In this document: positions 1-64,000 of the stretch, one piece after another
Position numbering within the stretch: the stretch's first letter is position 1
Layout of the letters: each line of letters opens with the position of its first letter
Source of the DNA: an uncultured Gammaproteobacteria bacterium
GTDB taxonomy: Bacteria > Pseudomonadota > Gammaproteobacteria > Steroidobacterales > Rariloculaceae
Direction: 5' to 3'
Assembly (NCBI GenBank): GCA_963714705.1
Contig: CAVQPJ010000005.1
Location: 270,321 to 334,320 of the forward strand
Length of the DNA stretch: 64,000 nucleotides
Made by a program: the position numbers and the translations under genes
The notes under the pieces: generated by a model
Database searches by the model: none
What the model was told of the DNA's origin: nothing
Seen by the model: the letters and a program-made list of their open reading frames with translations, nothing else

Positions 1-873
1 ACGAGGTAGACCTTGTTGCCGCAGCGGATGATCGATTCGGGTCGTCGACGACGACGAGCCCTTCGGACTGCGCCCGGCTCGCGAACCGGTACGTGTGATG
101 GTTCACGGCCGTCGTCTCGCGGATGAACAGCGCGTCGAACTCCGCGATGCGGCCGTAGTCGTCGCGGTTCAGGAACTCGACGTCGAAACCGTTCAGGCGG
201 GCGGCACGCTCGAAGCGCTTCAGCGCCTCACGGTTCGACGGCGGCGAGCGCTCGTCGTCGTTCGGTCAGGATCGCGAGGTCGTGCTCGTATCTGACGCTG
301 CGGCCGGCTCGCCCCGCCGGTCCGCGCCGCGCGAAGTGGTTCTCGATGACCTTGCGGCAGGAACGCCCCGTGGTCTCTTCGGAATGTCGCCGACGGGGAT
401 CGGCGTGATGCTGCGCAGCCGCCACAGGCTCGTCGTCGAGGATTTCGCGAACGTCGCCCGCATGAGCGGCATCGGGAACAGGTTGAACAAGGCGCGGCTC
501 AAGGCAGTGTGCCGCTCGGCCAGGTTGCAGCCGAAATAGATGCTGAGCTCGAAGCGCTTCGACTTGATCGTGTGCAGCGAGCGCTCGACGATCTCCTCGA
601 GCTCGTCGTCGGCGCGCAGCAGCGAGCGCGACTTGACGTCCTGGATCGTCGCGACGCCGGGCATCGTGCGATGGCCGCGCGCCGCAGCGAGCAGCGAGAC
701 GTAGTAGCCGGCCGTCTGATACTCGTAGGAGTCGCAGAGGTTGTAGACGCGCGCCTGGCGCATGCCGGCGAGCGCGCTCGTCGCGCAGATAGCTGTCGGC
801 GCTGATGACCTCGGCCGCCGCTAAGGTGCAGCGGCCACTCCTCGGGATGGTCGACGACGATCAGCGCCGTCAT
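1..873 (-). CDS. RimK-family ATP-grasp ligase with RLAN-type N-terminal domain (N-terminal ~290 aa; gene runs off the left edge; frame-interrupted)
   Basis: ORF pieces 499..873 (MTALIVVDHPEEWPL) and 266..763 (RVYNLCDSYEYQTAGYYVSLLAAARGHRTMPGVATIQDVKSRSLL, an RLAN-like motif). Below ~300, my own translation of a third frame reads DLAILTNDDE...ALFIRETTAVNHHTYRF...VVVDDP, typical of the RimK-like pre-ATP-grasp region. The start codon overlaps the stop of the upstream gene at 870-873. Confidence 0.6.
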
Positions 874-1620
874 CGCCGAGCACGTTTCGGCTCGATGACG
901 AGCAGGTTCGCGTCGTACGTCATGACGCCGAGCAGAATGGCCCCGATCAGTCGCTGCACCTGCACGGCATAGTAACGCGAGCGCACGAGCGGGTTCTCGA
1001 GCGGATCGGCGATCAGGATCTCGCGCGCGTCGCGCCGATAGCCCGTCAGCACGACGAAGTGCCCGACGGGCTCGCCGCGGATGTCGTCGTCGGCGTTCGT
1101 CTCGGGAACGTCGCGAACGGCGCGGTAGAGATAGGTCGCGCTCAAGCCCGTGATGACGAGGTCCGCGATTCGAGGTAGCGGCGCAGCAATGACGGATCGA
1201 GGTCGCGCAGCACGAGCTTGCCGCCTAGTGCGCAGGAACTCGTCGTAGCCGCGCGTTGCGGACTGTAAGCGGCGTCCACGGCTTGACCTTCGCTTGGGCT
1301 CGAGACGCTCGCGGATCTCATCGTTCGGCAGCGAGAACCAGGTCGGATCGAACAAATCGAGGTTGTAGGTGAGGATCGTCGCACCGTAACCGCGGTGCAG
1401 CGCGTGGTTCGCGAGGAACACGTCGAGCGTGCCGCCGCGATCGAGCGTCTGAATGTCGGCGATGACGCGCTCGAGCGGCACGTCGTCGCCGTAGTGACGA
1501 TAGACGCCGTGCAGGCAGGCGGGGCCACAGGTGACATCGTCGGGTTGTGCTCGACGACGAAGCCGAGGCCGGCGAAGCCGGCCGCGCGGCAGAACGTTTG
1601 CGCTTGCGCTTGGCGCTCAC
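870..1620 (-). CDS. C39-like (papain-fold) cysteine peptidase domain protein, frame-interrupted, start uncertain
   Basis: ORF 870..1481 (LFDPTWFSLPNDEIRERLE; GEPVGHFVVLTGYRRDAREILIADPLENP). Translating upstream in the same frame gives DDVTCGPACLHGVYRHYGDDVPLERV. The Cys in CGPACL and the His in GHFVVL are arranged as in C39-type peptidase domains. A possible GTG start lies at 1620. Confidence 0.5.
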
Positions 1621-1674
1621 GGCACCGCCTGAAAGTCGTGGTTTGCGCCGGCCCGCGGCCGGCAGTGGGACAGA

Positions 1675-1908
1675 CTACAGCTTCGTGTCGAAGTCGTCCT
1701 GCGCCGTAGTCGTCCCAGTCCGACAGCTGGCGCCGCAGGCTCTGCTGCTCGTTGCGCAGCTCGACGCGCTGGCGGGCGGGCTTCTTGGGTTTACGCGGAT
1801 CGCGCGGAGTCGTCGTCCGAATCGTCTGACGTCGTCGCTCGATTCGAGATCGTCGAAGAAGTGGGCTTCAGCGCCCTCTTCGTCGGCTTGTTCCTTGGGC
1901 TTACGCAT
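1675..1908 (-). CDS. Small highly charged ORF (frame ambiguous in its middle)
   Basis: Within ORF 1675..1977 the sequence reads MRKPKEQADEEGAEAHFFDDLESSDDV... from the ATG at 1908. An alternative frame in the middle reads PRKPKKPARQRVELRNEQQSLRRQLSDWDDYGA. The C-terminus DDFDTKL-stop is at 1675. The ORF sits directly upstream of the peptidase/RimK pair. I recognise no family. Confidence 0.3.
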   Translation of the reverse strand: MRKPKEQADEEGAEAHFFDDLESSDDVRRFGRRLRAIRVNPRSPPASASSCATSSRACGASCRTGTTTAQDDFDTKL

Positions 1909-2141
1909 CGGGTAAACCCTCCTTGCCATGACCACTATCCGGATCTTCAGTCCGGTTGCGCCCACGGGCGGCAACACCCGTTAGACCCGCCCGGGCGCTC
2001 AGCCGCCGGGCTGCGCAACTATAGGCGGTTGCAAAAGGCTGTCAAGCCGCGAAATGACTATGAGAAATCCGGTAGTTATAAGATTTCTTTAGGATTCCGG
2101 TACCACTGACAGAGGCGGCCGCCGGCCGCCGCCCGCAGCGC

Positions 2142-3651
2142 CTAGGTCCGCGCCCGGATCGCCTTACAGAACATGACCTTATGATCACCGGGCGCGTAAA
2201 AGTCGCGCAGCCGCGCGACCTGCGCGTAGCCGGCCTCGCGGTAGAACCGCCGTGTCCGTGACGTAGACGCTCCGCGACGAGGTTTCGATGTACAGGCTGC
2301 CGCCGCCGCGGCGCGCGACGGCCGTCTCGACCTGCCGCATGCAACGCCCGGCCGACACCCTGCCCCTGCGCGGCAGGCGCCACGACGATCCAGTAGAGAT
2401 CGTAGCTGCGCTCGCGTCAGCGGCACATCGCCCCACGCGCAATAGCCGAGCGACGGCTGCTCTGCCGCTCCGCGAAGACGAACGAGTAGCCGCTCTTCGG
2501 GCCGCGCGCGAGCCGCGCTTCGAGCAGCTCGAGCGCGATCGGCACGCTCCTGCGCCGTAGAAGACGCCCGTCGATGCGACGAGGCGACGCAGCGCCGGCA
2601 CGTCGGCGGCCGTGGGCCGACTGCGGTAACGGACGCGATTCGCCGTCACGCGCTCTGCCCGTGCGGCGCGCGACGCGCGCGCGTCGGCAATCAGCCAGTC
2701 GATCGCCTCGTCGAAGCCGATGCCGGCCTCCGCGAGCGCCGCCGCAAACCCGGCATCGGGCGACAGGCAGGGATTGGCGTTGATCTCGAGCACGAAGAGC
2801 ATGCCGGAGGCGTCGACACGAAAGTCGACGCGGGCATAACCGTCGAGCGCGAACAGCTCCCAGCACGCGAGCGCGAGCCGCTCGGCGCGCGCCGCGAGCT
2901 CTGGCTCGACGTCGAACGAGCGCGACCGTGTGGCGATACTCGAAGCTGTCGACGTGCCACTTCGCCGCGTAGCCGACGATCGCGGGCTTGTCCGCGGGAA
3001 AGCCCTCGAAGCGAATCTCCGCGACGGGCAACACGCGCGGACCCGTCGGGGCGCGGCGATCGATGCCGACGTTGAGCTCGCGCCCCGGCACGAAGCGCTC
3101 GGCGAACCAGTCGCCGCCGAACTCCGCGCGGCGCGCTTCGAGCACGCGGCTAGCGGCCTCCGCGCCGGCGACGACCGAAGAGTCGTCGATGCCCAGCGAC
3201 GCGTGCTCGAACACGGACTTCACGATCCACGTGACCGTCGCCGGCCTTGGTGCCGTCGCCGGCCACGGCCGCCGAGCACGGCCGGCGTCGCGATTTCCGC
3301 TTGCCGCAGCAGCCGCTTCGCCGCGACCTTGTGCGACGTCGCGCCGAGCGCCTCCGCGGAGCAACCCGTGAACGGCACGCCGAGCGACTCGAGCAGCGCC
3401 GGCACCACGGCAAGCAGCCGGCCGCGGCCCTCGAGCGACTCGACGAGATTGAAGACGGCGTGCGGCGCGAGCGCGTCGAGCATCCGCTCGAGCGCGCCGA
3501 GGTCGAGCCCGACCGGCAGCGGTCGTCGTGTCGTAACCGAGCCTCGCCGAGCGCCGCCGCGATCGCCGCCGCCTCGAGCAGCGTATCGCTCGAGTCGGGG
3601 CGTCCCGCCGCGGCGTGCGGCGTCGTGCAGCAGCACGATCCTAGGCGACAT
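2142..3651 (-). CDS. D-Ala-D-Ala-ligase-like ATP-grasp enzyme fused to a C-terminal GNAT acetyltransferase domain (frame-interrupted)
   Basis: N-terminus in 3220..3651 (MSPRIVLLHDAA...VFNLVESLEGRGRLLAVVPALLESLGVPFTGCSAEALGATSHKVAAKRLL). Middle in 2417..3364 (WIVKSVFEHASLGIDDSSVV...FVPGRELNVG...PAIVGYAAKWHVDSFEY). ATP-grasp end in 2185..2802 (MLFVLEINANPCLSPDAGFAAALAEAGIGFDEAIDWLI). GNAT tail in 2142..2426 (RRFYREAGYAQVARLRDFYAPGDHKVMFCKAI). Confidence 0.65.
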
Positions 3652-4636
3652 CGAGGCGCGCCGACGCGCAGCGCACGATCTCGCCGATCAGCGCGCGATA
3701 GCTCATGCCGGCCATCTCGGCCATGATCGGCAGATCGGAGTAGCCCGGGCGTCGAGCCCCGCGAGCGGATTGACCTCGATCATCTGCGGCCGACCCGCAC
3801 CGTCGAGCCGAACGTCGACGCGGCCCGCATCGCGACAGCCGAGGCACGCCCAAGTCGCGAGCGCGACGCCCTCGACCTCGCTGCGCAGCGGGCCCGGCCT
3901 CGAGCAGCCCGTACTCGACGATGTTCTCCCACTGCGTCTTGTTGCGATACGAGTAGACGCCCGCGTCGGCGCCCTCGAGCAGCACGACCTCCAGCGTCGC
4001 GAGGGCCCGCGCGGCAGTCACCGGTGCCGAGGATGCCGACCGTGAACTCGCGGCCGCTCAGGTACTCCTCGACGAGCACGGGCTGGCGATACTGCTCGAG
4101 CAGCTCGGTGCAGACCTCGACGAGCGCAGCCCTGCGAGGTCGACGAGCGACTTCGCCGTGACGCCCTTGCTGCTGCCCTCGGCGACGGGCTTCGCGAACA
4201 GCGGCAACGGCAACGTGACGGCTTTGCGGCTTCCGGCCAGTGCTCGTCACGAGCGCGAAGCTCGGCGTCGGCACGCCGCAGCCGCGCGCCACGTGCTTCG
4301 CCATGCCCTTGTGCAGCGTCAGCGCGCAGACGAGCGGGTCGGAGAACGTGTACGGAATCCCGTACGCCTCGAGCAGCGCCGGCACCTGCGACTCGCGGCC
4401 GAAGCCGGCGACGCCTTCGGCGATGTTGAACACGAGGTCGCAGCGCCAACCGGCGACGAGCCGCGCGGCGAGCGCGCGCACGTGGCCGATGCGCTCGACC
4501 TCGTGGCCCGAGCTCCGTCGAGCGCGCCTGCGATCGCGTCGATCGTTGCAGCGGAATCGAACTCGGCGACCTCGTGCTCGGCAAGCCCGAGCGCCAAATA
4601 GTCGTCCTTCAGATCGTAGGTGAACCCGATCCGCAC
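3641..4636 (-). CDS. D-Ala-D-Ala-ligase-family ATP-grasp enzyme (frame-interrupted)
   Basis: 4319..4636 (MRIGFTYDLKDDYLALGLAEHEVAEFDSAATIDAI). 3780..4481 (DLVFNIAEGVAGFGRESQVPALLEAYGIPYTFSDPLVCALTLHKGMAKHV...LLEQYRQPVLVEEYLSGREFTVGILGTGD). 3641..4021 (GVYSYRNKTQWENIVEY...SDLPIMAEMAGMSYRALIGEIV). Confidence 0.7.
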
Positions 4637-4670
4637 GTGGCGTCCTTCGGCGCGCGTGCTGCGCCGTAGC

Positions 4671-5907
4671 TTACGGCTTGCCGAGCGTACCGTCTGGATC
4701 GGGGTAGCGGCACTGCTCGCCGGCGAAGTTGCGCAGCAGCAGGTCGTCGCCGTCGCGGCCGATGACGGCGTCCGGCAGCATGGCGATCTTGCCGCCGCCG
4801 CCCGGGGCGTCGACGACGTAGTTCGGCACCGCGTAGCCGGTCGTGTAGCCGCGCATCTGACCGATCAGCTCGAGGCCTTTGTCGACGGTCGTGCGGAAAT
4901 GGCTCGAGCCGCTGATGGGGTCGCACTGATACAGATAGTACGGGCCGCACGCGAATCTTCAGCAGCGCGTGGAACAGCTTCTTCAGCGTCTCGACGTCGT
5001 CGTTGACGCCCTTGAGCAGCACCGTCTGGCTGCCGAGCGGAATGCCCGCGTCGGCCAGCCGGCCGCACGCCTCGGCGACTTCGGGCGTCACCTCGTCGGG
5101 ATGCGTGAAATGCAGGCTCATCCAGAGCGGATGATAGCGGCGCAGCATCTTCGTCAGCGCCGGCGTCACGCGCATCGGCTGGACGACCGGCTGCTTGCTG
5201 CCGATGCGGATGAACTCGAGATGCGGAATCGCCCGCAAGCCGCGACAGCACGTACTCGAGGCGGTCCTCGTCGAGCGACAGCGGGTCGCCGCCCGAGATC
5301 AGGCAGTCCCGGACGGCCGGCGTGGCCGCGATGTACTCGATGGCCCGGTCGATGTCGGCCTTGCGCAGCGCGCGCTCGCCGCTCGCGCCGACGAGCCGCG
5401 CCCGCGTGCAGTAGCGGCAATAGACCGAGCAGAAGTTCGTGACGAGCAGCAGTACCCGGTCGGGGTAGCGATGGACGAGCCCCGGCACGGGGCTGTGGCC
5501 GTCCTCGCCGAGCGGGTCGTCCTGCTCGCCGGGCGTACGGTCGAACTCCGCGAGCGTCGGGATCGTCGTCCGGCGCAAGCCCTGCGACGGGTTGGCCGGC
5601 GTCGATCAGGCTCATGTAATACGGCGTCACGCCGATCGGCAGCGGACCCTTGGTGGCGCAGGATCGCCGCGCGCTCGTCGTCGGTGACGGCGATGATGCG
5701 CTCGAGCTGCTCGAGACTGCGGATGCGGTTGCGGTTCTGCCACCGCCAGTCGTTCCACTCGGCGGTCTTGACGCCGGGGAAGTGCCGTTTGCGGAACTCG
5801 TTGCTCGCGGGGCTGACGACGAAACGCGCGCGCGCCGCACGCGCCAGCTGCACCGGGTGCGCTGTAGCCGTTGAGTTCGCGGAGATTGAGAGAGGACTTT
5901 CGGACAA
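4671..5907 (-). CDS. kamA: L-lysine 2,3-aminomutase (KamA/AblA-type radical SAM enzyme), frame-interrupted
   Basis: 5299..5907 (FRKRHFPGVKTAEWNDWRWQNRNRIRSLEQLERII). 4865..5578 (HRYPDRVLLLVTNFCSVYCRYCTRARLVG, the CxxxCxxC radical-SAM motif, then ISGGDPLSL). 4609..5238 (HLEFIRIGSKQPVVQPMRVTPALTKMLRRYHPLWMSLHFTHPDEVTPEV...GSQTVLLKGVNDD). 4671..4856 (GYTTGYAVPNYVVDAPGGGGKI). Confidence 0.85.
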
Positions 5908-6089
5908 GGAGTCGTTCGGCTTGCGCCAAACTCGGAGGTTCTTCCTCCAGGGACTGCAGCTTGCTCACCGGTGGTCCAAGGGCTCGGAGCCCATTGTTGA
6001 TTCGTTACCCGGCAATTCCGTCGTTACCTGGGTGGGCAGACCATCTACCCGCAACGAAAGCGGCGTAAATATAAAACGCGGCTCATAGA

Positions 6090-6109
6090 TTGCAAGCACT
6101 TTCTTGCAC
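6090..6109. promoter_or_regulatory. Imperfect inverted repeat TTGCAAG-N6-CTTGCAC in the kamA/gltA divergent intergenic region (candidate operator)
   Basis: Read directly: ttgcaag cacttt cttgcac. Six of seven arm positions are complementary. It lies in a lower-GC 315-bp intergenic region between divergent genes. Confidence 0.3.
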
Positions 6110-6191
6110 CGCCGCGAGGCGCAAACCACGACGGTCACTGCGCACGCGGCAACTGTGTCGTCGCACTCACACTTCTGCATCGAGCCGAGCG

Positions 6192-6215
6192 TAGAATACG
6201 TCCGACGAGTCGGAG
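6192..6215 (+). promoter_or_regulatory. Candidate -10 box (TAGAAT, 6192-6197) and Shine-Dalgarno (GGAGG, 6211-6215) for gltA
   Basis: tagaat lies 26 nt upstream of the ATG at 6223. ggagg lies 7 nt upstream of that ATG. No convincing -35 box was seen. Confidence 0.4.
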
Positions 6216-6222
6216 GCTCCTC

Positions 6223-7517
<1,295 letters not shown>

Positions 7518-7521
7518 CGCG

Positions 7522-8969
7522 ATGAAGATCCTGATGGTCTGCGCGGAGTTCGCCCCGTGGGCGAAAACCGGCGGACTGGCCGACGCCGTAGCGGGCTTGA
7601 GCGACGCGCTCTGCGCGCGCGGCCACGACGTGCGCGTGCTTGCTGCCGCGCTACTCGCATCTCGCCGGCGCCGCGCGGCCGGCGGCACACGCGTGCGCCG
7701 GCCTCGGCGGGCCGTTCCTCGCTGAGCCGAGCTCGAGCCCGCAGCAGCAAGCCGAACGCTGCAGGCGAGCACGCGTCGCAACGCGCCCGCGCGTCTTCCT
7801 GCTCGAGCTCGGCGAGCTGACCGCGGACGCCATCTATACCGGCGACGCGCGCGATGCAGGCCGGTTCCTGCACCTGTCGCGCCGCCGCGGTTGCCTTGAG
7901 CGCGGCCGACGGCTGGCGCCCCGACGTCCTCCATTGCCACGACTGGCACACGGCGCTCGTCCCGGTGCTCCAGCGCCTCGAGCCGCGCAGCACCGCGCCG
8001 AGCGTGCTCACGCTGCACAACGTCGGCTACCAAGGCGTGTTCGCCGACGAGGTCCTCGACGAGCACGGCTTCGCGGCGCTCGAGCAGGTGCTGCCCGCCG
8101 ACGCACGCGCGGGCGGCGGCACGAATTTCCTGCGCGCCGGGCTACGCGCGGCCAGATCGCGTCACGACCGTGAGCCCGACGTACGCCGAGGAGATTCAGC
8201 ACGGCCCGAGTTCGGTATGGGCCTCGAGGACGTGCTGCGCGCGCGCGGCCGCGACCTCGTCGGCATCTTGAACGGCGTCGACTATGGCGTCTGGTCGCCG
8301 GACCAGCGACCCGTTTCTGGCGCGAGCACTACGACGCGACGGACCTCGCGCCGAAACGCCGCATCAAGGAGCAGCTCACTCGAGCGGCTCGAGCTCGCGC
8401 CCGACAATCGACGCTCCGCTGGTCGGCGTCGTGAGCCGCCTCGTCGAGCAGAAAGGCATCGACCTCTTGACGCGCGGTGCTGCCGGCGCTGCTGCCGGAC
8501 ACGCGCGCGACCTTCGCCGTGCTCGGCAACGGCGACGCGCCGCTCGCCGGCGAGCTGCGCCGCCTCGCCGACGCTCATCCGCGACCGTGTGTCGTTCACC
8601 GAAGGCTACGACGAAGCGCTCGCGCACGAGATCTTCGCCGGCTCCGACTTGACGGTCGTGCCGTCGCGTTACGAGCCGTGCGGCCTCACGCAGATGTACG
8701 CGCTGCGCTACGGCACGATTCCCGTCGTGCGCGCGACGGGCGGCCTCGCCGACACGATCCAGCACTTCGACGCGGCGACGGGCACGGCAACGGCAGCGTG
8801 TTTCGCGACGCCGACCCGCAAGGCGTGCTGTGGGGCGTCGACACGGCGCTCGGCTGGTTCGACGACCGCGCCGCCTGGTCGCACCTCGTCCGCAACGCGA
8901 TGGCGGCCGACTTCTCCTGGCCGAAGCAGGTGCCCTCACTACGAGGAGCTCTACCGGTCGTTGCTCTAA
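7522..8969 (+). CDS. glgA: Glycogen synthase (ADP-glucose type), frame-interrupted
   Basis: 7522..7725 (MKILMVCAEFAPWAKTGGLADAVAGLSDALCARGHDVRVL). 7854..8969 (DVLHCHDWHTALVPVL...LTLHNVGYQGVF...VVPSRYEPCGLTQMYALRYGTIPVVRATGGLADTI). The ATG is 4 nt after the gltA stop. Confidence 0.9.
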
Positions 8970-9135
8970 CCCGCTTGGCGGCGTGTTGCCGAATCGGCAG
9001 GGCGGCCAGGTGCGGCGTATCTCTCGTGAACCCCTTTGAAGCTCTGATCGGTCCTCCGCGAGCGTGCGTGGCCTAGCGTCGCGACAGGGGTGCGGCTGAA
9101 CTCTTGCGTCAGTTGCGCACGCACCCAGCCAGCTC

Positions 9136-9336
9136 TTGACCAAATCGGTGTCAACGAGAAACGGGAAATCCCACGATCAGCTCGTGCGCGAGTACGGCGA
9201 ACACATCCCCACGCGCCACCTGCACTTCATCATGGGCACGATGGCCGCCCATCCGCGCACGTTCATCGTCATCGGGCTGCTGCGCTCCGGCCTCGATCCC
9301 GCCGAGCTCGCCAAGCAGAGCGATCTGTTCAAGTAA
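9136..9336 (+). other. Short ORF, possibly the 3-prime remnant of an unidentified gene
   Basis: The 66-aa ORF (…HDQLVREYGEHIPTRHLHFIMGTMAAHPRTFIVIGLLRSGLDPAELAKQSDLFK) has a plausible C-terminal part but an unconvincing N-terminal 12 aa. It lies between glgA and the Rhs cassette. I recognise no family. Confidence 0.2.
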
Positions 9337-9342
9337 CGATTG

Positions 9343-9666
9343 CTAGAGTCGAGAAGGTAATCCGAGCGTACTCAAGACTGCCTTTTCATTCGTGTGATAG
9401 CACCGAACCATATGATCGCAGTACTCCGCGACCGTACGGATCTCCAACGCTCCGGAGTCGATTTGCTTGAGCGATTGGCGATCAGCCACGTCGCGAATGT
9501 CATGAAGCATCTGGTCGTACTCGTTGTACTTGAAGTCCGACCTCCCGCTGCTTCTCAGATCCTCTCCGAAGATGTGCTCCGGGCGAACTCTGTCAGCCAG
9601 CATCCCAAACACTTGCGCGATTCGTTGACGCGCAGCGAGTGCGATTTCGCTATCTGAATACTTCAT
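9343..9666 (-). CDS. Putative cognate immunity protein of the Rhs C-terminal toxin (107 aa, frame-intact)
   Basis: The start is 9 nt downstream of the rhs stop on the same strand, and the gene is small. G+C is clearly lower here (hand counts 29/60 at 9361-9420 and 30/60 at 9481-9540). This is the classical toxin-immunity arrangement for Rhs loci. Confidence 0.6.
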   Translation of the reverse strand: MKYSDSEIALAARQRIAQVFGMLADRVRPEHIFGEDLRSSGRSDFKYNEYDQMLHDIRDVADRQSLKQIDSGALEIRTVAEYCDHMVRCYHTNEKAVLSTLGLPSRL

Positions 9667-9675
9667 TTGCCTTGC

Positions 9676-12600
9676 TCAGTTGCCGCATCCACAGTCTTCC
9701 TGCGGGTTCGATGTAGTGTCGTAGGCCGCCTTGCCGATGACTCCAATGTCATAGAAGCCCTCTCCAACGACAGCGAGCGTGGCGACGGCGCCGGCGACAA
9801 TACCGGCAGTCGTCCTGCCCGCGGCGCGTAGCGCTCTCATCCCCAGGCGGTTCGACCAACGACTGAGTTGGCCGGTCGTTGGATTCAACTCGCCTTTCGG
9901 AACTCCAAAGCCCCTGAGCTCACCTGGCGTTTTTGGCATCGTGCCTACCCCCTCCATGGCAATCAGGCTGCCAAGGGTCAGGGCGTTGCTGGCTCTATTT
10001 TCTCGGATCTGGTTCGCGAACGCGTCAAAGTCGACACACCATGCACCGCGCGCAGCGTTGCGCTCAAAAGCGTCTCGCTGTGGGCCAGGAGGGAAAGTCC
10101 AATACCCGATGCCCTCCAGGCCCAAGGGATCGACGTACCGCAGCGGGTTTCCGTTGCCGTACAAGTACGGATTCAGGCCGCCTGCCAAGCCGATGGGATC
10201 TGATTGCGCGTAGCGGCCAACGACTGGATCGTAATCGCGGAAGTAGTTGTAGTTCAGCCCCGAGTGCGCATCGTAGAGCTGGCCCGGGAACCGCAGGTTG
10301 TACTTGAAATTGCCGAGCGATTGCGGGTTCTCGTTCGGCAGCGCCGTGCCGAAGGGATCGCTCTCCCACGTCCAGCGCGCCTTGTTGTCGCTCGGGCGTG
10401 TCACCTTCCGTGGCGTGTTCAAGTGATCCGTGTGCACGTAGAAAATCCCCACCGGCGTCCCGGGCCGCAACGTCGCCACCGGCGTGTCGCCCAGCCAGAG
10501 CGTCTCTTGGACGAGCGCGCCGCTTGAATTGTATTCCCCCAATACGTGGCCGGCTTCGTCGTACACATAATGCACCGTGCCCGGCGTGCCACCGACGCGC
10601 TTCACGAGCTCGCCGAGGGCGTTATAGGTAAACGTCGCCGTCGTCGAGCCCACCTTCAGCGTCTTCATCCGGCCGCGGTTGTTGTACGTCGCCGTGACAT
10701 TGGAGTAGGTCAGCGCGCTGCCGACGGCGTTGTAGGTGTACGTGCGGCTCACCGCGCCCGCGATCGAGCTCACGCGGTTGTTGGAAGACGAGATCGTGTA
10801 CGTCGAGGGCGAAGCGCCGGTCTCTGAGAGCCGGTTGCCGTTCGCATCGTACGTCCAGCCGCGCGTCGTCCCGGTCTTCACCGCGCTCGTCAGCCGATCG
10901 AGGCCGTTGTAACCGTAGGTGTAGCTGTTCGCCGGCGTCACCGTGTCGGTAGTGGCGGTGGCCCTGAACGCATCGTCGTAGGCGTAGGTCTTGTTGCCCG
11001 CGCTCGCGATCGCCGTCACCTTGCCGTCGGTGTCGAACGTGCGGCTCATCGGCGTGCCGTTGCCCCAGGTCCAGCCCTTCACGGGCCCGAACGGCTCGTA
11101 GCTCACGCTCGACAGCAGCGTCGTGCCGTTGACCGTGATGCTCGTGACCTGGTTGTTCGCGTTGTAGCCGTAGACCACCGCCTGGCCCGACGGCGTCGTC
11201 AGCGAGGTGAGATTGCCGTTCGTGTAGCCATAGCCGACGCTCTTCGCCACCGTGCCGACGGTCTGGCTCTTGCTCGTCACGCGCCCGAGCGCGTCGTAGA
11301 CCCAGCCCATCGAGTGGTTGGCGTCGCTCGCCCCGGTGCGCCGGCCCTTGCCGTACGTGCCCGCATCGTAAGTGAATGCGATCGTCTGATCGGTCGTCGT
11401 GCCGATCTTGTAGGCGGCCGACGTCACGCGGTTCAGCGCGTCGTACACGTAGGTCGTGATCGCGTTGCGCGCGTCCGTCGAGGTTTTCAGGTTGCCGCCG
11501 GAATCGTATGTGTTCGTCGTGAGCCCTGTGTCGGGGCTTGTTTGCGTCTTCAGATCGTCGAAGCCGTTATACGTGTAGCTCGTGACCTTGCTGCGCGGAT
11601 CGGTCACCGACGTCATGTTGTCGTTCGCGTCATAGCCGAGTAGCGTGATGCCGCTCGCGGGATCTGTCATCTGGATCAGTCGCCCGAGCTCGTCGTACGC
11701 GTTGACGGTGTTGCGCCCCAGCGGCGCGTTGATGGCCGTCCGATTGCCGCGCGTGTCATAGCCGAATTCCGTCGTCTGCGCGGCCGTGCCGGCGGCGGTC
11801 AAGTCCTTCCAGAGCTGATTGAGGTTGTTGAAGACGCTCGAGCGCGTGCGGCGCAGGAAGTTCGTCGGATCGTAGACGTTCTCCGCGGTGCGGTTGCCCA
11901 TGCCGTCGAGCGTGTAGGCGACGTAGTTGCCGGCCGCGTCGTCGATGCGCGTCAGGCGATGCGCGTTGTCGTAGGTGTACAGCACGAAGCTCGAGTCCGG
12001 CAGCGTCACCCTCTTCACGAGTCCGGTGGGCCAGTACTCGAGCGTCGTTTGCTCGCCCGCGACCGTGCGGCTCGTCAGGCGTTGGCGCGCGTCGTACGCG
12101 AGCGTGGTCACCACGCCGTTCGGATCCGTGATCTGCAGCGGCTGGCCATGCGCGTTGTAGCTGTTGAAAGTCGTCACTTGGCTCAGCGCGTTCGTCATCG
12201 TTTGCACCTGCCCGCACTGGGAGCCCGTGCCGCAGGTGTAATAGACGAGCGTCGTCAAGTCGGTGGCGTCGGTGCGCGGGCCGTTCGCCGTCAGCACGCG
12301 GCCGTAGGTGTCGTAGGTCCACGTCGTGCGACGCACTTCGCTCGTGACGGTGTCCGTGACCTTGTGCTCGAGCAGGCGGCCGCTCGCGTCGTAGTCCAAG
12401 TCCGTGGTGCGGCCCGGTTCGGTGATCAGGTCTGGGAGCCGGAAACTCGGGTGCCACGTGGTGGAAATCGTTCGCGCCCGCGGCGTGCCGTAGGCTTCGG
12501 TGCGCGAGGTCTCGAGAGTCCGGGCGGTGTCGTGGGTGTACCGGGTCTCAACGCCGTTGAAGTCGAACTTGCTCTGAAAGTTGCCGAATGAATCGAACGT

Positions 12601-13455
12601 GGCGCTCGCATACTCGTTGCAACCCTGGCACAGCAGATTCGAACCCGTGTACCGGCGCTGCCCCGCGATGACCGACGTCGTGTAGGTGCGGCTCGTGCCG
12701 AGCGGATCGACGACGATGCGCGTGCCGTCGGTGTTGTAGGTGATGCCGTAACTGTCGACGCCGCCCGTGTACACGGAGCTCGTGACGACGTTGCCTGCAC
12801 CATAACCCCACGTCACGTAGCGGACGCCGGATTCGTCCTCGATGCCCGTGAGCAGATTCGCTTGCCCGGTCCCCGTGAGCTCGTAGAGGTACTCCCGCGT
12901 GCGCGTGTCGGGATACGTGACCTGCGTCAGGTTGTTGTTGGCGCCGTACGTGAACACGATTTGGCCGGAACCGGCGCCGGGCAGCGTGACGCTCGCGAGG
13001 CGCGGCGGCGAAGCCGTATCCCACTGAAACGTGAGCTCATGGCCGAAGTCGTCGACCAGCGAGGCGACGCGGCCGTTCGCACCGTAAGTGAGCGCCTGCG
13101 TGATGCCGCCACGGCCCGTGATTGTGAGCAGCCGGCCGGTCGTGTCGTAAAGCTCCGCACTGTCATTCGCCGTGATGTAGCGCCAACCGACGAACGCCCC
13201 GGAGGGGTTCGTGGCCACGACGAGCCGCTCCTTGAGCTCGCCTTCGGCCACGTATTGCGTGGACGTCGACCCCGGGATCGTGGCCGTGAAGGCGACCACG
13301 TCACCATCGGGGCGCACGGCGTGCAACACGGGCGAATTCAAACCCGATGCGGCCGAGAGGTATTGAAGATACGAGCCGAACCACGCTTCCCCGAGGGGCT
13401 TGCCATAGGGGCCTTGTTTCGCGGAGTGATAACCGAGGCTGTTGTAGGTGCGCCC
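9676..13455 (-). CDS. Rhs-family YD-repeat protein with variable C-terminal toxin domain; no canonical start and N-terminal delivery region absent
   Basis: About 1258 codons are frame-intact inside ORF 9676..14148. There are many YD-type repeats (YDTTGRLLTITG, YDASGRLLEH, TYDTYGRVLTANG, YDARQRLTSRT, YDNAHRLTRIDD, YDELGRLIQMTD, YDALNRVTSA, YDALGRVTSK...). The Rhs core end reads FYVHTDHLNTPRKVT...RFPGQLYDAHSGLNYNYFRDYDPVVGRYAQSDPIGLAGGLNPYLYGNGNPLRYVDPLGLEG. There is no ATG in frame for more than 600 codons after the point where MalQ-like sequence ends. Confidence 0.9.
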   Translation of the reverse strand, partial: GRTYNSLGYHSAKQGPYGKPLGEAWFGSYLQYLSAASGLNSPVLHAVRPDGDVVAFTATIPGSTSTQYVAEGELKERLVVATNPSGAFVGWRYITANDSAELYDTTGRLLTITGRGGITQALTYGANGRVASLVDDFGHELTFQWDTASPPRLASVTLPGAGSGQIVFTYGANNNLTQVTYPDTRTREYLYELTGTGQANLLTGIEDESGVRYVTWGYGAGNVVTSSVYTGGVDSYGITYNTDGTRIVVDPLGTSRTYTTSVIAGQRRYTGSNLLCQGCNEYASATFDSFGNFQSKFDFNGVETRYTHDTARTLETSRTEAYGTPRARTISTTWHPSFRLPDLITEPGRTTDLDYDASGRLLEHKVTDTVTSEVRRTTWTYDTYGRVLTANGPRTDATDLTTLVYYTCGTGSQCGQVQTMTNALSQVTTFNSYNAHGQPLQITDPNGVVTTLAYDARQRLTSRTVAGEQTTLEYWPTGLVKRVTLPDSSFVLYTYDNAHRLTRIDDAAGNYVAYTLDGMGNRTAENVYDPTNFLRRTRSSVFNNLNQLWKDLTAAGTAAQTTEFGYDTRGNRTAINAPLGRNTVNAYDELGRLIQMTDPASGITLLGYDANDNMTSVTDPRSKVTSYTYNGFDDLKTQTSPDTGLTTNTYDSGGNLKTSTDARNAITTYVYDALNRVTSAAYKIGTTTDQTIAFTYDAGTYGKGRRTGASDANHSMGWVYDALGRVTSKSQTVGTVAKSVGYGYTNGNLTSLTTPSGQAVVYGYNANNQVTSITVNGTTLLSSVSYEPFGPVKGWTWGNGTPMSRTFDTDGKVTAIASAGNKTYAYDDAFRATATTDTVTPANSYTYGYNGLDRLTSAVKTGTTRGWTYDANGNRLSETGASPSTYTISSSNNRVSSIAGAVSRTYTYNAVGSALTYSNVTATYNNRGRMKTLKVGSTTATFTYNALGELVKRVGGTPGTVHYVYDEAGHVLGEYNSSGALVQETLWLGDTPVATLRPGTPVGIFYVHTDHLNTPRKVTRPSDNKARWTWESDPFGTALPNENPQSLGNFKYNLRFPGQLYDAHSGLNYNYFRDYDPVVGRYAQSDPIGLAGGLNPYLYGNGNPLRYVDPLGLEGIGYWTFPPGPQRDAFERNAARGAWCVDFDAFANQIRENRASNALTLGSLIAMEGVGTMPKTPGELRGFGVPKGELNPTTGQLSRWSNRLGMRALRAAGRTTAGIVAGAVATLAVVGEGFYDIGVIGKAAYDTTSNPQEDCGCGN
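9679..10110 (-). other. Rhs C-terminal variable (toxin) domain, 144 aa after the DPLGLEG boundary
   Basis: IGYWTFPPGPQRDAFERNAARGAWCVDFDAFANQIRENRASNALTLGSLIAMEGVGTMPKTPGELRGFGVPKGELNPTTGQLSRWSNRLGMRALRAAGRTTAGIVAGAVATLAVVGEGFYDIGVIGKAAYDTTSNPQEDCGCGN. It includes a Gly/Ala-rich hydrophobic stretch (TAGIVAGAVATLAVVGEGFYDIGVIG). I recognise no nuclease, deaminase or ADP-ribosyltransferase motif. Confidence 0.7.
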
Positions 13456-14919
13456 TAGGGCAGGCGACCCGAGCGAACGGCGCGTTCGCGGCACGCGGCG
13501 GCGAGCGACGGCCGGCACGTCGGGCCACGCGAAGCGCCAGCGCCAGTTGCCGACGACGGTGCCCGGCGTGTTCATGCGGGCGCCGGAGTCGCGCGCCGAG
13601 CAGGTCCTGCATCGGGCACGATCGCGAGCGCGGCGTTCGAGGCGTAGGCCGCGTCGATCAGGAAGTCGGGCACCGGCGGCGTCGGGCCCGACGCCGAGCA
13701 TGCCGTGCACGACGTCGCGCGCATGCGGCTCGAGCGAGGCGTACCAGCCGACGGTCGTGTCGTTGTCGTGCGTGCCCGTGTAGACGACGGCGTTGCGCCG
13801 GTGATGCTGCGGCAGATGCGGATTGTCGGGCGAGCCGTCGAATGCGAACTGCAGCACGACCATGCCCGGCAGCTCGAAGCGGTCGCGCAGCGCGCGCACG
13901 TCGTCCGTGATGATGCCGAGATCCTCGGCGACGAGCGGCATCTCGCCGAGCTCGCGCGCGCAACGCCGTCGAGCAACGCGTCGCCGCGCCCGCGCACGCC
14001 ATTGCCCGAGCGCGCGCCGTCGGCGCGCCCGCCGGCACCTCCCAGTACGACTCGAGCGCGCGGAAGTGATCGATGCGCACGAGATCGAAGCGCGCGAGCT
14101 GCGCGCGCATGCGCGTCGAGCCACCAGCGGAAGCCGCTGCTGCTCCATCGCGTCCCAGTCGTACAGCGGGTTGCCCCAGAGCTGGCCTTCGGCGTTGAAG
14201 TAGTCCGGCGGTACGCCCGCGACGCGCGATCGGCTCGCCGCTCGCGTCGAGCGCGAACAGCTCGCGCTCCCACCAGACGTCGACGCTGTTGCGGTCGACG
14301 TAGAACGGCAGGTCGCCGAAGAGATGGACGCCGCGCTCGTTCGCGTAGCGCTTCAGCGCCGTCCACTGCAGCTCGAACAGGTACTGCTCGAACACGAGTG
14401 CGCGAAACTGCTCGCGACTCGCGGCGCGAGCACGCGCGCAGCGCCGCGGCGTCGCGGTCGCGGTACGGCGCCGGCCATTGCCACCACGGCGACTGGCCGA
14501 AGCGCTCGCTCAGAGCAGCTCGAACAGGCCGTAGGGCAGCGAGCCAGCGGCGGCGCGCGCGCACGAACTCCGCGAACGCGCGCGTTGCTCGCGCCGTCGC
14601 GAGCGCCGCGAACGACGCGTAGCGGGCGTCGCGGCCGCCGCGACGCCTCGAGCCGCGCGGCAGCTCGGCGACGGCGTCGAGCTCCTCGGCGTCGATGAAC
14701 CGCGGATCGCCGGCATAGGCCGAGCGCAAGGCAGTACGGCGAACCGTACGCGTCCGTGACGCCGAGCGGCAACGTCTGCCAGACGCTGAATCCGCCCGCG
14801 CCGAGCCAATCGACGAAGCGCCGCGCGTCGGCGCCGAGCGTGCCGCGCGGCGCCATGGCCCGGCAGCGAGGTGGGATGGAGCAAGACGCCGGCGCGGCGC
14901 GCGGCGAGCACGCGTTCAT
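13455..14919 (-). CDS. malQ: 4-alpha-glucanotransferase (amylomaltase), frame-interrupted
   Basis: 14510..14911 (RRAGVLLHPTSLPG). 14353..14919 (FVDWLGAGGFSVWQTLPLGVTDAYGSPY). 13658..14395 (FEQYLFELQWTALKRYANERGVHLFGDLPFYVDRNSVDVWW...DLVRIDHFRALESYWEVPAG). In ORF 9676..14148: MPLVAEDLGIITDDVRALRDRFELPGMVVLQFAFDG...VVYTGTHDNDTTVGWY...RMNTPGTVVGNWRWRF. My translation of another frame gives a typical tail, PSLAAACRERAVRSGRLP, ending at the TAG at 13455-13457. Confidence 0.85.
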
Positions 14920-14932
14920 GCGCGCGCCGCGC

Positions 14933-16202
14933 TCAGGAGCTGCGCCGCAATGCGGCCAACATACCGCGCGTCACGAGCACGATGCCGTGGTCCGTGACGT
15001 GGAAGTGCTGCGCTGTCGGCGTCGCGGTCGCGGCCGATGACGGTGCCGTGCGGAATGCTGCAGCCTTCGTCGATGATCGCGTTCGCGATGTAGCAGCTGC
15101 GGCCGATCTCGACCTCGGGCAGCACGACCGAGCGGCGCACCTCGCGTGCCCTCGTCGACGAACACGCTCGAAGAACAGCAGCGACTCGCGAACCACGGCG
15201 CCCGAGACGATGCAGCCGCCGGCGACCATCGAGTTGATCGCGAGCCCGCGACGGTCGATCCTCGTCGAGGATGAACTTCGCGCCCGGCACCTGCTGCTGA
15301 TAGGTCCAGATCGGCCAGGCTTCGTCGTAGAGGTTGAGCTCGGGGCTCACGTGAATGAGCTCCATGTTCGCGTTGTAGTAGGCGTCGACGGTTCCGACGT
15401 CGCGCCAATAGCGCTGCGCTTTCGTCTCGACGTCCTCGAACGGATACGCGAACACGCGCCGATTCGCGACGGCCTCCGGCACGATGTTGCGGCCGAAGTC
15501 GTGCTGCGAGTCCGGAACCGCGGCGTCGCGCTCGAGCGTCTCGCGCAGGAACTCGGGGTTGACGACGTAGATGCCCATCGACGCGAGCGCGACGCCTTCG
15601 CGCCCCGGCATCGGCTGCGGCTCCTTCGGCTTCTCGTCGAAGCTCACGACGCGGTGATCCGCGCCGAGCGACATGACGCCGAACTCGTGCGCCTGCGCGA
15701 TCGGCACCTGCACGCCGCCGATCGTGATGTCGGCGCCGCTCTCCTTGTGGAACGCGAGCAGCGGGCCGTAGTCCATCTTGTAGACGTGGTCGCCGGCGAG
15801 AATCAGGACCGTCTCGGGGCGGTGTTGATGAATGATGTCGAGATTTTGATAGACGGCGTCGGCCGTGCCGCGGTACCAGATTTCGCCGAGCTGCTGCTGC
15901 GCCGGCACGATGTCGATGAACTCGCCGAGCTCGCCGTGCAGGTAGCCCCAGCCGCGCTGCACATGCTGAATCAGGGAGTGGGCCTTATACTGCGTCAGGA
16001 TGAAGATCTGGCGGATGCCGGAGTTGACGCAGTTCGACAGGGAGAAGTCGATGATGCGGTACTTGCCGCCGAACGGCGTGGCCGGCTTGGCTCGATGGTC
16101 GGTCAGCTGCATGAGCCGCTGGCCGCGGCCGCCCGCCATGACGACGGCGACCGTGCTGCGTGTGAGCTGACTGACGAGACGTCGGCGCGGAATTTGCCTC
16201 AT
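14933..16202 (-). CDS. glgC: Glucose-1-phosphate adenylyltransferase
   Basis: ORF 14916..16526 from the internal Met at 16202: MRQIPRRRLVSQLTRSTVAVVMAGGRGQRLMQLTDHRAKPATPFGGKYRIIDFSLSNCVNSGIRQIFILTQYKAHSLIQH...WYRGTADAVYQN...LILAGDHVYKMDY. The C-terminus is in ORF 14933..15229 (FHVTDHGIVLVTRGML). Confidence 0.9.
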
Positions 16203-16256
16203 TTCACTACACGCTACTACCGAAGGACTCCGCCTGTCTAACCGAGAACCGTACGT

Positions 16257-18466
16257 ATGACGCCGCCCAGCGAGCGCGTGGCCAAAGCGAGTTCGACGCC
16301 AGCGCGATCCTGACATCGAACGTCTGCTGCACGGCCGGCTGCACGAGCCGCGCCGCGTGCTCGGCATCCACTCGGTCGGCGCGCACGATGTCGTCGTGCG
16401 CGTGCTGCTGCCGAACGCGTTGCGCGTGCGGCTTCTCGAGCCCGCCGTCGAGCTCGCGCGCGTTCCCGGCACGGCGCTGTTCGAGTGGCAGGGGCCGCGC
16501 GGCGACATCGCGGCGCCGTATCGCATTCGCTGGGAGTCGCACGACGGCCGTTGGCACGAGGGCTACGACCCGTACTCGTTCCCGCTCGAGATCGACGACG
16601 AGCGATCTCGCACGCTTCGCGAGCCGGCAGTCACATCCACGCGCATCGCTTCCTCGGCGCGCACGAGCGCGACGATCGCCGGCGTGCGCGGCATCCGCTT
16701 CGCCGTCTGGGCGCCGAACGCCGAGCGCGTCAGCGTCGTCGGCACGTTCAATCACTGGGACGGGCGCTATCACCCGATGAGCGTGCGCGGCAACTCGGGC
16801 GTCTGGGAGCTGTTCCTGCCCGAGCTCGGCGCCGGCGAGCTCTACAAGTACGAGCTCTACACGCGCGACAGCCGCGAGCTCAAGCTCAAGACCGACCCGT
16901 ACGGCGCGGCGTTCGAGAAGCGGCCCGCGACTGCAGCGATCACGACGCCGCCTTCGACGTTCCGCTGGGACGACGCGGCGTGGCTCGAAGCAGCGCGCGC
17001 AGCGCGACTGGCTCGCGGAGCCGATCTCGATTTACGAGGTGCATCTCGGCTCGTGGCGCCGCAACGCGGCCGGCAGTTCCTGAGCTACCGCGAGCTCGCC
17101 GGGCAGCTCGCCGCCTACGTCAAGGACCTCGGGCTTCACGCACGTCGAGCTGCTGCCGATCACGGAGCACCCGTTCGACGACTCGTGGGGCTACCAGTGC
17201 ACGGGCTACTTCGCGCCGACGAGCCGGCACGGCTCGCCCGACGAGCTGCGCGAGCTCGTCGCCGAGCTGCACCGGCACGGGATCGGCGTGCTGCTCGACT
17301 GGGTTCCGGGGCATTTTCCGAAGGACGATCACGCGCTCGCGCGCTTCGACGGCACGGCGCTCTACGAATACGGCGATCCGCAGAAGGGCGAGCATCCCGA
17401 CTGGAGCACGCTCGTGTTCAACTACACGCGCAACGAGGTCCAGAGCTTCCTGCTGTCGAGCGCGATCTGCTGGCTCGAGGACTTCCACTTCGACGGCCTG
17501 CGCGTCGACGCCGTCGCGTCGATGCTCTATCTCGATTACTCGCGCGAGCCGCACCAGTGGACGCCGAATCGAGCACGGCGGCAACGAGAACCTCGAGGCG
17601 ATCGCGTTCTTGAAGCGCCTGAACGAGACGACGCATGCGACGTGCCCGGGCACGATGACGATCGCCGAGGAGTCGACGGCGTGGCCGCAAGGTCTCGCGC
17701 CCGACCTACGACGGCGGCCTCGGCTTCACGTTCAAGTGGAACATGGGCTGGATGCACGACACGCTGAGCTACTTCGCGAAGGACCCCGTGCACCGCCGCT
17801 TCCACCACAATCTGCTGACGTTCGGGCCGATGTACGCGTTCACGGAGAACTTCGTGCTGCCGCTGTCGCACGACGAGGTCGTGCACGGCAAGCGCTCGCT
17901 GCTCGACAAGATGCCCGGCGACGACTGGCAGCGGTTCGCGAACCTGCGGCTGCTGCTGACGTTCCAGTGGACCTATCCCGGCAAGAAGCTGCTGTTCATG
18001 GGCGGGGAATTCGGCCAGCCGCGCGAGTGGAACCATCACGGCTCGCTGCCGTGGCACTTGGCCGACGAGCCGCGCCACGCCGGAGTTCGCGCGCTGCGTC
18101 GGGACTTGAATCGCGTCTACCGCAGCACGCCGGCGCTGCACCGTCGCGATCACGACGGCAGCGGCTTCTCGTGGCTATCGTGGCAAGACGATGCGCACTC
18201 GGTGCTGAGCTATCTGCGCAAGGACGGCGACGAGCATGCCGTCGTCGTGCTGAACTTCACGCCGGTGCCGCGCCACGGCTATCGCGTCGGCGTGCCGCGA
18301 GCCGGGCGCTACCGCGAAATCTTGAACTCGGACTCGCAGCTACTACGGCGGCTCGAACGTCGGCAACGACGTCGTCGAAACGGAGCCGACGCCGTGCATG
18401 GATCAGCCGCACTCGATCGTCGTGACGCTGCCGCCGCTCGGCGGCATCGTGCTCGTGCCGGGCTAG
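16257..18466 (+). CDS. glgB: 1,4-alpha-glucan branching enzyme, frame-interrupted
   Basis: 16357..17613 ([20 protein letters not shown]...[56 protein letters not shown]). 17288..17767 ([27 protein letters not shown]...[18 protein letters not shown]). 17743..18750 ([26 protein letters not shown]...[16 protein letters not shown]...[12 protein letters not shown]). The start codon is uncertain. Confidence 0.9.
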
Positions 18467-19064
18467 AGCTTGTAGAAGAAAGTCAGCGTCGTCTCGGCCG
18501 CGTCGATGTCGCTCTGGAAGGTGTCGCCAGAGAAATCGTATTTCTCGTAGGCGAGGCGCAGGGCGACGCGATCCCAATCGTACTGAACGCCGACGTAGTA
18601 CGCCGGATTGTTTTCGCTGACTTCGATGCTCTGGGCTGGGACACCGTCCTGGCTGAGGTCGATGTCCTGGCTGACGTCGGCGTAACCCAAGCCGGCCGAT
18701 CAGCGAAAGGCCGTTGTCGAACGGCAGCACACCGACCAGCCGGATCGTAAGCATCGAGATCTCGCTCTCGAAGCCGACCTCCACCGACTCCGGCTGGCCA
18801 CCCGTCAAGAACGTGAAGCTGTCACGGATCGTGCTCGTCTTCCCGTAGCTGCCTTCGACGCCAAGATGCTCCATGAACTGTAGTCGACCATGAGATGCCA
18901 CGAGCTCACCGAATCGGAGAACAGGTCGCCGAGGAATTGGTCTCCCTCGGCGTACTCGAAGTCGCCGAGCGCGAAACCGTAGTACGCAGCGCCGTCCGGC
19001 TGAGCGTGGACCGCGGGCGTCAGCGCGAGGGCGAGCAACGCGAGCGTCGTGAGCAGCAGACTCC

Positions 19065-19068
<4 letters not shown>
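18463..19068 (-). CDS. Small outer-membrane beta-barrel protein with signal peptide (frame-interrupted)
   Basis: In ORF 18805..19350, from the Met at 19068: [44 protein letters not shown]-terminal piece 18463..18690: ...[28 protein letters not shown]...TLTFFYKL, with alternating aromatic/hydrophobic beta-strand patterns and an aromatic-rich C-terminus. Confidence 0.55.
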
Positions 19069-21193
<2,125 letters not shown>

Positions 21194-21194
<1 letters not shown>

Positions 21195-23821
21195 CAATCC
21201 GAGCTCGTACGGGTGCGACAGATGCGGATGATCGGGCACGCACCGGACTTCGTATTGGAGCGTGCCGGCCCACGGCGGTTGGAGCTCGAGCCGGTAGCGG
21301 CAGTTGCCGGCCCCGTCGACGTCACCGGGCGTGAACGGCGCCGAGCAGAGCCGCGCGCCCTTCGAGATAGCCGACGCCGTGCTTCGGCCGGCGGTTCTCG
21401 GCGTAGCCCTGCACGGGCACGACGAGCTCCGAGCCGAGCACGCGCCGCACCTGGCATTCGACGCGCACGTCGCGCGGCGCTAGGCCGTTCAGCGCGACTT
21501 CGACCTCGAGCGTCGACGCGCTCGGCGAACGAGATCTCCGCGGCCGCGCTGCCGAGCAGCTTCAGCGCCACGCCGGGCCACGCCGCTCGGACCTTCTCCT
21601 TCCATGCCCGAGCTCGCGAGCGACCTCGAAGTCGTCGGCCGCCAGGGCGCGACCGTGGCGCGCCGCCGGAGCGTAGAAGTCCCGCAGGTAGTCGCGCAGC
21701 ACGCGCTCGCTGTTGAACGCCGGCAGCACGCTCGCCATCGAGCGCTTGCACAGCTGCACCCACTCCGGCGAGTAGCCGAGCCGCGCGTCGCGCGCGTAGT
21801 AGAGCGGCACGACCTCGTCCTGCAGGATCTCGTAGAGCGTCGTCGAGTCTTGTCGGTCGCGGTCGGCATCGCCCTGGTCGTCGCGACCCGGCGGTATGCC
21901 CCAGCCGTTCTTCGAGCCGCGGCGGCCGTCGTACGCTTCGGCCCACCAGCCGTCGAGCACGCTCAGGTTCACGGTGCCGTTGATCGCGGCCTTCATGCCG
22001 GACGTGCCGCTTGCCTCTTGACGGATGCGACGGGAGTGTTGAGCCAGACGTCGACACCCGACGTCAGCAACCGGCCGATGGCCGAGATCGTAGCCCTCGA
22101 CGCAGCAGCATCTTGCCGATGAACGGCGGCAGGCTCGAGACGCGCTGTATCTCGCGCATCATCCACTGCGCCGGCTCGTCGGCCGGATGCGCCTTGCCGG
22201 CGAACAGGAACAGGACCGGCTGGTGCTCGTTGCGGACGAGCTGCTCGAGCCAGCCGAGGTCCGCCATCAGCAGCGTCGCGCGCTTGTAGGTCGCGAACCG
22301 CCGCGCGAAGCCGATCGTGAGCACATCGGGCTTGTCGGGATCGAGCGAGCTTCAATAACGCGGTGGACGTGCGCCTCGCTCAAACCGTTGCGTTGATACT
22401 GCTGCGTGAGCCGCTCGCGCAGCACGCTGCAACATCTGGCTCTTGACCTTCTGGCTCGTCTCCCAGAACAACGCGTCGGGGATCGCCTCGATGCGAGCGA
22501 GCAGCGCGCGGTCCGTCATGCGCTCGCGCCAGTCCGCGCCGAGATGCTGATCGAAGAGCTTCGCCCAGGTGTGCCGCAGGAACGTCGCCACGTGCACGCC
22601 GTTCGTGACGAAGCCCATCGGGTTCTCGGCCGGAGGCACGTCGGGCCAGGCGCTCGCGCACAAGCCGCGACGACACCTGACCGTGAATCTTGCTGACGCC
22701 GTTGACCGCCGCGGAGCCGCGCAGCGCGAGCCGCGTCATGTTGAATACGTCGGGTCGCTCGGGCGCGCGGCCGAGGTCGAGCAGCTGCTCCGGCCGAGAT
22801 GCCGAGCTCTGCCGGCGAAGCTCGCGAACTGCCGCGCAACGCGGTCGGGCGGAAACACGTCGTGACCGGCGCTGACGGGCGTGTGCGTCGTGAACACCGT
22901 GTTGGCGGCCGTCGCTTCGAGCGCGGCCGCGAACGGCAAGCCGGCCGTCGTGTGCTCGCGCAGCCGCTCGAGCACGGAGGAACGCCGCGTGCCCCTCGTT
23001 GATGTGCCACACCGTCGGCTCGAGCCCGAGCGCACGCAGCGCGCGCACGCCGCCGATGCCGAGCACGGCCTCCTGTTGCTGCCGCAGCTCATTGCTGCCG
23101 CCGTAGAGCGTGCCCGTGATCAGCCGATCCTCGGCGACGTTCTCCGGCACGTCCGTGTCCAGCAGCAGCACCGTGACACGGCCGACCGGCGCCTTCCACA
23201 CGCGCACCGCGACGTGCGCTCGAGCCCGGGGCACGTCGACGCGCACCTCGCTGCCGTCGGGGTTCAGCGCCATCGACAGCGGCGCGCTGCGTGGATCGAT
23301 CGGCGGGTAGTCCGGTACCTGCTGGCCGCTGCGGTCGATGCGCTGGTGGAAATAGCCGTGCCGATACAGCAGACCGACGGCGACGAACGGCAGATCCAGA
23401 TCGCTGGCCGTCTTGCAGTGGTCGCCGGCGAGCACGCCCAGGCCGCCCGAGTAGATCGGAAAGCTCTCGTGCCAGCCGTACTCGGCGCAGAAGTACGCGA
23501 TGAGGTCGCCCTGCTCGAGCCCGTCGCGAGATGCGGGCGCGCTGCCGAGGTAGTCGTCGAACGCCGCCAGGATGCGTCGATACTCGTCGATGAAGCTCTG
23601 CGTCCGTCGCCGCATGATCGAGGATGCTCTGATCGACGGAGCGCAAGAACAGCCGCGGGCTGCCCTTCGACCTTGCGCCACAGGACGGGATCGAGCTTGC
23701 GGAACAGCTGCCCGAGCGACGGGTTCCAGCTGAACCAGAAATTCTTCGCGAGATCGTCGAGCCGCTGCAGCGAGGGAGGAATGCTAGGCGAAACCTGTAG
23801 CGCGAACACGCTGCTCGACAT
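21194..23821 (-). CDS. glgP: Alpha-glucan (glycogen) phosphorylase, alpha-glucan family type, frame-interrupted
   Basis: 23264..23875, from the Met at 23821 (MSSSVFALQVSPSIPPSLQRLDDLAKNFWFSWNPSLGQLFRKLDPVLWRKV). 22380..23681 (IAYFCAEYGWHESFPIYSGGLGVLAGDHCKTASDLDLPFVAVGLLYRHGYFHQRID...). 22064..22324 (LTIGFARRFATYKRATLL...FLFAGKAHPADEPAQ). 21562..21996 (KAAINGTVNLSVLDGWWAEAYD). Confidence 0.85.
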
Positions 23822-23878
23822 GGCAAATCCTTTTGGGTGCGAGTCAGCGTATTTTATGGGAGTCGGCGCGTCCACACC

Positions 23879-24700
23879 CTACTTGATCGCCATCTCAGCG
23901 ACCGTGCAGCCGACGGCGAATATCGGGATCGGCGCGTAGAAGAGGAGCTCTCCGGTAGAGCCTTCCGTCGCTCCGGCGACGCTGAGAAACGTGCGAATCT
24001 CGAACCCACCCTGCCCCGCCTCCCGCAGCGTCTGCTCGTCGCTGTACGAAGTCAGCGCGTCACGGTCGTTCGCGAGGAAGCGCGCGAGGAACTCGCGATC
24101 CCAGGCTTCGTTGATCGTCCCCGAGTCAGGAGTCGCGGGCCAATGCGAGATCCCGCCCGTGCCGACGAGCGCGATGCGCTCCGGTTGCGCGTCGCAAGCG
24201 CGGCGCAGCGTGCGGCCGAACTCGTACGCGCGCTTCAGCGGCGTCAGCGGAGGCCCCTGACAATTCACGTTGACCGGAATCACGTCCACATCGTAGCGCG
24301 GCGTCAAGAAGTGCAGCGGCACCATGATCCCGTGATCGAACTTCCACTCCTCCGCGTACGCGACGTCGATGCTCTCGAGCAAACCCTCGACGAGCCGGCG
24401 CGAGAGCGCCGCGTTGCCGGGCACGCGCCGCCGCTTGATCCCGAGCCAGTCTTCGTCCTCGATCGGTCCCTCGTACCCATCGGCCATCCCGACGCAATAC
24501 GCGGGCATGTTGCTCATGAAGAAGTTTGCGAAATGCTCGGCCGCGACGACGATCAGCGCGTCCGGCTTCGCGGCTTCCAGACGCGCGCGCATCTCGCCGA
24601 GCTTCGCGTAGAACGCGTCGCGGACGCGCGGCTCGGCGCGCGCTGCGCGGCCGGTAATGCCGGGCGCGTGGCTACAGACGCCGGCGAACACGAGGCTCAT
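23879..24700 (-). CDS. Class III extradiol ring-cleavage dioxygenase, LigB-type catalytic subunit (frame-intact)
   Basis: ORF 23879..24793 from the Met at 24700: MSLVFAGVCSHAPGITG...ALIVVAAEHFANFF...MPAYCVGMADGYEGPIEDEDWLGIKRRRVPGN...FDHGIMVPLHFLTP...IALVGTGGISHW. This is the typical LigB/HpaD-superfamily pattern. Confidence 0.8.
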   Translation of the reverse strand: MSLVFAGVCSHAPGITGRAARAEPRVRDAFYAKLGEMRARLEAAKPDALIVVAAEHFANFFMSNMPAYCVGMADGYEGPIEDEDWLGIKRRRVPGNAALSRRLVEGLLESIDVAYAEEWKFDHGIMVPLHFLTPRYDVDVIPVNVNCQGPPLTPLKRAYEFGRTLRRACDAQPERIALVGTGGISHWPATPDSGTINEAWDREFLARFLANDRDALTSYSDEQTLREAGQGGFEIRTFLSVAGATEGSTGELLFYAPIPIFAVGCTVAEMAIK

Positions 24701-25008
24701 CGCTGCCGGTCCTTCAGCATGCTGTAGAGGCCCGCGCGGACGGGGCCGTGCTTGCGCACGCCTTCGCGCATCGCGTCGATGTACACGTCCCACGGCTGGC
24801 CGAGCAGCGCGGCGTAGTGCATGAGGAGCTGGCCGTTGACGCCCATGACATAGAGCAATCCGACATCGCCGCTCTCGAGGGCCGCGCGCTCCTCCACGTC
24901 GAGCTCGTACTCGTCGAGCAGCCCGGCCTTGTCGGTCTCGAAGCGCTTGCGCACGGCGGGCTCGCGGTTGAGCTGATACAGCAGTTTTTGCACGTAGTAG
25001 AGGCTCAC
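24697..25008 (-). CDS. LigA-like small subunit of extradiol dioxygenase
   Basis: ORF 24697..25050 (SLYYVQKLLYQLNREPAVRKRFETDKAGLLDEYELDVEERAALESGDVGLLYVMGVNGQLLMHYAALLG). The likely GTG start at 25008 is 8 nt after the upstream stop. The stop overlaps the LigB-like start (ATGA at 24697-24700). Confidence 0.6.
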   Translation of the reverse strand: MSLYYVQKLLYQLNREPAVRKRFETDKAGLLDEYELDVEERAALESGDVGLLYVMGVNGQLLMHYAALLGQPWDVYIDAMREGVRKHGPVRAGLYSMLKDRQR

Positions 25009-25015
25009 GGCGCGC

Positions 25016-26534
25016 TCACTTGCCGAGCGTCGGCACGCGGTGCGTGCCATGAGCGACGCAGATGTTCTTCGTCTCCATGTAGAAGTCGAAGCTGTAGTCG
25101 CCGCCGTCGCGGCCGATGCCGCTCGCTTTCGTGCCGCCGAACGGCGTCGGCAAGTGCCGGTTGTTCTCGGAGTTGACCCAGACCATGCCGGCTTCGAGCG
25201 CGCGCGCGAACCGGTGCGCGCGGCCGACGTCGTTGGTCCAGAGATACCCGGCCAACCCGTAGCGCACGTCGTTCGCGAGCGCGAGCGCTTCCTTCTCGTC
25301 GGCGAACGGAATCACGGTCAGCACGGGCCCGAAAATCTCCTCCTGCGCGATCCGCATGGAATTCTGCGCGCCCGCGAGCACCGTCGGCTGCACGTAGTTG
25401 CCGCCTTGCGCCGCGGCTGCGCCGCCGACCGGAATCGGACTCGCTCGCGCGCGCGATGTCGAAGTAGCCGAGCACCTTCTGCGACGTGCCTCGGGTGGAT
25501 CAGCGGCCCGACCTCCGTCGCGGGATCGAGCGGATGACCGACCTTGATCTTGCGCACGCGTTCGACGAGCCGCTCGGTGAATTCGCGCTCGATCGACTTC
25601 TGCACGAGCAGCCGGCTCGACGACGTGCAGCGCTCGCCGTTCAAGCTGTAGATCATGAACACGACGGCGTCGAGCGCGCGCTCGAGGTCGGCGTCGTCGA
25701 ACACGACGACGGGATTCTTGCCGCCCAGCTCGAAGTGCGAGACGTTTCAGCGTCGGCGCGGCCTGCGTCATGATCGCGCTGCCCGTGGCCGATTCACCGA
25801 CGAACGCGACGGCACGAATCAGCGGATGCTCCGTCGCGGCCTTGCCCGCGGTCTCGCCGAGCCCGTGCACCGTGTTCAGCACACCGGCCGGCAGGCCGGC
25901 CGCGGTCGCGATCTCGGCGAGCAGCGTGGCCGTGATCGGGCTCCACTCGGCCGGCTTGTGCACGACCGTGCAGCCGGCCGCGAGCGCCGGCGCGATCTTC
26001 CACGTCGACAGCATGAACGGCGTGTTCCACGGCGTGATCGCGGCGACGGGACCGAGCGGCTGCCGCAGCGTGTAATTGACGTGCTCGCGCGCCGGCAGCG
26101 ACAAGCCGCGCTCGGCTTCTGGCGCCTTGTCGGCGAAGAAGCGAAAGTTCTCGGCGCCGCGCTTCGCGGCTGCGACATGAAGCGGATCGGCTGGCCCGTG
26201 TCGAGCGACTCGAGCAACGCGATCTCTTCGGCGCGCGCCTCGATCGCGTCGGCGATGCGCGTGCAACAGACTCGCGCCGGTCGTTGCCCGGCAGATCGCG
26301 CCACGCGGGGAATGCGCGCTGCGCGGCTTCGGCCGCCGCGGCGACGTCGGCCGCGTCGCCGGCGGCCACTGCCGCGAGCACGCCGTCGTCGATCGGCGAG
26401 CGAGTCTCGAAGGTTCGCCCCGATCGCGCGGCACGTGGCGCACCGTCGATGAAATGCGGACACACCGCTCGCGCGAAAACGCGCGAGATACTGCTCGGCC
26501 TTCGCGACGTTGCCGTCGAACGGACGACGCTCAT
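25016..26534 (-). CDS. NAD-dependent aldehyde dehydrogenase (hydroxymuconic-semialdehyde dehydrogenase-like), frame-interrupted
   Basis: 25016..26443 (…ITPWNTPFMLSTWKIAPALAAGCTVVHKPAEWSP...FVGESATGSAI...EEIFGPVLTVIPFADEKEALALANDVRYGLAGYLWTND...NNRHLPTPFGGTKASGIGRDGGDYSFDFY). The start ATG overlaps the upstream stop (26531-26534). Confidence 0.85.
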
Positions 26535-26929
26535 GGCTTGCCGCCGCGGCGCTTGACGTGCTCGTGCAGATTGTTCTTCTTGAAGTTCAGCACGGGATGG
26601 AACTCCTGCACGTTCAGCGAGATCGCGAGTGGACTCTTCGCGTAGAGCGGCTCGAGATGCGCCGTCAGCACCGCGAACAGCTCCTCGGCCGCGCGCTGCT
26701 GCACATCGAGCGGCCGGCCATGGCCGATCAGCGCCGTGACGTGCACGAAGCCGTTCTCGGGCGCCTTGTCGGCGATGCGGTAGGCGTCGGCGCGATGCGC
26801 CCGAACGCGCAGCCCGCCGAGCGGAAACACGCCGGTGCCGAGCGCGCACGCGTGCAGCTTGTCGAGCAGCGCATCGAGCGCAATCTGATCCTCGATGTTG
26901 GCGGAATACTCGACGATCAGATGCGGCAA
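26531..26929 (-). CDS. hpaF: 5-carboxymethyl-2-hydroxymuconate isomerase (frame-intact)
   Basis: MPHLIVEYSANIEDQIALDALLDKLHACALGTGVFPLGGLRVRAHRADAYRIAD...FVHVTALIGHGRPLDVQ, characteristic of the CHM isomerase family. Confidence 0.8.
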   Translation of the reverse strand: MPHLIVEYSANIEDQIALDALLDKLHACALGTGVFPLGGLRVRAHRADAYRIADKAPENGFVHVTALIGHGRPLDVQQRAAEELFAVLTAHLEPLYAKSPLAISLNVQEFHPVLNFKKNNLHEHVKRRGGKP

Positions 26930-26978
26930 GGTGAATCCCGCTGCGGCTTAACGTACACTCGAAGCGATCCGACACGGT

Positions 26979-27005
26979 AATTGACGGCCGCAACGACTGT
27001 CAATT
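26979..27005. promoter_or_regulatory. Perfect 7-bp inverted repeat AATTGAC-N13-GTCAATT in a divergent promoter region (candidate operator)
   Basis: Read directly: aattgac ggccgcaacgact gtcaatt. It lies between the divergent CHM isomerase (start 26929) and the DapA-family gene (start 27044). Confidence 0.35.
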
Positions 27006-27043
27006 TCGCGCGCTCGCGAGTCCAAGTTTCGTCGAGACACGAA

Positions 27044-27950
27044 ATGCCGCAAAGACGACATACTCTCGCCGCGCTGCGCGGCTCGATTCCTCCGCTCATC
27101 ACTCCGTTCAAACGCGGCGACGTCGATTACGACCGCTATGCGGAGCTCGTCGAATTCCAGATCAAGCAAGGCTCGCACGGCATTCTCGTCAACGGCACGA
27201 CGGCCGAGCCGTCGACGCTGACGACCGACGAGCGCAACCGGCTCGTGACGCTCGCCGTCGAGACCGCGGCCGGCCGCGTGCCCGTCGTCGCGGCGACGGG
27301 CTCGCAGTCGCTGGCCGAGAGCCGCGTGCTGACCGAGCACGCGCTTAGCGGCAGGCGCCGATTCGCTGCTTGATCGTGACGCCGTACTACATCCGGCCGC
27401 CGCAGCGCGGCCTCGTCGCGTATTACCTCGAGCTCGCCGCAGGGCACGACGTGCCGTGGATGGTCTACCACATCCCGGGCCGCACGGCCGTCGGCGTCAC
27501 GCTCGACACGTTGAAGGCCGTCAAGGACAAGTCGCCGCATTTCGTCGGCATCAAGCAGGCCGTCAACGATCTCGGCTTCGTCTCCGAGTGCCTGCACGAG
27601 TTCGGCCGCGACTTCAAAGTGTTCGTGGGCCTCGAGGAGCTGAGCTTCCCGATGATGACGATCGGCGCCTGCGGCCTCATGAACGCCGTCGGCAATCTGA
27701 AGCCGAAGGTGCTCGCGCAGATGTGCGAGGCCGTGTTCGCAAGGCGATCTCGCGACGGGCCGGCGCCTGCACGAGCAGCTGCTCGAGATCAACAAGGCCG
27801 TGTTCTTCGACACGAACCCGATTCCGATGAAGTACATGATGAAGAAGCTCGGGTTGCTCGCGGACAACGAGCACCGCCTGCCGATGGTGCAGCGCGACGC
27901 CGGAGCTCGCGGCCAAGCTCGACGGCGTGCTCGAGCGCGCGGGTCTATAG
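27044..27950 (+). CDS. Dihydrodipicolinate synthase (DapA)-family lyase/aldolase, frame-interrupted
   Basis: 26981..27373 (LRGSIPPLITPFKRGDVDYDRYAELVEFQIKQGSHGILVNGTTAEPSTLTTDERNRLV...VPVVAATGS). 27370..28314 (IVTPYYIRPPQRGLVAYY...VPWMVYHIPGRTAVGVT...FVGIKQAV). 27800..28585 (FFDTNPIPMKYMMKKLGLL). Confidence 0.8.
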
Positions 27951-27958
27951 CGGCCGCC

Positions 27959-28831
27959 ATGCGCTTCCTGAGCTTCGCGGTCGGCGACTACGCGAGCTTC
28001 GGCGCCGTCAGCGGCGACGGCATCGTCGACCTCGGCCGGCTGCTCGGCGAGCAGCACCCGACGCTCGGCGCCGTGTTGCGCGCCGGCGAGCTGCACCGCG
28101 CGATGTCGCTCGGCGCGACGAGCAAGCCGACGATCGCGCTCGACGAGATCCGCTATCTGCCGACGGTATCCGATCCCGAGAAGATCATCTGCATCGGCAT
28201 CAACTACGGCAACCGCAACGACGAGTACAAGGACGGCGCCGAAGCGCCGCAGTATCCGAGCGTGTTCATGCGCACGCCGGGCAGCCTCGTCGGCCACCTC
28301 GAGCCGATCTGTGAATCCGCCGGAATCGCAGCAGCTCGACTACGAAGGCGAGATCGTGCTCGTGATCGGCAAGGCGGGCCGGCGCATCGCGGCCGCGGAC
28401 GCCTGGCAGCACGTCGCGGGGCTCACGCTGATGAACGAGGGCTCGGTGCGCGACTGGCTGCGCCACTCGAAGTTCAACGTGACGCCGGGCAAGAACTTCG
28501 AGCGCTCCGGCAGCCTGGGGCCGTGGCTCGTCACGGCCGACGAGATCGCGCGCCGGCGCGGAGCTGCACCTCACGACGCGCGTGAACGGCGAGCTGCGGC
28601 AGGACGACACGACGGCCAATCTGATCTTTCCGTTCGCGCGGCTCATCGAGTACCTGTCGAGCTTCATGCGGCTCGATGCCGGGCGACCTCATCGCAACCG
28701 GCACGCCGACGGGCGCCGGCGCGCGCTTCGATCCGCCGAAGTACCTGCGCGGCGGCGACACCGTCGAGGTCCACGTGCCGGAGATCGGCACGCTGCGCAA
28801 CGTCGTCGTCGACGAGCCGCCGGGGACTTGA
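27959..28831 (+). CDS. Fumarylacetoacetate hydrolase (FAH) family protein (HpaG-like isomerase/decarboxylase or hydratase), frame-interrupted
   Basis: 27800..28585 frame from the Met at 27959 (MRFLSFAVGDYASFGAVSGDG...KIICIGINYGNRNDEY). 28311..29453 (QLDYEGEIVLVIGKAGRRIAAADAWQHVAGLTLMNEGSVRDW...). 28582..29106 (NGELRQDDTTANLIFPFARLIEYLSSFMRL). Tail in my translation: GDLIATGTPTGAG. Confidence 0.8.
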
Positions 28832-28848
28832 GCGGACGAGCCAGGGGG

Positions 28849-29536
28849 ATGCCCTTCTTGATCCTCATCCTCGCGCTGCTCGCGCTCACCATCGGCCCGG
28901 GCCTGTGGGTGCAGGCCGTCATTCGCCGCTACCGCGAGCCCGCGAACCGCTATCCGCACACGGGCGGCCAGACCGCGCGCCATTTGCTCGACACGCTCGG
29001 CCTGCGCAACGTCATCACGGAGGTCACGCGAGCACGGCGACCACTACGATCCGCTCGCGAAAGCCGTGCGCCTCATCGGCCGACAACTTCAACGGCCGCT
29101 CGCTGACCGCCGTCACGATCGCCGCGCACGAGGTCGGCCACGCGCTGCAAGACGCGCGCGGGTTCGCGCCGCTGCGCATGCCGAACGCAGCTCGTGCACT
29201 GGGTGGCGCCGATCGAGAAGGTCGGCGCCGGCATGCTGATGCTCGCGCCGTTCGCCGGAGCGCTGACGCGCTCGCCGTATCTCGGTCTCATCGGGCTCGC
29301 GGGCGGCTTGCTGACGCTCGGCACGGGCGTCCTCGTCCACTTTCTCACGCTGCCGACCGAGCTCGACGCGAGCTTCGTGCGCGCCCTGCCGCTCATGAAG
29401 CAGCACGGCGTGCATCCGGCCCGACGATCTGCCGCGTGCGCGCCGCCTGCTGACGGCGGCGGCCTTCACCTACGTCGCCGTCGCACTCCAGAGCTTGCTG
29501 AACATCGCGCGCTGGTGGGCGATCCTGCGCCGTTGA
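28849..29536 (+). CDS. Membrane zinc metallopeptidase (YugP / Zn_peptidase_2-like), frame-interrupted
   Basis: 28582..29106 frame from the Met at 28849 (MPFLILILALLALTIGPGLWVQAVIRRYREPANRYPHTGGQTARHLLDTLGL). 28311..29453 (NFNGRSLTAVTIAAHEVGHALQDARGFAPLRM, HExxH). 29194..30048 (WVAPIEKVGAGMLMLAPFAGAL...GVLVHFLTLPTELDASF). Confidence 0.7.
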
Positions 29537-29544
29537 GCGCGCTT

Positions 29545-31706
29545 CACGGCGCCGTGAGCAGCTTCGTCATCTGCCACGCGGAGACGGGCTTCGAGAAGAA
29601 AAAGCCCTGCAGCTCGTCGCAGCCGTTCGCGCGCAGGAACTCGAGCTGCTCCTCGGTCTCGACGCCTTCGGCGAGCACCTTGAGCCCGAGGTTGTGGCCG
29701 AGCGCGATGATCGCGCGCACGATGACGGCGTCGTCGACATCGTGCCATGTGCTGCACGAACGAGCGATCGACCTTCAGGCGGTCGACGGGGAAGCGCTTC
29801 AAGTAGCTCAAGCTCGAGTAGCCGGTGCCGAAGTCGTCGACGGCGATGTGCACGCCGAGCTTCTTGATCGCGTGCAGCATCTCGACCATGCGCTCGCCGG
29901 CGTGCATGACGGTGCTCTCGGTGATCTCGATCTCGAGGCAGCCGGCGGTCCAGCCCGGTGTCGCGCGAGCACGCTTCGCGATCAGCGGCACGAGGCCGTC
30001 GCCGCGGAACTGCTGCGGCGAGATGTTCACCGACACGACGCACGGTAGGCCGGCGTCGAGCCAGCGCTTGTTCTGCGCGCACGCCGTGTCGCAGCACCCA
30101 CTCGCTGATCTGCCCGATGAGGCCGATCTCCTCGGCGACGGGGATGAACGTCGCCGGCGACACCAGGCCGCGGCCCGGCACGTGCCAGCGGATCAGCGCC
30201 TCGGCGCCGATGATCTTGCGCGTCGTCAAGTCGACGCGCGGCTGGTAGTACAGCTCGAACTGGCCGCGTTCGAGCGCGCGACGCAGCTGGCTCTCGAGAT
30301 CGAACCGCTCCTTGATCGCGCGATTCAGGTCTTCGGTGAAGAACTGGAAGTTGTTGCGGCCCTGCTCCTTCGCGCGATACATCGCCGAGTCGGCGTGCTT
30401 CAACAGCGTCGCGGGATCGCTGCCGTCGTCCGGATACAGCGCAACACCGATGCTGCACGTGACCTCGAGATCGTTCTGCGCCGTAACGCAGCGGCGCTGA
30501 GATCGTCGGCAACAGCCGCTCCAGGACCGCCGCGACGGTGTCCGGACCCGCTTGGCCGTGCAGCAGCAGCACGAACTCGTCGCCGCCGAGCCGGGCCACG
30601 GTGTCGCTCTCGGCGACGGCCGACCGTGAGCCGCTCCGCCATGACCTGGAGCAGCCGGTCGCCGACGTCGTGACCCAGGGTGTCGTTGATGTACTTGAAG
30701 CGGTCGAGATCGACGAACACGACTGCGAGCCGCGCGCCGTAGCTCGCGGCCGTGTAGATCGCCTGCTGCAGCCGATCGTTCAACAGCGAGCGGTTCGCGA
30801 GCCCCGTCAGCGAGTCGTAGTTCGCCTGTTGCTCGATGCGCGCCTGATTCTGGCGGCGCTCCGTGATGTCCTCGACCGTGCCCTCGTAATGCAGCACGCG
30901 GCCTTCGTCGTCGAACACGGCGCGCGCGTTCTCGGAGATCCAGATCGTGTCGCCGTTCTTGCGATAGACGCGCGACTCGAAGCCGCTGATCTCGCCGCGC
31001 GCCTTGACGATGCGCATGAACTCTTCGCGGCGGCCAGGGTCGACGTAGAGCTGGCTCTCGATGTCGTGCAACGACTCGACGAGCTCCTGCGGCGTCGCAA
31101 AACCGTAGATGCGCGCGAGCGCGGGATTCGCGTCCAGGTACCGGCCGTCCGGCGTCGTGCGAAAGATGCCCTCGATGGCGTTGTCGAACAGGCTGCGGTA
31201 GCGACGCTCGGCTTCCCGTAACGCCTGCTCGGATTCGACGCGCGCCGTGATGTCCTCGACGATGCCTTCGATCGCGACGACACGACCGTTCTCGTCGCGG
31301 ACGCCGACGCCGTGCTCCCACACCCAGCGAAGCGCGCCCGTCGGCGTGCTGAATGCGGTACTCGACCTGGAAACGCCGGCCTCTGCTCGACGGCGGCATG
31401 AATCATCTCGCGAACGGGGTCGCGGTCGTCGGGGTGCGTCAGCTCCTCGTACGAGACGCGGCCGTTCAGCAGCAGATCCTCGGGCGCGTAGCCCGTGAGC
31501 CGCGTGCAGCCCTCGCTGACGAACTCCATCGTCCAATCGGCGTCGTCACGGCAGCGATAGACCATGCCGTCGAGATTCGCCAGCAGCGTCTGGAACATCC
31601 AGTCGGTGCTCGGTGCGCCGAGGCGAGCGGATTCGTTGGCGACGAGCGCGACGGCGCTGCCTGCAGACAAAGGGACGAAGCGCCGAACCGGCGGGCTCGA
31701 AGTCAT
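29545..31706 (-). CDS. PAS-PAS-GGDEF-EAL cyclic-di-GMP signalling protein, frame-interrupted
   Basis: 30807..31706 (LANLDGMVYRCRDDADWTMEFVSEGCTRLTGYAPEDLL). 30400..31536 (second PAS: RYRSLFDNAIEGIFRTTPDGRYLDANPALARIYGF; GGDEF region: DSLTGLANRSLLNDRLQQAI...LAVVFVDLDRFKYINDTLGHDVGD). 29567..31399 (RLGGDEFVLL; EAL region: ELYYQPRVDLTTRKIIGAEALIRW). 29470..30036 (LEIEITES...IAVDDFGTGYSSLSYLKRFPVDRLKVDRSFV). Confidence 0.85.
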
Positions 31707-31829
31707 GGACGAGGAAGCTCCTGGAATCGGGCGGAATCGTGCTCGAAATCTCGACGGATTTCTCGGCGCGAATTCACAGAAGCTCAGGCTCGCACCGCAG
31801 AGGCGCAGGCGGCTCGGCAGGAGGCGCGG

Positions 31830-32318
31830 TTACGTCACTTCCAGCGGCTTCACGAGGAACCGCGTGGGCACGGAGCTGCCGGGCATGGAATCTTCGAATC
31901 CGACGCGTCGATACAGGGTCCGACCAGTCGTGTTGTCGTCGCGAACCTCGAGCGTCAGCCGACAGCAGCCCCTTCGTCGCGCGTGCTCCTCTACGGCGCG
32001 CAGCAAAGCGCGCCCGACACCTTTTCCTCGGTGCTGCGGGAGGACCGCCAAGTCGTGGATATTCAGTAACGGGCGCGCACGAAATGTGGACAGGCCGAAA
32101 AAGCACACGGCGACACCCACGGGCTCGTCGTCGACGAACGCGAGCAGCACCAATGACGTCGGGTGGTCACGCAGTGCGGGAACGACGCGCTCTCGGACCT
32201 CCGGCGCTAGCGCCTCGCCGCCGCCGATCGGATCCACGGCATAGGAATCGAGCACGGCGACGATGGCGCCGGCGTCGCGGCGATTGCCGAAGTCTGCTTC
32301 ACGAATGCGGAGGTTCAT
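31830..32318 (-). CDS. GNAT-family N-acetyltransferase (frame-intact)
   Basis: ORF 31830..32318: ...VGVAVCFFGLSTFRARPLLNIHDLAVLPQHRGKGVGRALLRAVEEHARRRGCCRLTLEVRDDNTTGRTLYRRVGF, the acetyl-CoA-binding Q/RxxGxG/A motif. The start overlaps the lspA stop. Confidence 0.8.
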   Translation of the reverse strand: MNLRIREADFGNRRDAGAIVAVLDSYAVDPIGGGEALAPEVRERVVPALRDHPTSLVLLAFVDDEPVGVAVCFFGLSTFRARPLLNIHDLAVLPQHRGKGVGRALLRAVEEHARRRGCCRLTLEVRDDNTTGRTLYRRVGFEDSMPGSSVPTRFLVKPLEVT

Positions 32319-32824
32319 GTCGGTGGCGTCGGGGCCGGATTACCTGGACTGCGGCGTAGCTCGGCCAGCACGAAGATCACCGCCCCGAGCATGATCGCAA
32401 CATCCGCCACGTTGAACACCCCGGTGCGAAGCCAACCCACACCTATGTTCAAGAAGTCCACCACGCTGCCGTTAGTCGCGCGGTCGATCCAGTTCGAAAT
32501 ACCGCCGGCCACGAACAGCGCGAGACCCACGCCTCGCCACGGCGAGAGACGGAAGCGGAACACCCCAATGGCGAGCGCGAGCAAGACGAGGCCCGTGCCA
32601 ATCGTGAACAACGCAGTCCGAGCGGCCGGCGGCAAGTTGGCCCCGACGCTCAGGAAGGCTCCCGCGTTCTCGGTGTATCCGAGCCTCACCGTATCCGCCA
32701 GGTACGACTGAGTCGGCCTGCCGGAGAGCGTCTCCGTTGCCACGTGCTTGGTCACGCGGTCGCAGCCGATCGTCGCGACGATCACGAGCAACAGGGCGAG
32801 CCGGCTTCCAAATCTCGTAAGCAT
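32315..32824 (-). CDS. lspA: Lipoprotein signal peptidase (signal peptidase II), frame-intact
   Basis: In ORF 32315..33097, from the Met at 32824: MLTRFGSRLALLLVIVATIGCDRVTKHVATETL...VRLGYTENAGAFLSV...FVAGGISNWIDR...GSVVDFLNIG...TGVFNVADVAIMLGAV. These are the conserved LspA motifs. Confidence 0.8.
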   Translation of the reverse strand: MLTRFGSRLALLLVIVATIGCDRVTKHVATETLSGRPTQSYLADTVRLGYTENAGAFLSVGANLPPAARTALFTIGTGLVLLALAIGVFRFRLSPWRGVGLALFVAGGISNWIDRATNGSVVDFLNIGVGWLRTGVFNVADVAIMLGAVIFVLAELRRSPGNPAPTPPT

Positions 32825-32826
32825 GG

Positions 32827-33258
32827 CTACTCCGGCCAAACGAGCTCCATTTGGCTTCCGTATGGCGTCGCCTTCCAATGGCCTCGCAACTGGCGAACCC
32901 GTTCGTGCACCCGCGCGGCAAGATCCTGACTGCCGCCGGCTCGCGAAAACCGTCCCAGCAGCTCCGTGTAAGCCTCTGGCCCGGCATGCGTTCGGAATAG
33001 TGTCTGGAGTGGGCCAGCCAGTGATTCGGCGAGCTGCGCGTCGCCTCCGCCAACCCCTTCCCCGCTGAGCGACGCTCCGGAGGCAACACAACCCCAATAA
33101 CCTTTGCGGATGGGCAGCTCCGATTCGATCGCGAAATGCGCGAGGTCGTGGCGTAGAAACTCGCGGGTCTCGACTTCGATGCTCTCAGAGGTTCCGTCGG
33201 CACGGGTAATCGTCACCGCGTGCCGTTCATCGGAGATCTTGCTGAAGGCGATACGCAC
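32827..33258 (-). CDS. Hypothetical protein (143 aa, frame-intact), operonic between the RND pump and lspA
   Basis: ORF 32827..33258. The start is 10 nt after the RND stop, and the stop is 2 nt before the lspA start. I recognise no family. Confidence 0.5.
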   Translation of the reverse strand: MRIAFSKISDERHAVTITRADGTSESIEVETREFLRHDLAHFAIESELPIRKGYWGCVASGASLSGEGVGGGDAQLAESLAGPLQTLFRTHAGPEAYTELLGRFSRAGGSQDLAARVHERVRQLRGHWKATPYGSQMELVWPE

Positions 33259-33268
33259 GTCACGCAGC

Positions 33269-36442
<3,174 letters not shown>

Positions 36443-36445
36443 CGC

Positions 36446-37631
36446 CTAGCCCTCGGAGCTGCGCGCGTCGGCGACGCTCGACGGAGCGGAGCCTTGCGAG
36501 CTCTCGCTGACGGCGGCTTCGGCGGCGTCGTAGCGCACGCGGGCGCCTTCGCGCAGCTTGATGATGCCCTCGATGACGATGAGGTCGCCGTCCTGCGAGG
36601 CCGCCGAGCACCTCGACGACGCCGAAGCGGCGGCCGCCGACGTCGATCTGCTGCTGGTGCACCGTGTCGCCGTCGACGCGGTAGACGTAGGCGCGGTTCT
36701 GCACTTGGAACACCGAGCCCTCGGGCACGACGAGCGCCGTCGCGCTCCGCCGTCACGACTTCGACCGTCAGCAGCATGCCCGGGCCGCAGCGCACGGTCC
36801 TCGTTGTCGATGTGCGCGCGCACCGTGATCGCTCGCGTCACGGGATCGACGCGCGAGCCGACGGTGCGCACGATGCCTTCGAACTCGCGGTCCGGGAAGC
36901 TCACGCTCTTCGCGACGATCCTGGCGCCCGGCGTCATCGCGCCGACGAACGTCTCGGGCACCGTGAAGTCGAGCTTGATGATCGGAGATGTCGTCGATCG
37001 ACGTGATCGTGCGTGTTCGGGCTCAACATCGTGCCGGGGCTGACCTGCCGGAAACCGAGCACGCCGCTGAACGGCGCCAGGATCAGCCGATCGCGCAGCC
37101 GCGCGACGATGCTATTCGAGACGCGCCTGCATCGCCGCCGGCGCGCGAGCGCGCGACGTCGAGCTCGGAAGCCGAGGTCAGGCCGCGGCGCTCAAGTCCT
37201 GCGAGCCGGCGCAGCTGACTCTCGGCATCGTCGAGATTCGCGCGCGCCTCGGCGAGCAGAGCTTCCTCTTCTTGATTCGTGAGCTCGATCAGCACGGCGC
37301 CCGCCTCGACGTAGTCGCCGTCCTCGAAGTTCACGCGCCGCACGGTGTCCGTGACCTTCGCCGTCAGCGTGACCGATTCGTTGGCCTGCGCCGTGCCGAG
37401 CGCTTCGACGACGTCGTAGATCGAATCGCGGCGCGCATGGCCGACGGTCACGAGCGGCGGTTGCGCTTGCGGCCGTCCGCCGCCGGCACCGAAGCCACCC
37501 GCCGGCGGGCGACCACCCGGCAGCCGCTGCCGCGGACGGTGCCGCCGGGACCGGCGCCGATCCTTCGTGAAGTACCACATGGCGCCGCCACCCAAAGCAA
37601 AGGCGAGCACGATCAGCAAAGCGTTTTTCAT
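36446..37631 (-). CDS. RND efflux periplasmic adaptor (membrane fusion protein), frame-interrupted
   Basis: 37083..37757, from the Met at 37631 (MKNALLIVLAFALGGGAMWYF...VVEALGTAQANESVTLTAKVTDTVRRVNFEDGDYVEAGAVLIELTNQEEEALLAEARANLDDAESQLRR). 36446..36961 (GARIVAKSVSFPDREFEGIVRTVGSRVDPVTRAITVRAHIDNED...). The stop is 3 nt before the pump start. Confidence 0.8.
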
Positions 37632-37844
37632 GAACGTCTGTCCGAGTTCGCGTAGGGTCGTGAGCTCTGCTTCCGTGCCGAGCATCAGGTGAGAGCAGCG
37701 CGCGAGCGCGGCCGGAAAAGTATGCCACACGGGTTTTGGCAGCCCGATCGCCCGCACGCCCGTTTAGTCGTCATTTTTTCTAAAGGTTTAAGGGGGTTAG
37801 CCGCGGCTCGCGCCGCGCGCAGGCGCGACGCTACCATTGACGGC

Positions 37845-38767
37845 ATGAGCACCCAGCGTCGCCGGAACGTGAGTCGATGCGGTCGTGTCGATCACGGCGC
37901 ACGTGCCCGAGGACGCGATGAGCGCCGGCCTGCTCGGCACCGAGCGCGTCGGTCACGGCGTGCGGATTCGCGACGACGGCTTGATCGCGACGATCGGCTA
38001 CGTCGTGCACGAGGCCGAGAACCTCTGGATCGGCACGCGCGACACCGTGGTGCCGGGCTTCGTCATCGGCTACGACTTCGACAGCGGGCTCGCGCTCGTC
38101 AAACCGTCGCTGCCGTTGCACGGCCCGTCGATGCAGATCGGCCGCGCCGATTCGCTCGCGGTCGGCGACGCCGTCACCGTCGTGAGCAGCGGCGGCAAGG
38201 AGCAGAGCATCGAGGCGCGCGTCGTGGCGAAGCAGGAATTCGCGGGCCGGTGGGAGTACGTGCTCGATCAAGCGGTGTTCACGACGCCGCCGCACGACAG
38301 CTGGTCGGGCGCGGCGCTCGTCGACCGCGACGGCAGGCTCTGCGGCTTGGGCTCGCTCGTCATTCAGGGCTTCGAGACGCGCTCGCGGCACGAGCACGGT
38401 CAACATGTTCGTGCCGATCGAGCTGCTCGCGCCGATCGTCGACGAGATCTGCCTGCACGGCCGCCGCCTGACACCGCCGCGCCCGTGGCTCGGCATGCTC
38501 GTGCATGACGACCAGCACGACCTCACGGTCGTCGGCGTCTATCGCAACTGCCCGGCCGACAAGGCGGGCCTCCGCCCCGGCGACGTCATCGTCGGCATCG
38601 ACGACGAGCCCGTCGTCGGTCTCGCCAACATGTTCCGGCGCGTCTGGAGCCTTGGGAGCGCCGGCGTCGACGTGCCGCTCAACGTGCTCCGCAACACCGA
38701 GAAGATGCAGCTCAAGGTGCGCTCTGGCGACCGCGCCGGATTTCAGCGCAAGGGCACGTTGCAGTAA
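37845..38767 (+). CDS. Trypsin-like (S1C) serine peptidase with C-terminal PDZ domain, frame-interrupted, start uncertain
   Basis: 37885..38508 (GHGVRIRDDGLIATIGYVVHEAENLWI...GYDFDSGLALVKP...VGDAVTVVSSGG...SWSGAALVDRDGRLCGLGSLVIQ). 38405..38767 (PWLGMLVHDDQHDLTVVGVYRNCPADKAGLRPGDVIVGIDDEPVVGL). Confidence 0.65.
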
Positions 38768-38786
38768 TCGACCTCGTAGAAACGCG

Positions 38787-38809
38787 AACGGCGGCCGTCG
38801 GCCGCCGTT
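38787..38809. terminator. Perfect 10-bp stem-loop between convergent genes (candidate bidirectional terminator)
   Basis: aacggcggcc gtc ggccgccgtt, read directly. On the minus strand it is followed by cgcgtttct (a weak U-tract). There is no T-tract on the plus side. Confidence 0.5.
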
Positions 38810-38829
38810 CAACGCAACGCGTTCCGACG

Positions 38830-39313
38830 TTATTCTTCCGCGCGACGCCGATACGGGCGATGGCAACCGCCGCAGCTCGAGCCGACAGCCTGCACCATGC
38901 CTTTCGCGGTCTCGAAGCCTTGCGACGCCGCGGCAGCCGCCAGCGCGTCCGCGGCGTTCTGCAGATCGGCGGCCTTCTGCTGGAAATCGGCCATGTTGGT
39001 CCAAACCTCCGGCATTGCAGTGCTGGCCGCGGCGGAACTGTTCGGGTATGAATCCTTCGGGAAGCATCCCGGCCAGCGCGGCGACGTCGCCGTGTCTTTG
39101 CGGAACTTGGCCTCGTCGACGGGGATCTCCCCCCGTGCCATGCGCGCGCACCGCAGCGACCTTGTACGCGAGGGTGTGCATCACGGACTGCCGATACTCG
39201 ACCGCCGTCCTGCCGGCGAGTCGTCGACGGGCGCCGCGCCGCCGCCCCATGCCGCACGCAGCGAGCATCGAAACGAGAGAAGCACCCAGCAACGTGGCGA
39301 ACAGCTTTTTCAT
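38830..39313 (-). CDS. Class II c-type cytochrome (cytochrome c-prime/c556-like) with lipoprotein-type signal, frame-interrupted
   Basis: In 38360..39385, from the Met at 39313: MKKLFATLLGASLVSMLAACG (lipobox-like LAAC). 38830..39141: ...MPEVWTNMADFQQKAADLQNAADALAAAAASQGFETAKGMVQAVGSSCGGCHRPYR. The single CxxCH sits near the C-terminus, as in class II cytochromes c. Confidence 0.65.
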
Positions 39314-39407
39314 TGGAACGACCTTTGAATGATTTGCGCCGCAAACCCTTGAGCCAGCATAGCCAAATCGCGCGCGCAGCCGCAAGACTGCCCCGTTCGC
39401 CGGGGCG

Positions 39408-39822
39408 TCAGGCGTGCGCTTTGTTGGGCTTCAGCACCTCGTCGACGACGAACAGATCCGTGAGCAGCGCGCGCAAGTGGATCGATGCGTTCAAGTTGTC
39501 GATGAGCTGCGAGCTGATGTCCTCGCGCGCGAGCACGAGCCGAAGGGCCGCGAGCGCGACGCGCGCGTCGGCGTCGACGGCCGCGAAGAATGCGGCGCCC
39601 ATCTTCGGCAGCTCGCGATCGAGCGCCGTTCGCGCAGGCGCCGATGACGGCGCTCAAGCCCGTCGAGCGCGGCGACCATCTTGTCGAGGTACTCGCGAAC
39701 GTTGCGCCCCGCGGCCGCGCCCTTGTCGCGTCTCGCCGGCCCTGCGCCGCGTACGCGAGCATGAACTCGTAGCCCGTCTCGATGGCCTCGATGCGTTGCT
39801 TGAGATCGTCGCTCGTCGTCAT
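39408..39822 (-). CDS. Hypothetical helical protein (~137 aa), frame-interrupted
   Basis: In 39310..40389, from the Met at 39822 (MTTSDDLKQRIEAIETGYEFMLAYAAQG). C-terminus in 39408..39602 (EDISSQLIDNLNASIHLRALLTDLFVVDEVLKPNKAHA). The start overlaps the upstream stop (ATGA at 39819-39822). I recognise no family. Confidence 0.4.
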
Positions 39823-40494
39823 CGGTCCACCTGCCAGCGTTTCGGATCGTGGTGCTCGTCGAACTCTGCGGCGCGTGATCCAACCGCGGATCATCGCGCG
39901 CGTGAATTTCAGTTTCTCGGGCCGCAACGCGAAGTAGACGTGCATCATCACCATCGTGATCGAGCATGCAGCGCCGCGAGCCCGTGCAGCACGTACACGA
40001 TACCCCACGTCGCATCGGGCAAGCAGATAAGGATTGCGTTGCCACCACGGCGTGTCGATGCGCAGCAGCATGAGTGCCAGCCCGTCACGAGCGTCGTCAG
40101 CACCACGAGCGTCGAACGCGTGATGGATGAGCTTCTGGGCGCACGGAATACTTGCCGGGTGCGGCGCGTAGGTGTCGCGCGGCGCAGCGTCGCGCCGACG
40201 ACGTCGAGCGCGTCGGCGAGATCGGCGCGCGCCGAGCCACATCGCGCCCCACGTGCCGCGCACGAGCACGCGGACGATGTGGAACACCACGGCGGCCCTG
40301 AGCACGAGCCCCGTGATCCAATGAATGGTGACCCAGCCGAACTCCACGCCGACGATCGGCAGAAAAGCGGTGCCGAGCAGGATCAGCACGCACGCGGCCG
40401 AGATCCAGTGGAACAGGCGGTCCGGCAGCGCGTGCCGGAGCGACGCGGTCGGCAGTCGCCGAGCCGCCGAGTATTGGCGCGTGAAGGCGTCGTC
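39819..40494 (-). CDS. b-type cytochrome membrane subunit (cytochrome b561 / Ni-Fe hydrogenase b-type cytochrome-like), frame-interrupted, start uncertain
   Basis: My translation gives LPDRLFHWISAACVLILLGTAFLPIVGVEFGWVTIHWITGLVL.AAVVFHIVRVL (39310..40389 frame), then ...MVMMHVYFALRPEKLKFTRAMIRGWIT. The hydrophobic helices carry conserved His residues. Confidence 0.55.
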
Positions 40495-40709
40495 ACGGCG
40501 TGACTATCTTTGCTTCGGTGCGAGGATCAACCGGTACAGCGGCGTGGCCCACGATCAGCACGCAGCCGAGACCGACGAACACCCACAGAGAGATCCCACG
40601 ACATGCCCTGCAGCACTTCGCGGCCGTAGATGTCGCGGCTGACTCGAAACAGCTCCACTCGGCTCGCTACTCGAAGGTCGGGCGCGCTGTGCGGCGTTAC
40701 GCGTCGCCC

Positions 40710-41716
40710 TTATGCATCTCGAATGGCGCGCGTGACGAGGTTCTGCAGCAGCGGGATCTTGAAGTGGTTGAAGTTCAGCGGCGTCGCGCCGCGCACGGCG
40801 CTCTGCCCCGCGAGCGACGCCGTCTCGGCCGTCTTCGCCTGGCCGCGCACGATTTCCTCGACGACCGTGAGCCGCCGCGGCACGCACTGCACCGCACCGG
40901 CCACGATCCGAATCTGGTCGACGGTCTCGGCACCCGCCGCGCCGCTGACCTTCATCGCCGCCGCAATGTTCACGAGCGGGAAGTCCCACGTGTTGCGGTC
41001 TGCGACCTTCTCGAAGTAGAACCGCGCCCCGCTCCACTCGGCCGGCAGGCGAATCGCCGTCAGCACGTCGCCGTCCTCGAGCACCGTCATGCGCTCGATG
41101 TCGATGTTCGGCCCGATGAAGAACTCCTCGGCCTTGACCTCGCGTTGCCCGCCGGGCCCGACGACGACCATCGTCGCGTCGAGCGCGACGAGCGCCGGCG
41201 CCGTGTCCGACGGGCTCACGGCGACGCAGCGGTCCGCGCCCCACAGGCAGTGCTCGCGATTCTGGCCTTCGGGCGTATCGGCGTAGCACGTGTTGCCGCC
41301 GGCGCGATAGCAGTCGACGCCGTAGCGGTAGTACCAGCAGCGCGCGTCCTGGGAGACGTTGCCGCCGATCGTGCCGGAGTTTCGGATCTGCGGGCTCGCG
41401 ACGCGGCGCGCCGCGTCGGCGAGCAGCTTGTACCGGCTCTTGAATGACCGAGCTGCGCTCGATCTCCGTCAGCGTCGTCAGCGCGCCGATCTCGACGCCG
41501 CCGTCCGGCGTCTCGCGGATGCCTTTCAGCGCCGCGATGCCGCCCAGGTCCACGACGTACTTCGGCCGCTTCACGCGGTCCTTGAACCAGTCGAAGCTGT
41601 CGTTGCCGCCGGCCAGCGCCCAACCCTCTGCGCCGAACCGGCCCAAGAAGCTCCACCGCCCCTTCGACCGTGTCCGGCTGGTAGAGCTCGAACGCGCTCA
41701 TCATGTCTCTGGACAT
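40710..41716 (-). CDS. Molybdenum hydroxylase FAD-binding (medium) subunit, frame-interrupted
   Basis: 41216..41722 (MSRDMMSAFELYQPDTVEGAVELLG). 40555..41646 (GWALAGGNDSFDWFKDRVKRPKYVVDLGGIAALKGIRETPDGGVEIGALTTLTEI). 40710..41219 (ALDATMVVVGPGGQREVKAEEFFIGP...FYFEKVADRNTWDFPLVNIAAAMKV). An AAGGAG RBS precedes the ATG at 41716. Confidence 0.75.
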
Positions 41717-41729
41717 TGCCAAAGCTCCT

Positions 41730-42419
41730 TCAGTTAGTCGTTACGCGCTTCGTCAGGCCTGGCTCACGCGCTCGCCGGTCGGCCGCGCGCATCACCGCGT
41801 TCAAGTAGTGGTCGTAGGCACCGCAGCGACAGAGGTTGCCCGACAAGCGCGTGCCGCACCTCGTCGCGCGTCGGCGTCGGATTCTCGTTGAGCAACGCGA
41901 CGGCCGACATGATCTGCCCCGGCGTGCAGAAGCCGCACTGCGGGCCGAGCTCGTCGATCATCGCTTGCTGAACCTTGTGCAGCTCGCCGTTCGGCCCTTC
42001 GAGGCCTTCGATCGTCGTGATCGCGCGGCCGCGCACGGCGTGCGTCAGCGTCGAGCACGAGTAGTTCGTCACGCCGTCGACGAGCACGGTGCAGGCGCCG
42101 CATTCGCCGCGATCGCAGCCGAGCTTCGTGCCGGTCAGCGCCGAGCTTGTAGCGCAGCGTCATCGCGAGCGTCTCGTTCGGCAGCACGTCGACGGGGCGC
42201 ATCTGGCCGTTGACGTTCAGCGTCAGCAAGCGCTCGACGCCGCCGGCGGAGCCCTTGCTCTCCCGAGCAGCCGCCGATCGAGAGTAGATAGCCGGCGCCC
42301 GACACGGCGGCGCCCGAGAAGATGACACCTTTAATGAACTGGCGTCTCGACGTGGCTTTGGAGACGAACGAATCGAAACGCGGTTCCGGATAGCCCCGGC
42401 CGTTGGTGTTGTCAGCCAT
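41730..42419 (-). CDS. Molybdenum hydroxylase [2Fe-2S] small subunit with twin-arginine (Tat) signal, frame-interrupted
   Basis: 42135..42419 (MADNTNG...SKATSRRQFIKGVIFSGAAVSGAGYLLS, a Tat motif). 41801..42328 (LTLNVNGQMRPVDVLPNETLAMTLRYKLG). 41764..42087 (TIEGLEGPNGELHKVQQAMIDELGPQCGFCTPGQIMSAVALL). Tail in my translation: GNLCRCGAYDHYLNAV. Confidence 0.8.
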
Positions 42420-42480
42420 GAGGAAGTCTCCCCTCCGAAGCGCCTAGACGTAAGGAAATCGAGTGGATGCTAGGTGAAAA

Positions 42481-42504
42481 GCCGGCCTCGCTCAACAGGC
42501 CGGC
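42481..42504. promoter_or_regulatory. Intercistronic perfect 8-bp stem-loop between the large- and small-subunit genes
   Basis: gccggcct cgctcaac aggccggc, read directly. It lies in the 104-nt gap between the stop of the large subunit (42524) and the start of the Fe-S subunit (42419). Confidence 0.3.
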
Positions 42505-42523
42505 AGGCGCCGTTGCTCGCCGC

Positions 42524-44937
42524 TCATGCCGTGTTGACCTGCAAGGGTTTGTGCGACTGCTCGCGCTTGGCCGCCGCGTTGACGATCATGTCCGGCATCA
42601 CCGGCGTCCGGTTGAAGTAGTGGCCGCCGAGCGCGTCGGAGATCGCGCAAAGCAGCGCCGCCGCGGCGCAGCCCTGCACCGGCTCGCCGATGCCCTTCGC
42701 GCCGACCGGGATTCTGCGGTCGGCGATGTCGACCCAGGCCGTCTGCATCGTCGCGGGCACGTCGAGGTACGACACCGGCTTCGCCTGCAGCAGCCCGATG
42801 TTGCCGGGCAAGCCGTTCTGCGGGTCGTAGATGTGGCGTTCGCGGGCCGCGAGGCCGAAGCCCATGACGGCGCCGCTCTTGATCTGATGCGACAGGCCCT
42901 GCGGGTGCAGCACCGTGCCGCAATCGGCCACGCCGACGTAGTCCAGGATCTCGAACTTGCCCGTCTCGACGTCGAGCTCGATCTCGATGAAGCCGGCCGC
43001 GAGCGCCGGCACCGTGCCCGTCCGCGGCAGGTTGTCCTTCGCGACGCCGACGAGACCCGTGCCGGCGACGCCGGCCGCGGATGCCTTCGTCATGACGTTC
43101 AGGTCGTTCGCCACCTCGTGGCCGTCGAACTTGCCGCCGAGCTCGATCGCGCGCTGCGCGGCTTGCGCGTACGTGAGGCCCTTCGTCGTTGTCGCTCTTC
43201 GAGAACACGCGCTCGCCGCCGATGTCGTAGTCGGCCGGCGCACCGCCCAAGTCCAGCGCCGCGATCTCCTTGAGCTTCGCGACGGCGTCCATCGCGGCGA
43301 CGTAGTTCGTGCGCGTCATCGTGAACGACGTGTTGCTGCCGAACTGGCCAAGATTCCACGGCAGGTGGTTGCGGCTGTCGCCGCGCACGACGATGCAGTT
43401 GTCCCAGTTGGCCTTGAGCACCTCGGCCGCGACGCGCGACGTCACCGTGTGCGAGTACGTGCCGAGATTGCCGACGCCCGTGTGAATGTGGATCTTGCCG
43501 TCCGGCGTGATGCGCACGAGGCCGTCGAAGCCGTTGCCGCCGGCCGAGTGATACGCCGTGCCGACGCCGACACCGCGGACCTTCGAGCCGTTGCGCTGGC
43601 CGCTGCGCGCTTGCCGCTCGGCCCAGTTGAACTGCTGGCGCGCCGCGATCGAGCGCATCCTTCAAATAGGCGCTCGTCACGCCGCCTTGCATCGAGCCGA
43701 CCTTCGCGGCGTTGTCGGGCGCGTTGATGCGCCGAATCGCGACGCGATCGAGCCCGAGCTGCTTGGCCGCCTTGTCGATCAGCGGCTCGACGGCCACGCG
43801 ATCTGGTTCTGGCCCGGCCCGCGCTGCGGGCCGCGCGGCGGCGTGTTCGTGAGCACGGGCACGCCGCGGAACCGCATGGCCGGCGGCTGGTAGACGATCG
43901 TGACGGCCTCGGCGGCCGAGATCCAAGTCGTTGAACCCGCGTGTTCGGGCCGTTCTCCTGCACTATATAAAGGTCTACGGCCGTGACACGGCCGTCGGCG
44001 GCGAAGCCCATCTTCGACGCGGCCTTGGAAGCCGGCGCGCGCCGAGCCCATGAAGTACTCCTCGTGCCGCGAGACGCGCATCATCACGGGCCGGCCGATC
44101 TTCTTCGCCATGAGCGCGGGTATGCGCCATCAGCGGATAGGCGCCGCCCTTCGAGCCGAAGCCGCCGCCGCAGAACTCGGAGACGTAAACGAGATCCGCG
44201 GGCTCGACGCCGACAGAGGCGCGCGATGTCCGGGTACCGGGAAGCTCTGGCTCTGCGTCGAGCCGTACAGAAAGCACTTGCCGTTCTGCCAATACGCGAG
44301 CGCGCTGCGCGGCTCCATCGAGTGATGCCCGAGGCCTGCCGTCACGAACGTCTCGTCGAGCACGAGCTTGGCCGCCGCGAAGCCGGCGTCGACGTCGCCG
44401 AACGACCATTCGCGTGATCGGCGCGCCCATCGGCAGTTGCCCTTCGGCGACGGCCGCGAAATCCTGCGCCGTCCATTTGACGTTCTTGCAGATCGATGCC
44501 GGCGTTCGCGACGTTGCCGTTCGTGCGCGCGTTCGGTCCGCCGGGGAACAAGCTCTGCAGCGGATCGACGGTGAACGGCAGCTCCTCGTACGTCACCTTG
44601 ATCTGCTCGAGCGCGTCGCTCGCGAGCTCTTCGGTGTCGGCCGCGACGGCGAGAATCGGATGACCGACGAACAGCGGCTCGTTCGTCAGGATCGTCTCTT
44701 GCGGCTCGGGAACGTTCGGCGACGTCGTCGGCCGTCAGCACGCCGTGCACGCCGGGCATCGCGAGCGCCGCGCTCGCGTCGATGCTCGTGACGCGCGCGT
44801 GCGGCATCGGGCTCGTCAGCAGCTTGCAGGAACACCATGCCGTCGACGCGGAAGTCTTCCGAGTACTTGGCCTTGCCGGTCACCTTCGCGTGGATGTCGG
44901 GCGGCGTGAAATTCTTGCCGAGCAAGTCGTAGGCCAT
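42524..44937 (-). CDS. Molybdopterin-binding large subunit of a xanthine dehydrogenase/aldehyde oxidase-family hydroxylase, frame-interrupted
   Basis: 44686..44937 (MAYDLLGKNFTPPDIHAKVTGKAKYSEDFRVDGMVFL). 44130..44807 (ARVTSIDASAALAMPGVHGVLTADDV). 43099/43442 frames (GGFGSKG...). 42492..43658 (GVGTAYHSAGGNGFDGLVRITPDGKIHIHTGVGNLGTYS). 42524..43243 (DCGTVLHPQGLSHQIKSGAVMGFGLAARE...GAKGIGEPVQGCAAAALLCAISDALG). Confidence 0.85.
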
Positions 44938-45134
44938 GAAGCTCCCCAGAGGTGGAATGCGCGACGCGGCGTCGGCCGCGCGACATCATACTCCGCGAAA
45001 CCGGCGAAGCAGGCTCGCCCGTGGCGCGCGCGTCGCGCGTAAGCCGCTATGCGGGCTGACATTTCCGCGGCGCGGCAATTTGCTGGTAGTCTCGCCACCT
45101 GCATTCAATCACTACTCCGGGGGATCAGGGGGAC

Positions 45135-47755
45135 ATGACAACTCACGAACGACAGCGCGCTGCGCGCCGCACGCGCACGGCACGACACATCGCTGCTGCT
45201 CGCGATCGCGATCGCTGCTCGGCACTCTGCGCTGCCGGCGAGCGCGCATGGCGCAAGAAGCTCTCGAGGAAATCGTCGTCACGGCACGATTCCGCGAGGA
45301 GAACCTGCAGCAGACGCCGCTCGCGATCACGGCATTCACGGGCGACGTTGCTCGAAGCGCGCGGCGCGACGAGCACGCTCGATCTCGACGCGTTCGTGCC
45401 GAACGCGGTCATCGCGCCGCTCGGCGCCGGCTGGGGCTCGACGGCCGCGGCGTTCATCCGCGGCATCGGCTTGGGCGACAACTCGCTGTCGTTCGAGCCC
45501 GGCGTGCCGATCTACATCGACGACGTCTACCACGGCCGCCCGCAGGGCGCCGTCCTGGACTTGCTCGACGTCGAGCGCGTCGAGGTGCTGCGCGGCCCGC
45601 AAGGCACGCTGTTCGGCAAGAACACGCTCGGCGGCGCCGTGCGCATCATCTCGCGCAAGCCGGAAGGCGACGGCACGGGCTTCCTCGACGTCGGCGCCGG
45701 CTCGCGCGACCGCTTGAACCTCCGCGGCTCGTACGACTTCGCGCTCGCCGAGGACACGGTGTTCGCGCGCGTGTCGGCGTCGTCGAAATCGCAGGACGGT
45801 TACTTCGACATCCTCGACTACGAGTGCGTGAACGGCGCCGGGCACGCTCGGCTCTCGGCGGCCCCGGCAGTCGCCGCCGGCACTTCGTTCGCGTGGCGCC
45901 TCCGCCGGGAACGCCGCTCAACGACCCGCGCTGGATCTCGTACCGCAGTCGCGACGCACCCCGCGATCGGCGGCGTCGCGCTCGGCAGCGTCATCGGCAC
46001 CGACCGACGACCGCGGCTGCGTCGTCGACCACCTCGGCAGCGAGAACGTGCAGTCGGGCCGCGTCGCGCTGCGGTTCCTGCCCTCCGATACCGTCGAGAT
46101 CAACGTCGTCGCCGACATCACGCACATCGACCAGCAGGGCCCGGCCGACAAGTACACGGTCCAACTGCGCACGACCGAACGGCGTGCCGGCGCGCGTCGC
46201 GAACAGGCATCAACAACTGGAACAACAACGTGGCGCGTCCCGGTGTTCGGTCCCGGCGGCCAGTTCGACGGCCGTTTCCAAACGAACGACGGGTACACGA
46301 GCTATCACCGCTTCGGCCACGACCCGCTGACGCGGCGCACGACGCCGAACGTCAACGAGCTCACGCACACGGGGCTGCAAGCGACCGTCGATTGGGACAT
46401 GACCGACGACGCTGCACTTCAAGTCGACGACGTCGTACCGCGACTTCGACAACTCGTTCGGCCGCGACTCGGACGGCACGCCGCTACCGCAGCTCTTCAC
46501 GTGGGATACGTCGAAGCACGAGCAGTTCACGCAGGAGTTCCAGTTGAGCGGCCTCGTCGGGAGCCGAACGACGGCGTCGACGTGGACGACGGGCTTGTTC
46601 TACTACGACGCGTTCGACTCGAACCAGGGCTACGTCAACACGTTCACGCTACACGTCGACGCTTCTCCGACCACAAGGACGAGCAGGATCTGACGAACTA
46701 TGCCGTGTTCGCGCACTTCAACTGGGACGATCACGGAGAAGCTCGAGCATGTCCGGCGGCGTGCGCTACACGGACGACGAAAAGGTCGCGACATCTAGCG
46801 CGTGACGGGCAATACGGCGCCCCCGGGCGTCGGACTGCCTCAGTACGTGCTGATCCCGACACGGCATCGTCGTCGCGGAGTCGGAGGAGTGGTCGCCGAA
46901 GATCAGCTTCGACTATCAGTTCACCGACGACGATCATGGGCATACGGCAGCTGTCGACGGGGTTCCGCGGCGGCGGCTTCAGCCCGCGGCCGGCCAACGC
47001 GCTGCAGGTCGCAGCGTTCAATCCCGAGTACATCGACAGCTTCGAGATCGGCGTGAAGAGCGACTGGCTCGACGGGCGGCTGCGCTTCAACGGCGACGTC
47101 TACTACATGAAGAACACGGACAAGCAGCAGGCGACGCCAGACCTGCGCGCCGTGCTCGCCGCCCGATCCCGTCGATCGCGTGGTTCCAGACCGTCAACAC
47201 CGGCGAGTCGCGCAACTGGGGCGTCGAGGGCGAGATCCTGGCCGAGCCCGTCGAGAGCTTCCGTATCGACTTCTCGCTCGGCTACCAGAACTACAAGGTC
47301 ACGGACCTCGGCACGTCGGTCGGCTTGTTCATCACCGTGCCGGACACGTCGGGCGACCCGTCGATCCGCGGCGACGTGCATGTACTCGCCGCGCACGCCG
47401 GAGTGGAACTTAGGATTGGGCATGCAATACGAGTTCCACGTCGGCAGCCACGGCGCGACGCCTCGTGCCGCGCTTCGACTACACGTGGCAGGACGACATC
47501 TGGTTCGCGACGAATCCCGTGGCGGGCATCGTCAACGAGCAGGACGGCCGTCAGCCCGCCTATGGCGTGCTGAACGCGCGCGTCACTTGGACGGCGCCCG
47601 GACGACGCGCTGGTCCGTCTCGGCTTATGCGGTTGAACCTGACCGACGAGTACTACTTCTACGGCAAGCTGTCGCTGCTCGCGAACTCGGGCCGCGAGCA
47701 GGGCAACCCCGCTCCGCCGCGTGAGGTGGGCGTATCGCTGCGCTACAACTTCTGA
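45135..47755 (+). CDS. TonB-dependent outer-membrane receptor, frame-interrupted
   Basis: 44936..46330 frame (AQEALEEIVVTARFREENLQQTPLAITAF, a TonB-box/plug start). 45135..46547 (FEPGVPIYIDDVYHGRPQGAVLDLLDVERVEVLRGPQGTLFGKNTLGGAVRIISRKP). 46048..47724 and 47465..47755 (…YYFYGKLSLLANSGREQGNPAPPREVGVSLRYNF, with terminal aromatic). Confidence 0.85.
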
Positions 47756-47775
47756 CGCGTAGTGGGAAACTTGGG

Positions 47776-47811
47776 GGGCGCGCTCGGCGACGAGCGCGCC
47801 CTTTCTTTCTT
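47776..47811 (+). terminator. Rho-independent terminator after the TonB-dependent receptor
   Basis: A perfect 11-bp GC-rich stem, gggcgcgctcg gcga cgagcgcgccc, is followed by tttctttctt. It starts 21 nt after the stop. Confidence 0.8.
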
Positions 47812-47822
47812 GGGAAGCGGCC

Positions 47823-48315
47823 ATGGACATCGACACGTGGGAATTGTTGAGCTACATCGTGACGACGATCGGCTTGCCGCTCGCGATCGTCGTCTTCCTC
47901 TACGAGCAGAAGAAGGAGCGCGACAACGAGGACGAGGAGGTCTACCAGCTGCTCTCGGACAACTACCAGGATTTCCTGAAGATCGCGCTTGAGCACCCGG
48001 ACCTGCGCTTGTTCACGCCGAACGCAGACGCCGGCGCTCTCCGACGAACAGCGCGAGCGGATGCTGATCATCTTCAACATGCTGATCTCGTTGTTCGAGC
48101 GCGCGTACCTGCTCTTGTATGACGACAAGATGAGCTCGCGGCAGCAGCGCCGCTGGCTGTCGTGGGAGGACTACATGCGCGAGTGGTGCAGGCGCGAAGA
48201 CTTCCGCGCGCTGCTGCCAGTGCTGCTCGAGGGCGAGGACGCCGAGTTCAGCGCCTACATCCGCGCGTTGGCCGCGAAGCAATCCCCGACGGGCTCACTG
48301 CTCCTGTCGTCGTGA
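47823..48315 (+). CDS. Hypothetical membrane-anchored protein (~164 aa, one frame change)
   Basis: 47823..48122 (MDIDTWELLSYIVTTIGLPLAIVVFLYEQKKERDNEDEEVYQLLSDNYQDFLKIALEHPDLRLFTPNADA) is continued by 47989..48315 (LSDEQRERMLIIFNMLISLFERAYLLLYDDKMSSRQQRRWLSWEDYMREW...). It has an N-terminal TM helix. I recognise no family. Confidence 0.45.
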
Positions 48316-48322
48316 CGTCGCG

Positions 48323-50272
48323 CTAGTTAGCGAGATTCTCGGCGAGGAAGGCTTCGAGCGCTTTCAGCGTCTCGAGGCGCGTTTTCGCACCCGATAGCCA
48401 GTGATCCTCGCCTTCGAGCTCGACGAGCTGCACGCTCTTGCCGGCGCCCGTGAGCGCACGCTCCATCGTGCGACTTTGCACGATTGGTACGACGGTATCG
48501 TCGCGGCCATGAATCAGCAACACCGGCGCTTGCACGCGCTCGGCGTGCTGCGCCGGCGATGCCGCGTTCAGGTGGTCGGTGGGCGACTCCGCGTCCTCGA
48601 CGCCCATCGCCAGCCGCCAGTACGCCACCGTCGCGCTAAGGTCGCCGGCCCTACCGCGCTGGAAGCCGAGCATGTCGCGCAGGTCGGCGACGCCCGCGAT
48701 CGCTGCGGCACAACGATAGAGCTCCGGCGTGAACGCAGCGCCGGCTAGCGCGGCATACCCGCCGTAGCTCGCGCCGACGATGCAGATGCGCTCGGGGTCC
48801 GCGATGCCGGCGGCGACGACCGCGGCGACGCCGTCGGTCAGATCGTGCTGCATGACGCCGACGCCCCACTCCCCGTGACCCGCCTCCTCCCACTCTTTGC
48901 CGAAACCGCCAGATCCGCGGAAGTTCGGCTGCAGCACGGCGTACCCGCGCGAGGCCAACGCGTGCGCGAGCCAGTCGTAGCCGCTCAAGTCGCGCGCAGC
49001 CGGGCCACCGTGCGGCAGCAGAACCAACGGCGTCGGTCCTGTCGCATCGAGCGGCCGCGTCAAGTACGCGGGTATCTCTACGCCGTCGCGCGCGCGATAG
49101 CTGTAGGCGACTCGTTGCGCGAGCTTGACGCGATCGAGAACCGTGTTCGTGCTCGCGATCTGCTTCGCGGTCGCCGCCTTCGAGTCGAACAAATAGTACG
49201 CCGGCGCGCGATCGGGCCGCTCGGTGCTCACGATCCAACGCGAACGGTCCTGCGACCAAGAGACGATCCGCGGCGACTCGCCGCGAAATGCGTCGTCTAG
49301 CTCGGACTGGCGTGCGCGCAGCTCCGCGTCGAACCAGACCAGCTCGTCCGGCCCTATCACCGCACCGACGACGAGATTCGTATAGGGATCGGTGCGCGCC
49401 GACGTGACGTCGAGGGTGGCGTGCGTGTACAGCGGGCTTTCGATCGCGCCGTTCTCGGCCGAGATCACGTACAAGCCAAAGCGGCCGCCCTCGCTTGCTC
49501 GCTGCATGACGATCAGGCGGCCGTCGCCGTCCAGGCCCACGAGCGATAGCTCCGGAATTGCCACGGTTTGGGTCGCAACCACCTCCCAGGCGACTTCCGC
49601 GCGGCGCAGAATCGTGAGCAAGTCGCGTTCCTGCACGTACTCGAGGCGGAACTTCGGCGCACCGGTCTCGTCGACGACCCAGTCGCGTGTGTACCGCGTG
49701 CCGTCGTCGATCTCTCGGCGGTCATCGTTCTTCGCGTTGACGGCGAACAGGACGCGATTCGCCTCGGGATCGTAGCGCGGCATCAGCACGAGACCCGTGG
49801 AGCGCTGGTAGCCGACGACCTGCGCGCCGTGCACGAACACGTAGCCGCCGATCGTCGCGGCGCCGCCGCCCTGGGTCTGTGTGCGCGCCTTGTCGAGCAG
49901 CAGCTGGCGCATGTTGATCTCGCCGGAAAGGTCTATGCCGTACGGCGCGAAGGACTCGGCCCGCCGAGGTCCGAAGTCGATCGTTTCGCTCGCGAGGAAC
50001 AATAGCGTGTCGTCGTTTGCCCAAACGACGTCGCGGGGCTTCATGACCGAGACATCGACGGCCGCGCCCACGGCCATCGTCTCGAGGTCGGATACCAACA
50101 CGAAGCTGCCGGCGTCCGCTTGCGCGATGAACGCGAGCCGCTTGCCATCCGGTGAAATGCTCGGCGACTGGAGCGCCGGCAGCGCGGCGAAAGCTCCGAG
50201 GGGCGGGCGTTGCGCTTGGGCGAGCGGGCACACGGCGAGCAACATCACGCTGACGACATGGACAGGCTTCAT
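48323..50272 (-). CDS. S9-family serine peptidase (prolyl oligopeptidase / acylaminoacyl-peptidase-like) with signal peptide, frame-intact
   Basis: Single 649-aa ORF: MKPVHVVSVMLLAVCPLAQAQ, then a beta-propeller-like N-terminal half. The C-terminal alpha/beta-hydrolase half carries LLPHGGPAARD, ICIVGASYGGYAAL (GxSxGG nucleophile elbow) and LLIHGRDDTVVP. Confidence 0.85.
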   Translation of the reverse strand: MKPVHVVSVMLLAVCPLAQAQRPPLGAFAALPALQSPSISPDGKRLAFIAQADAGSFVLVSDLETMAVGAAVDVSVMKPRDVVWANDDTLLFLASETIDFGPRRAESFAPYGIDLSGEINMRQLLLDKARTQTQGGGAATIGGYVFVHGAQVVGYQRSTGLVLMPRYDPEANRVLFAVNAKNDDRREIDDGTRYTRDWVVDETGAPKFRLEYVQERDLLTILRRAEVAWEVVATQTVAIPELSLVGLDGDGRLIVMQRASEGGRFGLYVISAENGAIESPLYTHATLDVTSARTDPYTNLVVGAVIGPDELVWFDAELRARQSELDDAFRGESPRIVSWSQDRSRWIVSTERPDRAPAYYLFDSKAATAKQIASTNTVLDRVKLAQRVAYSYRARDGVEIPAYLTRPLDATGPTPLVLLPHGGPAARDLSGYDWLAHALASRGYAVLQPNFRGSGGFGKEWEEAGHGEWGVGVMQHDLTDGVAAVVAAGIADPERICIVGASYGGYAALAGAAFTPELYRCAAAIAGVADLRDMLGFQRGRAGDLSATVAYWRLAMGVEDAESPTDHLNAASPAQHAERVQAPVLLIHGRDDTVVPIVQSRTMERALTGAGKSVQLVELEGEDHWLSGAKTRLETLKALEAFLAENLAN

Positions 50273-50304
50273 CGTCGACCCCCCCGCGGCTGGCTTTCCT
50301 AGTG

Positions 50305-51227
50305 CTACTGCGCGCTCTTCGCGGCGCGCTCACGCGCGCGGCCGGCGCTGAGCGCGTTCGGCAACGCGAGATTGCCCTCGTGGCAGGCGTACTCGAACAT
50401 CAGATAGCTCGGGTCGCGATTCAGCGGCAGCGCCACCGTCCACGGCGCCGTGTACACCTTCGGATCCGTGACCGTCGCCGAGTAGTTGATGACGTCCTCG
50501 CTGATGCGCGTGAAACGCTCGACGACGAGCATCTCCTCGCTGTGCGGGATACCGCGAATGCGCCCCGTCGCGGCGCTCGTCCCGAGCACACCTCTGTCGT
50601 TGAAGTTGGTCGTCTCGACGACGAGCGTGTTGCCTTCCCAGCGGCCGCGCGCGTCGCCGTTCCACAGGCGAATGTTCGCGCCGACGTGCGGCCGGCCGTC
50701 GAGCGGAATGATGCGCGTGTCGTGGATCATTTCGTAGGCGATGATCACGTAGCCCGGGAATCTGGACGATCTCGTAGCCGTTGTTGTAGCCGGCCGGGAA
50801 CATGCCGCCGGGCACTCCGCGCGTGATGCAGCGCACCCACGGCGTCTCGTGCACGTAGTGATCCTCGAGATGCGCGAGATCGTAGTCGCGCCTCTCCTCG
50901 GCCCATCTCATGACGGGCACGCGGCCATCCGGCGGATCGACGACCATCGAGCGGCGCGTCGGGCTCATCGGGCTGTCGTGGTCGGCCCAATGCGCGGGCG
51001 GGTTCACGGGATTGCCGAAGAGCGATGCGGCGTCGCTGGTCCGCCTCGAACGGCGTGCTATCGAAGTTGACCCACGTGCCCTGCAGATCGGGCTGACCGT
51101 CGGCCGTCAGCCGCGGCGTCCATTTTGTTGCTGCGGAGTCGGCTGGCGCGGGCGCCTGGCCGTGCGCAAGCGCGACGACGAGCACCGCGGCGGCTGCGAC
51201 CACGGCAACGGAACGACGCTCGTTCAT
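50305..51227 (-). CDS. Secreted conserved-looking hypothetical protein (~307 aa), frame-interrupted
   Basis: 50745..51716, from the Met at 51227 (MNERRSVAVVAAAAVLVVALAHGQAPAP...TADGQPDLQGTWVNFDSTPFE), with a GGAGGAG RBS. 50330..51007 (MVVDPPDGRVPVMRWAEERRDYDLAHLEDHYVHETPWVRCITRGVPGGMFPAGYNNGYEIVQIPG). 50305..50748 (IIAYEMIHDTRIIPLDGRPHVG...WEGNTLVVETTNFND...FEYACHEGN). The function is unknown. Confidence 0.5.
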
Positions 51228-51344
51228 TGGCGACTCCTCCCTTTGCGCTTCAATCGTACTGCTTTTCCGCCGGCCCGCGACATAGACCAGGCTCGCAGGT
51301 ATCGTGTTCGCGGCCGACACGGCATTCGTCAGAGGGGAACAGCG

Positions 51345-52516
51345 ATGAGCAACGAGCCCGACCGGGCGCAGGGCTTCAAGTTGAAGCGCCGCGAGTTCCT
51401 GTCGTCCGCAGCGATGCCCGTCGCCGCCGCCTTGGCGCCGGCGGCACTGCTCGCGCAAGAGCGGGGAGCCTCGGCCGTGCAAGAGCCGATCCGCGTCGGC
51501 ATCGTCGGCGCGGGCGGCATCGTGAGCTCGGTGCACGTTCCGGGCTTGAAGCGGCAGCCGGGCGTCGAGCTCGTCGCCGTCGCGAACCGGTCGCTCGAGT
51601 CGAGCCGGCGCGCCGCCGACGAGCTCGGCATTGCGCGCGCCTATGCGAATTGGGAAGAGCTGCTCGCAGCCGGCGGCCTCGACGCCGTGCTGATCGGCAC
51701 GTGGCCGTACATGCATCGCGACGATAACGTTGGCCGCGCTCGACGCGGGCTTGCACGTGCTCTGTCAGGCGCGCATGGCCAACGACACCGCGCAAGCGCG
51801 CGACATGCTGGCCGCGTCGGCACGCAAGCCGGAGCTCGTCTGCCAGCTCGTGCCGAGCTCGGGCACGTATCGCATCGATCGCGCGCTCCAGCGCCTGCTC
51901 CGCGAAGGCTTCGTCGGCGACATGCTTGTCCGTCGAAGTGCAGATGCTGCAGCGCGGCTTCGCGAGCTTCGACGGCGAGCTCGATTGGCGCCACGATCCC
52001 GAATTCAGCGGCATCAACGTGCTCAACGTCGGCGGCACCTACGAATCCGCGATGCGTTGGCTCGGCCTTGGGCGAAGCGTCATGGCGAAGACGCGAGTCC
52101 ACATTCCGACGCGCCGCGACGCGCAAGGCAGGCAGCGCGCGGCCACGATTCCCGACCACGTCGAGGTGCTGTACGAGCTCGACAACGGAGCGCCCGTGCA
52201 CATGAAGTTCAGCGAGACGACGGGCCTCTCGGCCGGCAACCAGATCTGGATCTTCGGCAGCGAGGGCACGATCCACGTCGACAACGAGCAGCGCATCTTC
52301 TTAGGAAGGCGCGGCGATCAAGCGCTCGCCGAGCTGCCAAACCCGCGCGAGCAGCAGGCGGCTCATCGCGTCGAGGAGGAATTCATCAACGCGATCCGCG
52401 GCCGCGAGCAGATCGCGATGAACACGTTCGAGATCGGCGTCCGCTACATGGAATGGACGGAGGCCGTGCATCGCAGCGCCGCCTCCGGCGCGGCCGTCGG
52501 GCTGCCGTTGGCGTAG
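51345..52516 (+). CDS. Gfo/Idh/MocA-family NAD(P)-dependent oxidoreductase with Tat signal, frame-interrupted
   Basis: 50910..52205 frame from the Met at 51345 (MSNEPDRAQGFKLKRREFLSSAAMPVAAALAPAALLAQ...IRVGIVGAGGIVSSVHVPGLKRQPGVELVAVANRS...WEELLAAGGLDAVLIGTWPYMH). 51730..52920 (LDAGLHVLCQARMAN). 51926..52516 (C-terminal alpha/beta domain). Confidence 0.8.
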
Positions 52517-52566
52517 CCGCCGTCGCGGGTTGTGAGGAAACGGCGTCGCGCGACGCGCCGACGAGC

Positions 52567-55500
52567 TCAGCGCACGCGAATGCGAAACTCGACGCTGAAG
52601 CTCGGGTCGTTGCCGCTCGCGGCGCCGGCCATCGCGCCGCTCGGCGCGATGCGCAGCGCCGTGACGTTCGGATCGACACCGTTACCGTTCGGCACGGGCA
52701 CGTAGTTGTACGGCGGCGCACCGCCTGGCTGGTTCGAGAACGTCACGTTCGTCGCGTAGTTGAACGTCAAGCCGCTCGGCACGGCGCCGTCGACGAATTG
52801 CACCGGATCCCGGGGCCGCCCGCGACGACGAGCTCGGCGTTCGCCGGCACGACGTCGGCGATCACGAGCGTGCTCGCGTCGACCGTGCCGACGCCGGTGT
52901 TCGTCACCGTCACGCGGTAGCGCTGCACGCTGCCGGGAATCTGCCGCGGATTGACGGCGCCGTTGATGGGATCGGACACCACGTCGACGGTCTTCGTCAC
53001 GCGCAGCGCGGGCAGCGTCGGCAGCACGACGAAGCCGTCGACGCGCATATCCGTCACGATGCCCTCGGTGCCTTCGACGCCCGTGACTTGCGCCGTCCAG
53101 CCGCCCGGCGGCGCGCCCGCCGGAAGCGACGTACGCGTATTCGTAGGTGCGCGTCGCGGCGCCCGAATCGGCGACCATCGCCATCGCCGCGTTCGCGACC
53201 CGCACGACGGACTGCCGGATCGATGATCGAGATGCGCGCCGACGCGATGTCGAAGCTGCCGAACGGATCGCTGATGACGGCGCGCACGTAGACGGTGCTG
53301 CCGAGCGCGAAGCTCGCTTGCGCAGCACCGCCGCTGTACGCCGCGCTGAACGTCTGCACGCTGTCGACGTTGATGACGGTCGCGCTGTTCAGCAACGACG
53401 CGGCTGAAGTTGCCGGCCGTCGCGCCGACGGGATAGACGAGCGTCGTGCGCGCCGGCGATGTTCGGCGCCGTCTGCGTGATCGTGACGCCGGAACGCCGA
53501 GCCCACGGGGAACGTCCGTCGCCGTGGGATTCGGGATCACGAACGTCGCGAGCGCGGGCGAGCCCGAGCGAGGGCAGCGTCGTCAGCGTCTGCGTCGCGC
53601 TGCCGATCGTGCCGGTGACCGTGTTCGCGAGCGTCACCTGCACCGTGCGCGCTGTTCGTGCCGGTGTTGTCGACTTGCGCCGCAGCCAGAGCGGCACGGT
53701 GATGTTGCCGCCCGGCAGCGTCAGGGGCAGCGCGAGCGTCGGCGTCAACGTCCAGACGACCGGCGTGCCGAACGCGACGGTGACGGCCGCGTCCGTACCC
53801 GGCGGATTACGCGACAACGCCACCGCCGGGCGTGCTGCGCAGGTACAACGGCTTCGAGCCCGACGACGGAATCGCCGACGGCGATACGATGAGCGTGCGG
53901 CGCCGCCGGCGTCGCGCCGGGGCCGCCGGGATTCGTGTCACCGTCGCGGTGTTGTCGATCGGCGTCGCGGGCGGCGTGCCGGCCGCGATGCGCGCGTCGA
54001 ACACGATCGTGACGCTGCCGTTCGCGGGCACGGCGATGTTGCGAACGTTGACGCGGCCCGTGCCGTTCGCGCCCGTGCCGGCGCCCGTCGACGCGTCGAC
54101 GGCGCCGGCCGGAATGCTCACGACCGCTGAGGTAGCCCGAGCTCGGCGGCGAGATCGTCGACGACGCTGACGCCCGTCGCGGCGACACCGGCCGACTCGA
54201 CGAGCGTGATCGTGTAGCGCAAGCGTGTCGCCAGGTTCCGGCTCGCCGCCGTTCAAGTCGACGACCGTCTTCGTCGACGTCGAGAGATTCGGGCCCGACG
54301 ACGACGGTGCGTCGGTCGCCGTGTTGTTCGCGGCGTTCACGTCGAAGCTCGCGCTCGTCACCGACGCCGTGTTCGTGACGCTCGGCACGGCGGCGCCGCG
54401 TCGCCGCGACCGTCAGCGCGATCGGCGGCAACGAGCTGCCGGAATTCGAGCGTCGGCGGATGCGTGCACGTGACGATCTGACCGGCAGCGCCGCACGCCC
54501 AGCCCGTGCCGACGCCGCTGACGAACGTGAGCCCCGCCGGCAACGTGTCCGTCACGACGACGGTGTTGTCCTCGCGCTGGTTGCCGGCCAGCGTTCGCAA
54601 CCGTCAGCGTGTAGACGTTGGTGCCGCCGACCGTGAAGTTGCCGATGTGCGTCTTCGTCAGCGACAAGATCGACGACAGGCTCGCTCGTCGCGCTGACGA
54701 TCTGCGCCGTCAGCAGCACGAGGTCGCCGCCGGCCGAGAACTGCGTCGTCGCCGACGTCTGACCCGGCGTCGAGCAGCGCCGTGACGTCGAACGTGTCGA
54801 CGTCGACGCCGTAGCTCGTCGCAACACCAGCCGTGTTGACGGTGCCGTCGTACGGTTGGATCGACGGGTCGCTGCCGGGGACGACGATGCCGTCGTCGAC
54901 GGCGGTGCCGTTGAAGCGCAGCACCTCGCTGAAGCCGTTCAGCGGCGTCGAGTTGCCGGGGTCGCCCTCCCACGCGACGATCGTCATGCGGCCGTCGAAG
55001 TTCGTCGGCGGAATCCGGAACCCGTCGGGATTCAATGTCAACGCGCTGCCGCGGAAGAACTGCAAGCCGTCGAACACGTTGACGGCGCGCAGGCGCTCGT
55101 TCACCGAGCCGTAGATCGCGACGACGCTCCAGCCCGCGGCGACGGCGCTGCTGCCGCAATGCGGCGCGCCGGTCGTGACGGTGAGGCCCGAGAAGGTCAG
55201 CGTGCCGTTGCCCGTAATGCGCGCTCGTGATGTCGGCGAAGCCGCCGAAGTACGGAAAGTTCGTGCCGCCGTTGTTGAACGTCGCCGCGAACGTGCGCTG
55301 CGCCGTGACGGCCTGCGCCGTTCAGCGTGACGTTCGTGTCGACGGTGGCGCCGGAGCCGCCCCAGTACAGATACGCGGCGACGATCGACGCGCCGGCCGG
55401 AATGCCGGTCGAGCGCTTGCGTGCTCGACGTGCCGACGGCGCACGCGTCACCGGTGCTCGGCTGCGTGCGCAGCGAGCCGCCCGTCGCGACGAAGTTGAT

Positions 55501-55607
55501 GGTTGCCCGTGAAACGCGCGTAACGCGTGATCGGCCTGCGCCGACGCCGCGCAGCGGCACGAGCATCAGGACGCATGACTCGCGCACGCTACGAGCAGCC
55601 GTTTCAT
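52567..55607 (-). CDS. Large secreted surface protein: N-terminal beta-rich lectin-like domain followed by several DUF11-type (conserved repeat domain) modules, frame-interrupted
   Basis: The ATG at 55605-55607 gives MKRLLVACA... 54658..55680 (ATINFVATGGSLRTQPSTGDACAV...ITGNGTLTFSGLTVTTGAPHCGSSAVAAGWSVVAIYGSVNERLRAVNVFDGLQFFRGSALTLNPDGFRIPPTNFDGRMTIVAWEGDPGNSTPLNGFSEVLRFNGTAVDDG). 55197..55451 (IPAGASIVAAYLYWGGSGATVDTNVTLNG). DUF11-like modules: 54413..54667 (LTKTHIGNFTVGGTNVYTLTVANAG), 54358..54600 (VVVTDTLPAGLTFVSGVGTGWACGAAGQIVTCTHP), 53807..54388 (PSVTNTASVTSASFDVNAANNTA...TVVDLNGGEPEPGDTL). The C-terminus is ...SFSVEFRIRVR. Confidence 0.65.
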
Positions 55608-55797
55608 GTCGAGGACGTCTAGTCAATGTGACCGGCCGAACTGAGCCGGACGCCAAGTGTCGAGCAATCGGACATAACAATCCGCGACGCCCTCGACAGT
55701 TTCTCCGCGAACTTTAGCTTAGCGTGCGCAAACCTTGAACGGATTCACAGGGTGACGCCGCGCATGACGCGCGCGCCGGTCGCATGGACGCGAGCAC

Positions 55798-56837
55798 ATG
55801 TGTTCACATAACTCGACGCCTGCGACGCAATTCGTGCGGCGACGTTCGCGAGCGACGTCTGCCCTGTTCGTCACGTTCGCTTGCGTCGCCGCGTTGCCCG
55901 CAGCCGTCGCACGCCGTCGGCACGGCGGCCGGCACGAACATTCAGAGCACCGCGACCGTCGACTACTCGATCGGCGGCACGCCGGCTTCGACGACGCTCG
56001 AACACGAGCACCGTTGCACGTCGCCGAGATCGTCAACGTCACGATCGCGCTGCAGAGCCCGACGATCTCCGTCGCGGCCGGCGCGACGCAACGAAGCGTT
56101 GCTGTTTCTCGTCACGAACACGCGGCAACAGCGCCGAGACGTTCGCGCTCGACGGGCGACAGCGTGCTCGTCGGCGACGACTTCGATCCGACGCCCGCCG
56201 CGCCGTTCATCTACTTCGACAGCGACGCGAGCGGCGACCTGTCGCCGGCCGACGTGCCGTACGTCGCCGGCAGCAACGATCCGCTGCTCGCGGCCGACGC
56301 GAGCGTCGCGGTCATCGTCGTCAACGACATTCCGGCGGGCCAGCCCGACGGCGATTGCGGCCGCAGCGAGCTGCGTGCGACGGCCGACGACGGGCACCGG
56401 CGCGCCGGGCACGGTGTTCCCGGGGCAAGGCATCGGCGGCGTCGACGCCGTCGATCGGCACGAGCGGCGGCGAAGCGGCCGTGTTCGGCGAGTACCTCGT
56501 CGGCGACATCCAGATCTCCGCCGTGAAGTCGCAAACCGTCTGCGACCCGTTCGGCGGCACCCAGCCGATCCCGGGCGCCACGATCGCGTACCAAATCGTC
56601 GTCACCGCCACGGGCACGGGCGCGGCGCTCGGCGCCGCATTCAACGACCCGATCCCGGCCGACACGACTTACGTCGCCGGCAGCTTGCGCTTGAACGGCG
56701 CGCCGCTGACCGACGCCGCCGACGCCGACGCCGGCTCGTTCGTCACGACGCCGGCGCCCGCGTCACCGTCGAATCTCGGCGATCTCACGTCCGCGGCCGG
56801 ACCACAGACCATCGATTTTCGCGTCACGATCAATTGA
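55798..56837 (+). CDS. Secreted DUF11-type repeat protein, paralog A (~346 aa), frame-interrupted
   Basis: 55798..56526 (signal-like SALFVTFACVAALPAAVA; ...VAEIVNVTIALQSPTISVAAGATQ...DFDPTPAAPFIYFDSDASGDLSPADVPYVAGSNDPLLAADASVAVIVVNDIPAG). 55784 frame (AVGTAAGTNIQSTATVDYSIGGTPAS). 55881..56837 (ISAVKSQTVCDPFGGTQPIPGATIAYQIVVTATGTGAALGAAFNDPIPADTTYVAGSLRLNGAPLTDAADADAGSF...GPQTIDFRVTIN). Confidence 0.6.
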
Positions 56838-56865
56838 CGATCGCGTCACTCCAGGAGGAAGCACC

Positions 56866-57378
56866 ATGTTCGAACCGAACCATCGTTCTCCACTCCGCGC
56901 TGCTCGCTGCGAGCTTCAGCGTCGGCGCCACGACGGCGCTCGCGCAAACGCGCCGAGCGCGGCTGCATCGAGCTCAAGACCGTCGCCGAGGTTCGAGGAA
57001 ACCTACGTCGACGAGCGCGGCAACACCGCAACGCGGCTCGTGCCCGCGGCCAAGGTCGTGCCCGGCGACGAGGTCGATCTGGACGATCGTCGCGAACAAC
57101 GTCTGCACGACGCCGGCCGGCGACGTCGCGATCACGAATCCCGTGCCGCGAGCACATGCGCTACGTCGGCAACTCGGCGTTCGGCCCCGGCGCCGAACAT
57201 CGAGTTCTCGCTCGACGGCAGCACGTTCGCCGCGCCCGAAGCGCTCGTCGTCGCGGAAGCCGACGGCTCGCGCCGCCCGGCGCGCGCCGACGAGTACTCG
57301 GCGATCCGCTGGGTGCTGCCGCGCCCGATGGGCCCGAGCGAGTCGCTGATCGTGCGTTATCGCGCCACCGTTCTCTGA
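56866..57378 (+). CDS. Small secreted DUF11-type single-domain protein, paralog B (~170 aa), frame-interrupted
   Basis: A GGAGGA RBS precedes the ATG at 56866. Pieces read ...LHSALLAASFSVGATTALAQ (55784..57349 frame), ETYVDERGNTATRLVPAAKVVPGDEV and IEFSLDGSTFAAPEALVVAEADGSRRPARADEYSAIRWVLPRPMGPSESLIVRYRATVL (56866..57378). Confidence 0.55.
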   Translation: MFEPNHRSPLRAARCELQRRRHDGARANAPSAAASSSRPSPRFEETYVDERGNTATRLVPAAKVVPGDEVDLDDRREQRLHDAGRRRRDHESRAASTCATSATRRSAPAPNIEFSLDGSTFAAPEALVVAEADGSRRPARADEYSAIRWVLPRPMGPSESLIVRYRATVL

Positions 57379-57449
57379 TTTCGTTTCGTAGCACGCAGCG
57401 GCCCCGATGGACCGGGGCCTCGTGTCGATCAGTAGCAAGGAGCAGTGAA

Positions 57450-58604
57450 ATGATTACCCTGCACTCGAATCGGCTTGCGCGCAGCGCTCGTCGCTGCTCG
57501 CGGCCCTCGGCTGGTGGAACACCGCGAGCGCGCAATCGCCCGTTGACGCCCGCCGGCACGTCGATTCAAAACCGCGCGACGGTCAACTACAGCGTCGGCG
57601 GCCTACCGCAGAGCGCTGATCGAGAGCTCGCCGACCGGCAACACGACGCCCGGCGCCAGCGCCGGCGCGGACACGACGTTCGTCGTCGACAACCGCGTCG
57701 ACCTCACGGTCACCGAGCTCGTCGGGCAACGCGACGATCACGGCGCCCGGCGCGACGAATGCCCTGCTCGCGTTCACGGTCACGAACACCGGTAACGCGC
57801 CGCAAGGCTATCAGCTCACGTTGACCGAGGAAGTCGGCACGCGCTGTTCGGCAACACCGACAACGACAACGCGCGGCAACCTGTCGTGCTCGTCGACGAG
57901 GACCCGAGCGTCCGGTCAACGGCACGGGCAACGACACGTTCGACGGCACGGAGACGGCGACCGGCGATCGACACGCCTGAACCCGGGCTACGCGGTCACG
58001 GTGTTCGTCGTCGTCGCCGACGGTGCCGCTGACGCTCGTCAACGCCAACTTCGCCGAACGTGCGCCTGCAGGCGCAGCACCGCGGTCGCCGGCACGAACG
58101 GCGCCACGCTCGTGGTCGCGTCGGCCGGCGTCAACGACCCGACGACGGTCGAAATCGTGTTCGCCGACGCCGGCAACGACGCGACGCAGAGCGCGCGCGG
58201 ATCAGTTCGCGATCCAGTCGGCCGCGCTCACGGTCACGAAGACGCAGACCGTCATCAGCGACGGCTTCGGCAGCGCGAGCCCGCGAGCCGATTCCGAACG
58301 CCGTGGTCGAGTACACGATCACGGTCGCGAACAGCAGCACCGACGACGGCCGCCGACTGGCATCGCGATCAGCGATCCGATTCCGACGCCACGACGTTCC
58401 AGACCGGGCTCTACGCCGGCCCCAGCGACGTCGCGATCACGGGCGGCGCGGCGCGACCTGCGTCGCGGAGACGCCGACCGACACGAACACCGACGGCTGC
58501 TTCCGCAACGGCCGGCGACGCTCGTCGATCGGCGGCAGCGGCGCTCGGCAGCGATCGCGGCCGGCGGGACCGTGACGGTGCAGTTCCGCGTCCGGATCAA
58601 TTGA
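57450..58604 (+). CDS. Secreted DUF11-type repeat protein, paralog C (~384 aa), frame-interrupted
   Basis: An AAGGAG RBS (57437-57442) precedes the ATG at 57450. 57156..57824 frame (MITLHSNRLARSA...PAGTSIQNRATVNYSVGGLPQS). 58023..58604 (...LTVTKTQTVISDGFGSASP...IAAGGTVTVQFRVRIN). The N-terminal motif and the C-terminal FRVxIN ending are the same as in paralog A. Confidence 0.6.
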
Positions 58605-58621
58605 TCGCCGACGTAATCTGA

Positions 58622-61600
58622 ATGGGTGCGGCCGCAGCGGCGCGGCCACGCGATACGACGCGGCACCGCGCCGCCCCGGACAGTGATCGCTCCTCCTCGG
58701 CAGGGCGGAGCAGCGCAAAGCTGCTCCGCCCGCGCCGTTTGTTCACGCCCGTCTTTCGTGCGCGCGTCCGGCGTTGCTCGGCGGCAGTGCTCGGGCTGCC
58801 GCGCTCGCGGCGACCGCTCGCGGCGCCGCCCGGAACGCCGATCGCGAATCGCGCCGAGGTTCAGCTTCATCGGCAGCGCCGGGCCGACGACCGATCTACA
58901 GCAACTCGGTCGACGTCGTCGTCGCGCCGGCGCCGTCGCGCGCCGCGCTGACGCTGCTGCGCGCCGATCGCCAGCGGCAGCATCACGCATCGCGCAACCG
59001 ACGCAGTGCTTCGTCGACGGCGGCCGACTGCCGCTTGCCGCCGCCGCTACGGCAGCAACGGCCAAGCGTTCGCGCTCGGCGCGCCGCTGCGCGCTCGGCG
59101 CGGCCGCGTCGTGCACGGCGGCGAAGCCGTGTTCCTCGAGCTCGTCGACGCGGATCGCAATCGCGACGCCGCCGCCGTCGACAGCGTCGAGCTCGACGGT
59201 CACGGCCGCCGGCGGCGACCGCGAGACGCATCGTGCTCGCGGAGACGGCGGTCGACTCGGGCCGCTTCGCGGGCTACGTGCAGACGCGCGCGACGCGCCG
59301 CGGCCGCCGGCGACTGCGTGCTGCAGGTGCAGCGCGACACCGAGCTCGCGGCGCAGCTACGCGGATCCTCTCGACGCGACCGACACGGCGACGCGCCGCG
59401 GCGCTCGTCGATCCGTTCGGCCTCGTGTTCGACTCGCAGACCGGTGCGCCCGTCGAACGGCGCTCGCGTGCGGCTCGTCGTCGCGAGCACCGGCGCGCCG
59501 GCCGGCGTGCTCGGCGACGACGGCGTCAGCGCCTACCCCGCCGAGCTCATCACGGGCCAGTCCGTCACCGATGCGCGGCGGCACCGTGTACTCGTTTCCG
59601 CCCGGCGTGTTCCGCTTTCCGCTCGTCGCCACCGGCGACTATCGGCTCGTCGTCGAGCCGCCGAGCGCTACCGGCGCCGTCGACCGTGACCGAAGCGCAC
59701 TTGCAGACGTTGCCCGGCGCGCCGTATGCGCTCTCGCCCGGCATCGTTCGGCGGCGCGTTCACGGTCGCGGGGCAGATCGCGCCGGCCGTCGACATTCCG
59801 CTCGACCCGACCGCGAGCGCGCTCTGTTCTCGCAAGACCACGATGCTCGACGTCGCCGCGGTCGGCGACTTCGTCCCGTACACCGTGACGGTGCGCAACG
59901 CGGGCGATTCGGGCGTGCTGACGAACGTCGTGATCGACGGACCGACTGCCGGCCGGGCTGCGCTATCAGGCGGACTCGGCGCGCCTCGATGCCGGCGACA
60001 CCGCTCGAGCCCGAGATCGGCGCCGACGGCCTCGACCTGACGTTCCGCGTGCCGCAGCTCGCGGCCGGCGCAGAGCGTCACGCTGCGCTACGTCGCCGTC
60101 GTCGCGAGCGGCGCCGCGGGCGCAGCACGCTCGTCAACCGCGCGACGGCGCACGCCGACAACGGCTCTCGAGTCGAACATCGCGAGCGCGACGGTGCTGT
60201 TGCGCGAAGAGCTGTTCCGGACCTCGGCTTGCTGCTCGGCCGCGTGATCGCCGGCACTTGCGACACGACCGTCGACGCCGGCGAAGGCATCGCGGGCGTC
60301 CGCGTCTATCTCGAGGACGGCCGCTACGCCGTGACCGACGACGAGGGCAAGTACCACTTCGAAGGCCTGACGCCGGGCTCGCACGTCGTGCAGCTCGACA
60401 CGATCACGCTGCCGGCCGAGCTCGAGCCGCTGCGCTGCGACACGCGCGTGCGCAGCGCCGGCAGCGCGCATCGTCGCAGTTCGTCGACATGCGCGGCGGC
60501 GCGCTCGGCACGGCCGATTTCGTGCGTCGCGCAGCGCGCCGCACCCGACGGGCGACGCGCGCCTCTCGCTGTCGACGACGCAGACCGGCCGACGGCTTCG
60601 AGCACATGGCCACGGTCACGGCGCACGGCGTGCCGCTGTCGCGAAGCGGAGCTGCTCGTGCTGCTGCCCGATGTGCTCGAGTACGTGCCGGGTAGCGCCG
60701 CGCGCGACGGTGCGGCCGTACGCCGACCCCGCCGCGCAGAACGGCTCGCTGCGCTTCGCGCTCGGCGACGTCGCCGCCGACAGCGCGCCGCAGCGTGACG
60801 TTCGCGACGCGCGGCGCCGGCGATGCCGTCCGGCGAGCACACGATGCAAGCGCTGCTGCGCTTCACGACGCCGCTCGGCCGCGCGGAGCGCACGCAGCCG
60901 GTCGCGAACGTCGTGCACCGCGACGCGTCGCGTCGTCGAGCGCGATCAGCTACACGTTCTCGCCGCGCTACAACGCGTACTCGTTCGCGCCGCAGTTCGG
61001 CCCGATGCAGACGCAGGTCGACCCGCGCGACGGCGCCGAGCTCGAGCGCATCGCGGCCGACTGGCGCGGCATGCGCGACCTCACGATCCAGGTCGATCGG
61101 CCACGCCGATCAGCACACCTATCTCGGCGCGCAATCGCGACACGATTCCCCGACAACTACGCGCTGTCCGCGGCGCGCGCGCAGGCCGTCGCGGACTACC
61201 TGCGCGCAGCGCTGCCCGACGGCGCGCATCGAGATCGAGGGCCGCGGCGCCGACGAGCCGGTCGCCGCAGGGCACGGCGCCCGACAGCCTCGCGCGGAAT
61301 CGCCGCGTCGAGATCGAGGTCGACGGCGTCCGCACGCTCGCCGCCGCCGAGTGGCGCGTCGTGACGCCGAGCGCGGAGACGGCGGTCGTCGCCGACGACG
61401 GGCGCGCTCGGCCGGCGAGGCCGCTGTGCCGCAGCGCGACGCTCGCGTCGGCACGGCCGGCCGGCGTCGACGGCGGCGCTCGAGTCCGAGATCGACGTCG
61501 AGACGCTCGAGCCGCAGCTCGCGATCCTGCAGCCGAGCGACGGCTTCGCGCCGCCCGTGCCGACCGTGCACGTCGCGATCGCGCACTTGCCCGGGCCAGC

Positions 61601-64000
61601 AGCGTGCGGCTCGACCGTGAACGGCCGACCCGTCAGCGAGCTGTACTTCGACGGCACGGAGCCGAACGCCGCGAAGACGGTGGCCCTGAGCCGCTGGCGC
61701 GGCGTCGACCTCGTCGCCGGCGACAACCGGCTCGTCGCGACCGTCGTCGACGCGGCCGGCGACGAGATCGCCGTGCTCGAGCGCATCGTGCGCTACGGCG
61801 GCGGCGGCGTGCGCGCGGAGCTCGTCGCCGAGGAGTCGCAGCTCACGGCCGACGGCCGCACGCAGCCCGTCGATCGCGCTGCGCGTCTTCGACGCGTCGG
61901 GCGAGCCCGCGCGACCCGGCACGCTCGGCGCCTATCGCGTCGATCCGCCGTATCGCACGTGGTGGGAAGTCGAGACGCTGCACGACAATCCGCTGCTCGT
62001 CGAAAGCCGCCGCGAGCCGACGTTCGCCGTCGAGGAGGACGGCCTCGTGCGCATCCTGCTCGAGCCGACCGCGCAAACCGGCACGGCCGTCGTGCGGCTG
62101 CGCTTCAACGAGCGCCAGGAGCAGGAGATCCGCGCGTGGCTCGAGCCCGAGCAGCGCGACTGGATCCTGGTCGGCATCGCCGAAAGCACGGCCGCCTACA
62201 ACGACGCTCGAGGCGCGCGCTCGAGCCGCCGGACGTCGAGGACGGCTACTCGAGCGACGGTCGGCTCGCGTTCTTCGCGAAGGGCCGCATCAAGGGCTCG
62301 ACGCTGCTGACGATCGCGTTCGACTCGGAGCGCGACCGGCCGCTCGTCGAGGACCGCCTGTTCGGCACGATCGAGCCCGACCGCTACTACACGCTGTACG
62401 GCGACGCCGTCGAGCAACGCTTCGAGGCCGTCGACGACGCGCAAGCTGTATCTGAAGATCGAGCGGCGCCAGTTCGCGGCGCTGTTCGGCGACTTCGAGA
62501 CCGGGCTTCACGTCACGGAGCTCAGCCGCTACAGCCGCACCCTCACGGGCTTCAAGGCCGACTTCGGCGGCGACGTCTTCGCGCGTCAACGCGTTCGCGG
62601 CCGAGAACCGCGAGCGTTACGGCCGCGACGAGTTCCTGGGCGACGGCACGTCGGGACCGTATCAGCTGTCGCGCACGGCGCTCGTCGCGAACAGCGATCG
62701 GCTGCGCATCGAGGTCCGCGACCGCGTGCGCAGCGAGGTCGTCGTCGAGTCGCGCGAGCTGACGCGCTTCATCGACTACAGCCTCGACTACTTCACCGGG
62801 CACGCTGACGTTCAAGCAGCCGGTCCCGAGCCGCGACTCCGCGTTCAACCCCGTCTTCATCATCGCCGAGTACGAGACGCTTGGACGGCGCGGCCGGCGG
62901 CACGACGGCCGGCGCGCGCGCGACGGCGCGGCTCGCCGACGACAAGCTCGAGCTCGGCGCGACGCTCGTCAACGAAGGCTCCGACGGTCGGCGACACGCG
63001 GCTCGCGGGCACCGACCTGCGCTTCCGGCCCGACCGGCGCGCTCGAGTGCGCGCCGAGATCGCGCAGACGGATTCCGCGATCCGACTGCGCGCGCCGACG
63101 CGCGTCGGCCTACCTCGCCGAGGTCGAGCACGTGACGGAGCGGCTCGACCTCGCAAGCCTACGTGCGCGAGCAGGAAGCCGGGCTTCGGCGTCGGCCAGC
63201 AGCTCGCGCACCGAGACGGGCACGCGCAAGGTCGGCGTCGACGCGCGCAGCGACGCTGACGGAGCTCTGGACGGCGCGCGGCGAAGCGTTCCGGCAGACG
63301 AACCTGCAGACGGGCGCCGACCGCGAGCTCGTCTCGGCCGAAGCGCGCCGCGAGACCGACGACGCGACGGCGAGCGTCGGCGTCAGGCGCGTCGTCGACG
63401 ACTTGCCGCAGAGCGGCACGCAGCAGCTCCGAGCTCCTGAGCCTTGGGCGGCAGCCTCGACGTGCTGCGACGACCGCGTGACGCTGCGCGCGCTGACGGA
63501 GCAGTCGCTTGGGCGTCCGGCCGCGAGCCTCGACTTCCCCGAGCGCACGGCGCTCGGCCTCGACTATCACCTGTCGGGCGCGACGACGCTGTTCGCCGAG
63601 ATCGAGGACGCGCAAGGCGCGCAGATCGACTCGACGATGACGCGCGTCGGCGTGCGCAGCACGCCGTGGTCGGGCTCGCAGGTCTCCGTCGAGCGTGAAC
63701 CGCGAGTTCGGCGAGTACGGGCCGCGCGTGTTCGCGAACGTCGGGCTCACGCAGACGTTCAAGGTCGGCGAGGCGTGGGCGATGGACGTCGGCGTCGACC
63801 GCAGCGACACGGTGACGGGCGCCGACGCCGAGCGGTTCAACCCGAACGTGCCGCTCGTGATCGGCGCCATCGGCGACGACTTCCTCGCGACCTTCGTCGG
63901 CGCGCAGTACCGCGCCGACCTCTGGACGATCACGTCGCGCGTCGAGCGGCGCGACTCCGACCTCGCGGAGCGCCGGTCGTTCACGAGCGGCTTCTACCGC
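58622..64000 (+). CDS. Giant envelope protein (more than 1790 aa, 3-prime end beyond window): beta-sandwich (DUF11/Cna-B/carboxypeptidase-regulatory-like) repeats, internal OmpA-like domain, long beta-rich C-terminal region; heavily frame-interrupted
   Basis: Stitched pieces: PPGTPIANRAEV.FIGSAGP...PIYSNSVDVVVAPAPSRAALTLLRA; AVFLELVDADRNRDAAAVDSVEL; VDPFGLVFDSQTGAPV.GARVRLVVASTGAPAGVLGDDGVSAYPAELITGQSVTDA.GTVYSFPPGVFRFPLVATGDYRLVVEPPS; DFVPYTVTVRNAGDSGVLTNVVIDG; GIAGVRVYLEDGRYAVTDDEGKYHFEGLTPGSHVVQLDTITLPAELEP. Then the OmpA-like block, then VRAELVAEESQLTADGRTQPV...RILLEPTAQTGTAVVRLRFNERQEQEIRAWLEPEQRDWILVGIAE...DGRLAFFAKGRIKGSTLLTIAFDSERDRPLVEDRLFGTIEPDRYYTLYGDAVEQRFEA...VVVESRELTRFIDYSLDYFTG... 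Confidence 0.6.
60948..61325 (+). other. OmpA-like (peptidoglycan-associating) domain inside the giant protein
   Basis: Stitched from three frames: SYTFSPRYNAYSFAPQFGPMQTQVDPRDGAELERIAADWRGMRDLTIQV / IGHADQHTYLGAQSRH / RFPDNYALSAARAQAVADYLRAALPDG / RIEIEGRGADEPVAAGHG / SLARNRRVEIEV. This matches the OmpA_C pattern GH(T/A)D...N..LS..RA..V..YL...G.G...P...NRRVEI. Confidence 0.7.

Follow-up and report, generated by a model that had tools for sequence, protein, structure and literature searches.

What does a lysine 2,3-aminomutase gene make together with two Ddl-like ATP-grasp ligase genes and a GNAT acetyltransferase gene, and do these genes form a system of their own? The question is raised by positions 2142–5968 (minus strand) of the window, i.e. 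the whole stretch of 64,000 nucleotides that was analyzed. The reading that we favor, with moderate confidence, is that this segment is one copy of a widespread, self-contained cassette consisting of kamA, Ddl-like ligase A, ligase B, and a GNAT gene, the product of which would be an N-acetylated beta-lysine amide. The original prediction had stated that the locus goes beyond ablAB, and this view stood when an EpmB-type KamA, a housekeeping ddl identity, and an already known product were considered.

Gene content of the locus

The first gene, kamA (4671–5968, minus strand), encodes a lysine 2,3-aminomutase of the radical SAM/PLP type with approximately 430 residues after correction of four technical frameshifts. 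The motifs CSVYCRYC (CxxxCxxC) and AEWNDWRWQ were present on the minus strand as described earlier. The start of the gene had been placed at 5907, but conservation shows that it is most likely the GTG at 5968, as the N-terminal peptide VSKLQSLEEEPPSLAQAE is common to the intact syntenic relatives L001 and L002. A promoter-like site (TTGCAA-16-TATATT, 9/12 matches, consensus scan only) is found at 6068–6095 (minus strand), within the spacer between the divergent kamA and citrate synthase genes.

Ligase A (3641–4636, minus strand; approximately 327 residues, at least six technical frameshifts) contains a Dala_Dala_lig_C domain and follows kamA after a gap of 34 nt (4637–4670). It overlaps ligase B (2646–3651, minus strand; approximately 325 residues, several technical frameshifts and a 19-nt insertion at around 3248) by 11 nt (3641–3651). 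Both the gap and the overlap agree with the original prediction, and its domain calls were all confirmed by Pfam and NCBIfam. The last gene encodes a GNAT N-acetyltransferase of approximately 166 residues (2142–2649, minus strand), the GTG start of which overlaps the TGA of ligase B (GTGA).

Ligase B had been described as continuing into the GNAT. The raw sequence does contain such continuity (ORF 2185–2802), but comparison with L002 showed that it is created by one extra base near 2678; when this base is removed, ligase B ends ...RRAPHGQSA-TGA at 2646, overlapping the GNAT start at 2649. In L001 and L002, the GNAT is a separate gene of 166–183 residues with a 4-nt ATGA overlap with ligase B, and the best 120 database relatives of the fused query comprised the ligase part only (317–337 residues, 120/120). 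In the window organism, a sequencing error is the most likely source of the apparent fusion.

KamA and the two Ddl-like ligases

KamA contains the Radical_SAM and LAM_C domains and scored 345 bits with the KamA family model (cutoff 199) and 454–460 bits with the AblA model (cutoff 525). It matched 2A5H with 457 bits, with Arg134, Asp293, Asp330, and Lys337 conserved, and its similarity to the crystallized clostridial enzyme is in the 58% range, with all lysine-binding residues kept. EpmB makes the (R)-isomer and is devoid of the LAM_C domain. The original prediction had named an EpmB (EF-P type) identity as an outcome that would speak against it; this identity is ruled out by a score of 232 bits (cutoff 369), the presence of LAM_C, and the retention of the lysine-binding residues Asp293 and Asp330. 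The EpmA/EpmB system resembles the cassette in that a KamA-family aminomutase provides beta-lysine for an amide bond; however, EpmB pairs with a LysRS-like ligase beside efp, whereas the ligases of the cassette are of the ATP-grasp type.

Ligases A and B are paralogous (hhalign probability 100%, 26% identity) and scored 165 and 92 bits, respectively, with the Ddl models, the cutoffs of which are 243 bits or higher. The best PDB fold matches of the AlphaFold2 model of ligase B (pLDDT 83.5) were all Ddl enzymes, at 20–26% identity, and the three-domain fold is shared with P. aeruginosa DdlA and E. coli DdlB (TM 0.74). The equivalents of K97, K144, E180, E187, K215, R255, D257, E270, and N272 were invariant in 43 orthologs of ligase A, and the catalytic residues were likewise invariant in 41 orthologs of ligase B. 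Since the ATP/Mg-binding and catalytic residues are identical to those of Ddl, an acyl-phosphate mechanism would be expected for the ligases.

Unlike these residues, the D-Ala1/D-Ala2-binding residues of the Ddl/VanA family (E15, S150, Y216, S281, and L282) are replaced. In ligase A, Y216 is changed to Glu, Ala, or Thr and L282 to an Asp that is invariant in the 43 orthologs, and ligase B displays the substitutions Y216W, S150A, G276C, S281A, and L282G; for the N-terminal donor-binding domains of both ligases, no sequence alignment to Ddl was possible. Both ligases are predicted to be catalytically intact and not D-Ala-specific. The two paralogous ligase genes are always found together and with kamA, and a mur/fts context was found around the cassette in 0/80 loci. 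Housekeeping ddl genes, the second outcome that had been named as adverse, are therefore rejected by the scores, the replaced D-Ala-binding residues, and the genomic context.

The GNAT and the accessory deacetylase

The GNAT is an ortholog of the orphan structure PDB 2R7H (124.7 bits) and gave no match with the AblB model at E ≤ 1e-3. Since orthology to AblB is lacking, acetylation at N-epsilon should not be taken for granted. The best curated match was the protein acetyltransferase RimI (51.5 bits, under the RimI cutoff). Streptothricin acetyltransferase was matched weakly (27.7 bits), and so were phosphinothricin acetyltransferase and the tabtoxin-resistance protein (E approximately 1e-4).

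In 25 of 63 loci (approximately 40%), the cassette additionally contains an acetylpolyamine amidohydrolase (APAH)-like deacetylase, which is absent from the window itself. The nearest relatives of its HDAC domain are the acetylpolyamine amidohydrolases (254 bits; 200–254 bits with PDB 9GKZ, 6PHR, and 3Q9B), small-molecule enzymes that deacetylate small N-acetylated diamines. Unlike these enzymes, the cassette deacetylase carries a second, N-terminal GNAT-like domain, and fusions of it with ligase B or the cassette GNAT are frequent. A GNAT paired with a deacetylase is also a signature of toxic antimetabolite pathways with protection and deprotection steps, and of proteins that are acetylated reversibly.

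Distribution of the cassette and fusion proteins

At least 596 species-level genomes, spread over about ten phyla, share the gene order kamA, ligase A, ligase B, GNAT; the species-representative loci were counted as matches to ligase B patterns, and 80 of them were fetched for a neighborhood survey. KamA and ligase A were found in 66 of the 67 loci with upstream room and the GNAT in 62 of the 63 with downstream room. Of 55 fully flanked loci, 53 contained all four genes, collinear and on one strand. The survey that had been proposed for KamA, two Ddl-like proteins, and a GNAT thus revealed a tightly conserved unit, the components of which are also found fused.

The carriers include Gammaproteobacteria, Alphaproteobacteria, Desulfobacterota, Myxococcota, Planctomycetota, Nitrospinota, Calditrichia, Acidobacteriota, and Bacteroidales, and among cultured organisms Desulfosarcina cetonica (L077), Desulfovibrio mangrovi (L087), and contigs of the Oleidesulfovibrio alaskensis G20 type (L085 and L086). 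Members of the window's own clade were recovered from metagenomes of the soil type.

True fusions of ligase B with the GNAT, of ligase A with ligase B, and of the deacetylase with the GNAT occur in other lineages. Ligase B is fused to the GNAT in seven loci, and L017 encodes a ligase B–GNAT'–HDAC protein. A GNAT'–HDAC–GNAT protein is found in L018, and ORFs of similar size (750–826 residues) are present in several other loci, as judged by size only. Ligase A is fused to ligase B in P0366 and, by size, also in 13 of the 150 best representatives. Since fusion proteins join them, the components of the cassette appear to be linked to one another.

No exporter, resistance, immunity, regulator, or target gene was conserved in the flanks of the cassette, where MFS transporters accounted for 4 of 143 flanking ORFs. 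The lack of a conserved exporter, resistance, or target gene suggests a self-contained cytoplasmic pathway. A sigma-54 activator precedes the cassette in two Desulfovibrio-type genomes, which fits nitrogen or stress control and not specifically osmoregulation.

Proposed product and role

KamA is predicted to convert L-lysine to (3S)-beta-lysine, and the GNAT would N-acetylate one amino group of beta-lysine or of the ligation product. Because their catalytic residues are intact, ligases A and B would form one amide bond each via an acyl-phosphate intermediate. Such a pathway would yield a small N-acetylated beta-lysine di-, tri-, or oligo-amide in the cytoplasm; we infer the acetylation site, the substrates of the ligases, and the order of the steps. 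The acceptor pocket of ligase A, with its invariant Asp, might speculatively accommodate a cationic amine nucleophile, and the more apolar pocket of ligase B (Trp, Gly, Ala, and Cys), together with its repeated fusion to the GNAT, might fit an acetylated substrate. In the lineages that have it, the APAH-like deacetylase may remove or recycle the acetyl group.

By analogy, the most likely role would be that of a compatible solute or of a nitrogen-rich, cation-buffering metabolite, following a logic like that of ablAB combined with Ngg. The osmolyte role is based on this analogy and on a seemingly frequent occurrence in sediment and marine lineages. N-Acetylglutaminylglutamine amide (NAGGN) is an uncharged osmoprotectant dipeptide, made by N-acetylation and ATP-grasp dipeptide formation; Ngg has the domain order GNAT then RimK-like and uses glutamine. 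The pathway, with Ngg as a bifunctional GNAT/ATP-grasp enzyme and AsnO, was reportedly described by Sagot et al. in PNAS in 2010. The fusions of ligase B with the GNAT resemble Ngg in combining both activities in one polypeptide, whereas in the cassette the ligase part is Ddl-like and precedes the GNAT, no AsnO-type amidotransferase is present, and a radical-SAM-derived beta-amino acid and two ligases would be used.

In agreement with the original prediction, no characterized product was found for the gene set in papers or curated families. The earlier computational amidoligase survey of Iyer et al. (2009, Mol Biosyst 5:1636) may already describe the neighborhood of the cassette.

An alternative possibility, which we consider unlikely, is that the cassette produces a secreted or pro-drug antimetabolite, i.e. 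a toxic beta-lysine peptide with the GNAT providing self-protection and the HDAC-like enzyme performing a late deacetylation, in the manner of bialaphos, tabtoxin, and streptothricin. Several dipeptide antimetabolites are built by ATP-grasp ligases, and an acetyltransferase and a deacetylase are paired in the 25 loci mentioned above; however, the deacetylase is missing from 60% of the loci, and the weak matches of the GNAT to antibiotic acetyltransferases are at the level of generic GNAT similarity. The strict, vertical-looking conservation in very different phyla is atypical of antibiotic clusters, and no exporter, immunity gene, or regulator is conserved in the flanks. Free dipeptides are the products of other ATP-grasp enzymes, namely the L-amino-acid ligases of secondary metabolism (BacD/YwfE, TabS, and RizA) and carnosine synthase, the latter activating a beta-amino acid. 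None of these enzymes was matched at E ≤ 1e-5 in PDB searches, and their clusters carry exporters or resistance genes, which are not conserved around the cassette.

Slightly less probable still is the modification of a macromolecule: beta-lysine would be added by the ligases to a protein or an envelope polymer, in the manner of EF-P-like beta-lysylation or RimK/TTL-like tailing, and would then be acetylated and deacetylated by the GNAT and the HDAC. KamA paralogs supply the beta-lysine of EF-P, GNAT/HDAC pairs typify reversible lysine acetylation, and RimI is the best curated match of the GNAT. On the other hand, fold and catalytic residues are of the Ddl type in both ligases, and the characterized members of this clade act on small molecules. 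Moreover, KamA scores as AblA/KamA and not as EpmB, the HDAC domain is nearest to enzymes acting on small molecules, and no conserved target gene lies beside the cassette.

The downstream peptidase/RimK module

The cassette is followed, on the same strand, by genes for a small acidic protein of approximately 76 residues (1675–1908; MRKPKEQADEEG...DDFDTKL), a C39-like cysteine peptidase of approximately 250 residues (870–1620; Peptidase_C39 and C39_2, 24–25 bits), and an RLAN-domain RimK-like ATP-grasp ligase (1–873, cut by the window edge; RLAN 144 bits). The small protein belongs to the PA3496 family (NCBIfam NF046101, 28.1 bits, cutoff 22), and in relatives, GCS2 and FGase genes come after the RimK-like gene. 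A gap of 165 bp with lower GC had been noted between the two units. The lower GC was confirmed (0.63 vs 0.70–0.74), but the true spacer, from the GNAT stop to the ATG at 1908, which has the ribosome-binding site AAGGAGGG, is 233 nt long. It contains a near-consensus sigma-70-like promoter site at 2018–2045 (minus strand; TTGACA-16-TATAGT, 11/12 matches), with 0.3 sites expected in shuffles of the region; we take this site as the beginning of a second transcription unit.

If the two units were one large system, for instance one in which the small acidic protein is tailed with beta-lysine-containing peptides, three ATP-grasp ligases would act in a single pathway; the original prediction had counted three such ligases within 6 kb. 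The units do adjoin in the window, in 13 related loci, and in L084, and the small protein is acidic, disordered-looking, and could be a ligase substrate. However, 67 of the 80 loci retrieved through the ligase B query contain no gene of the second module, and neither the peptidase nor the RimK-like gene is present in L003 and L005. In L083, the second module is found at the matching chromosomal site, beside gltA, without the cassette. Given its separate promoter, its presence in L083, where the cassette is lacking, and its absence from the 67 loci, the unit of small protein, C39 peptidase, RimK-like ligase, GCS2, and FGase is a separate system, and we regard a single large pathway as very unlikely.

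Comparison with ablAB

In methanogens and some bacteria, ablA-ablB is responsible for the synthesis of N-epsilon-acetyl-beta-lysine. Like the cassette, it consists of a KamA/AblA-type aminomutase gene followed by a GNAT gene on one strand, starts from lysine and uses acetyl-CoA, and its product is probably cytoplasmic. It is highly improbable, and largely refuted already, that the locus is a plain pathway of this type, next to which two cell-wall or alternative D-Ala-D-X ligase genes merely happen to lie. Such a reading would accord with AblA being the best NCBIfam model for KamA, with the presence of a GNAT gene, and with the label D-alanine-D-alanine ligase in the source annotations. However, the score of KamA is under the AblA equivalog cutoff (454 vs 525 bits), the GNAT is of the 2R7H type, a deacetylase is often present, and the two ligase genes, situated between those for the aminomutase and the GNAT, co-occur with kamA in 66/67 loci and are in many lineages fused to each other, the GNAT, or the deacetylase. 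The Ddl scores, the loss of the D-Ala-binding residues, and the missing mur/fts context likewise speak against this reading.

Frameshifts in the window

None of the four cassette genes has an intact ORF in the window: the frame changes four times in kamA, at least six times in ligase A, and at least eight times in ligase B and the GNAT. Alignment of positions 1–8967 with the intact locus L002 revealed 100 gap openings, approximately 75 of which were single-base insertions in the window. These indels, approximately 100 in 9 kb, are dominated by insertions, lie outside homopolymers, break every gene, citrate synthase included, and are present throughout the whole window. The nonsynonymous fraction of substitutions was 0.21–0.50 between the window and L002 and 0.21–0.46 between the intact L001 and L002, values called equal. 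Since the substitutions stay biased toward synonymous changes, the breaks appear to be technical; the cassette genes of the window organism are most likely intact and unfused, and the frameshifts sequencing insertions.

A decayed, non-functional pseudogene array in a degenerating genome would also leave every gene in 1–9000 interrupted and could account for the few clean patches (RHS at 10–13.4 kb and an S9 peptidase ORF at 48.3–50.3 kb) if intactness were confined to selfish or recently acquired genes, but it is most improbable, as single-base insertions prevail by approximately 5:1, whereas decaying bacterial genes are biased toward deletions, essential-type genes are equally struck, no in-frame stops or large deletions accompany the frameshifts, and L010 and L024, long-read MAG loci of the same clade, are fragmented in the same way.

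Gene organization of the cassette

The cassette consists of four genes in tandem on the minus strand: kamA (4671-5968), encoding a KamA-type radical-SAM protein that contains ...AEWNDWRWQNRNRIRS... and ...NFCSVYCRYCTRARL...; Ddl-like ATP-grasp ligase A (3641-4636), which begins MRIGFTYDLKDDY at 4636; Ddl-like ATP-grasp ligase B (2646-3651), which begins MSPRIVLLHDAA at 3651; and a GNAT N-acetyltransferase (2142-2649), which ends ...KVMFCKAIRART at 2142. The translations, stitched across frames, matched the Radical_SAM and LAM_C families for KamA, Dala_Dala_lig_C for ligase A, and Dala_Dala_lig_C plus GNAT for the last two genes. The genes and motifs named in the original prediction are present in the window. 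Its 34-nt spacing of kamA from ligase A (4637-4670) and the 11 nt shared by the two ligase genes (3641-3651) were confirmed as well. The predicted start of kamA at 5907 was not confirmed: the start is most likely the GTG at 5968, from which the first 18 residues match those of the intact syntenic relatives L001 and L002.

In L001 and L002, glgA and gltA point away from a series that reads kamA, ligase A, ligase B, GNAT, and a second gene module. The proteins are 430 aa (KamA), 327 aa (ligase A), 325 aa (ligase B), and 166-183 aa (GNAT) long, ligases A and B overlap by 11 nt, and the overlap of ligase B with GNAT is ATGA. A riboswitch or other RNA upstream of kamA was rejected, as an Rfam search of positions 1-10000 at E ≤ 1 gave nothing but a single chance-level sRNA match.

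KamA is predicted to form beta-lysine

KamA of L002 scored 457 bits against the crystallised lysine 2,3-aminomutase of C. subterminale (PDB 2A5H) and keeps the equivalents of C125/C129/C132, R134, D293, D330, and K337 (2A5H numbering). The three cysteines are those of the radical-SAM CxxxCxxC cluster, Asp293 and Asp330 are the ligands of the epsilon-ammonium group of lysine, Lys337 is the PLP lysine, and Arg134 binds the substrate. The KamA of the window displays the motifs CSVYCRYC, YQCDP, and VVDAPGGGGK. The score against the KamA family model TIGR00238 was 345 bits (cutoff 199), and the AblA model TIGR03820 was the top NCBIfam model with 454-460 bits, yet under its equivalog cutoff of 525. 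The match to lysine 2,3-aminomutase, the conserved lysine-binding residues, and the ranking of the models together make the formation of beta-lysine by KamA well supported.

Other specificities were rejected. The glutamate and arginine 2,3-aminomutase models gave 398 and 386 bits, far under their cutoffs, and the lysine-specific Asp pair is present. EpmB is a protein of about 340 aa that lacks LAM_C and is encoded near efp/epmA, whereas the cassette KamA has LAM_C and reached 232 bits against the EpmB model TIGR03821 (cutoff 369), and neither efp nor epmA was found in any locus examined (L001, L002, and the 80 best loci).

Ligases A and B are unlikely to use D-alanine

The two ligases are full-length paralogs (hhalign probability 100%, 26% identity). 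Against the Ddl model NF002378 (cutoff 243), the scores were 165 bits for ligase A and 92 for ligase B, and the remaining Ddl and Van models scored lower still for both. The top fold matches of an AlphaFold2 model of ligase B (pLDDT 83.5) were all Ddl, with a TM score of 0.74 and 20-26% identity.

Residues were mapped by hmmalign onto E. coli DdlB, the reference sequence being confirmed as identical to 2DLN. The ATP/Mg-binding and catalytic residues K97, K144, E180, E187, K215, R255, D257, E270, and N272 (DdlB numbering) showed no variation among 43 orthologs of ligase A and 41 of ligase B. The residues that bind D-Ala were compared at S150, Y216, S281, and L282 (E15 lies in the N-terminal domain, which is not alignable to DdlB) and are replaced in both: Y216 is changed to E, A, or T and L282 to an invariant Asp in ligase A, and ligase B carries S150A, Y216W, G276C, S281A, and L282G. 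The residue set and the three-domain fold of the model are those of the ATP-grasp carboxylate-amine ligases. Since the catalytic residues are invariant and the D-Ala-binding residues are replaced, ligases A and B are expected to be active and to form amide bonds with substrates other than D-Ala. A housekeeping Ddl role was rejected on the scores and the replaced residues. Neither the annotated flanks of L001, L002, and L083-L087 nor the flank scan showed a mur or fts gene. The source annotations call both proteins D-alanine-D-alanine ligase, a name that the residue analysis contradicts; if the proposed reading is right, thousands of 'D-alanine--D-alanine ligase' database entries could be corrected.

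GNAT, gene fusions, and an accessory deacetylase

The GNAT is an ortholog of PDB 2R7H (124.7 bits), a structural-genomics protein of unassigned function from Desulfovibrio desulfuricans/alaskensis G20. It gave no match to AblB models at E ≤ 1e-3, and its best model match was RimI with 51.5 bits, below the cutoff of 86.

Ligase B was originally predicted to be fused to the GNAT. This architecture is real elsewhere in the family, where ligase B::GNAT fusions occur in 7 of the 80 best loci and, judged by size, could occur in about 35 of the 150 best representatives, but it is not found in the window's own clade. In the window, ligase B ends with RRAPHGQSA and a TGA at 2646-2648, in a frame that differs from that of the ligase body, and the GNAT starts at the GTG at 2649, so that start and stop overlap as GTGA. 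As an extra base near 2678 puts the C-terminus of ligase B out of frame, the fusion is most likely an artefact in this organism; L001 and L002 are unfused, and the best 120 matches in a protein search with the stitched ligase-GNAT query were all 317-337 aa long and covered the ligase part alone.

Other fusions join further parts of the pathway. Ligases A and B are fused in protein P0366, a size shared by 13 of the 150 best representatives. Ligase B is fused to a second GNAT-like domain (GNAT') and an HDAC domain in L017, and a GNAT'::HDAC::GNAT fusion was confirmed with Pfam in L018, with ORFs of matching size in L030 and L037 as candidates for it. An extra gene with GNAT-like and HDAC domains was present in 25 of 63 loci; its HDAC domain is nearest to the acetylpolyamine amidohydrolases (APAH), with 254 bits to 9GKZ. 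This gene lies between ligase B and GNAT in some genomes of the window's clade (L084, 1570-5523; L009, 10860-12752) and is absent from the window, L001, and L002. A Cys-rich protein of 180-195 aa with the Pfam domain CxxCxxCC, a putative Zn/Fe-chelating domain, is encoded between kamA and ligase A in L030 (8424-9008) and about eight other Desulfobacterales loci.

Conservation and distribution of the cassette

A neighbourhood survey, as called for in the original prediction, was performed with ligase B patterns on one genome per GTDB species and gave at least 596 confirmed loci, the best 80 of which were mapped. Among these 80, KamA and ligase A were found in 66 of the 67 loci with enough upstream sequence and GNAT in 62 of the 63 with enough downstream sequence; the four-gene unit was kept, in order and strand, in 53 of the 55 loci with both flanks. 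The gammaproteobacterial carriers belong to Woeseiaceae, Lysobacterales, Ectothiorhodospiraceae, Chromatiales, and Thiotrichales, and the others to Alphaproteobacteria, Desulfobacterota, Myxococcota, Planctomycetota, Nitrospinota, Calditrichia, Krumholzibacteriia, Acidobacteriota, and Bacteroidales. With ligase B as the query, an exhaustive phmmer search of 1.84 billion cluster representatives found 1,011 matches at E ≤ 1e-30.

Cultured carriers include Desulfosarcina cetonica JCM 12296, Desulfovibrio mangrovi, and Oleidesulfovibrio alaskensis G20-type strains. In the G20-type contigs (L085, L086) and in D. mangrovi (L087), a sigma-54 activator gene is followed by KamA, the two ligases, and GNAT, with a GNAT'-HDAC gene after the cassette GNAT in D. 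mangrovi. The sigma-54 enhancer-binding protein gene lies directly 5' of kamA on the same strand (L085, 2874-4310; L087, 2857-4293), an arrangement that points to control of the cassette by sigma-54 in these sulfate reducers. The window's clade has no such activator gene.

A Pfam analysis of 143 flanking ORFs from about 50 distant loci found no conserved exporter, regulator, or target; MFS transporters (four) and sigma-54 activators (two) recurred and nothing else. All-against-all clustering of the flanks likewise found no conserved family beyond the window's own clade. A role in anti-phage defence was rejected, as PADLOC matched none of the eight proteins submitted.

A putative pathway to N-acetylated beta-lysyl amides

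Judged by sequence, the cassette encodes a 2,3-aminomutase specific for lysine, two non-D-Ala ATP-grasp ligases that are catalytically competent, and an N-acetyltransferase of the acetyl-CoA type, and these four genes are inherited, often fused, as one unit that includes no exporter or target gene. In the pathway that we propose, KamA would convert L-Lys into beta-Lys, one amine would be N-acetylated, and two ATP-dependent amide ligations would yield a small cytoplasmic N-acetyl-beta-lysine di-, tri-, or oligo-amide. More speculatively, the acidic acceptor pocket of ligase A could take a cationic amine partner (a second beta-lysine, lysine, or a polyamine), ligase B, with its apolar pocket and its fusion to GNAT, could handle the acetylated species, and the APAH-like enzyme might strip the acetyl group for turnover. 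Comparative genomics gives good support to the predicted pathway, which leads to a beta-lysine amide and goes beyond ablAB; the product itself is putative. In agreement with the original prediction, no characterised product was found: no curated family, solved-structure annotation, defence model, or searchable paper assigns one. Neither full-text literature searches nor a term search of two Desulfovibrio functional-genomics papers found a mention of this gene set; Iyer et al. (2009; Mol Biosyst 5:1636), in a survey of amidoligases that lay outside the search, may have noted the neighbourhood computationally.

Two known systems resemble the cassette most closely in function. The product of ablAB is acetyl-beta-lysine, and in NAGGN synthesis Ngg combines a GNAT and an ATP-grasp domain to form an acetylated dipeptide osmolyte. 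Because of these analogies, a compatible-solute or cation-buffering role is favoured with modest confidence. The likeness to NAGGN is in logic only: Ngg is a GNAT followed by a RimK-type ATP-grasp domain, whereas the cassette fusions are Ddl-like ligase followed by GNAT, and NAGGN synthesis uses the amidotransferase AsnO, whereas no asparagine-synthetase-like gene is conserved at the cassette loci.

Among the rival readings, the product could be an antimetabolite, with the GNAT providing protection by acetylation, or the ligases could modify a macromolecule; we regard both as unlikely, the flanks holding neither a conserved exporter nor a conserved target. A plain ablAB pathway would account for the beta-lysine step and for AblA as the best model of KamA, but it is improbable with KamA under the AblA cutoff, a GNAT that no AblB model recognised, and two ligases in the unit. 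The cassette is not a member of the ablAB, Ddl, EpmB, or NAGGN systems, and we read it as a pathway of the beta-lysine and acetyltransferase kind to which a dedicated pair of ligases has been added.

It is possible, although we regard it as doubtful in this full form, that N-acetylated beta-lysyl di- or oligo-amides, made by a dedicated Ddl-derived ligase pair that accepts a beta-amino acid, are a metabolite family not described before. Sediment and soil bacteria in about ten phyla would use them as a major compatible solute or as a cation buffer rich in nitrogen, with an APAH-like deacetylase gating their turnover. The carriers under this reading include sulfate reducers, Woeseiaceae, planctomycetes, and Nitrospinota. 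If the pathway operates as proposed, a metabolite class of at least about 600 bacterial species is chemically uncharacterised (counted differently, ligase B has matches in about 1,000 clusters of proteins at 50% identity), and a beta-amino-acid branch would be added to compatible-solute or polyamine-like physiology, with relevance especially for marine-sediment sulfate reducers and soil Gammaproteobacteria. The orphan crystal structure 2R7H would gain a function, and two new beta-lysine-handling ATP-grasp ligases could be useful for beta-peptide synthesis. The pathway is a widespread orphan with a putative product, yet each of its components comes from a familiar enzyme family, and since cultured carriers exist, the hypothesis is directly testable.

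The neighbouring RimK-like module is a separate system

Three ATP-grasp ligases lie within 6 kb, as the original prediction pointed out, and one large system comprising the cassette and the RimK-like module is a rival, improbable reading. The module consists of genes for a small acidic protein (76-91 aa), a C39-like peptidase, an RLAN RimK-like ATP-grasp ligase, a GCS2 (YbdK-like) carboxylate-amine ligase, and an FGase-family amidohydrolase, and is found at 1-1908 (minus strand) in the window, 11708-16172 in L001, and 8862-13449 in L083. In L001 and L002 it follows GNAT as the small acidic protein (76-77 aa), peptidase, ATP-grasp ligase, and GCS2 ligase (and FGase). Outside the window's own clade, however, the module does not accompany the cassette: the two stand together in 13 of the 80 loci and in L084, all from that clade, and the proposed link between them was not borne out. 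In L083, the cassette is missing and gltA leads directly into the genes for the small protein, C39 peptidase, RLAN ligase, GCS2, and FGase, and in L003 and L005 the small protein and GCS2 are present and the peptidase and RLAN ligase absent. In the window, a candidate promoter (TTGACA-16-TATAGT, 2045-2018) and a good ribosome-binding site precede the small gene. With the module occurring elsewhere without the cassette and having its own promoter-like site, the three-ligase cluster is a juxtaposition of two systems. The site is polymorphic for presence of the cassette: gltA adjoins the small-protein module in L083 (7196-9137), where the window has 1908-6222, and the cassette was therefore inserted or lost there within the clade.

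The second-module ligase scored 49 bits against the RimK family TIGR00768 (cutoff 143), and matched the RLAN domain with 144 bits and RimK and Ddl_C weakly; it belongs to another subfamily of RimK-like proteins, one that goes with GCS2 and FGase genes, and the module is not of the rimABK protein-tailing type, in which a RimK-family ligase acts on ribosomal protein S6. The small acidic protein, which matched the PA3496 family with 28 bits, could be the substrate of this ligase and the peptidase.

The frameshifts in the window are most probably technical

Six-frame translation gave no continuous ORF for any cassette gene in the window, every gene changing frame several times, and the adjacent citrate synthase (6223-7525) and glycogen synthase (7854-8969) genes are likewise broken. 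Positions 1-8967 aligned end to end with intact L002 at 90% nucleotide identity and 100 gap openings; at about 75 of these the window has one inserted base, outside homopolymers; natural gene decay has the opposite bias. Codon-phase (GC3) switches number 5-12 per 2 kb over nearly all 64 kb, the 10-12 kb, 48-50 kb, and 12-14 kb bins having zero, one, and three. With indels removed, the nonsynonymous fraction of substitutions was 0.21-0.50 per gene between the window and L002 and 0.21-0.46 between the intact L001 and L002, which indicates that purifying selection is not relaxed. The same fragmentation was found in two long-read MAG loci of the window's clade (L010, L024). A pseudogene array, which the broken frames might suggest, is thus highly improbable: from the insertion bias, the unrelaxed selection, the window-wide spread, and the fragmented related loci, we conclude that this organism has intact genes and that the frameshifts are technical, arising in an indel-rich assembly. 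The coding sequences and gene calls of the window are unreliable at face value unless the frames are corrected.

Two patches are nearly free of switches, 10001-13400 (in an RHS-repeat region of about 3.7 kb) and 48323-50272 (a 649-aa prolyl-oligopeptidase S9 ORF), in contrast to about one indel per 100 bp in the rest of the window; uneven polishing is our guess at the reason.

Other observations

Relatives have a set of polyamine genes 6-8 kb downstream of the cassette (L001, 18210-20978; L084, 12626-17603), a position beyond the left edge of the window. The set comprises agmatine deiminase, a deoxyhypusine/homospermidine-synthase-like gene, arginine decarboxylase, and a CN-hydrolase.

An ORF of 1490 aa at 9676-14148 (minus strand) is the 3' part of a frameshifted malQ (4-alpha-glucanotransferase) gene read through into an RHS-repeat protein with eight RHS repeats, in a region with a GC of 0.56-0.66. 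As malQ adjoins glgA directly in L083, the RHS element in the window looks like an insertion. The C-terminal 350 aa of the ORF have no Pfam match and may be a novel toxin tip. Directly 3' of the RHS gene, in the stretch of lowest GC (0.556), lies a 107-aa ORF (9343-9666, minus strand), also without a Pfam match, which is by its position a candidate for the cognate immunity protein.

Follow-up and report, generated by a model that had tools for sequence, protein, structure and literature searches.

Rhs toxins count as a main weapon in the competition between bacteria, and for most of their C-terminal tips no activity is known. Tse5, a T6SS effector of which the PDB holds structures, is among the described systems closest to the one considered here. 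Tse5 (RhsP1, PA2684) of Pseudomonas aeruginosa is an Rhs toxin whose small hydrophobic C-terminal domain depolarises the inner membrane of the target cell (PMC9637101, PMC10684867). EsxX and TelE of the Gram-positive T7SS are polymorphic toxins with a glycine-zipper helix close to the C-terminus. EsxX, a depolariser borne on an LXG/T7SS carrier, meets its soluble neutraliser ExiAB in the cytoplasm, which shows that membrane depolarisation and a soluble immunity protein can go together; ExiA and ExiB belong to the alpha/beta proteins of DUF5085 and have a hydrophobic groove, and polytopic ExiCD is needed against external toxin (PMC12744356). Tde1, a T6SS DNase effector of Agrobacterium, carries N-terminal GxxxG motifs that permeabilise the cytoplasmic membrane and for which a role in translocation has been proposed (PMC10240207). 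WapA-type Sec-dependent Rhs/YD toxins, whose full-length carriers combine a signal peptide, DUF6531 and an Rhs shell and which also occur as orphan modules, provide a further point of reference.

The window analysed here, a 64,000-nucleotide stretch from an uncultured gammaproteobacterium, encodes on the minus strand (9676–14148) an Rhs protein ending ...GNPLRYVDPLGLEG and followed by a 144-residue tip. The tip quoted in an earlier sequence-only reading is encoded exactly at 9679–10110 (minus strand), directly after PLRYVDPLGL-EG, and its stop codon occupies 9676–9678 (minus strand). PLRYVDPLGL is the PxxxxDPxGL motif of Rhs C-termini (10117–10146, minus strand) and marks the boundary between the toxin and the Rhs/YD-repeat shell (10111–13456, minus strand), which was delimited by PF05593 and NF041261 matches and by tblastn to a paralogue in the same genome (C13). 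Rhs repeats are recognized by PF05593 in 16 stretches (E=1.9e-65) and by TIGR01643 (E=1e-42), and the Rhs-associated core by TIGR03696 at residues 1264–1344 of the protein (E=4.6e-21). The locus has the make-up of an Rhs/YD polymorphic toxin, with repeats, a core ending in PxxxxDPxGL, a variable tip and a downstream immunity gene, and it shares with Tse5 the Rhs shell and a C-terminal toxin released after a DPxGL-type motif. An N-terminal part for export or trafficking, such as a signal peptide, PAAR or DUF6531, is missing from the window copy and present in its full-length relatives. Shell homology to the C13 paralogue sets in within the DUF6531 domain of the latter, near its residue 209 (tblastn, Pfam scan), and junction DNA read in three frames shows malQ upstream and no start codon close by; the window Rhs gene is 5′-truncated and flush against malQ.

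Family comparison divides the tip in two. The first 21 residues (IGYWTFPPGPQRDAFERNAAR; 10048–10110, minus strand) are common to P0013, P0027 and P0029, occur in few family members only, most having CFDFD almost directly after DPxGL, and also precede an unrelated tip in P0079, and for these reasons we treat them as a linker between the Rhs cleavage motif and the toxin. What had been described as a 144-residue toxin domain is consequently correct in sequence but contains a conserved core of 123 residues (GAWCVDFDAF...EDCGCGN; 9679–10047, minus strand). The core family comprises 72 representative clusters at 50% identity and was found in 58 fetched loci and 10 full-length Rhs proteins; an 8-sequence alignment served as the profile for the search of related loci, the 45-sequence family alignment being too diverse. 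The carrier is an Rhs/YD protein in every case examined, and the family extends across Proteobacteria and into one Kiritimatiellales genome, with the toxin domain conserved at 55–83% identity in distant bacteria along with its immunity gene. Full-length carriers have a signal peptide, DUF6531 and the Rhs shell, as in the WapA type, and in contrast to the T6SS-delivered Tse5 they have no T6SS genes nearby. Many loci are short or 5′-truncated orphan modules that retain toxin and immunity gene.

Neither the tip nor 45 family members reached the cut-off of any Pfam or NCBIfam family, the scans returning sub-threshold noise only, and the PDB yielded no relative of the toxin by phmmer, by profile or by Foldseek fold search (one meaningless match with the toxin-only model, itself of low confidence). 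A confident profile match to a known enzymatic toxin family was looked for in all three libraries and none was found, which bears out the earlier statement that the tip carries no HNH, GHH, deaminase, ART or RNase signature and belongs to an unrecognised family. The same PDB searches show no sequence or fold relation to a characterised pore-former, Tse5 included, and no sequence similarity was detected between EsxX/ExiAB and the window system. A full-text literature search on family signature peptides (e.g. GTMPKTP, EGFYDWGVIG) found no paper. The family is therefore unnamed in Pfam, NCBIfam and the PDB, and judging by its conservation the tip appears to be a genuine antibacterial toxin domain, as predicted, of a family missing from the databases searched. 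It defines a compact family without an entry in these libraries, in which the toxin is represented by 72 clusters or more and the immunity protein by 185 or more.

Nine nucleotides past the toxin stop and in frame with the toxin lies a gene of 107 codons (9343–9666, minus strand), preceded by AAGG 5 nt before its ATG. A homologue stands directly downstream of the toxin in 50 of the 58 loci, and the distances of the two proteins co-vary (r=0.70, a value reached in 0 of 500 shuffles), from which 9343–9666 is predicted to be the cognate immunity gene, co-evolving with the toxin. The two genes make up a putative toxin–immunity cassette whose family has not been described before and whose carriers are Rhs proteins of the Sec/DUF6531 type. 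Immunity proteins of this family are 105–125 residues long and fall into at least 185 clusters, and only this one immunity gene is conserved beside the toxin across loci, a difference from EsxX with its requirement for ExiCD. No TM segment is present in 118 of 120 immunity clusters among the matches listed, and there is no signal peptide; the integral-membrane immunity protein that would mark a pore-former is absent from these 118 clusters. Nearly all immunity proteins of pore-formers known to us are unlike the soluble cytoplasmic type seen here.

The immunity protein is predicted to have an acyl-carrier-protein (ACP)-like fold that lacks the carrier serine. In an AF2 model of the toxin–immunity fusion its part has a pLDDT of 91–98, and ACPs make up 48 of the top 50 Foldseek matches in the PDB, with TM scores (target) of 0.5–0.64 and individual E-values of 0.6–5 that are not significant. 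The fusion model searched against PDB and BFVD gave ACP or carrier-domain matches for the immunity half only. A PDB profile search likewise placed ACPs in the first nine positions, at E-values of 0.06–0.4 (best E=0.059) that are individually not significant, and hhalign of the family to E. coli AcpP is weak and co-linear (E=0.002, probability 14%). PF00550 is absent from 42 members at E<=10, and the protein itself returned only sub-threshold noise in the Pfam and NCBIfam scans. The immunity protein and ACPs have in common a four-helix bundle in which helix I, an F-x-(E/D)-L loop and a last helix with I-x-T-V-x-D-Y are co-linear. The immunity protein differs from ACPs in some 30 additional residues that come with a conserved YCxHMVRC helix, in holding F, P or G at the phosphopantetheine serine position in HMMER alignments to ACPs (a conserved S43 follows two residues later), and in being encoded always beside an Rhs toxin rather than lipid or polyketide genes. 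Its most conserved surface is the acidic helix II region (S43, N48, D51, D56, D59), which we take to correspond to the ACP recognition helix. This fold also separates the system from Tse5, since the protein is soluble and ACP-like, and from ExiA and ExiB. We know of no description of an ACP fold in an immunity protein, and a literature search for polymorphic toxins with an ACP-like immunity protein did not turn up any paper.

A minority of immunity lineages carry a single membrane anchor, with positive flanks that give the domain a cytoplasmic position. In L057 the TM segment is N-terminal, and the protein aligns to the soluble family with a probability of 87% (hhalign, E=3.9e-6); the L058-type family, 17 clusters with KD19 values of 2.1–3.1 that always follow an Rhs protein ending EGFYDIGV, aligns to it in profile–profile comparison at 52% (E=1.4e-4); and P0174, a canonical member of the family, has a TM tail at its C-terminus. 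Two other anchored-immunity homologies are weak, with probabilities of 21–23%, and hhalign gave no significant match between an L054-type tail-anchored protein and the immunity family. From these alignments the immunity protein appears to have gained a membrane anchor repeatedly, with its domain kept on the cytoplasmic side.

The toxin core itself is predicted by the AF2 fusion model to be all-helical and to contain a long helix, H6, of 32 residues (core residues 80–111, TAGIVAGAVATLAVVGEGFYDIGVIGKAAYDT; 9715–9810, minus strand), which joins a glycine zipper to an (E/D)GFY(D/N) signature. The Gly/Ala/Val-rich stretch with small-xxx-small periodicity that had been noticed in this region is real: AGIVAGAVA, read as G82-IVA-G86-AVA-T90, is a canonical GxxxGxxx(G/S/T) zipper. 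The strict motif recurs in 46 of 85 members, and the columns are conserved at 84% for G82, 95% for G/S at 86, 91% for T90, 100% for G97 and 95% for Y99; given this recurrence and conservation the stretch appears to be far more than chance. Glycine makes up 16.6% of H6, and G82, G/S86, A89, T90, E/D96, G97 and D/N100 all lie on one side of the helix, inside an arc of 120 degrees. The hydrophobicity of the helix is only marginal, with a KD19 maximum of 1.6 in the window copy, a family median of 1.36 and a rough Hessa-scale sum of about +4.5 kcal/mol, so that the TM and zipper prediction proposed in the sequence-only reading returned the motif together with these modest values. Ahead of H6 lies a basic conserved loop (core residues 36–79, TMPKTPGELRG...SRWSNRLGMRALRAAGRT; 9811–9942, minus strand) with a mean net charge of +6.1 in 85 sequences, against about -2 on each flank (N-part and C-part), and with K39, E43, T58, Q60, S62, R63, R67, R74 and R78 near-invariant. 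The CGCGN tail had also been read correctly, and a CxC tail is found in about three quarters of members. N- and C-terminal cysteine counts co-vary in the 85 sequences, 58 having (1,2), 11 (0,1), 7 (0,0) and 5 (3,3), and the AF2 fusion model predicts a bridge between residues 5 and 112; this co-variation points to an oxidising compartment. The toxin part of the fusion model has a pLDDT of only 64–83, the model as such a pTM of 0.54, and the toxin modelled alone folds poorly (pLDDT 61, pTM 0.29), as would be expected of a domain that depends on a membrane or a partner. A BECR/RelE/colicin-E5-like RNase, suggested by the conserved Arg, Lys, Thr, Gln and Tyr residues, was considered and rejected, both models being all-helical; the predicted fold is unlike BECR or ART folds.

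The mechanism that we tentatively place first, at a probability of about 0.45, is that of a membrane-inserting depolariser that is capped on the side of the cytoplasm. Once released at PxxxxDPxGL, the all-helical domain would associate with the cytoplasmic membrane of the target through its long Gly/Ala/Thr-rich helix, in which G-x3-(G/S)-x3-T is followed by (E/D)GFY(D/N). Toxin copies would pack along the small-residue face of the helix, and acidic residues on the packed face may line an ion path that dissipates the membrane potential. The +6 loop from K39 to R78 would be exposed to the cytoplasm, the two acidic termini, joined by the cysteine link, would remain outside, and the ACP-like immunity protein would bind the basic loop through its acidic helix II from the cytoplasm, blocking assembly or conduction. 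The sequence-only reading had proposed a membrane-targeting effector, and that part is indirectly strengthened by the conserved zipper face, the basic loop with its acidic flanks, the co-varying cysteines and the cytoplasm-facing anchored immunity variants; it is weakened by the marginal hydrophobicity, the low to moderate model confidence, the soluble immunity proteins in 118 of 120 listed clusters and the near-invariant polar residues of the loop. The arrangement would resemble EsxX in having a glycine-zipper helix near the C-terminus and a soluble cytoplasmic neutraliser, on an Rhs rather than an LXG/T7SS carrier (PMC12744356). If the model is true, the system would join EsxX/ExiAB as the second example in which a soluble cytoplasmic protein neutralises a toxin that acts on the membrane, and one in which an ACP fold serves as the antidote. 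The family bears on how Sec-exported Rhs proteins, which have no injection machine, act inside a rival cell, and both partners are short and clonable (a 123-residue toxin and a 107-residue immunity protein).

The soluble immunity proteins, the near-invariant polar loop residues and the marginal hydrophobicity would also suit a toxin with a cytoplasmic target, a reading we consider doubtful. The basic loop with T58, Q60, S62, R63, K39 and E43 would then be an active or binding site for an acidic target in the cytoplasm, for example a nucleic acid, a nucleotide or a protein; these near-invariant polar residues look more like such a site than like a pore element, and a simple pore would not need them. 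The glycine-rich helix would be the buried core of a small helical bundle or an inner-membrane translocation device as proposed for Tde1, which likewise combines GxxxG motifs with an antibacterial effector. The zipper of Tde1 is, however, accessory to a separate DNase domain, (PMC10240207), whereas in the 123-residue domain of the window it accounts for a quarter of the length and no enzyme part is recognisable. A soluble immunity protein without a signal peptide also suits a target in the cytoplasm, and as the carriers have Sec signals it would have to meet there a toxin arriving from outside. Against this, the toxin matches no enzymatic family, has no conserved His and few acidic residues, and combines an all-helical fold with a glycine content in its main helix that is unusual for a soluble enzyme. 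Distant members of the L052 and L058 type have lost the loop motifs and retain EGFYD and the N-terminal helix, and the repeated gain of a membrane anchor by the immunity protein and the cysteines suggestive of an oxidising compartment likewise speak against a cytoplasmic target.

The identity of the immunity fold admits a different account, which we judge quite improbable, in which the protein is an ACP-derived decoy at the toxin's own (acyl-)ACP site, and the toxin poisons lipid synthesis or another ACP-dependent membrane step or needs ACP as a cofactor. ACP partners bind ACP through Arg/Lys surfaces, which the conserved Arg/Lys loop resembles; ACP would bind to this loop, with the zipper helix keeping the toxin on the membrane. 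Mimicry of the toxin's substrate occurs among immunity proteins, for instance those of colicin E5 and colicin D, and the ACP fold, its weak co-linear AcpP alignment and a most conserved surface in the acidic helix II region fit such mimicry. The resemblance of fold is nevertheless the sole basis for this account; its Foldseek and HMMER E-values are individually not significant, the carrier serine position holds F, P or G, and we know of no ACP-directed interbacterial toxin, so that if true it would be the first to work at the inner membrane by seizing (acyl-)ACP or a step of lipid synthesis in which ACP docks. There is next to no likelihood that the tip is no functional domain at all but a hydrophobic tail of low complexity or an artefact of the annotation. 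The many errors of the assembly (58% completeness, 16 contigs), a malQ split over three frames, and a window Rhs gene that lacks a start codon and an export signal would favour an artefact, but both the Rhs frame of 3.8 kb and the immunity gene are intact, and for the toxin family as a whole the artefact is refuted by the conservation of the domain, paired with its immunity gene, in distant bacteria.

The window copy has neither a signal peptide nor a DUF6531 N-terminus and abuts malQ, and therefore its toxin is probably not exported; the cassette is likely a stored orphan module whose intact immunity gene would protect the host from neighbours armed with the same toxin. With about 1115 residues of shell it is unusually long compared with the orphan modules of WapA-type toxins, and it stands alone between glgA and malQ and not after a full-length rhs gene. 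The long open frame reads into the 3′ part of malQ (13455–14148, minus strand), which lies outside the toxin system: PF02446 positions 300–460 align to residues 48–207 of the ORF, and the likely true malQ stop is the TAG at 13455–13457, in a frame other than that of Rhs. A search of 84 other genomes from the host's taxonomic family did not find the toxin, and the Rhs cassette is a lineage-specific insertion. The insertion lies between convergent glgA and malQ (8970–13456, no strand assigned) and holds the truncated Rhs gene, the toxin, the immunity gene and a 373-bp remnant, with a GC content of 57–67% against 70–75% in the flanks; in a relative (G009) the distance between glgA and malQ is about 230 bp.

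The minus-strand open reading frame at 9676-14148 translates into a 1490-residue protein whose Rhs part runs from about residue 225 onward (PF05593, E=1.9e-65, in a Pfam scan), with the TIGR03696 Rhs-associated core at residues 1264-1344 of the long frame in an NCBIfam scan. The frame ends in ...GNPLRYVDPLGLEG followed by a 144-residue tip (9679-10110, stop codon 9676-9678), and PLRYVDPLGL is the canonical PxxxxDPxGL boundary; translation gives exactly the residues quoted in the sequence-only reading, confirming the tip described there. In most relatives C-F-D-F-D stands almost directly after DPxGL, and the first 21 tip residues, IGYWTFPPGPQRDAFERNAAR (10048-10110, minus strand), are therefore set apart as a linker from the conserved 123-aa toxin core that family comparison places at 9679-10047 on the same strand. 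Few family members share this linker, which follows the Rhs cleavage motif as GLEG-(I/V/T)G-x-WT(F/Y)-x-PG-x-QRD-x-(F/Y)E in the window and in the single proteins P0013, P0027, P0029, P0050 and P0079. Since it precedes an unrelated tip in P0079, it behaves as an independent pre-toxin module.

With high confidence we consider the tip and its downstream gene to be a genuine toxin with its immunity partner, in a new family. The tip had been described as belonging to no nameable family, and the profile check proposed for it agrees: the tip and 45 family members gave nothing above noise in Pfam or NCBIfam, neither phmmer nor a 45-sequence profile matched a PDB chain, and a search of literature full text found no paper printing the family's signature peptides. 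When 1.84 billion representatives were scanned in full with HMMER, 72 clusters fell in the tip family at E<=0.001, 15 of them below 1e-30. A word-indexed search with the tip alone returned 10 Rhs proteins of full length that are 58-73% identical to it, including proteins of Microbulbifer, Massilia and Roseateles. Scans of genome and metagenome collections yielded 17 and 41 toxin loci, drawn from Gamma- and Betaproteobacteria, a single Kiritimatiellales MAG and metagenomes of soil or water; two soil contigs come closest (toxin identity 83%, immunity identity 89%). The carrier was an Rhs/YD protein in every case checked. Carriers of full length bear a Sec-type signal peptide and DUF6531, and two genomic neighbourhoods contained no T6SS genes; orphan modules, short or truncated at the 5' end, make up many of the loci elsewhere. 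One carrier, a 2526-aa SpvB, FG-GAP and Rhs protein on a Halioglobus japonicus contig (L013, 2783-10360), bears a cysteine-free version of the toxin and has a fused TcB/TcC-like architecture, not the DUF6531 type.

The immunity gene (9343-9666, minus strand) begins 9 nt past the toxin stop, with AAGG 5 nt ahead of its ATG. In 50 of 58 loci tblastn places an immunity homologue immediately after the toxin; the exceptions are either distant branches or contigs that are cut. Compared pair by pair, toxin distances correlate with those of the immunity protein (r=0.70, reached by none of 500 label shuffles), which diverges faster than the toxin. In a profile search the immunity family comprises at least 185 clusters at 90% identity, all annotated as hypothetical apart from one that UniRef names "acyl carrier protein". 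The immunity protein has no signal peptide, and 118 of the 120 immunity clusters listed have no hydrophobic segment.

Modeled from 42 sequences, the toxin by itself gave a poor, all-helical structure (pLDDT 60.7, pTM 0.29). Since the two genes are in frame in the window, a toxin-immunity read-through, with the stop read as Gly, was folded as one chain from a block alignment of 69 rows. This fusion model, which does not establish a toxin-immunity interface, reached pLDDT 83 and pTM 0.54 overall, with values of 91-98 in the immunity half and 64-83 in the toxin half. It predicts toxin helices at core residues 7-17, 21-34, 41-46, 57-68, 70-77 and 80-111, and a bridge joining core residues 5 and 112. 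In a Foldseek comparison with the PDB, 48 of the top 50 matches were acyl carrier proteins (ACPs; E 0.6-5, TM on target 0.5-0.64), BFVD returned carrier domains, and independently ACPs took the first nine places when the immunity-family profile was searched against PDB sequences (E 0.06-0.4). Each of these values is individually non-significant, but the Foldseek and HMMER results are consistent, and taken together they make an ACP-like fold of the immunity protein credible. The profile alignment is co-linear with ACP over helix I with F-x-EDL and over the final helix, I-x-TV-x-DY; the best-conserved surface comprises the acidic helix II region (S43, N48, D51, D56, D59) and the YCxHMVRC helix.

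Column conservation in the toxin core, counted over 85 distinct members, is concentrated in an N-terminal helix, F-x-x-F-A-x-x-I-x-x-N-R, a loop with near-invariant G35, K39, E43, T58, Q60, S62, R63, R67, R74, G77 and R78, and a long helix (Gly content 16.6%) with G82 (84%), G/S86 (95%), A89, T90 (91%), E/D96 (97%), G97 (100%), F98, Y99 (95%), D/N100 (100%), G102 and G105. On an ideal helix G82, G/S86, A89, T90, E/D96, G97 and D/N100 fall inside one 120-degree arc, so that one face carries the small residues together with the acidic pair, and the glycine-zipper-like segment proposed from sequence is borne out across the family. Distant branches of the L052 and L058 type (comparison loci) have lost the loop motifs and kept the N-terminal helix and EGFYD. 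Mean net charge is -2.0 over residues 1-35, +6.1 in the loop (never under +3) and -2.1 in the rest. Cysteine counts at the N- and C-terminal ends co-vary ((1,2) in 58 sequences, (0,1) in 11, (0,0) in 7, (3,3) in 5), which fits a link between the toxin's two ends, also predicted side by side in the model.

Downstream reading frames were read in distant toxin branches whose immunity gene escapes tblastn, and they encode four kinds of membrane-anchored protein. In the L057, L052 and L058 type an N-terminal hydrophobic helix (KD 1.9-2.7) is followed by an Arg/Lys run and then the ACP-like domain, and in L053/L054 the domain comes first, with a C-terminal hydrophobic helix after WRR; the positive-inside rule would place the domain in the cytoplasm in all of them. 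Aligned to the soluble family with hhalign, L057 scored a probability of 87% (E=3.9e-6), L052 23% (E=9e-4) and the single L058 sequence 21.5% (E=1e-3), rising to 52% (E=1.4e-4) for the L058-type family of 17 sequences; L054 was not significant. An Rhs protein ending in ...EGFYDIGVLGYC precedes L058-type proteins in four contigs, and P0174, a member of the canonical immunity family, has a C-terminal TM tail (KD 2.38). The antidote has thus repeatedly gained a tether that would hold its domain at the cytoplasmic face of the membrane, which argues that the toxin may be met there.

We assign a probability of roughly 0.45 to a toxin that acts on the membrane, as the sequence-only reading had suggested. 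That suggestion draws support from the conserved zipper face with its acidic residues, the Gly-rich long helix, the succession of net charges (-2/+6/-2), the cysteines that would join the two ends, the poor folding predicted for the toxin on its own and the anchored immunity variants. It is weakened by marginal hydrophobicity (best 19-residue KD 1.6 in the window tip, family median 1.36; a rough Hessa-scale sum of about +4.5 kcal/mol) and by a mostly soluble immunity protein, given that the immunity to channel formers is polytopic "in almost all cases" (PMC12744356). A published precedent is EsxX, a glycine-zipper depolariser that soluble ExiAB neutralises in the cytoplasm (PMC12744356).

The invariant polar residues of the loop, which resemble a binding site, also count against membrane action; a cytoplasmic target, with the zipper forming a buried core or aiding translocation as in Tde1 (PMC10240207), is a somewhat unlikely alternative. 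Much less probable is that the immunity protein, with its ACP-like fold, serves as an ACP decoy. Where ACP has its phosphopantetheine serine the immunity protein has F, P or G, with a conserved S43 two residues later, and a Pfam scan found no PF00550 match in the immunity family.

The long frame starts with the last ~170 residues of MalQ (PF02446 positions 300-460). A different frame contains the likely true malQ end (…SLAAACRERAVRSGRLP, stop TAG 13455-13457); homology to Rhs begins right at that stop, with no start codon near its beginning. A paralogue on contig C13 of the same genome (58% identical) aligns with the window protein only from about its residue 209, inside DUF6531, so the signal and N-terminal part are missing in the window. 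The Rhs frame (3.8 kb) and immunity gene are intact, GC is 57-67% within the cassette and 70-75% outside, and the toxin was not found in the 84 other Rariloculaceae genomes searched. We conclude that the window copy is a horizontally acquired orphan cassette; it probably does not export the toxin, and its immunity gene can presumably still protect. In a relative (G009) glgA and malQ lie ~230 bp apart, and the spot seems to have taken up insertions repeatedly in the genus. In two further relatives it is occupied by a different insert of 2.2-2.5 kb (L070 4215-6390, genome G003; L072 3892-6400, genome G002) with unrelated ORFs, one having several hydrophobic segments. The 373 bp at 8970-9342, which separate the immunity gene from the point where glgA homology stops, contain in-frame stops and then a protein-like C-terminal reading (...HLHFIMGTMAAHPRTFIVIGLLRSGLDPAELAKQSDLFK*); they are probably what is left of a gene brought in with the insertion. 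The malQ coding sequence is spread over three frames, and the assembly (16 contigs, marker completeness only 58%) fits one carrying many indel errors; malQ (13455-14900), citrate synthase (6223-7525) and glgA (7522-8969) are each split over several frames.

An Rhs array of Methylomonas methanica (L061, CP002738.1, 4023571-4043891) has the textbook layout for tip swapping and exemplifies the orphan modules: a full-length 1866-aa Rhs protein (transglutaminase-like plus DUF6531) is followed by a 126-aa gene of its own, then by a 1042-aa Rhs protein from DUF6531 on with this toxin and immunity pair, and finally by a further Rhs fragment. In P0053, a 167-aa metagenome protein closely related to the toxin, the last 49 toxin residues run into a frameshifted immunity copy (MRWSDAEIARASRQRIA ... 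DDYCNHMIHSYRTNEK), the result of decay or of a sequencing error. The second Rhs locus of the window's own genome (C13:815143-822574; L060 3144-10574) encodes a 1436-aa Rhs protein with DUF6531, the 58% identical shell and a different, unassigned tip. The ORF ahead of it encodes malectin, fn3 and Ig domains and closes with an RHS repeat, possibly one gene split by a frameshift; the two short Rhs-core fragments that follow are probably orphan tips.
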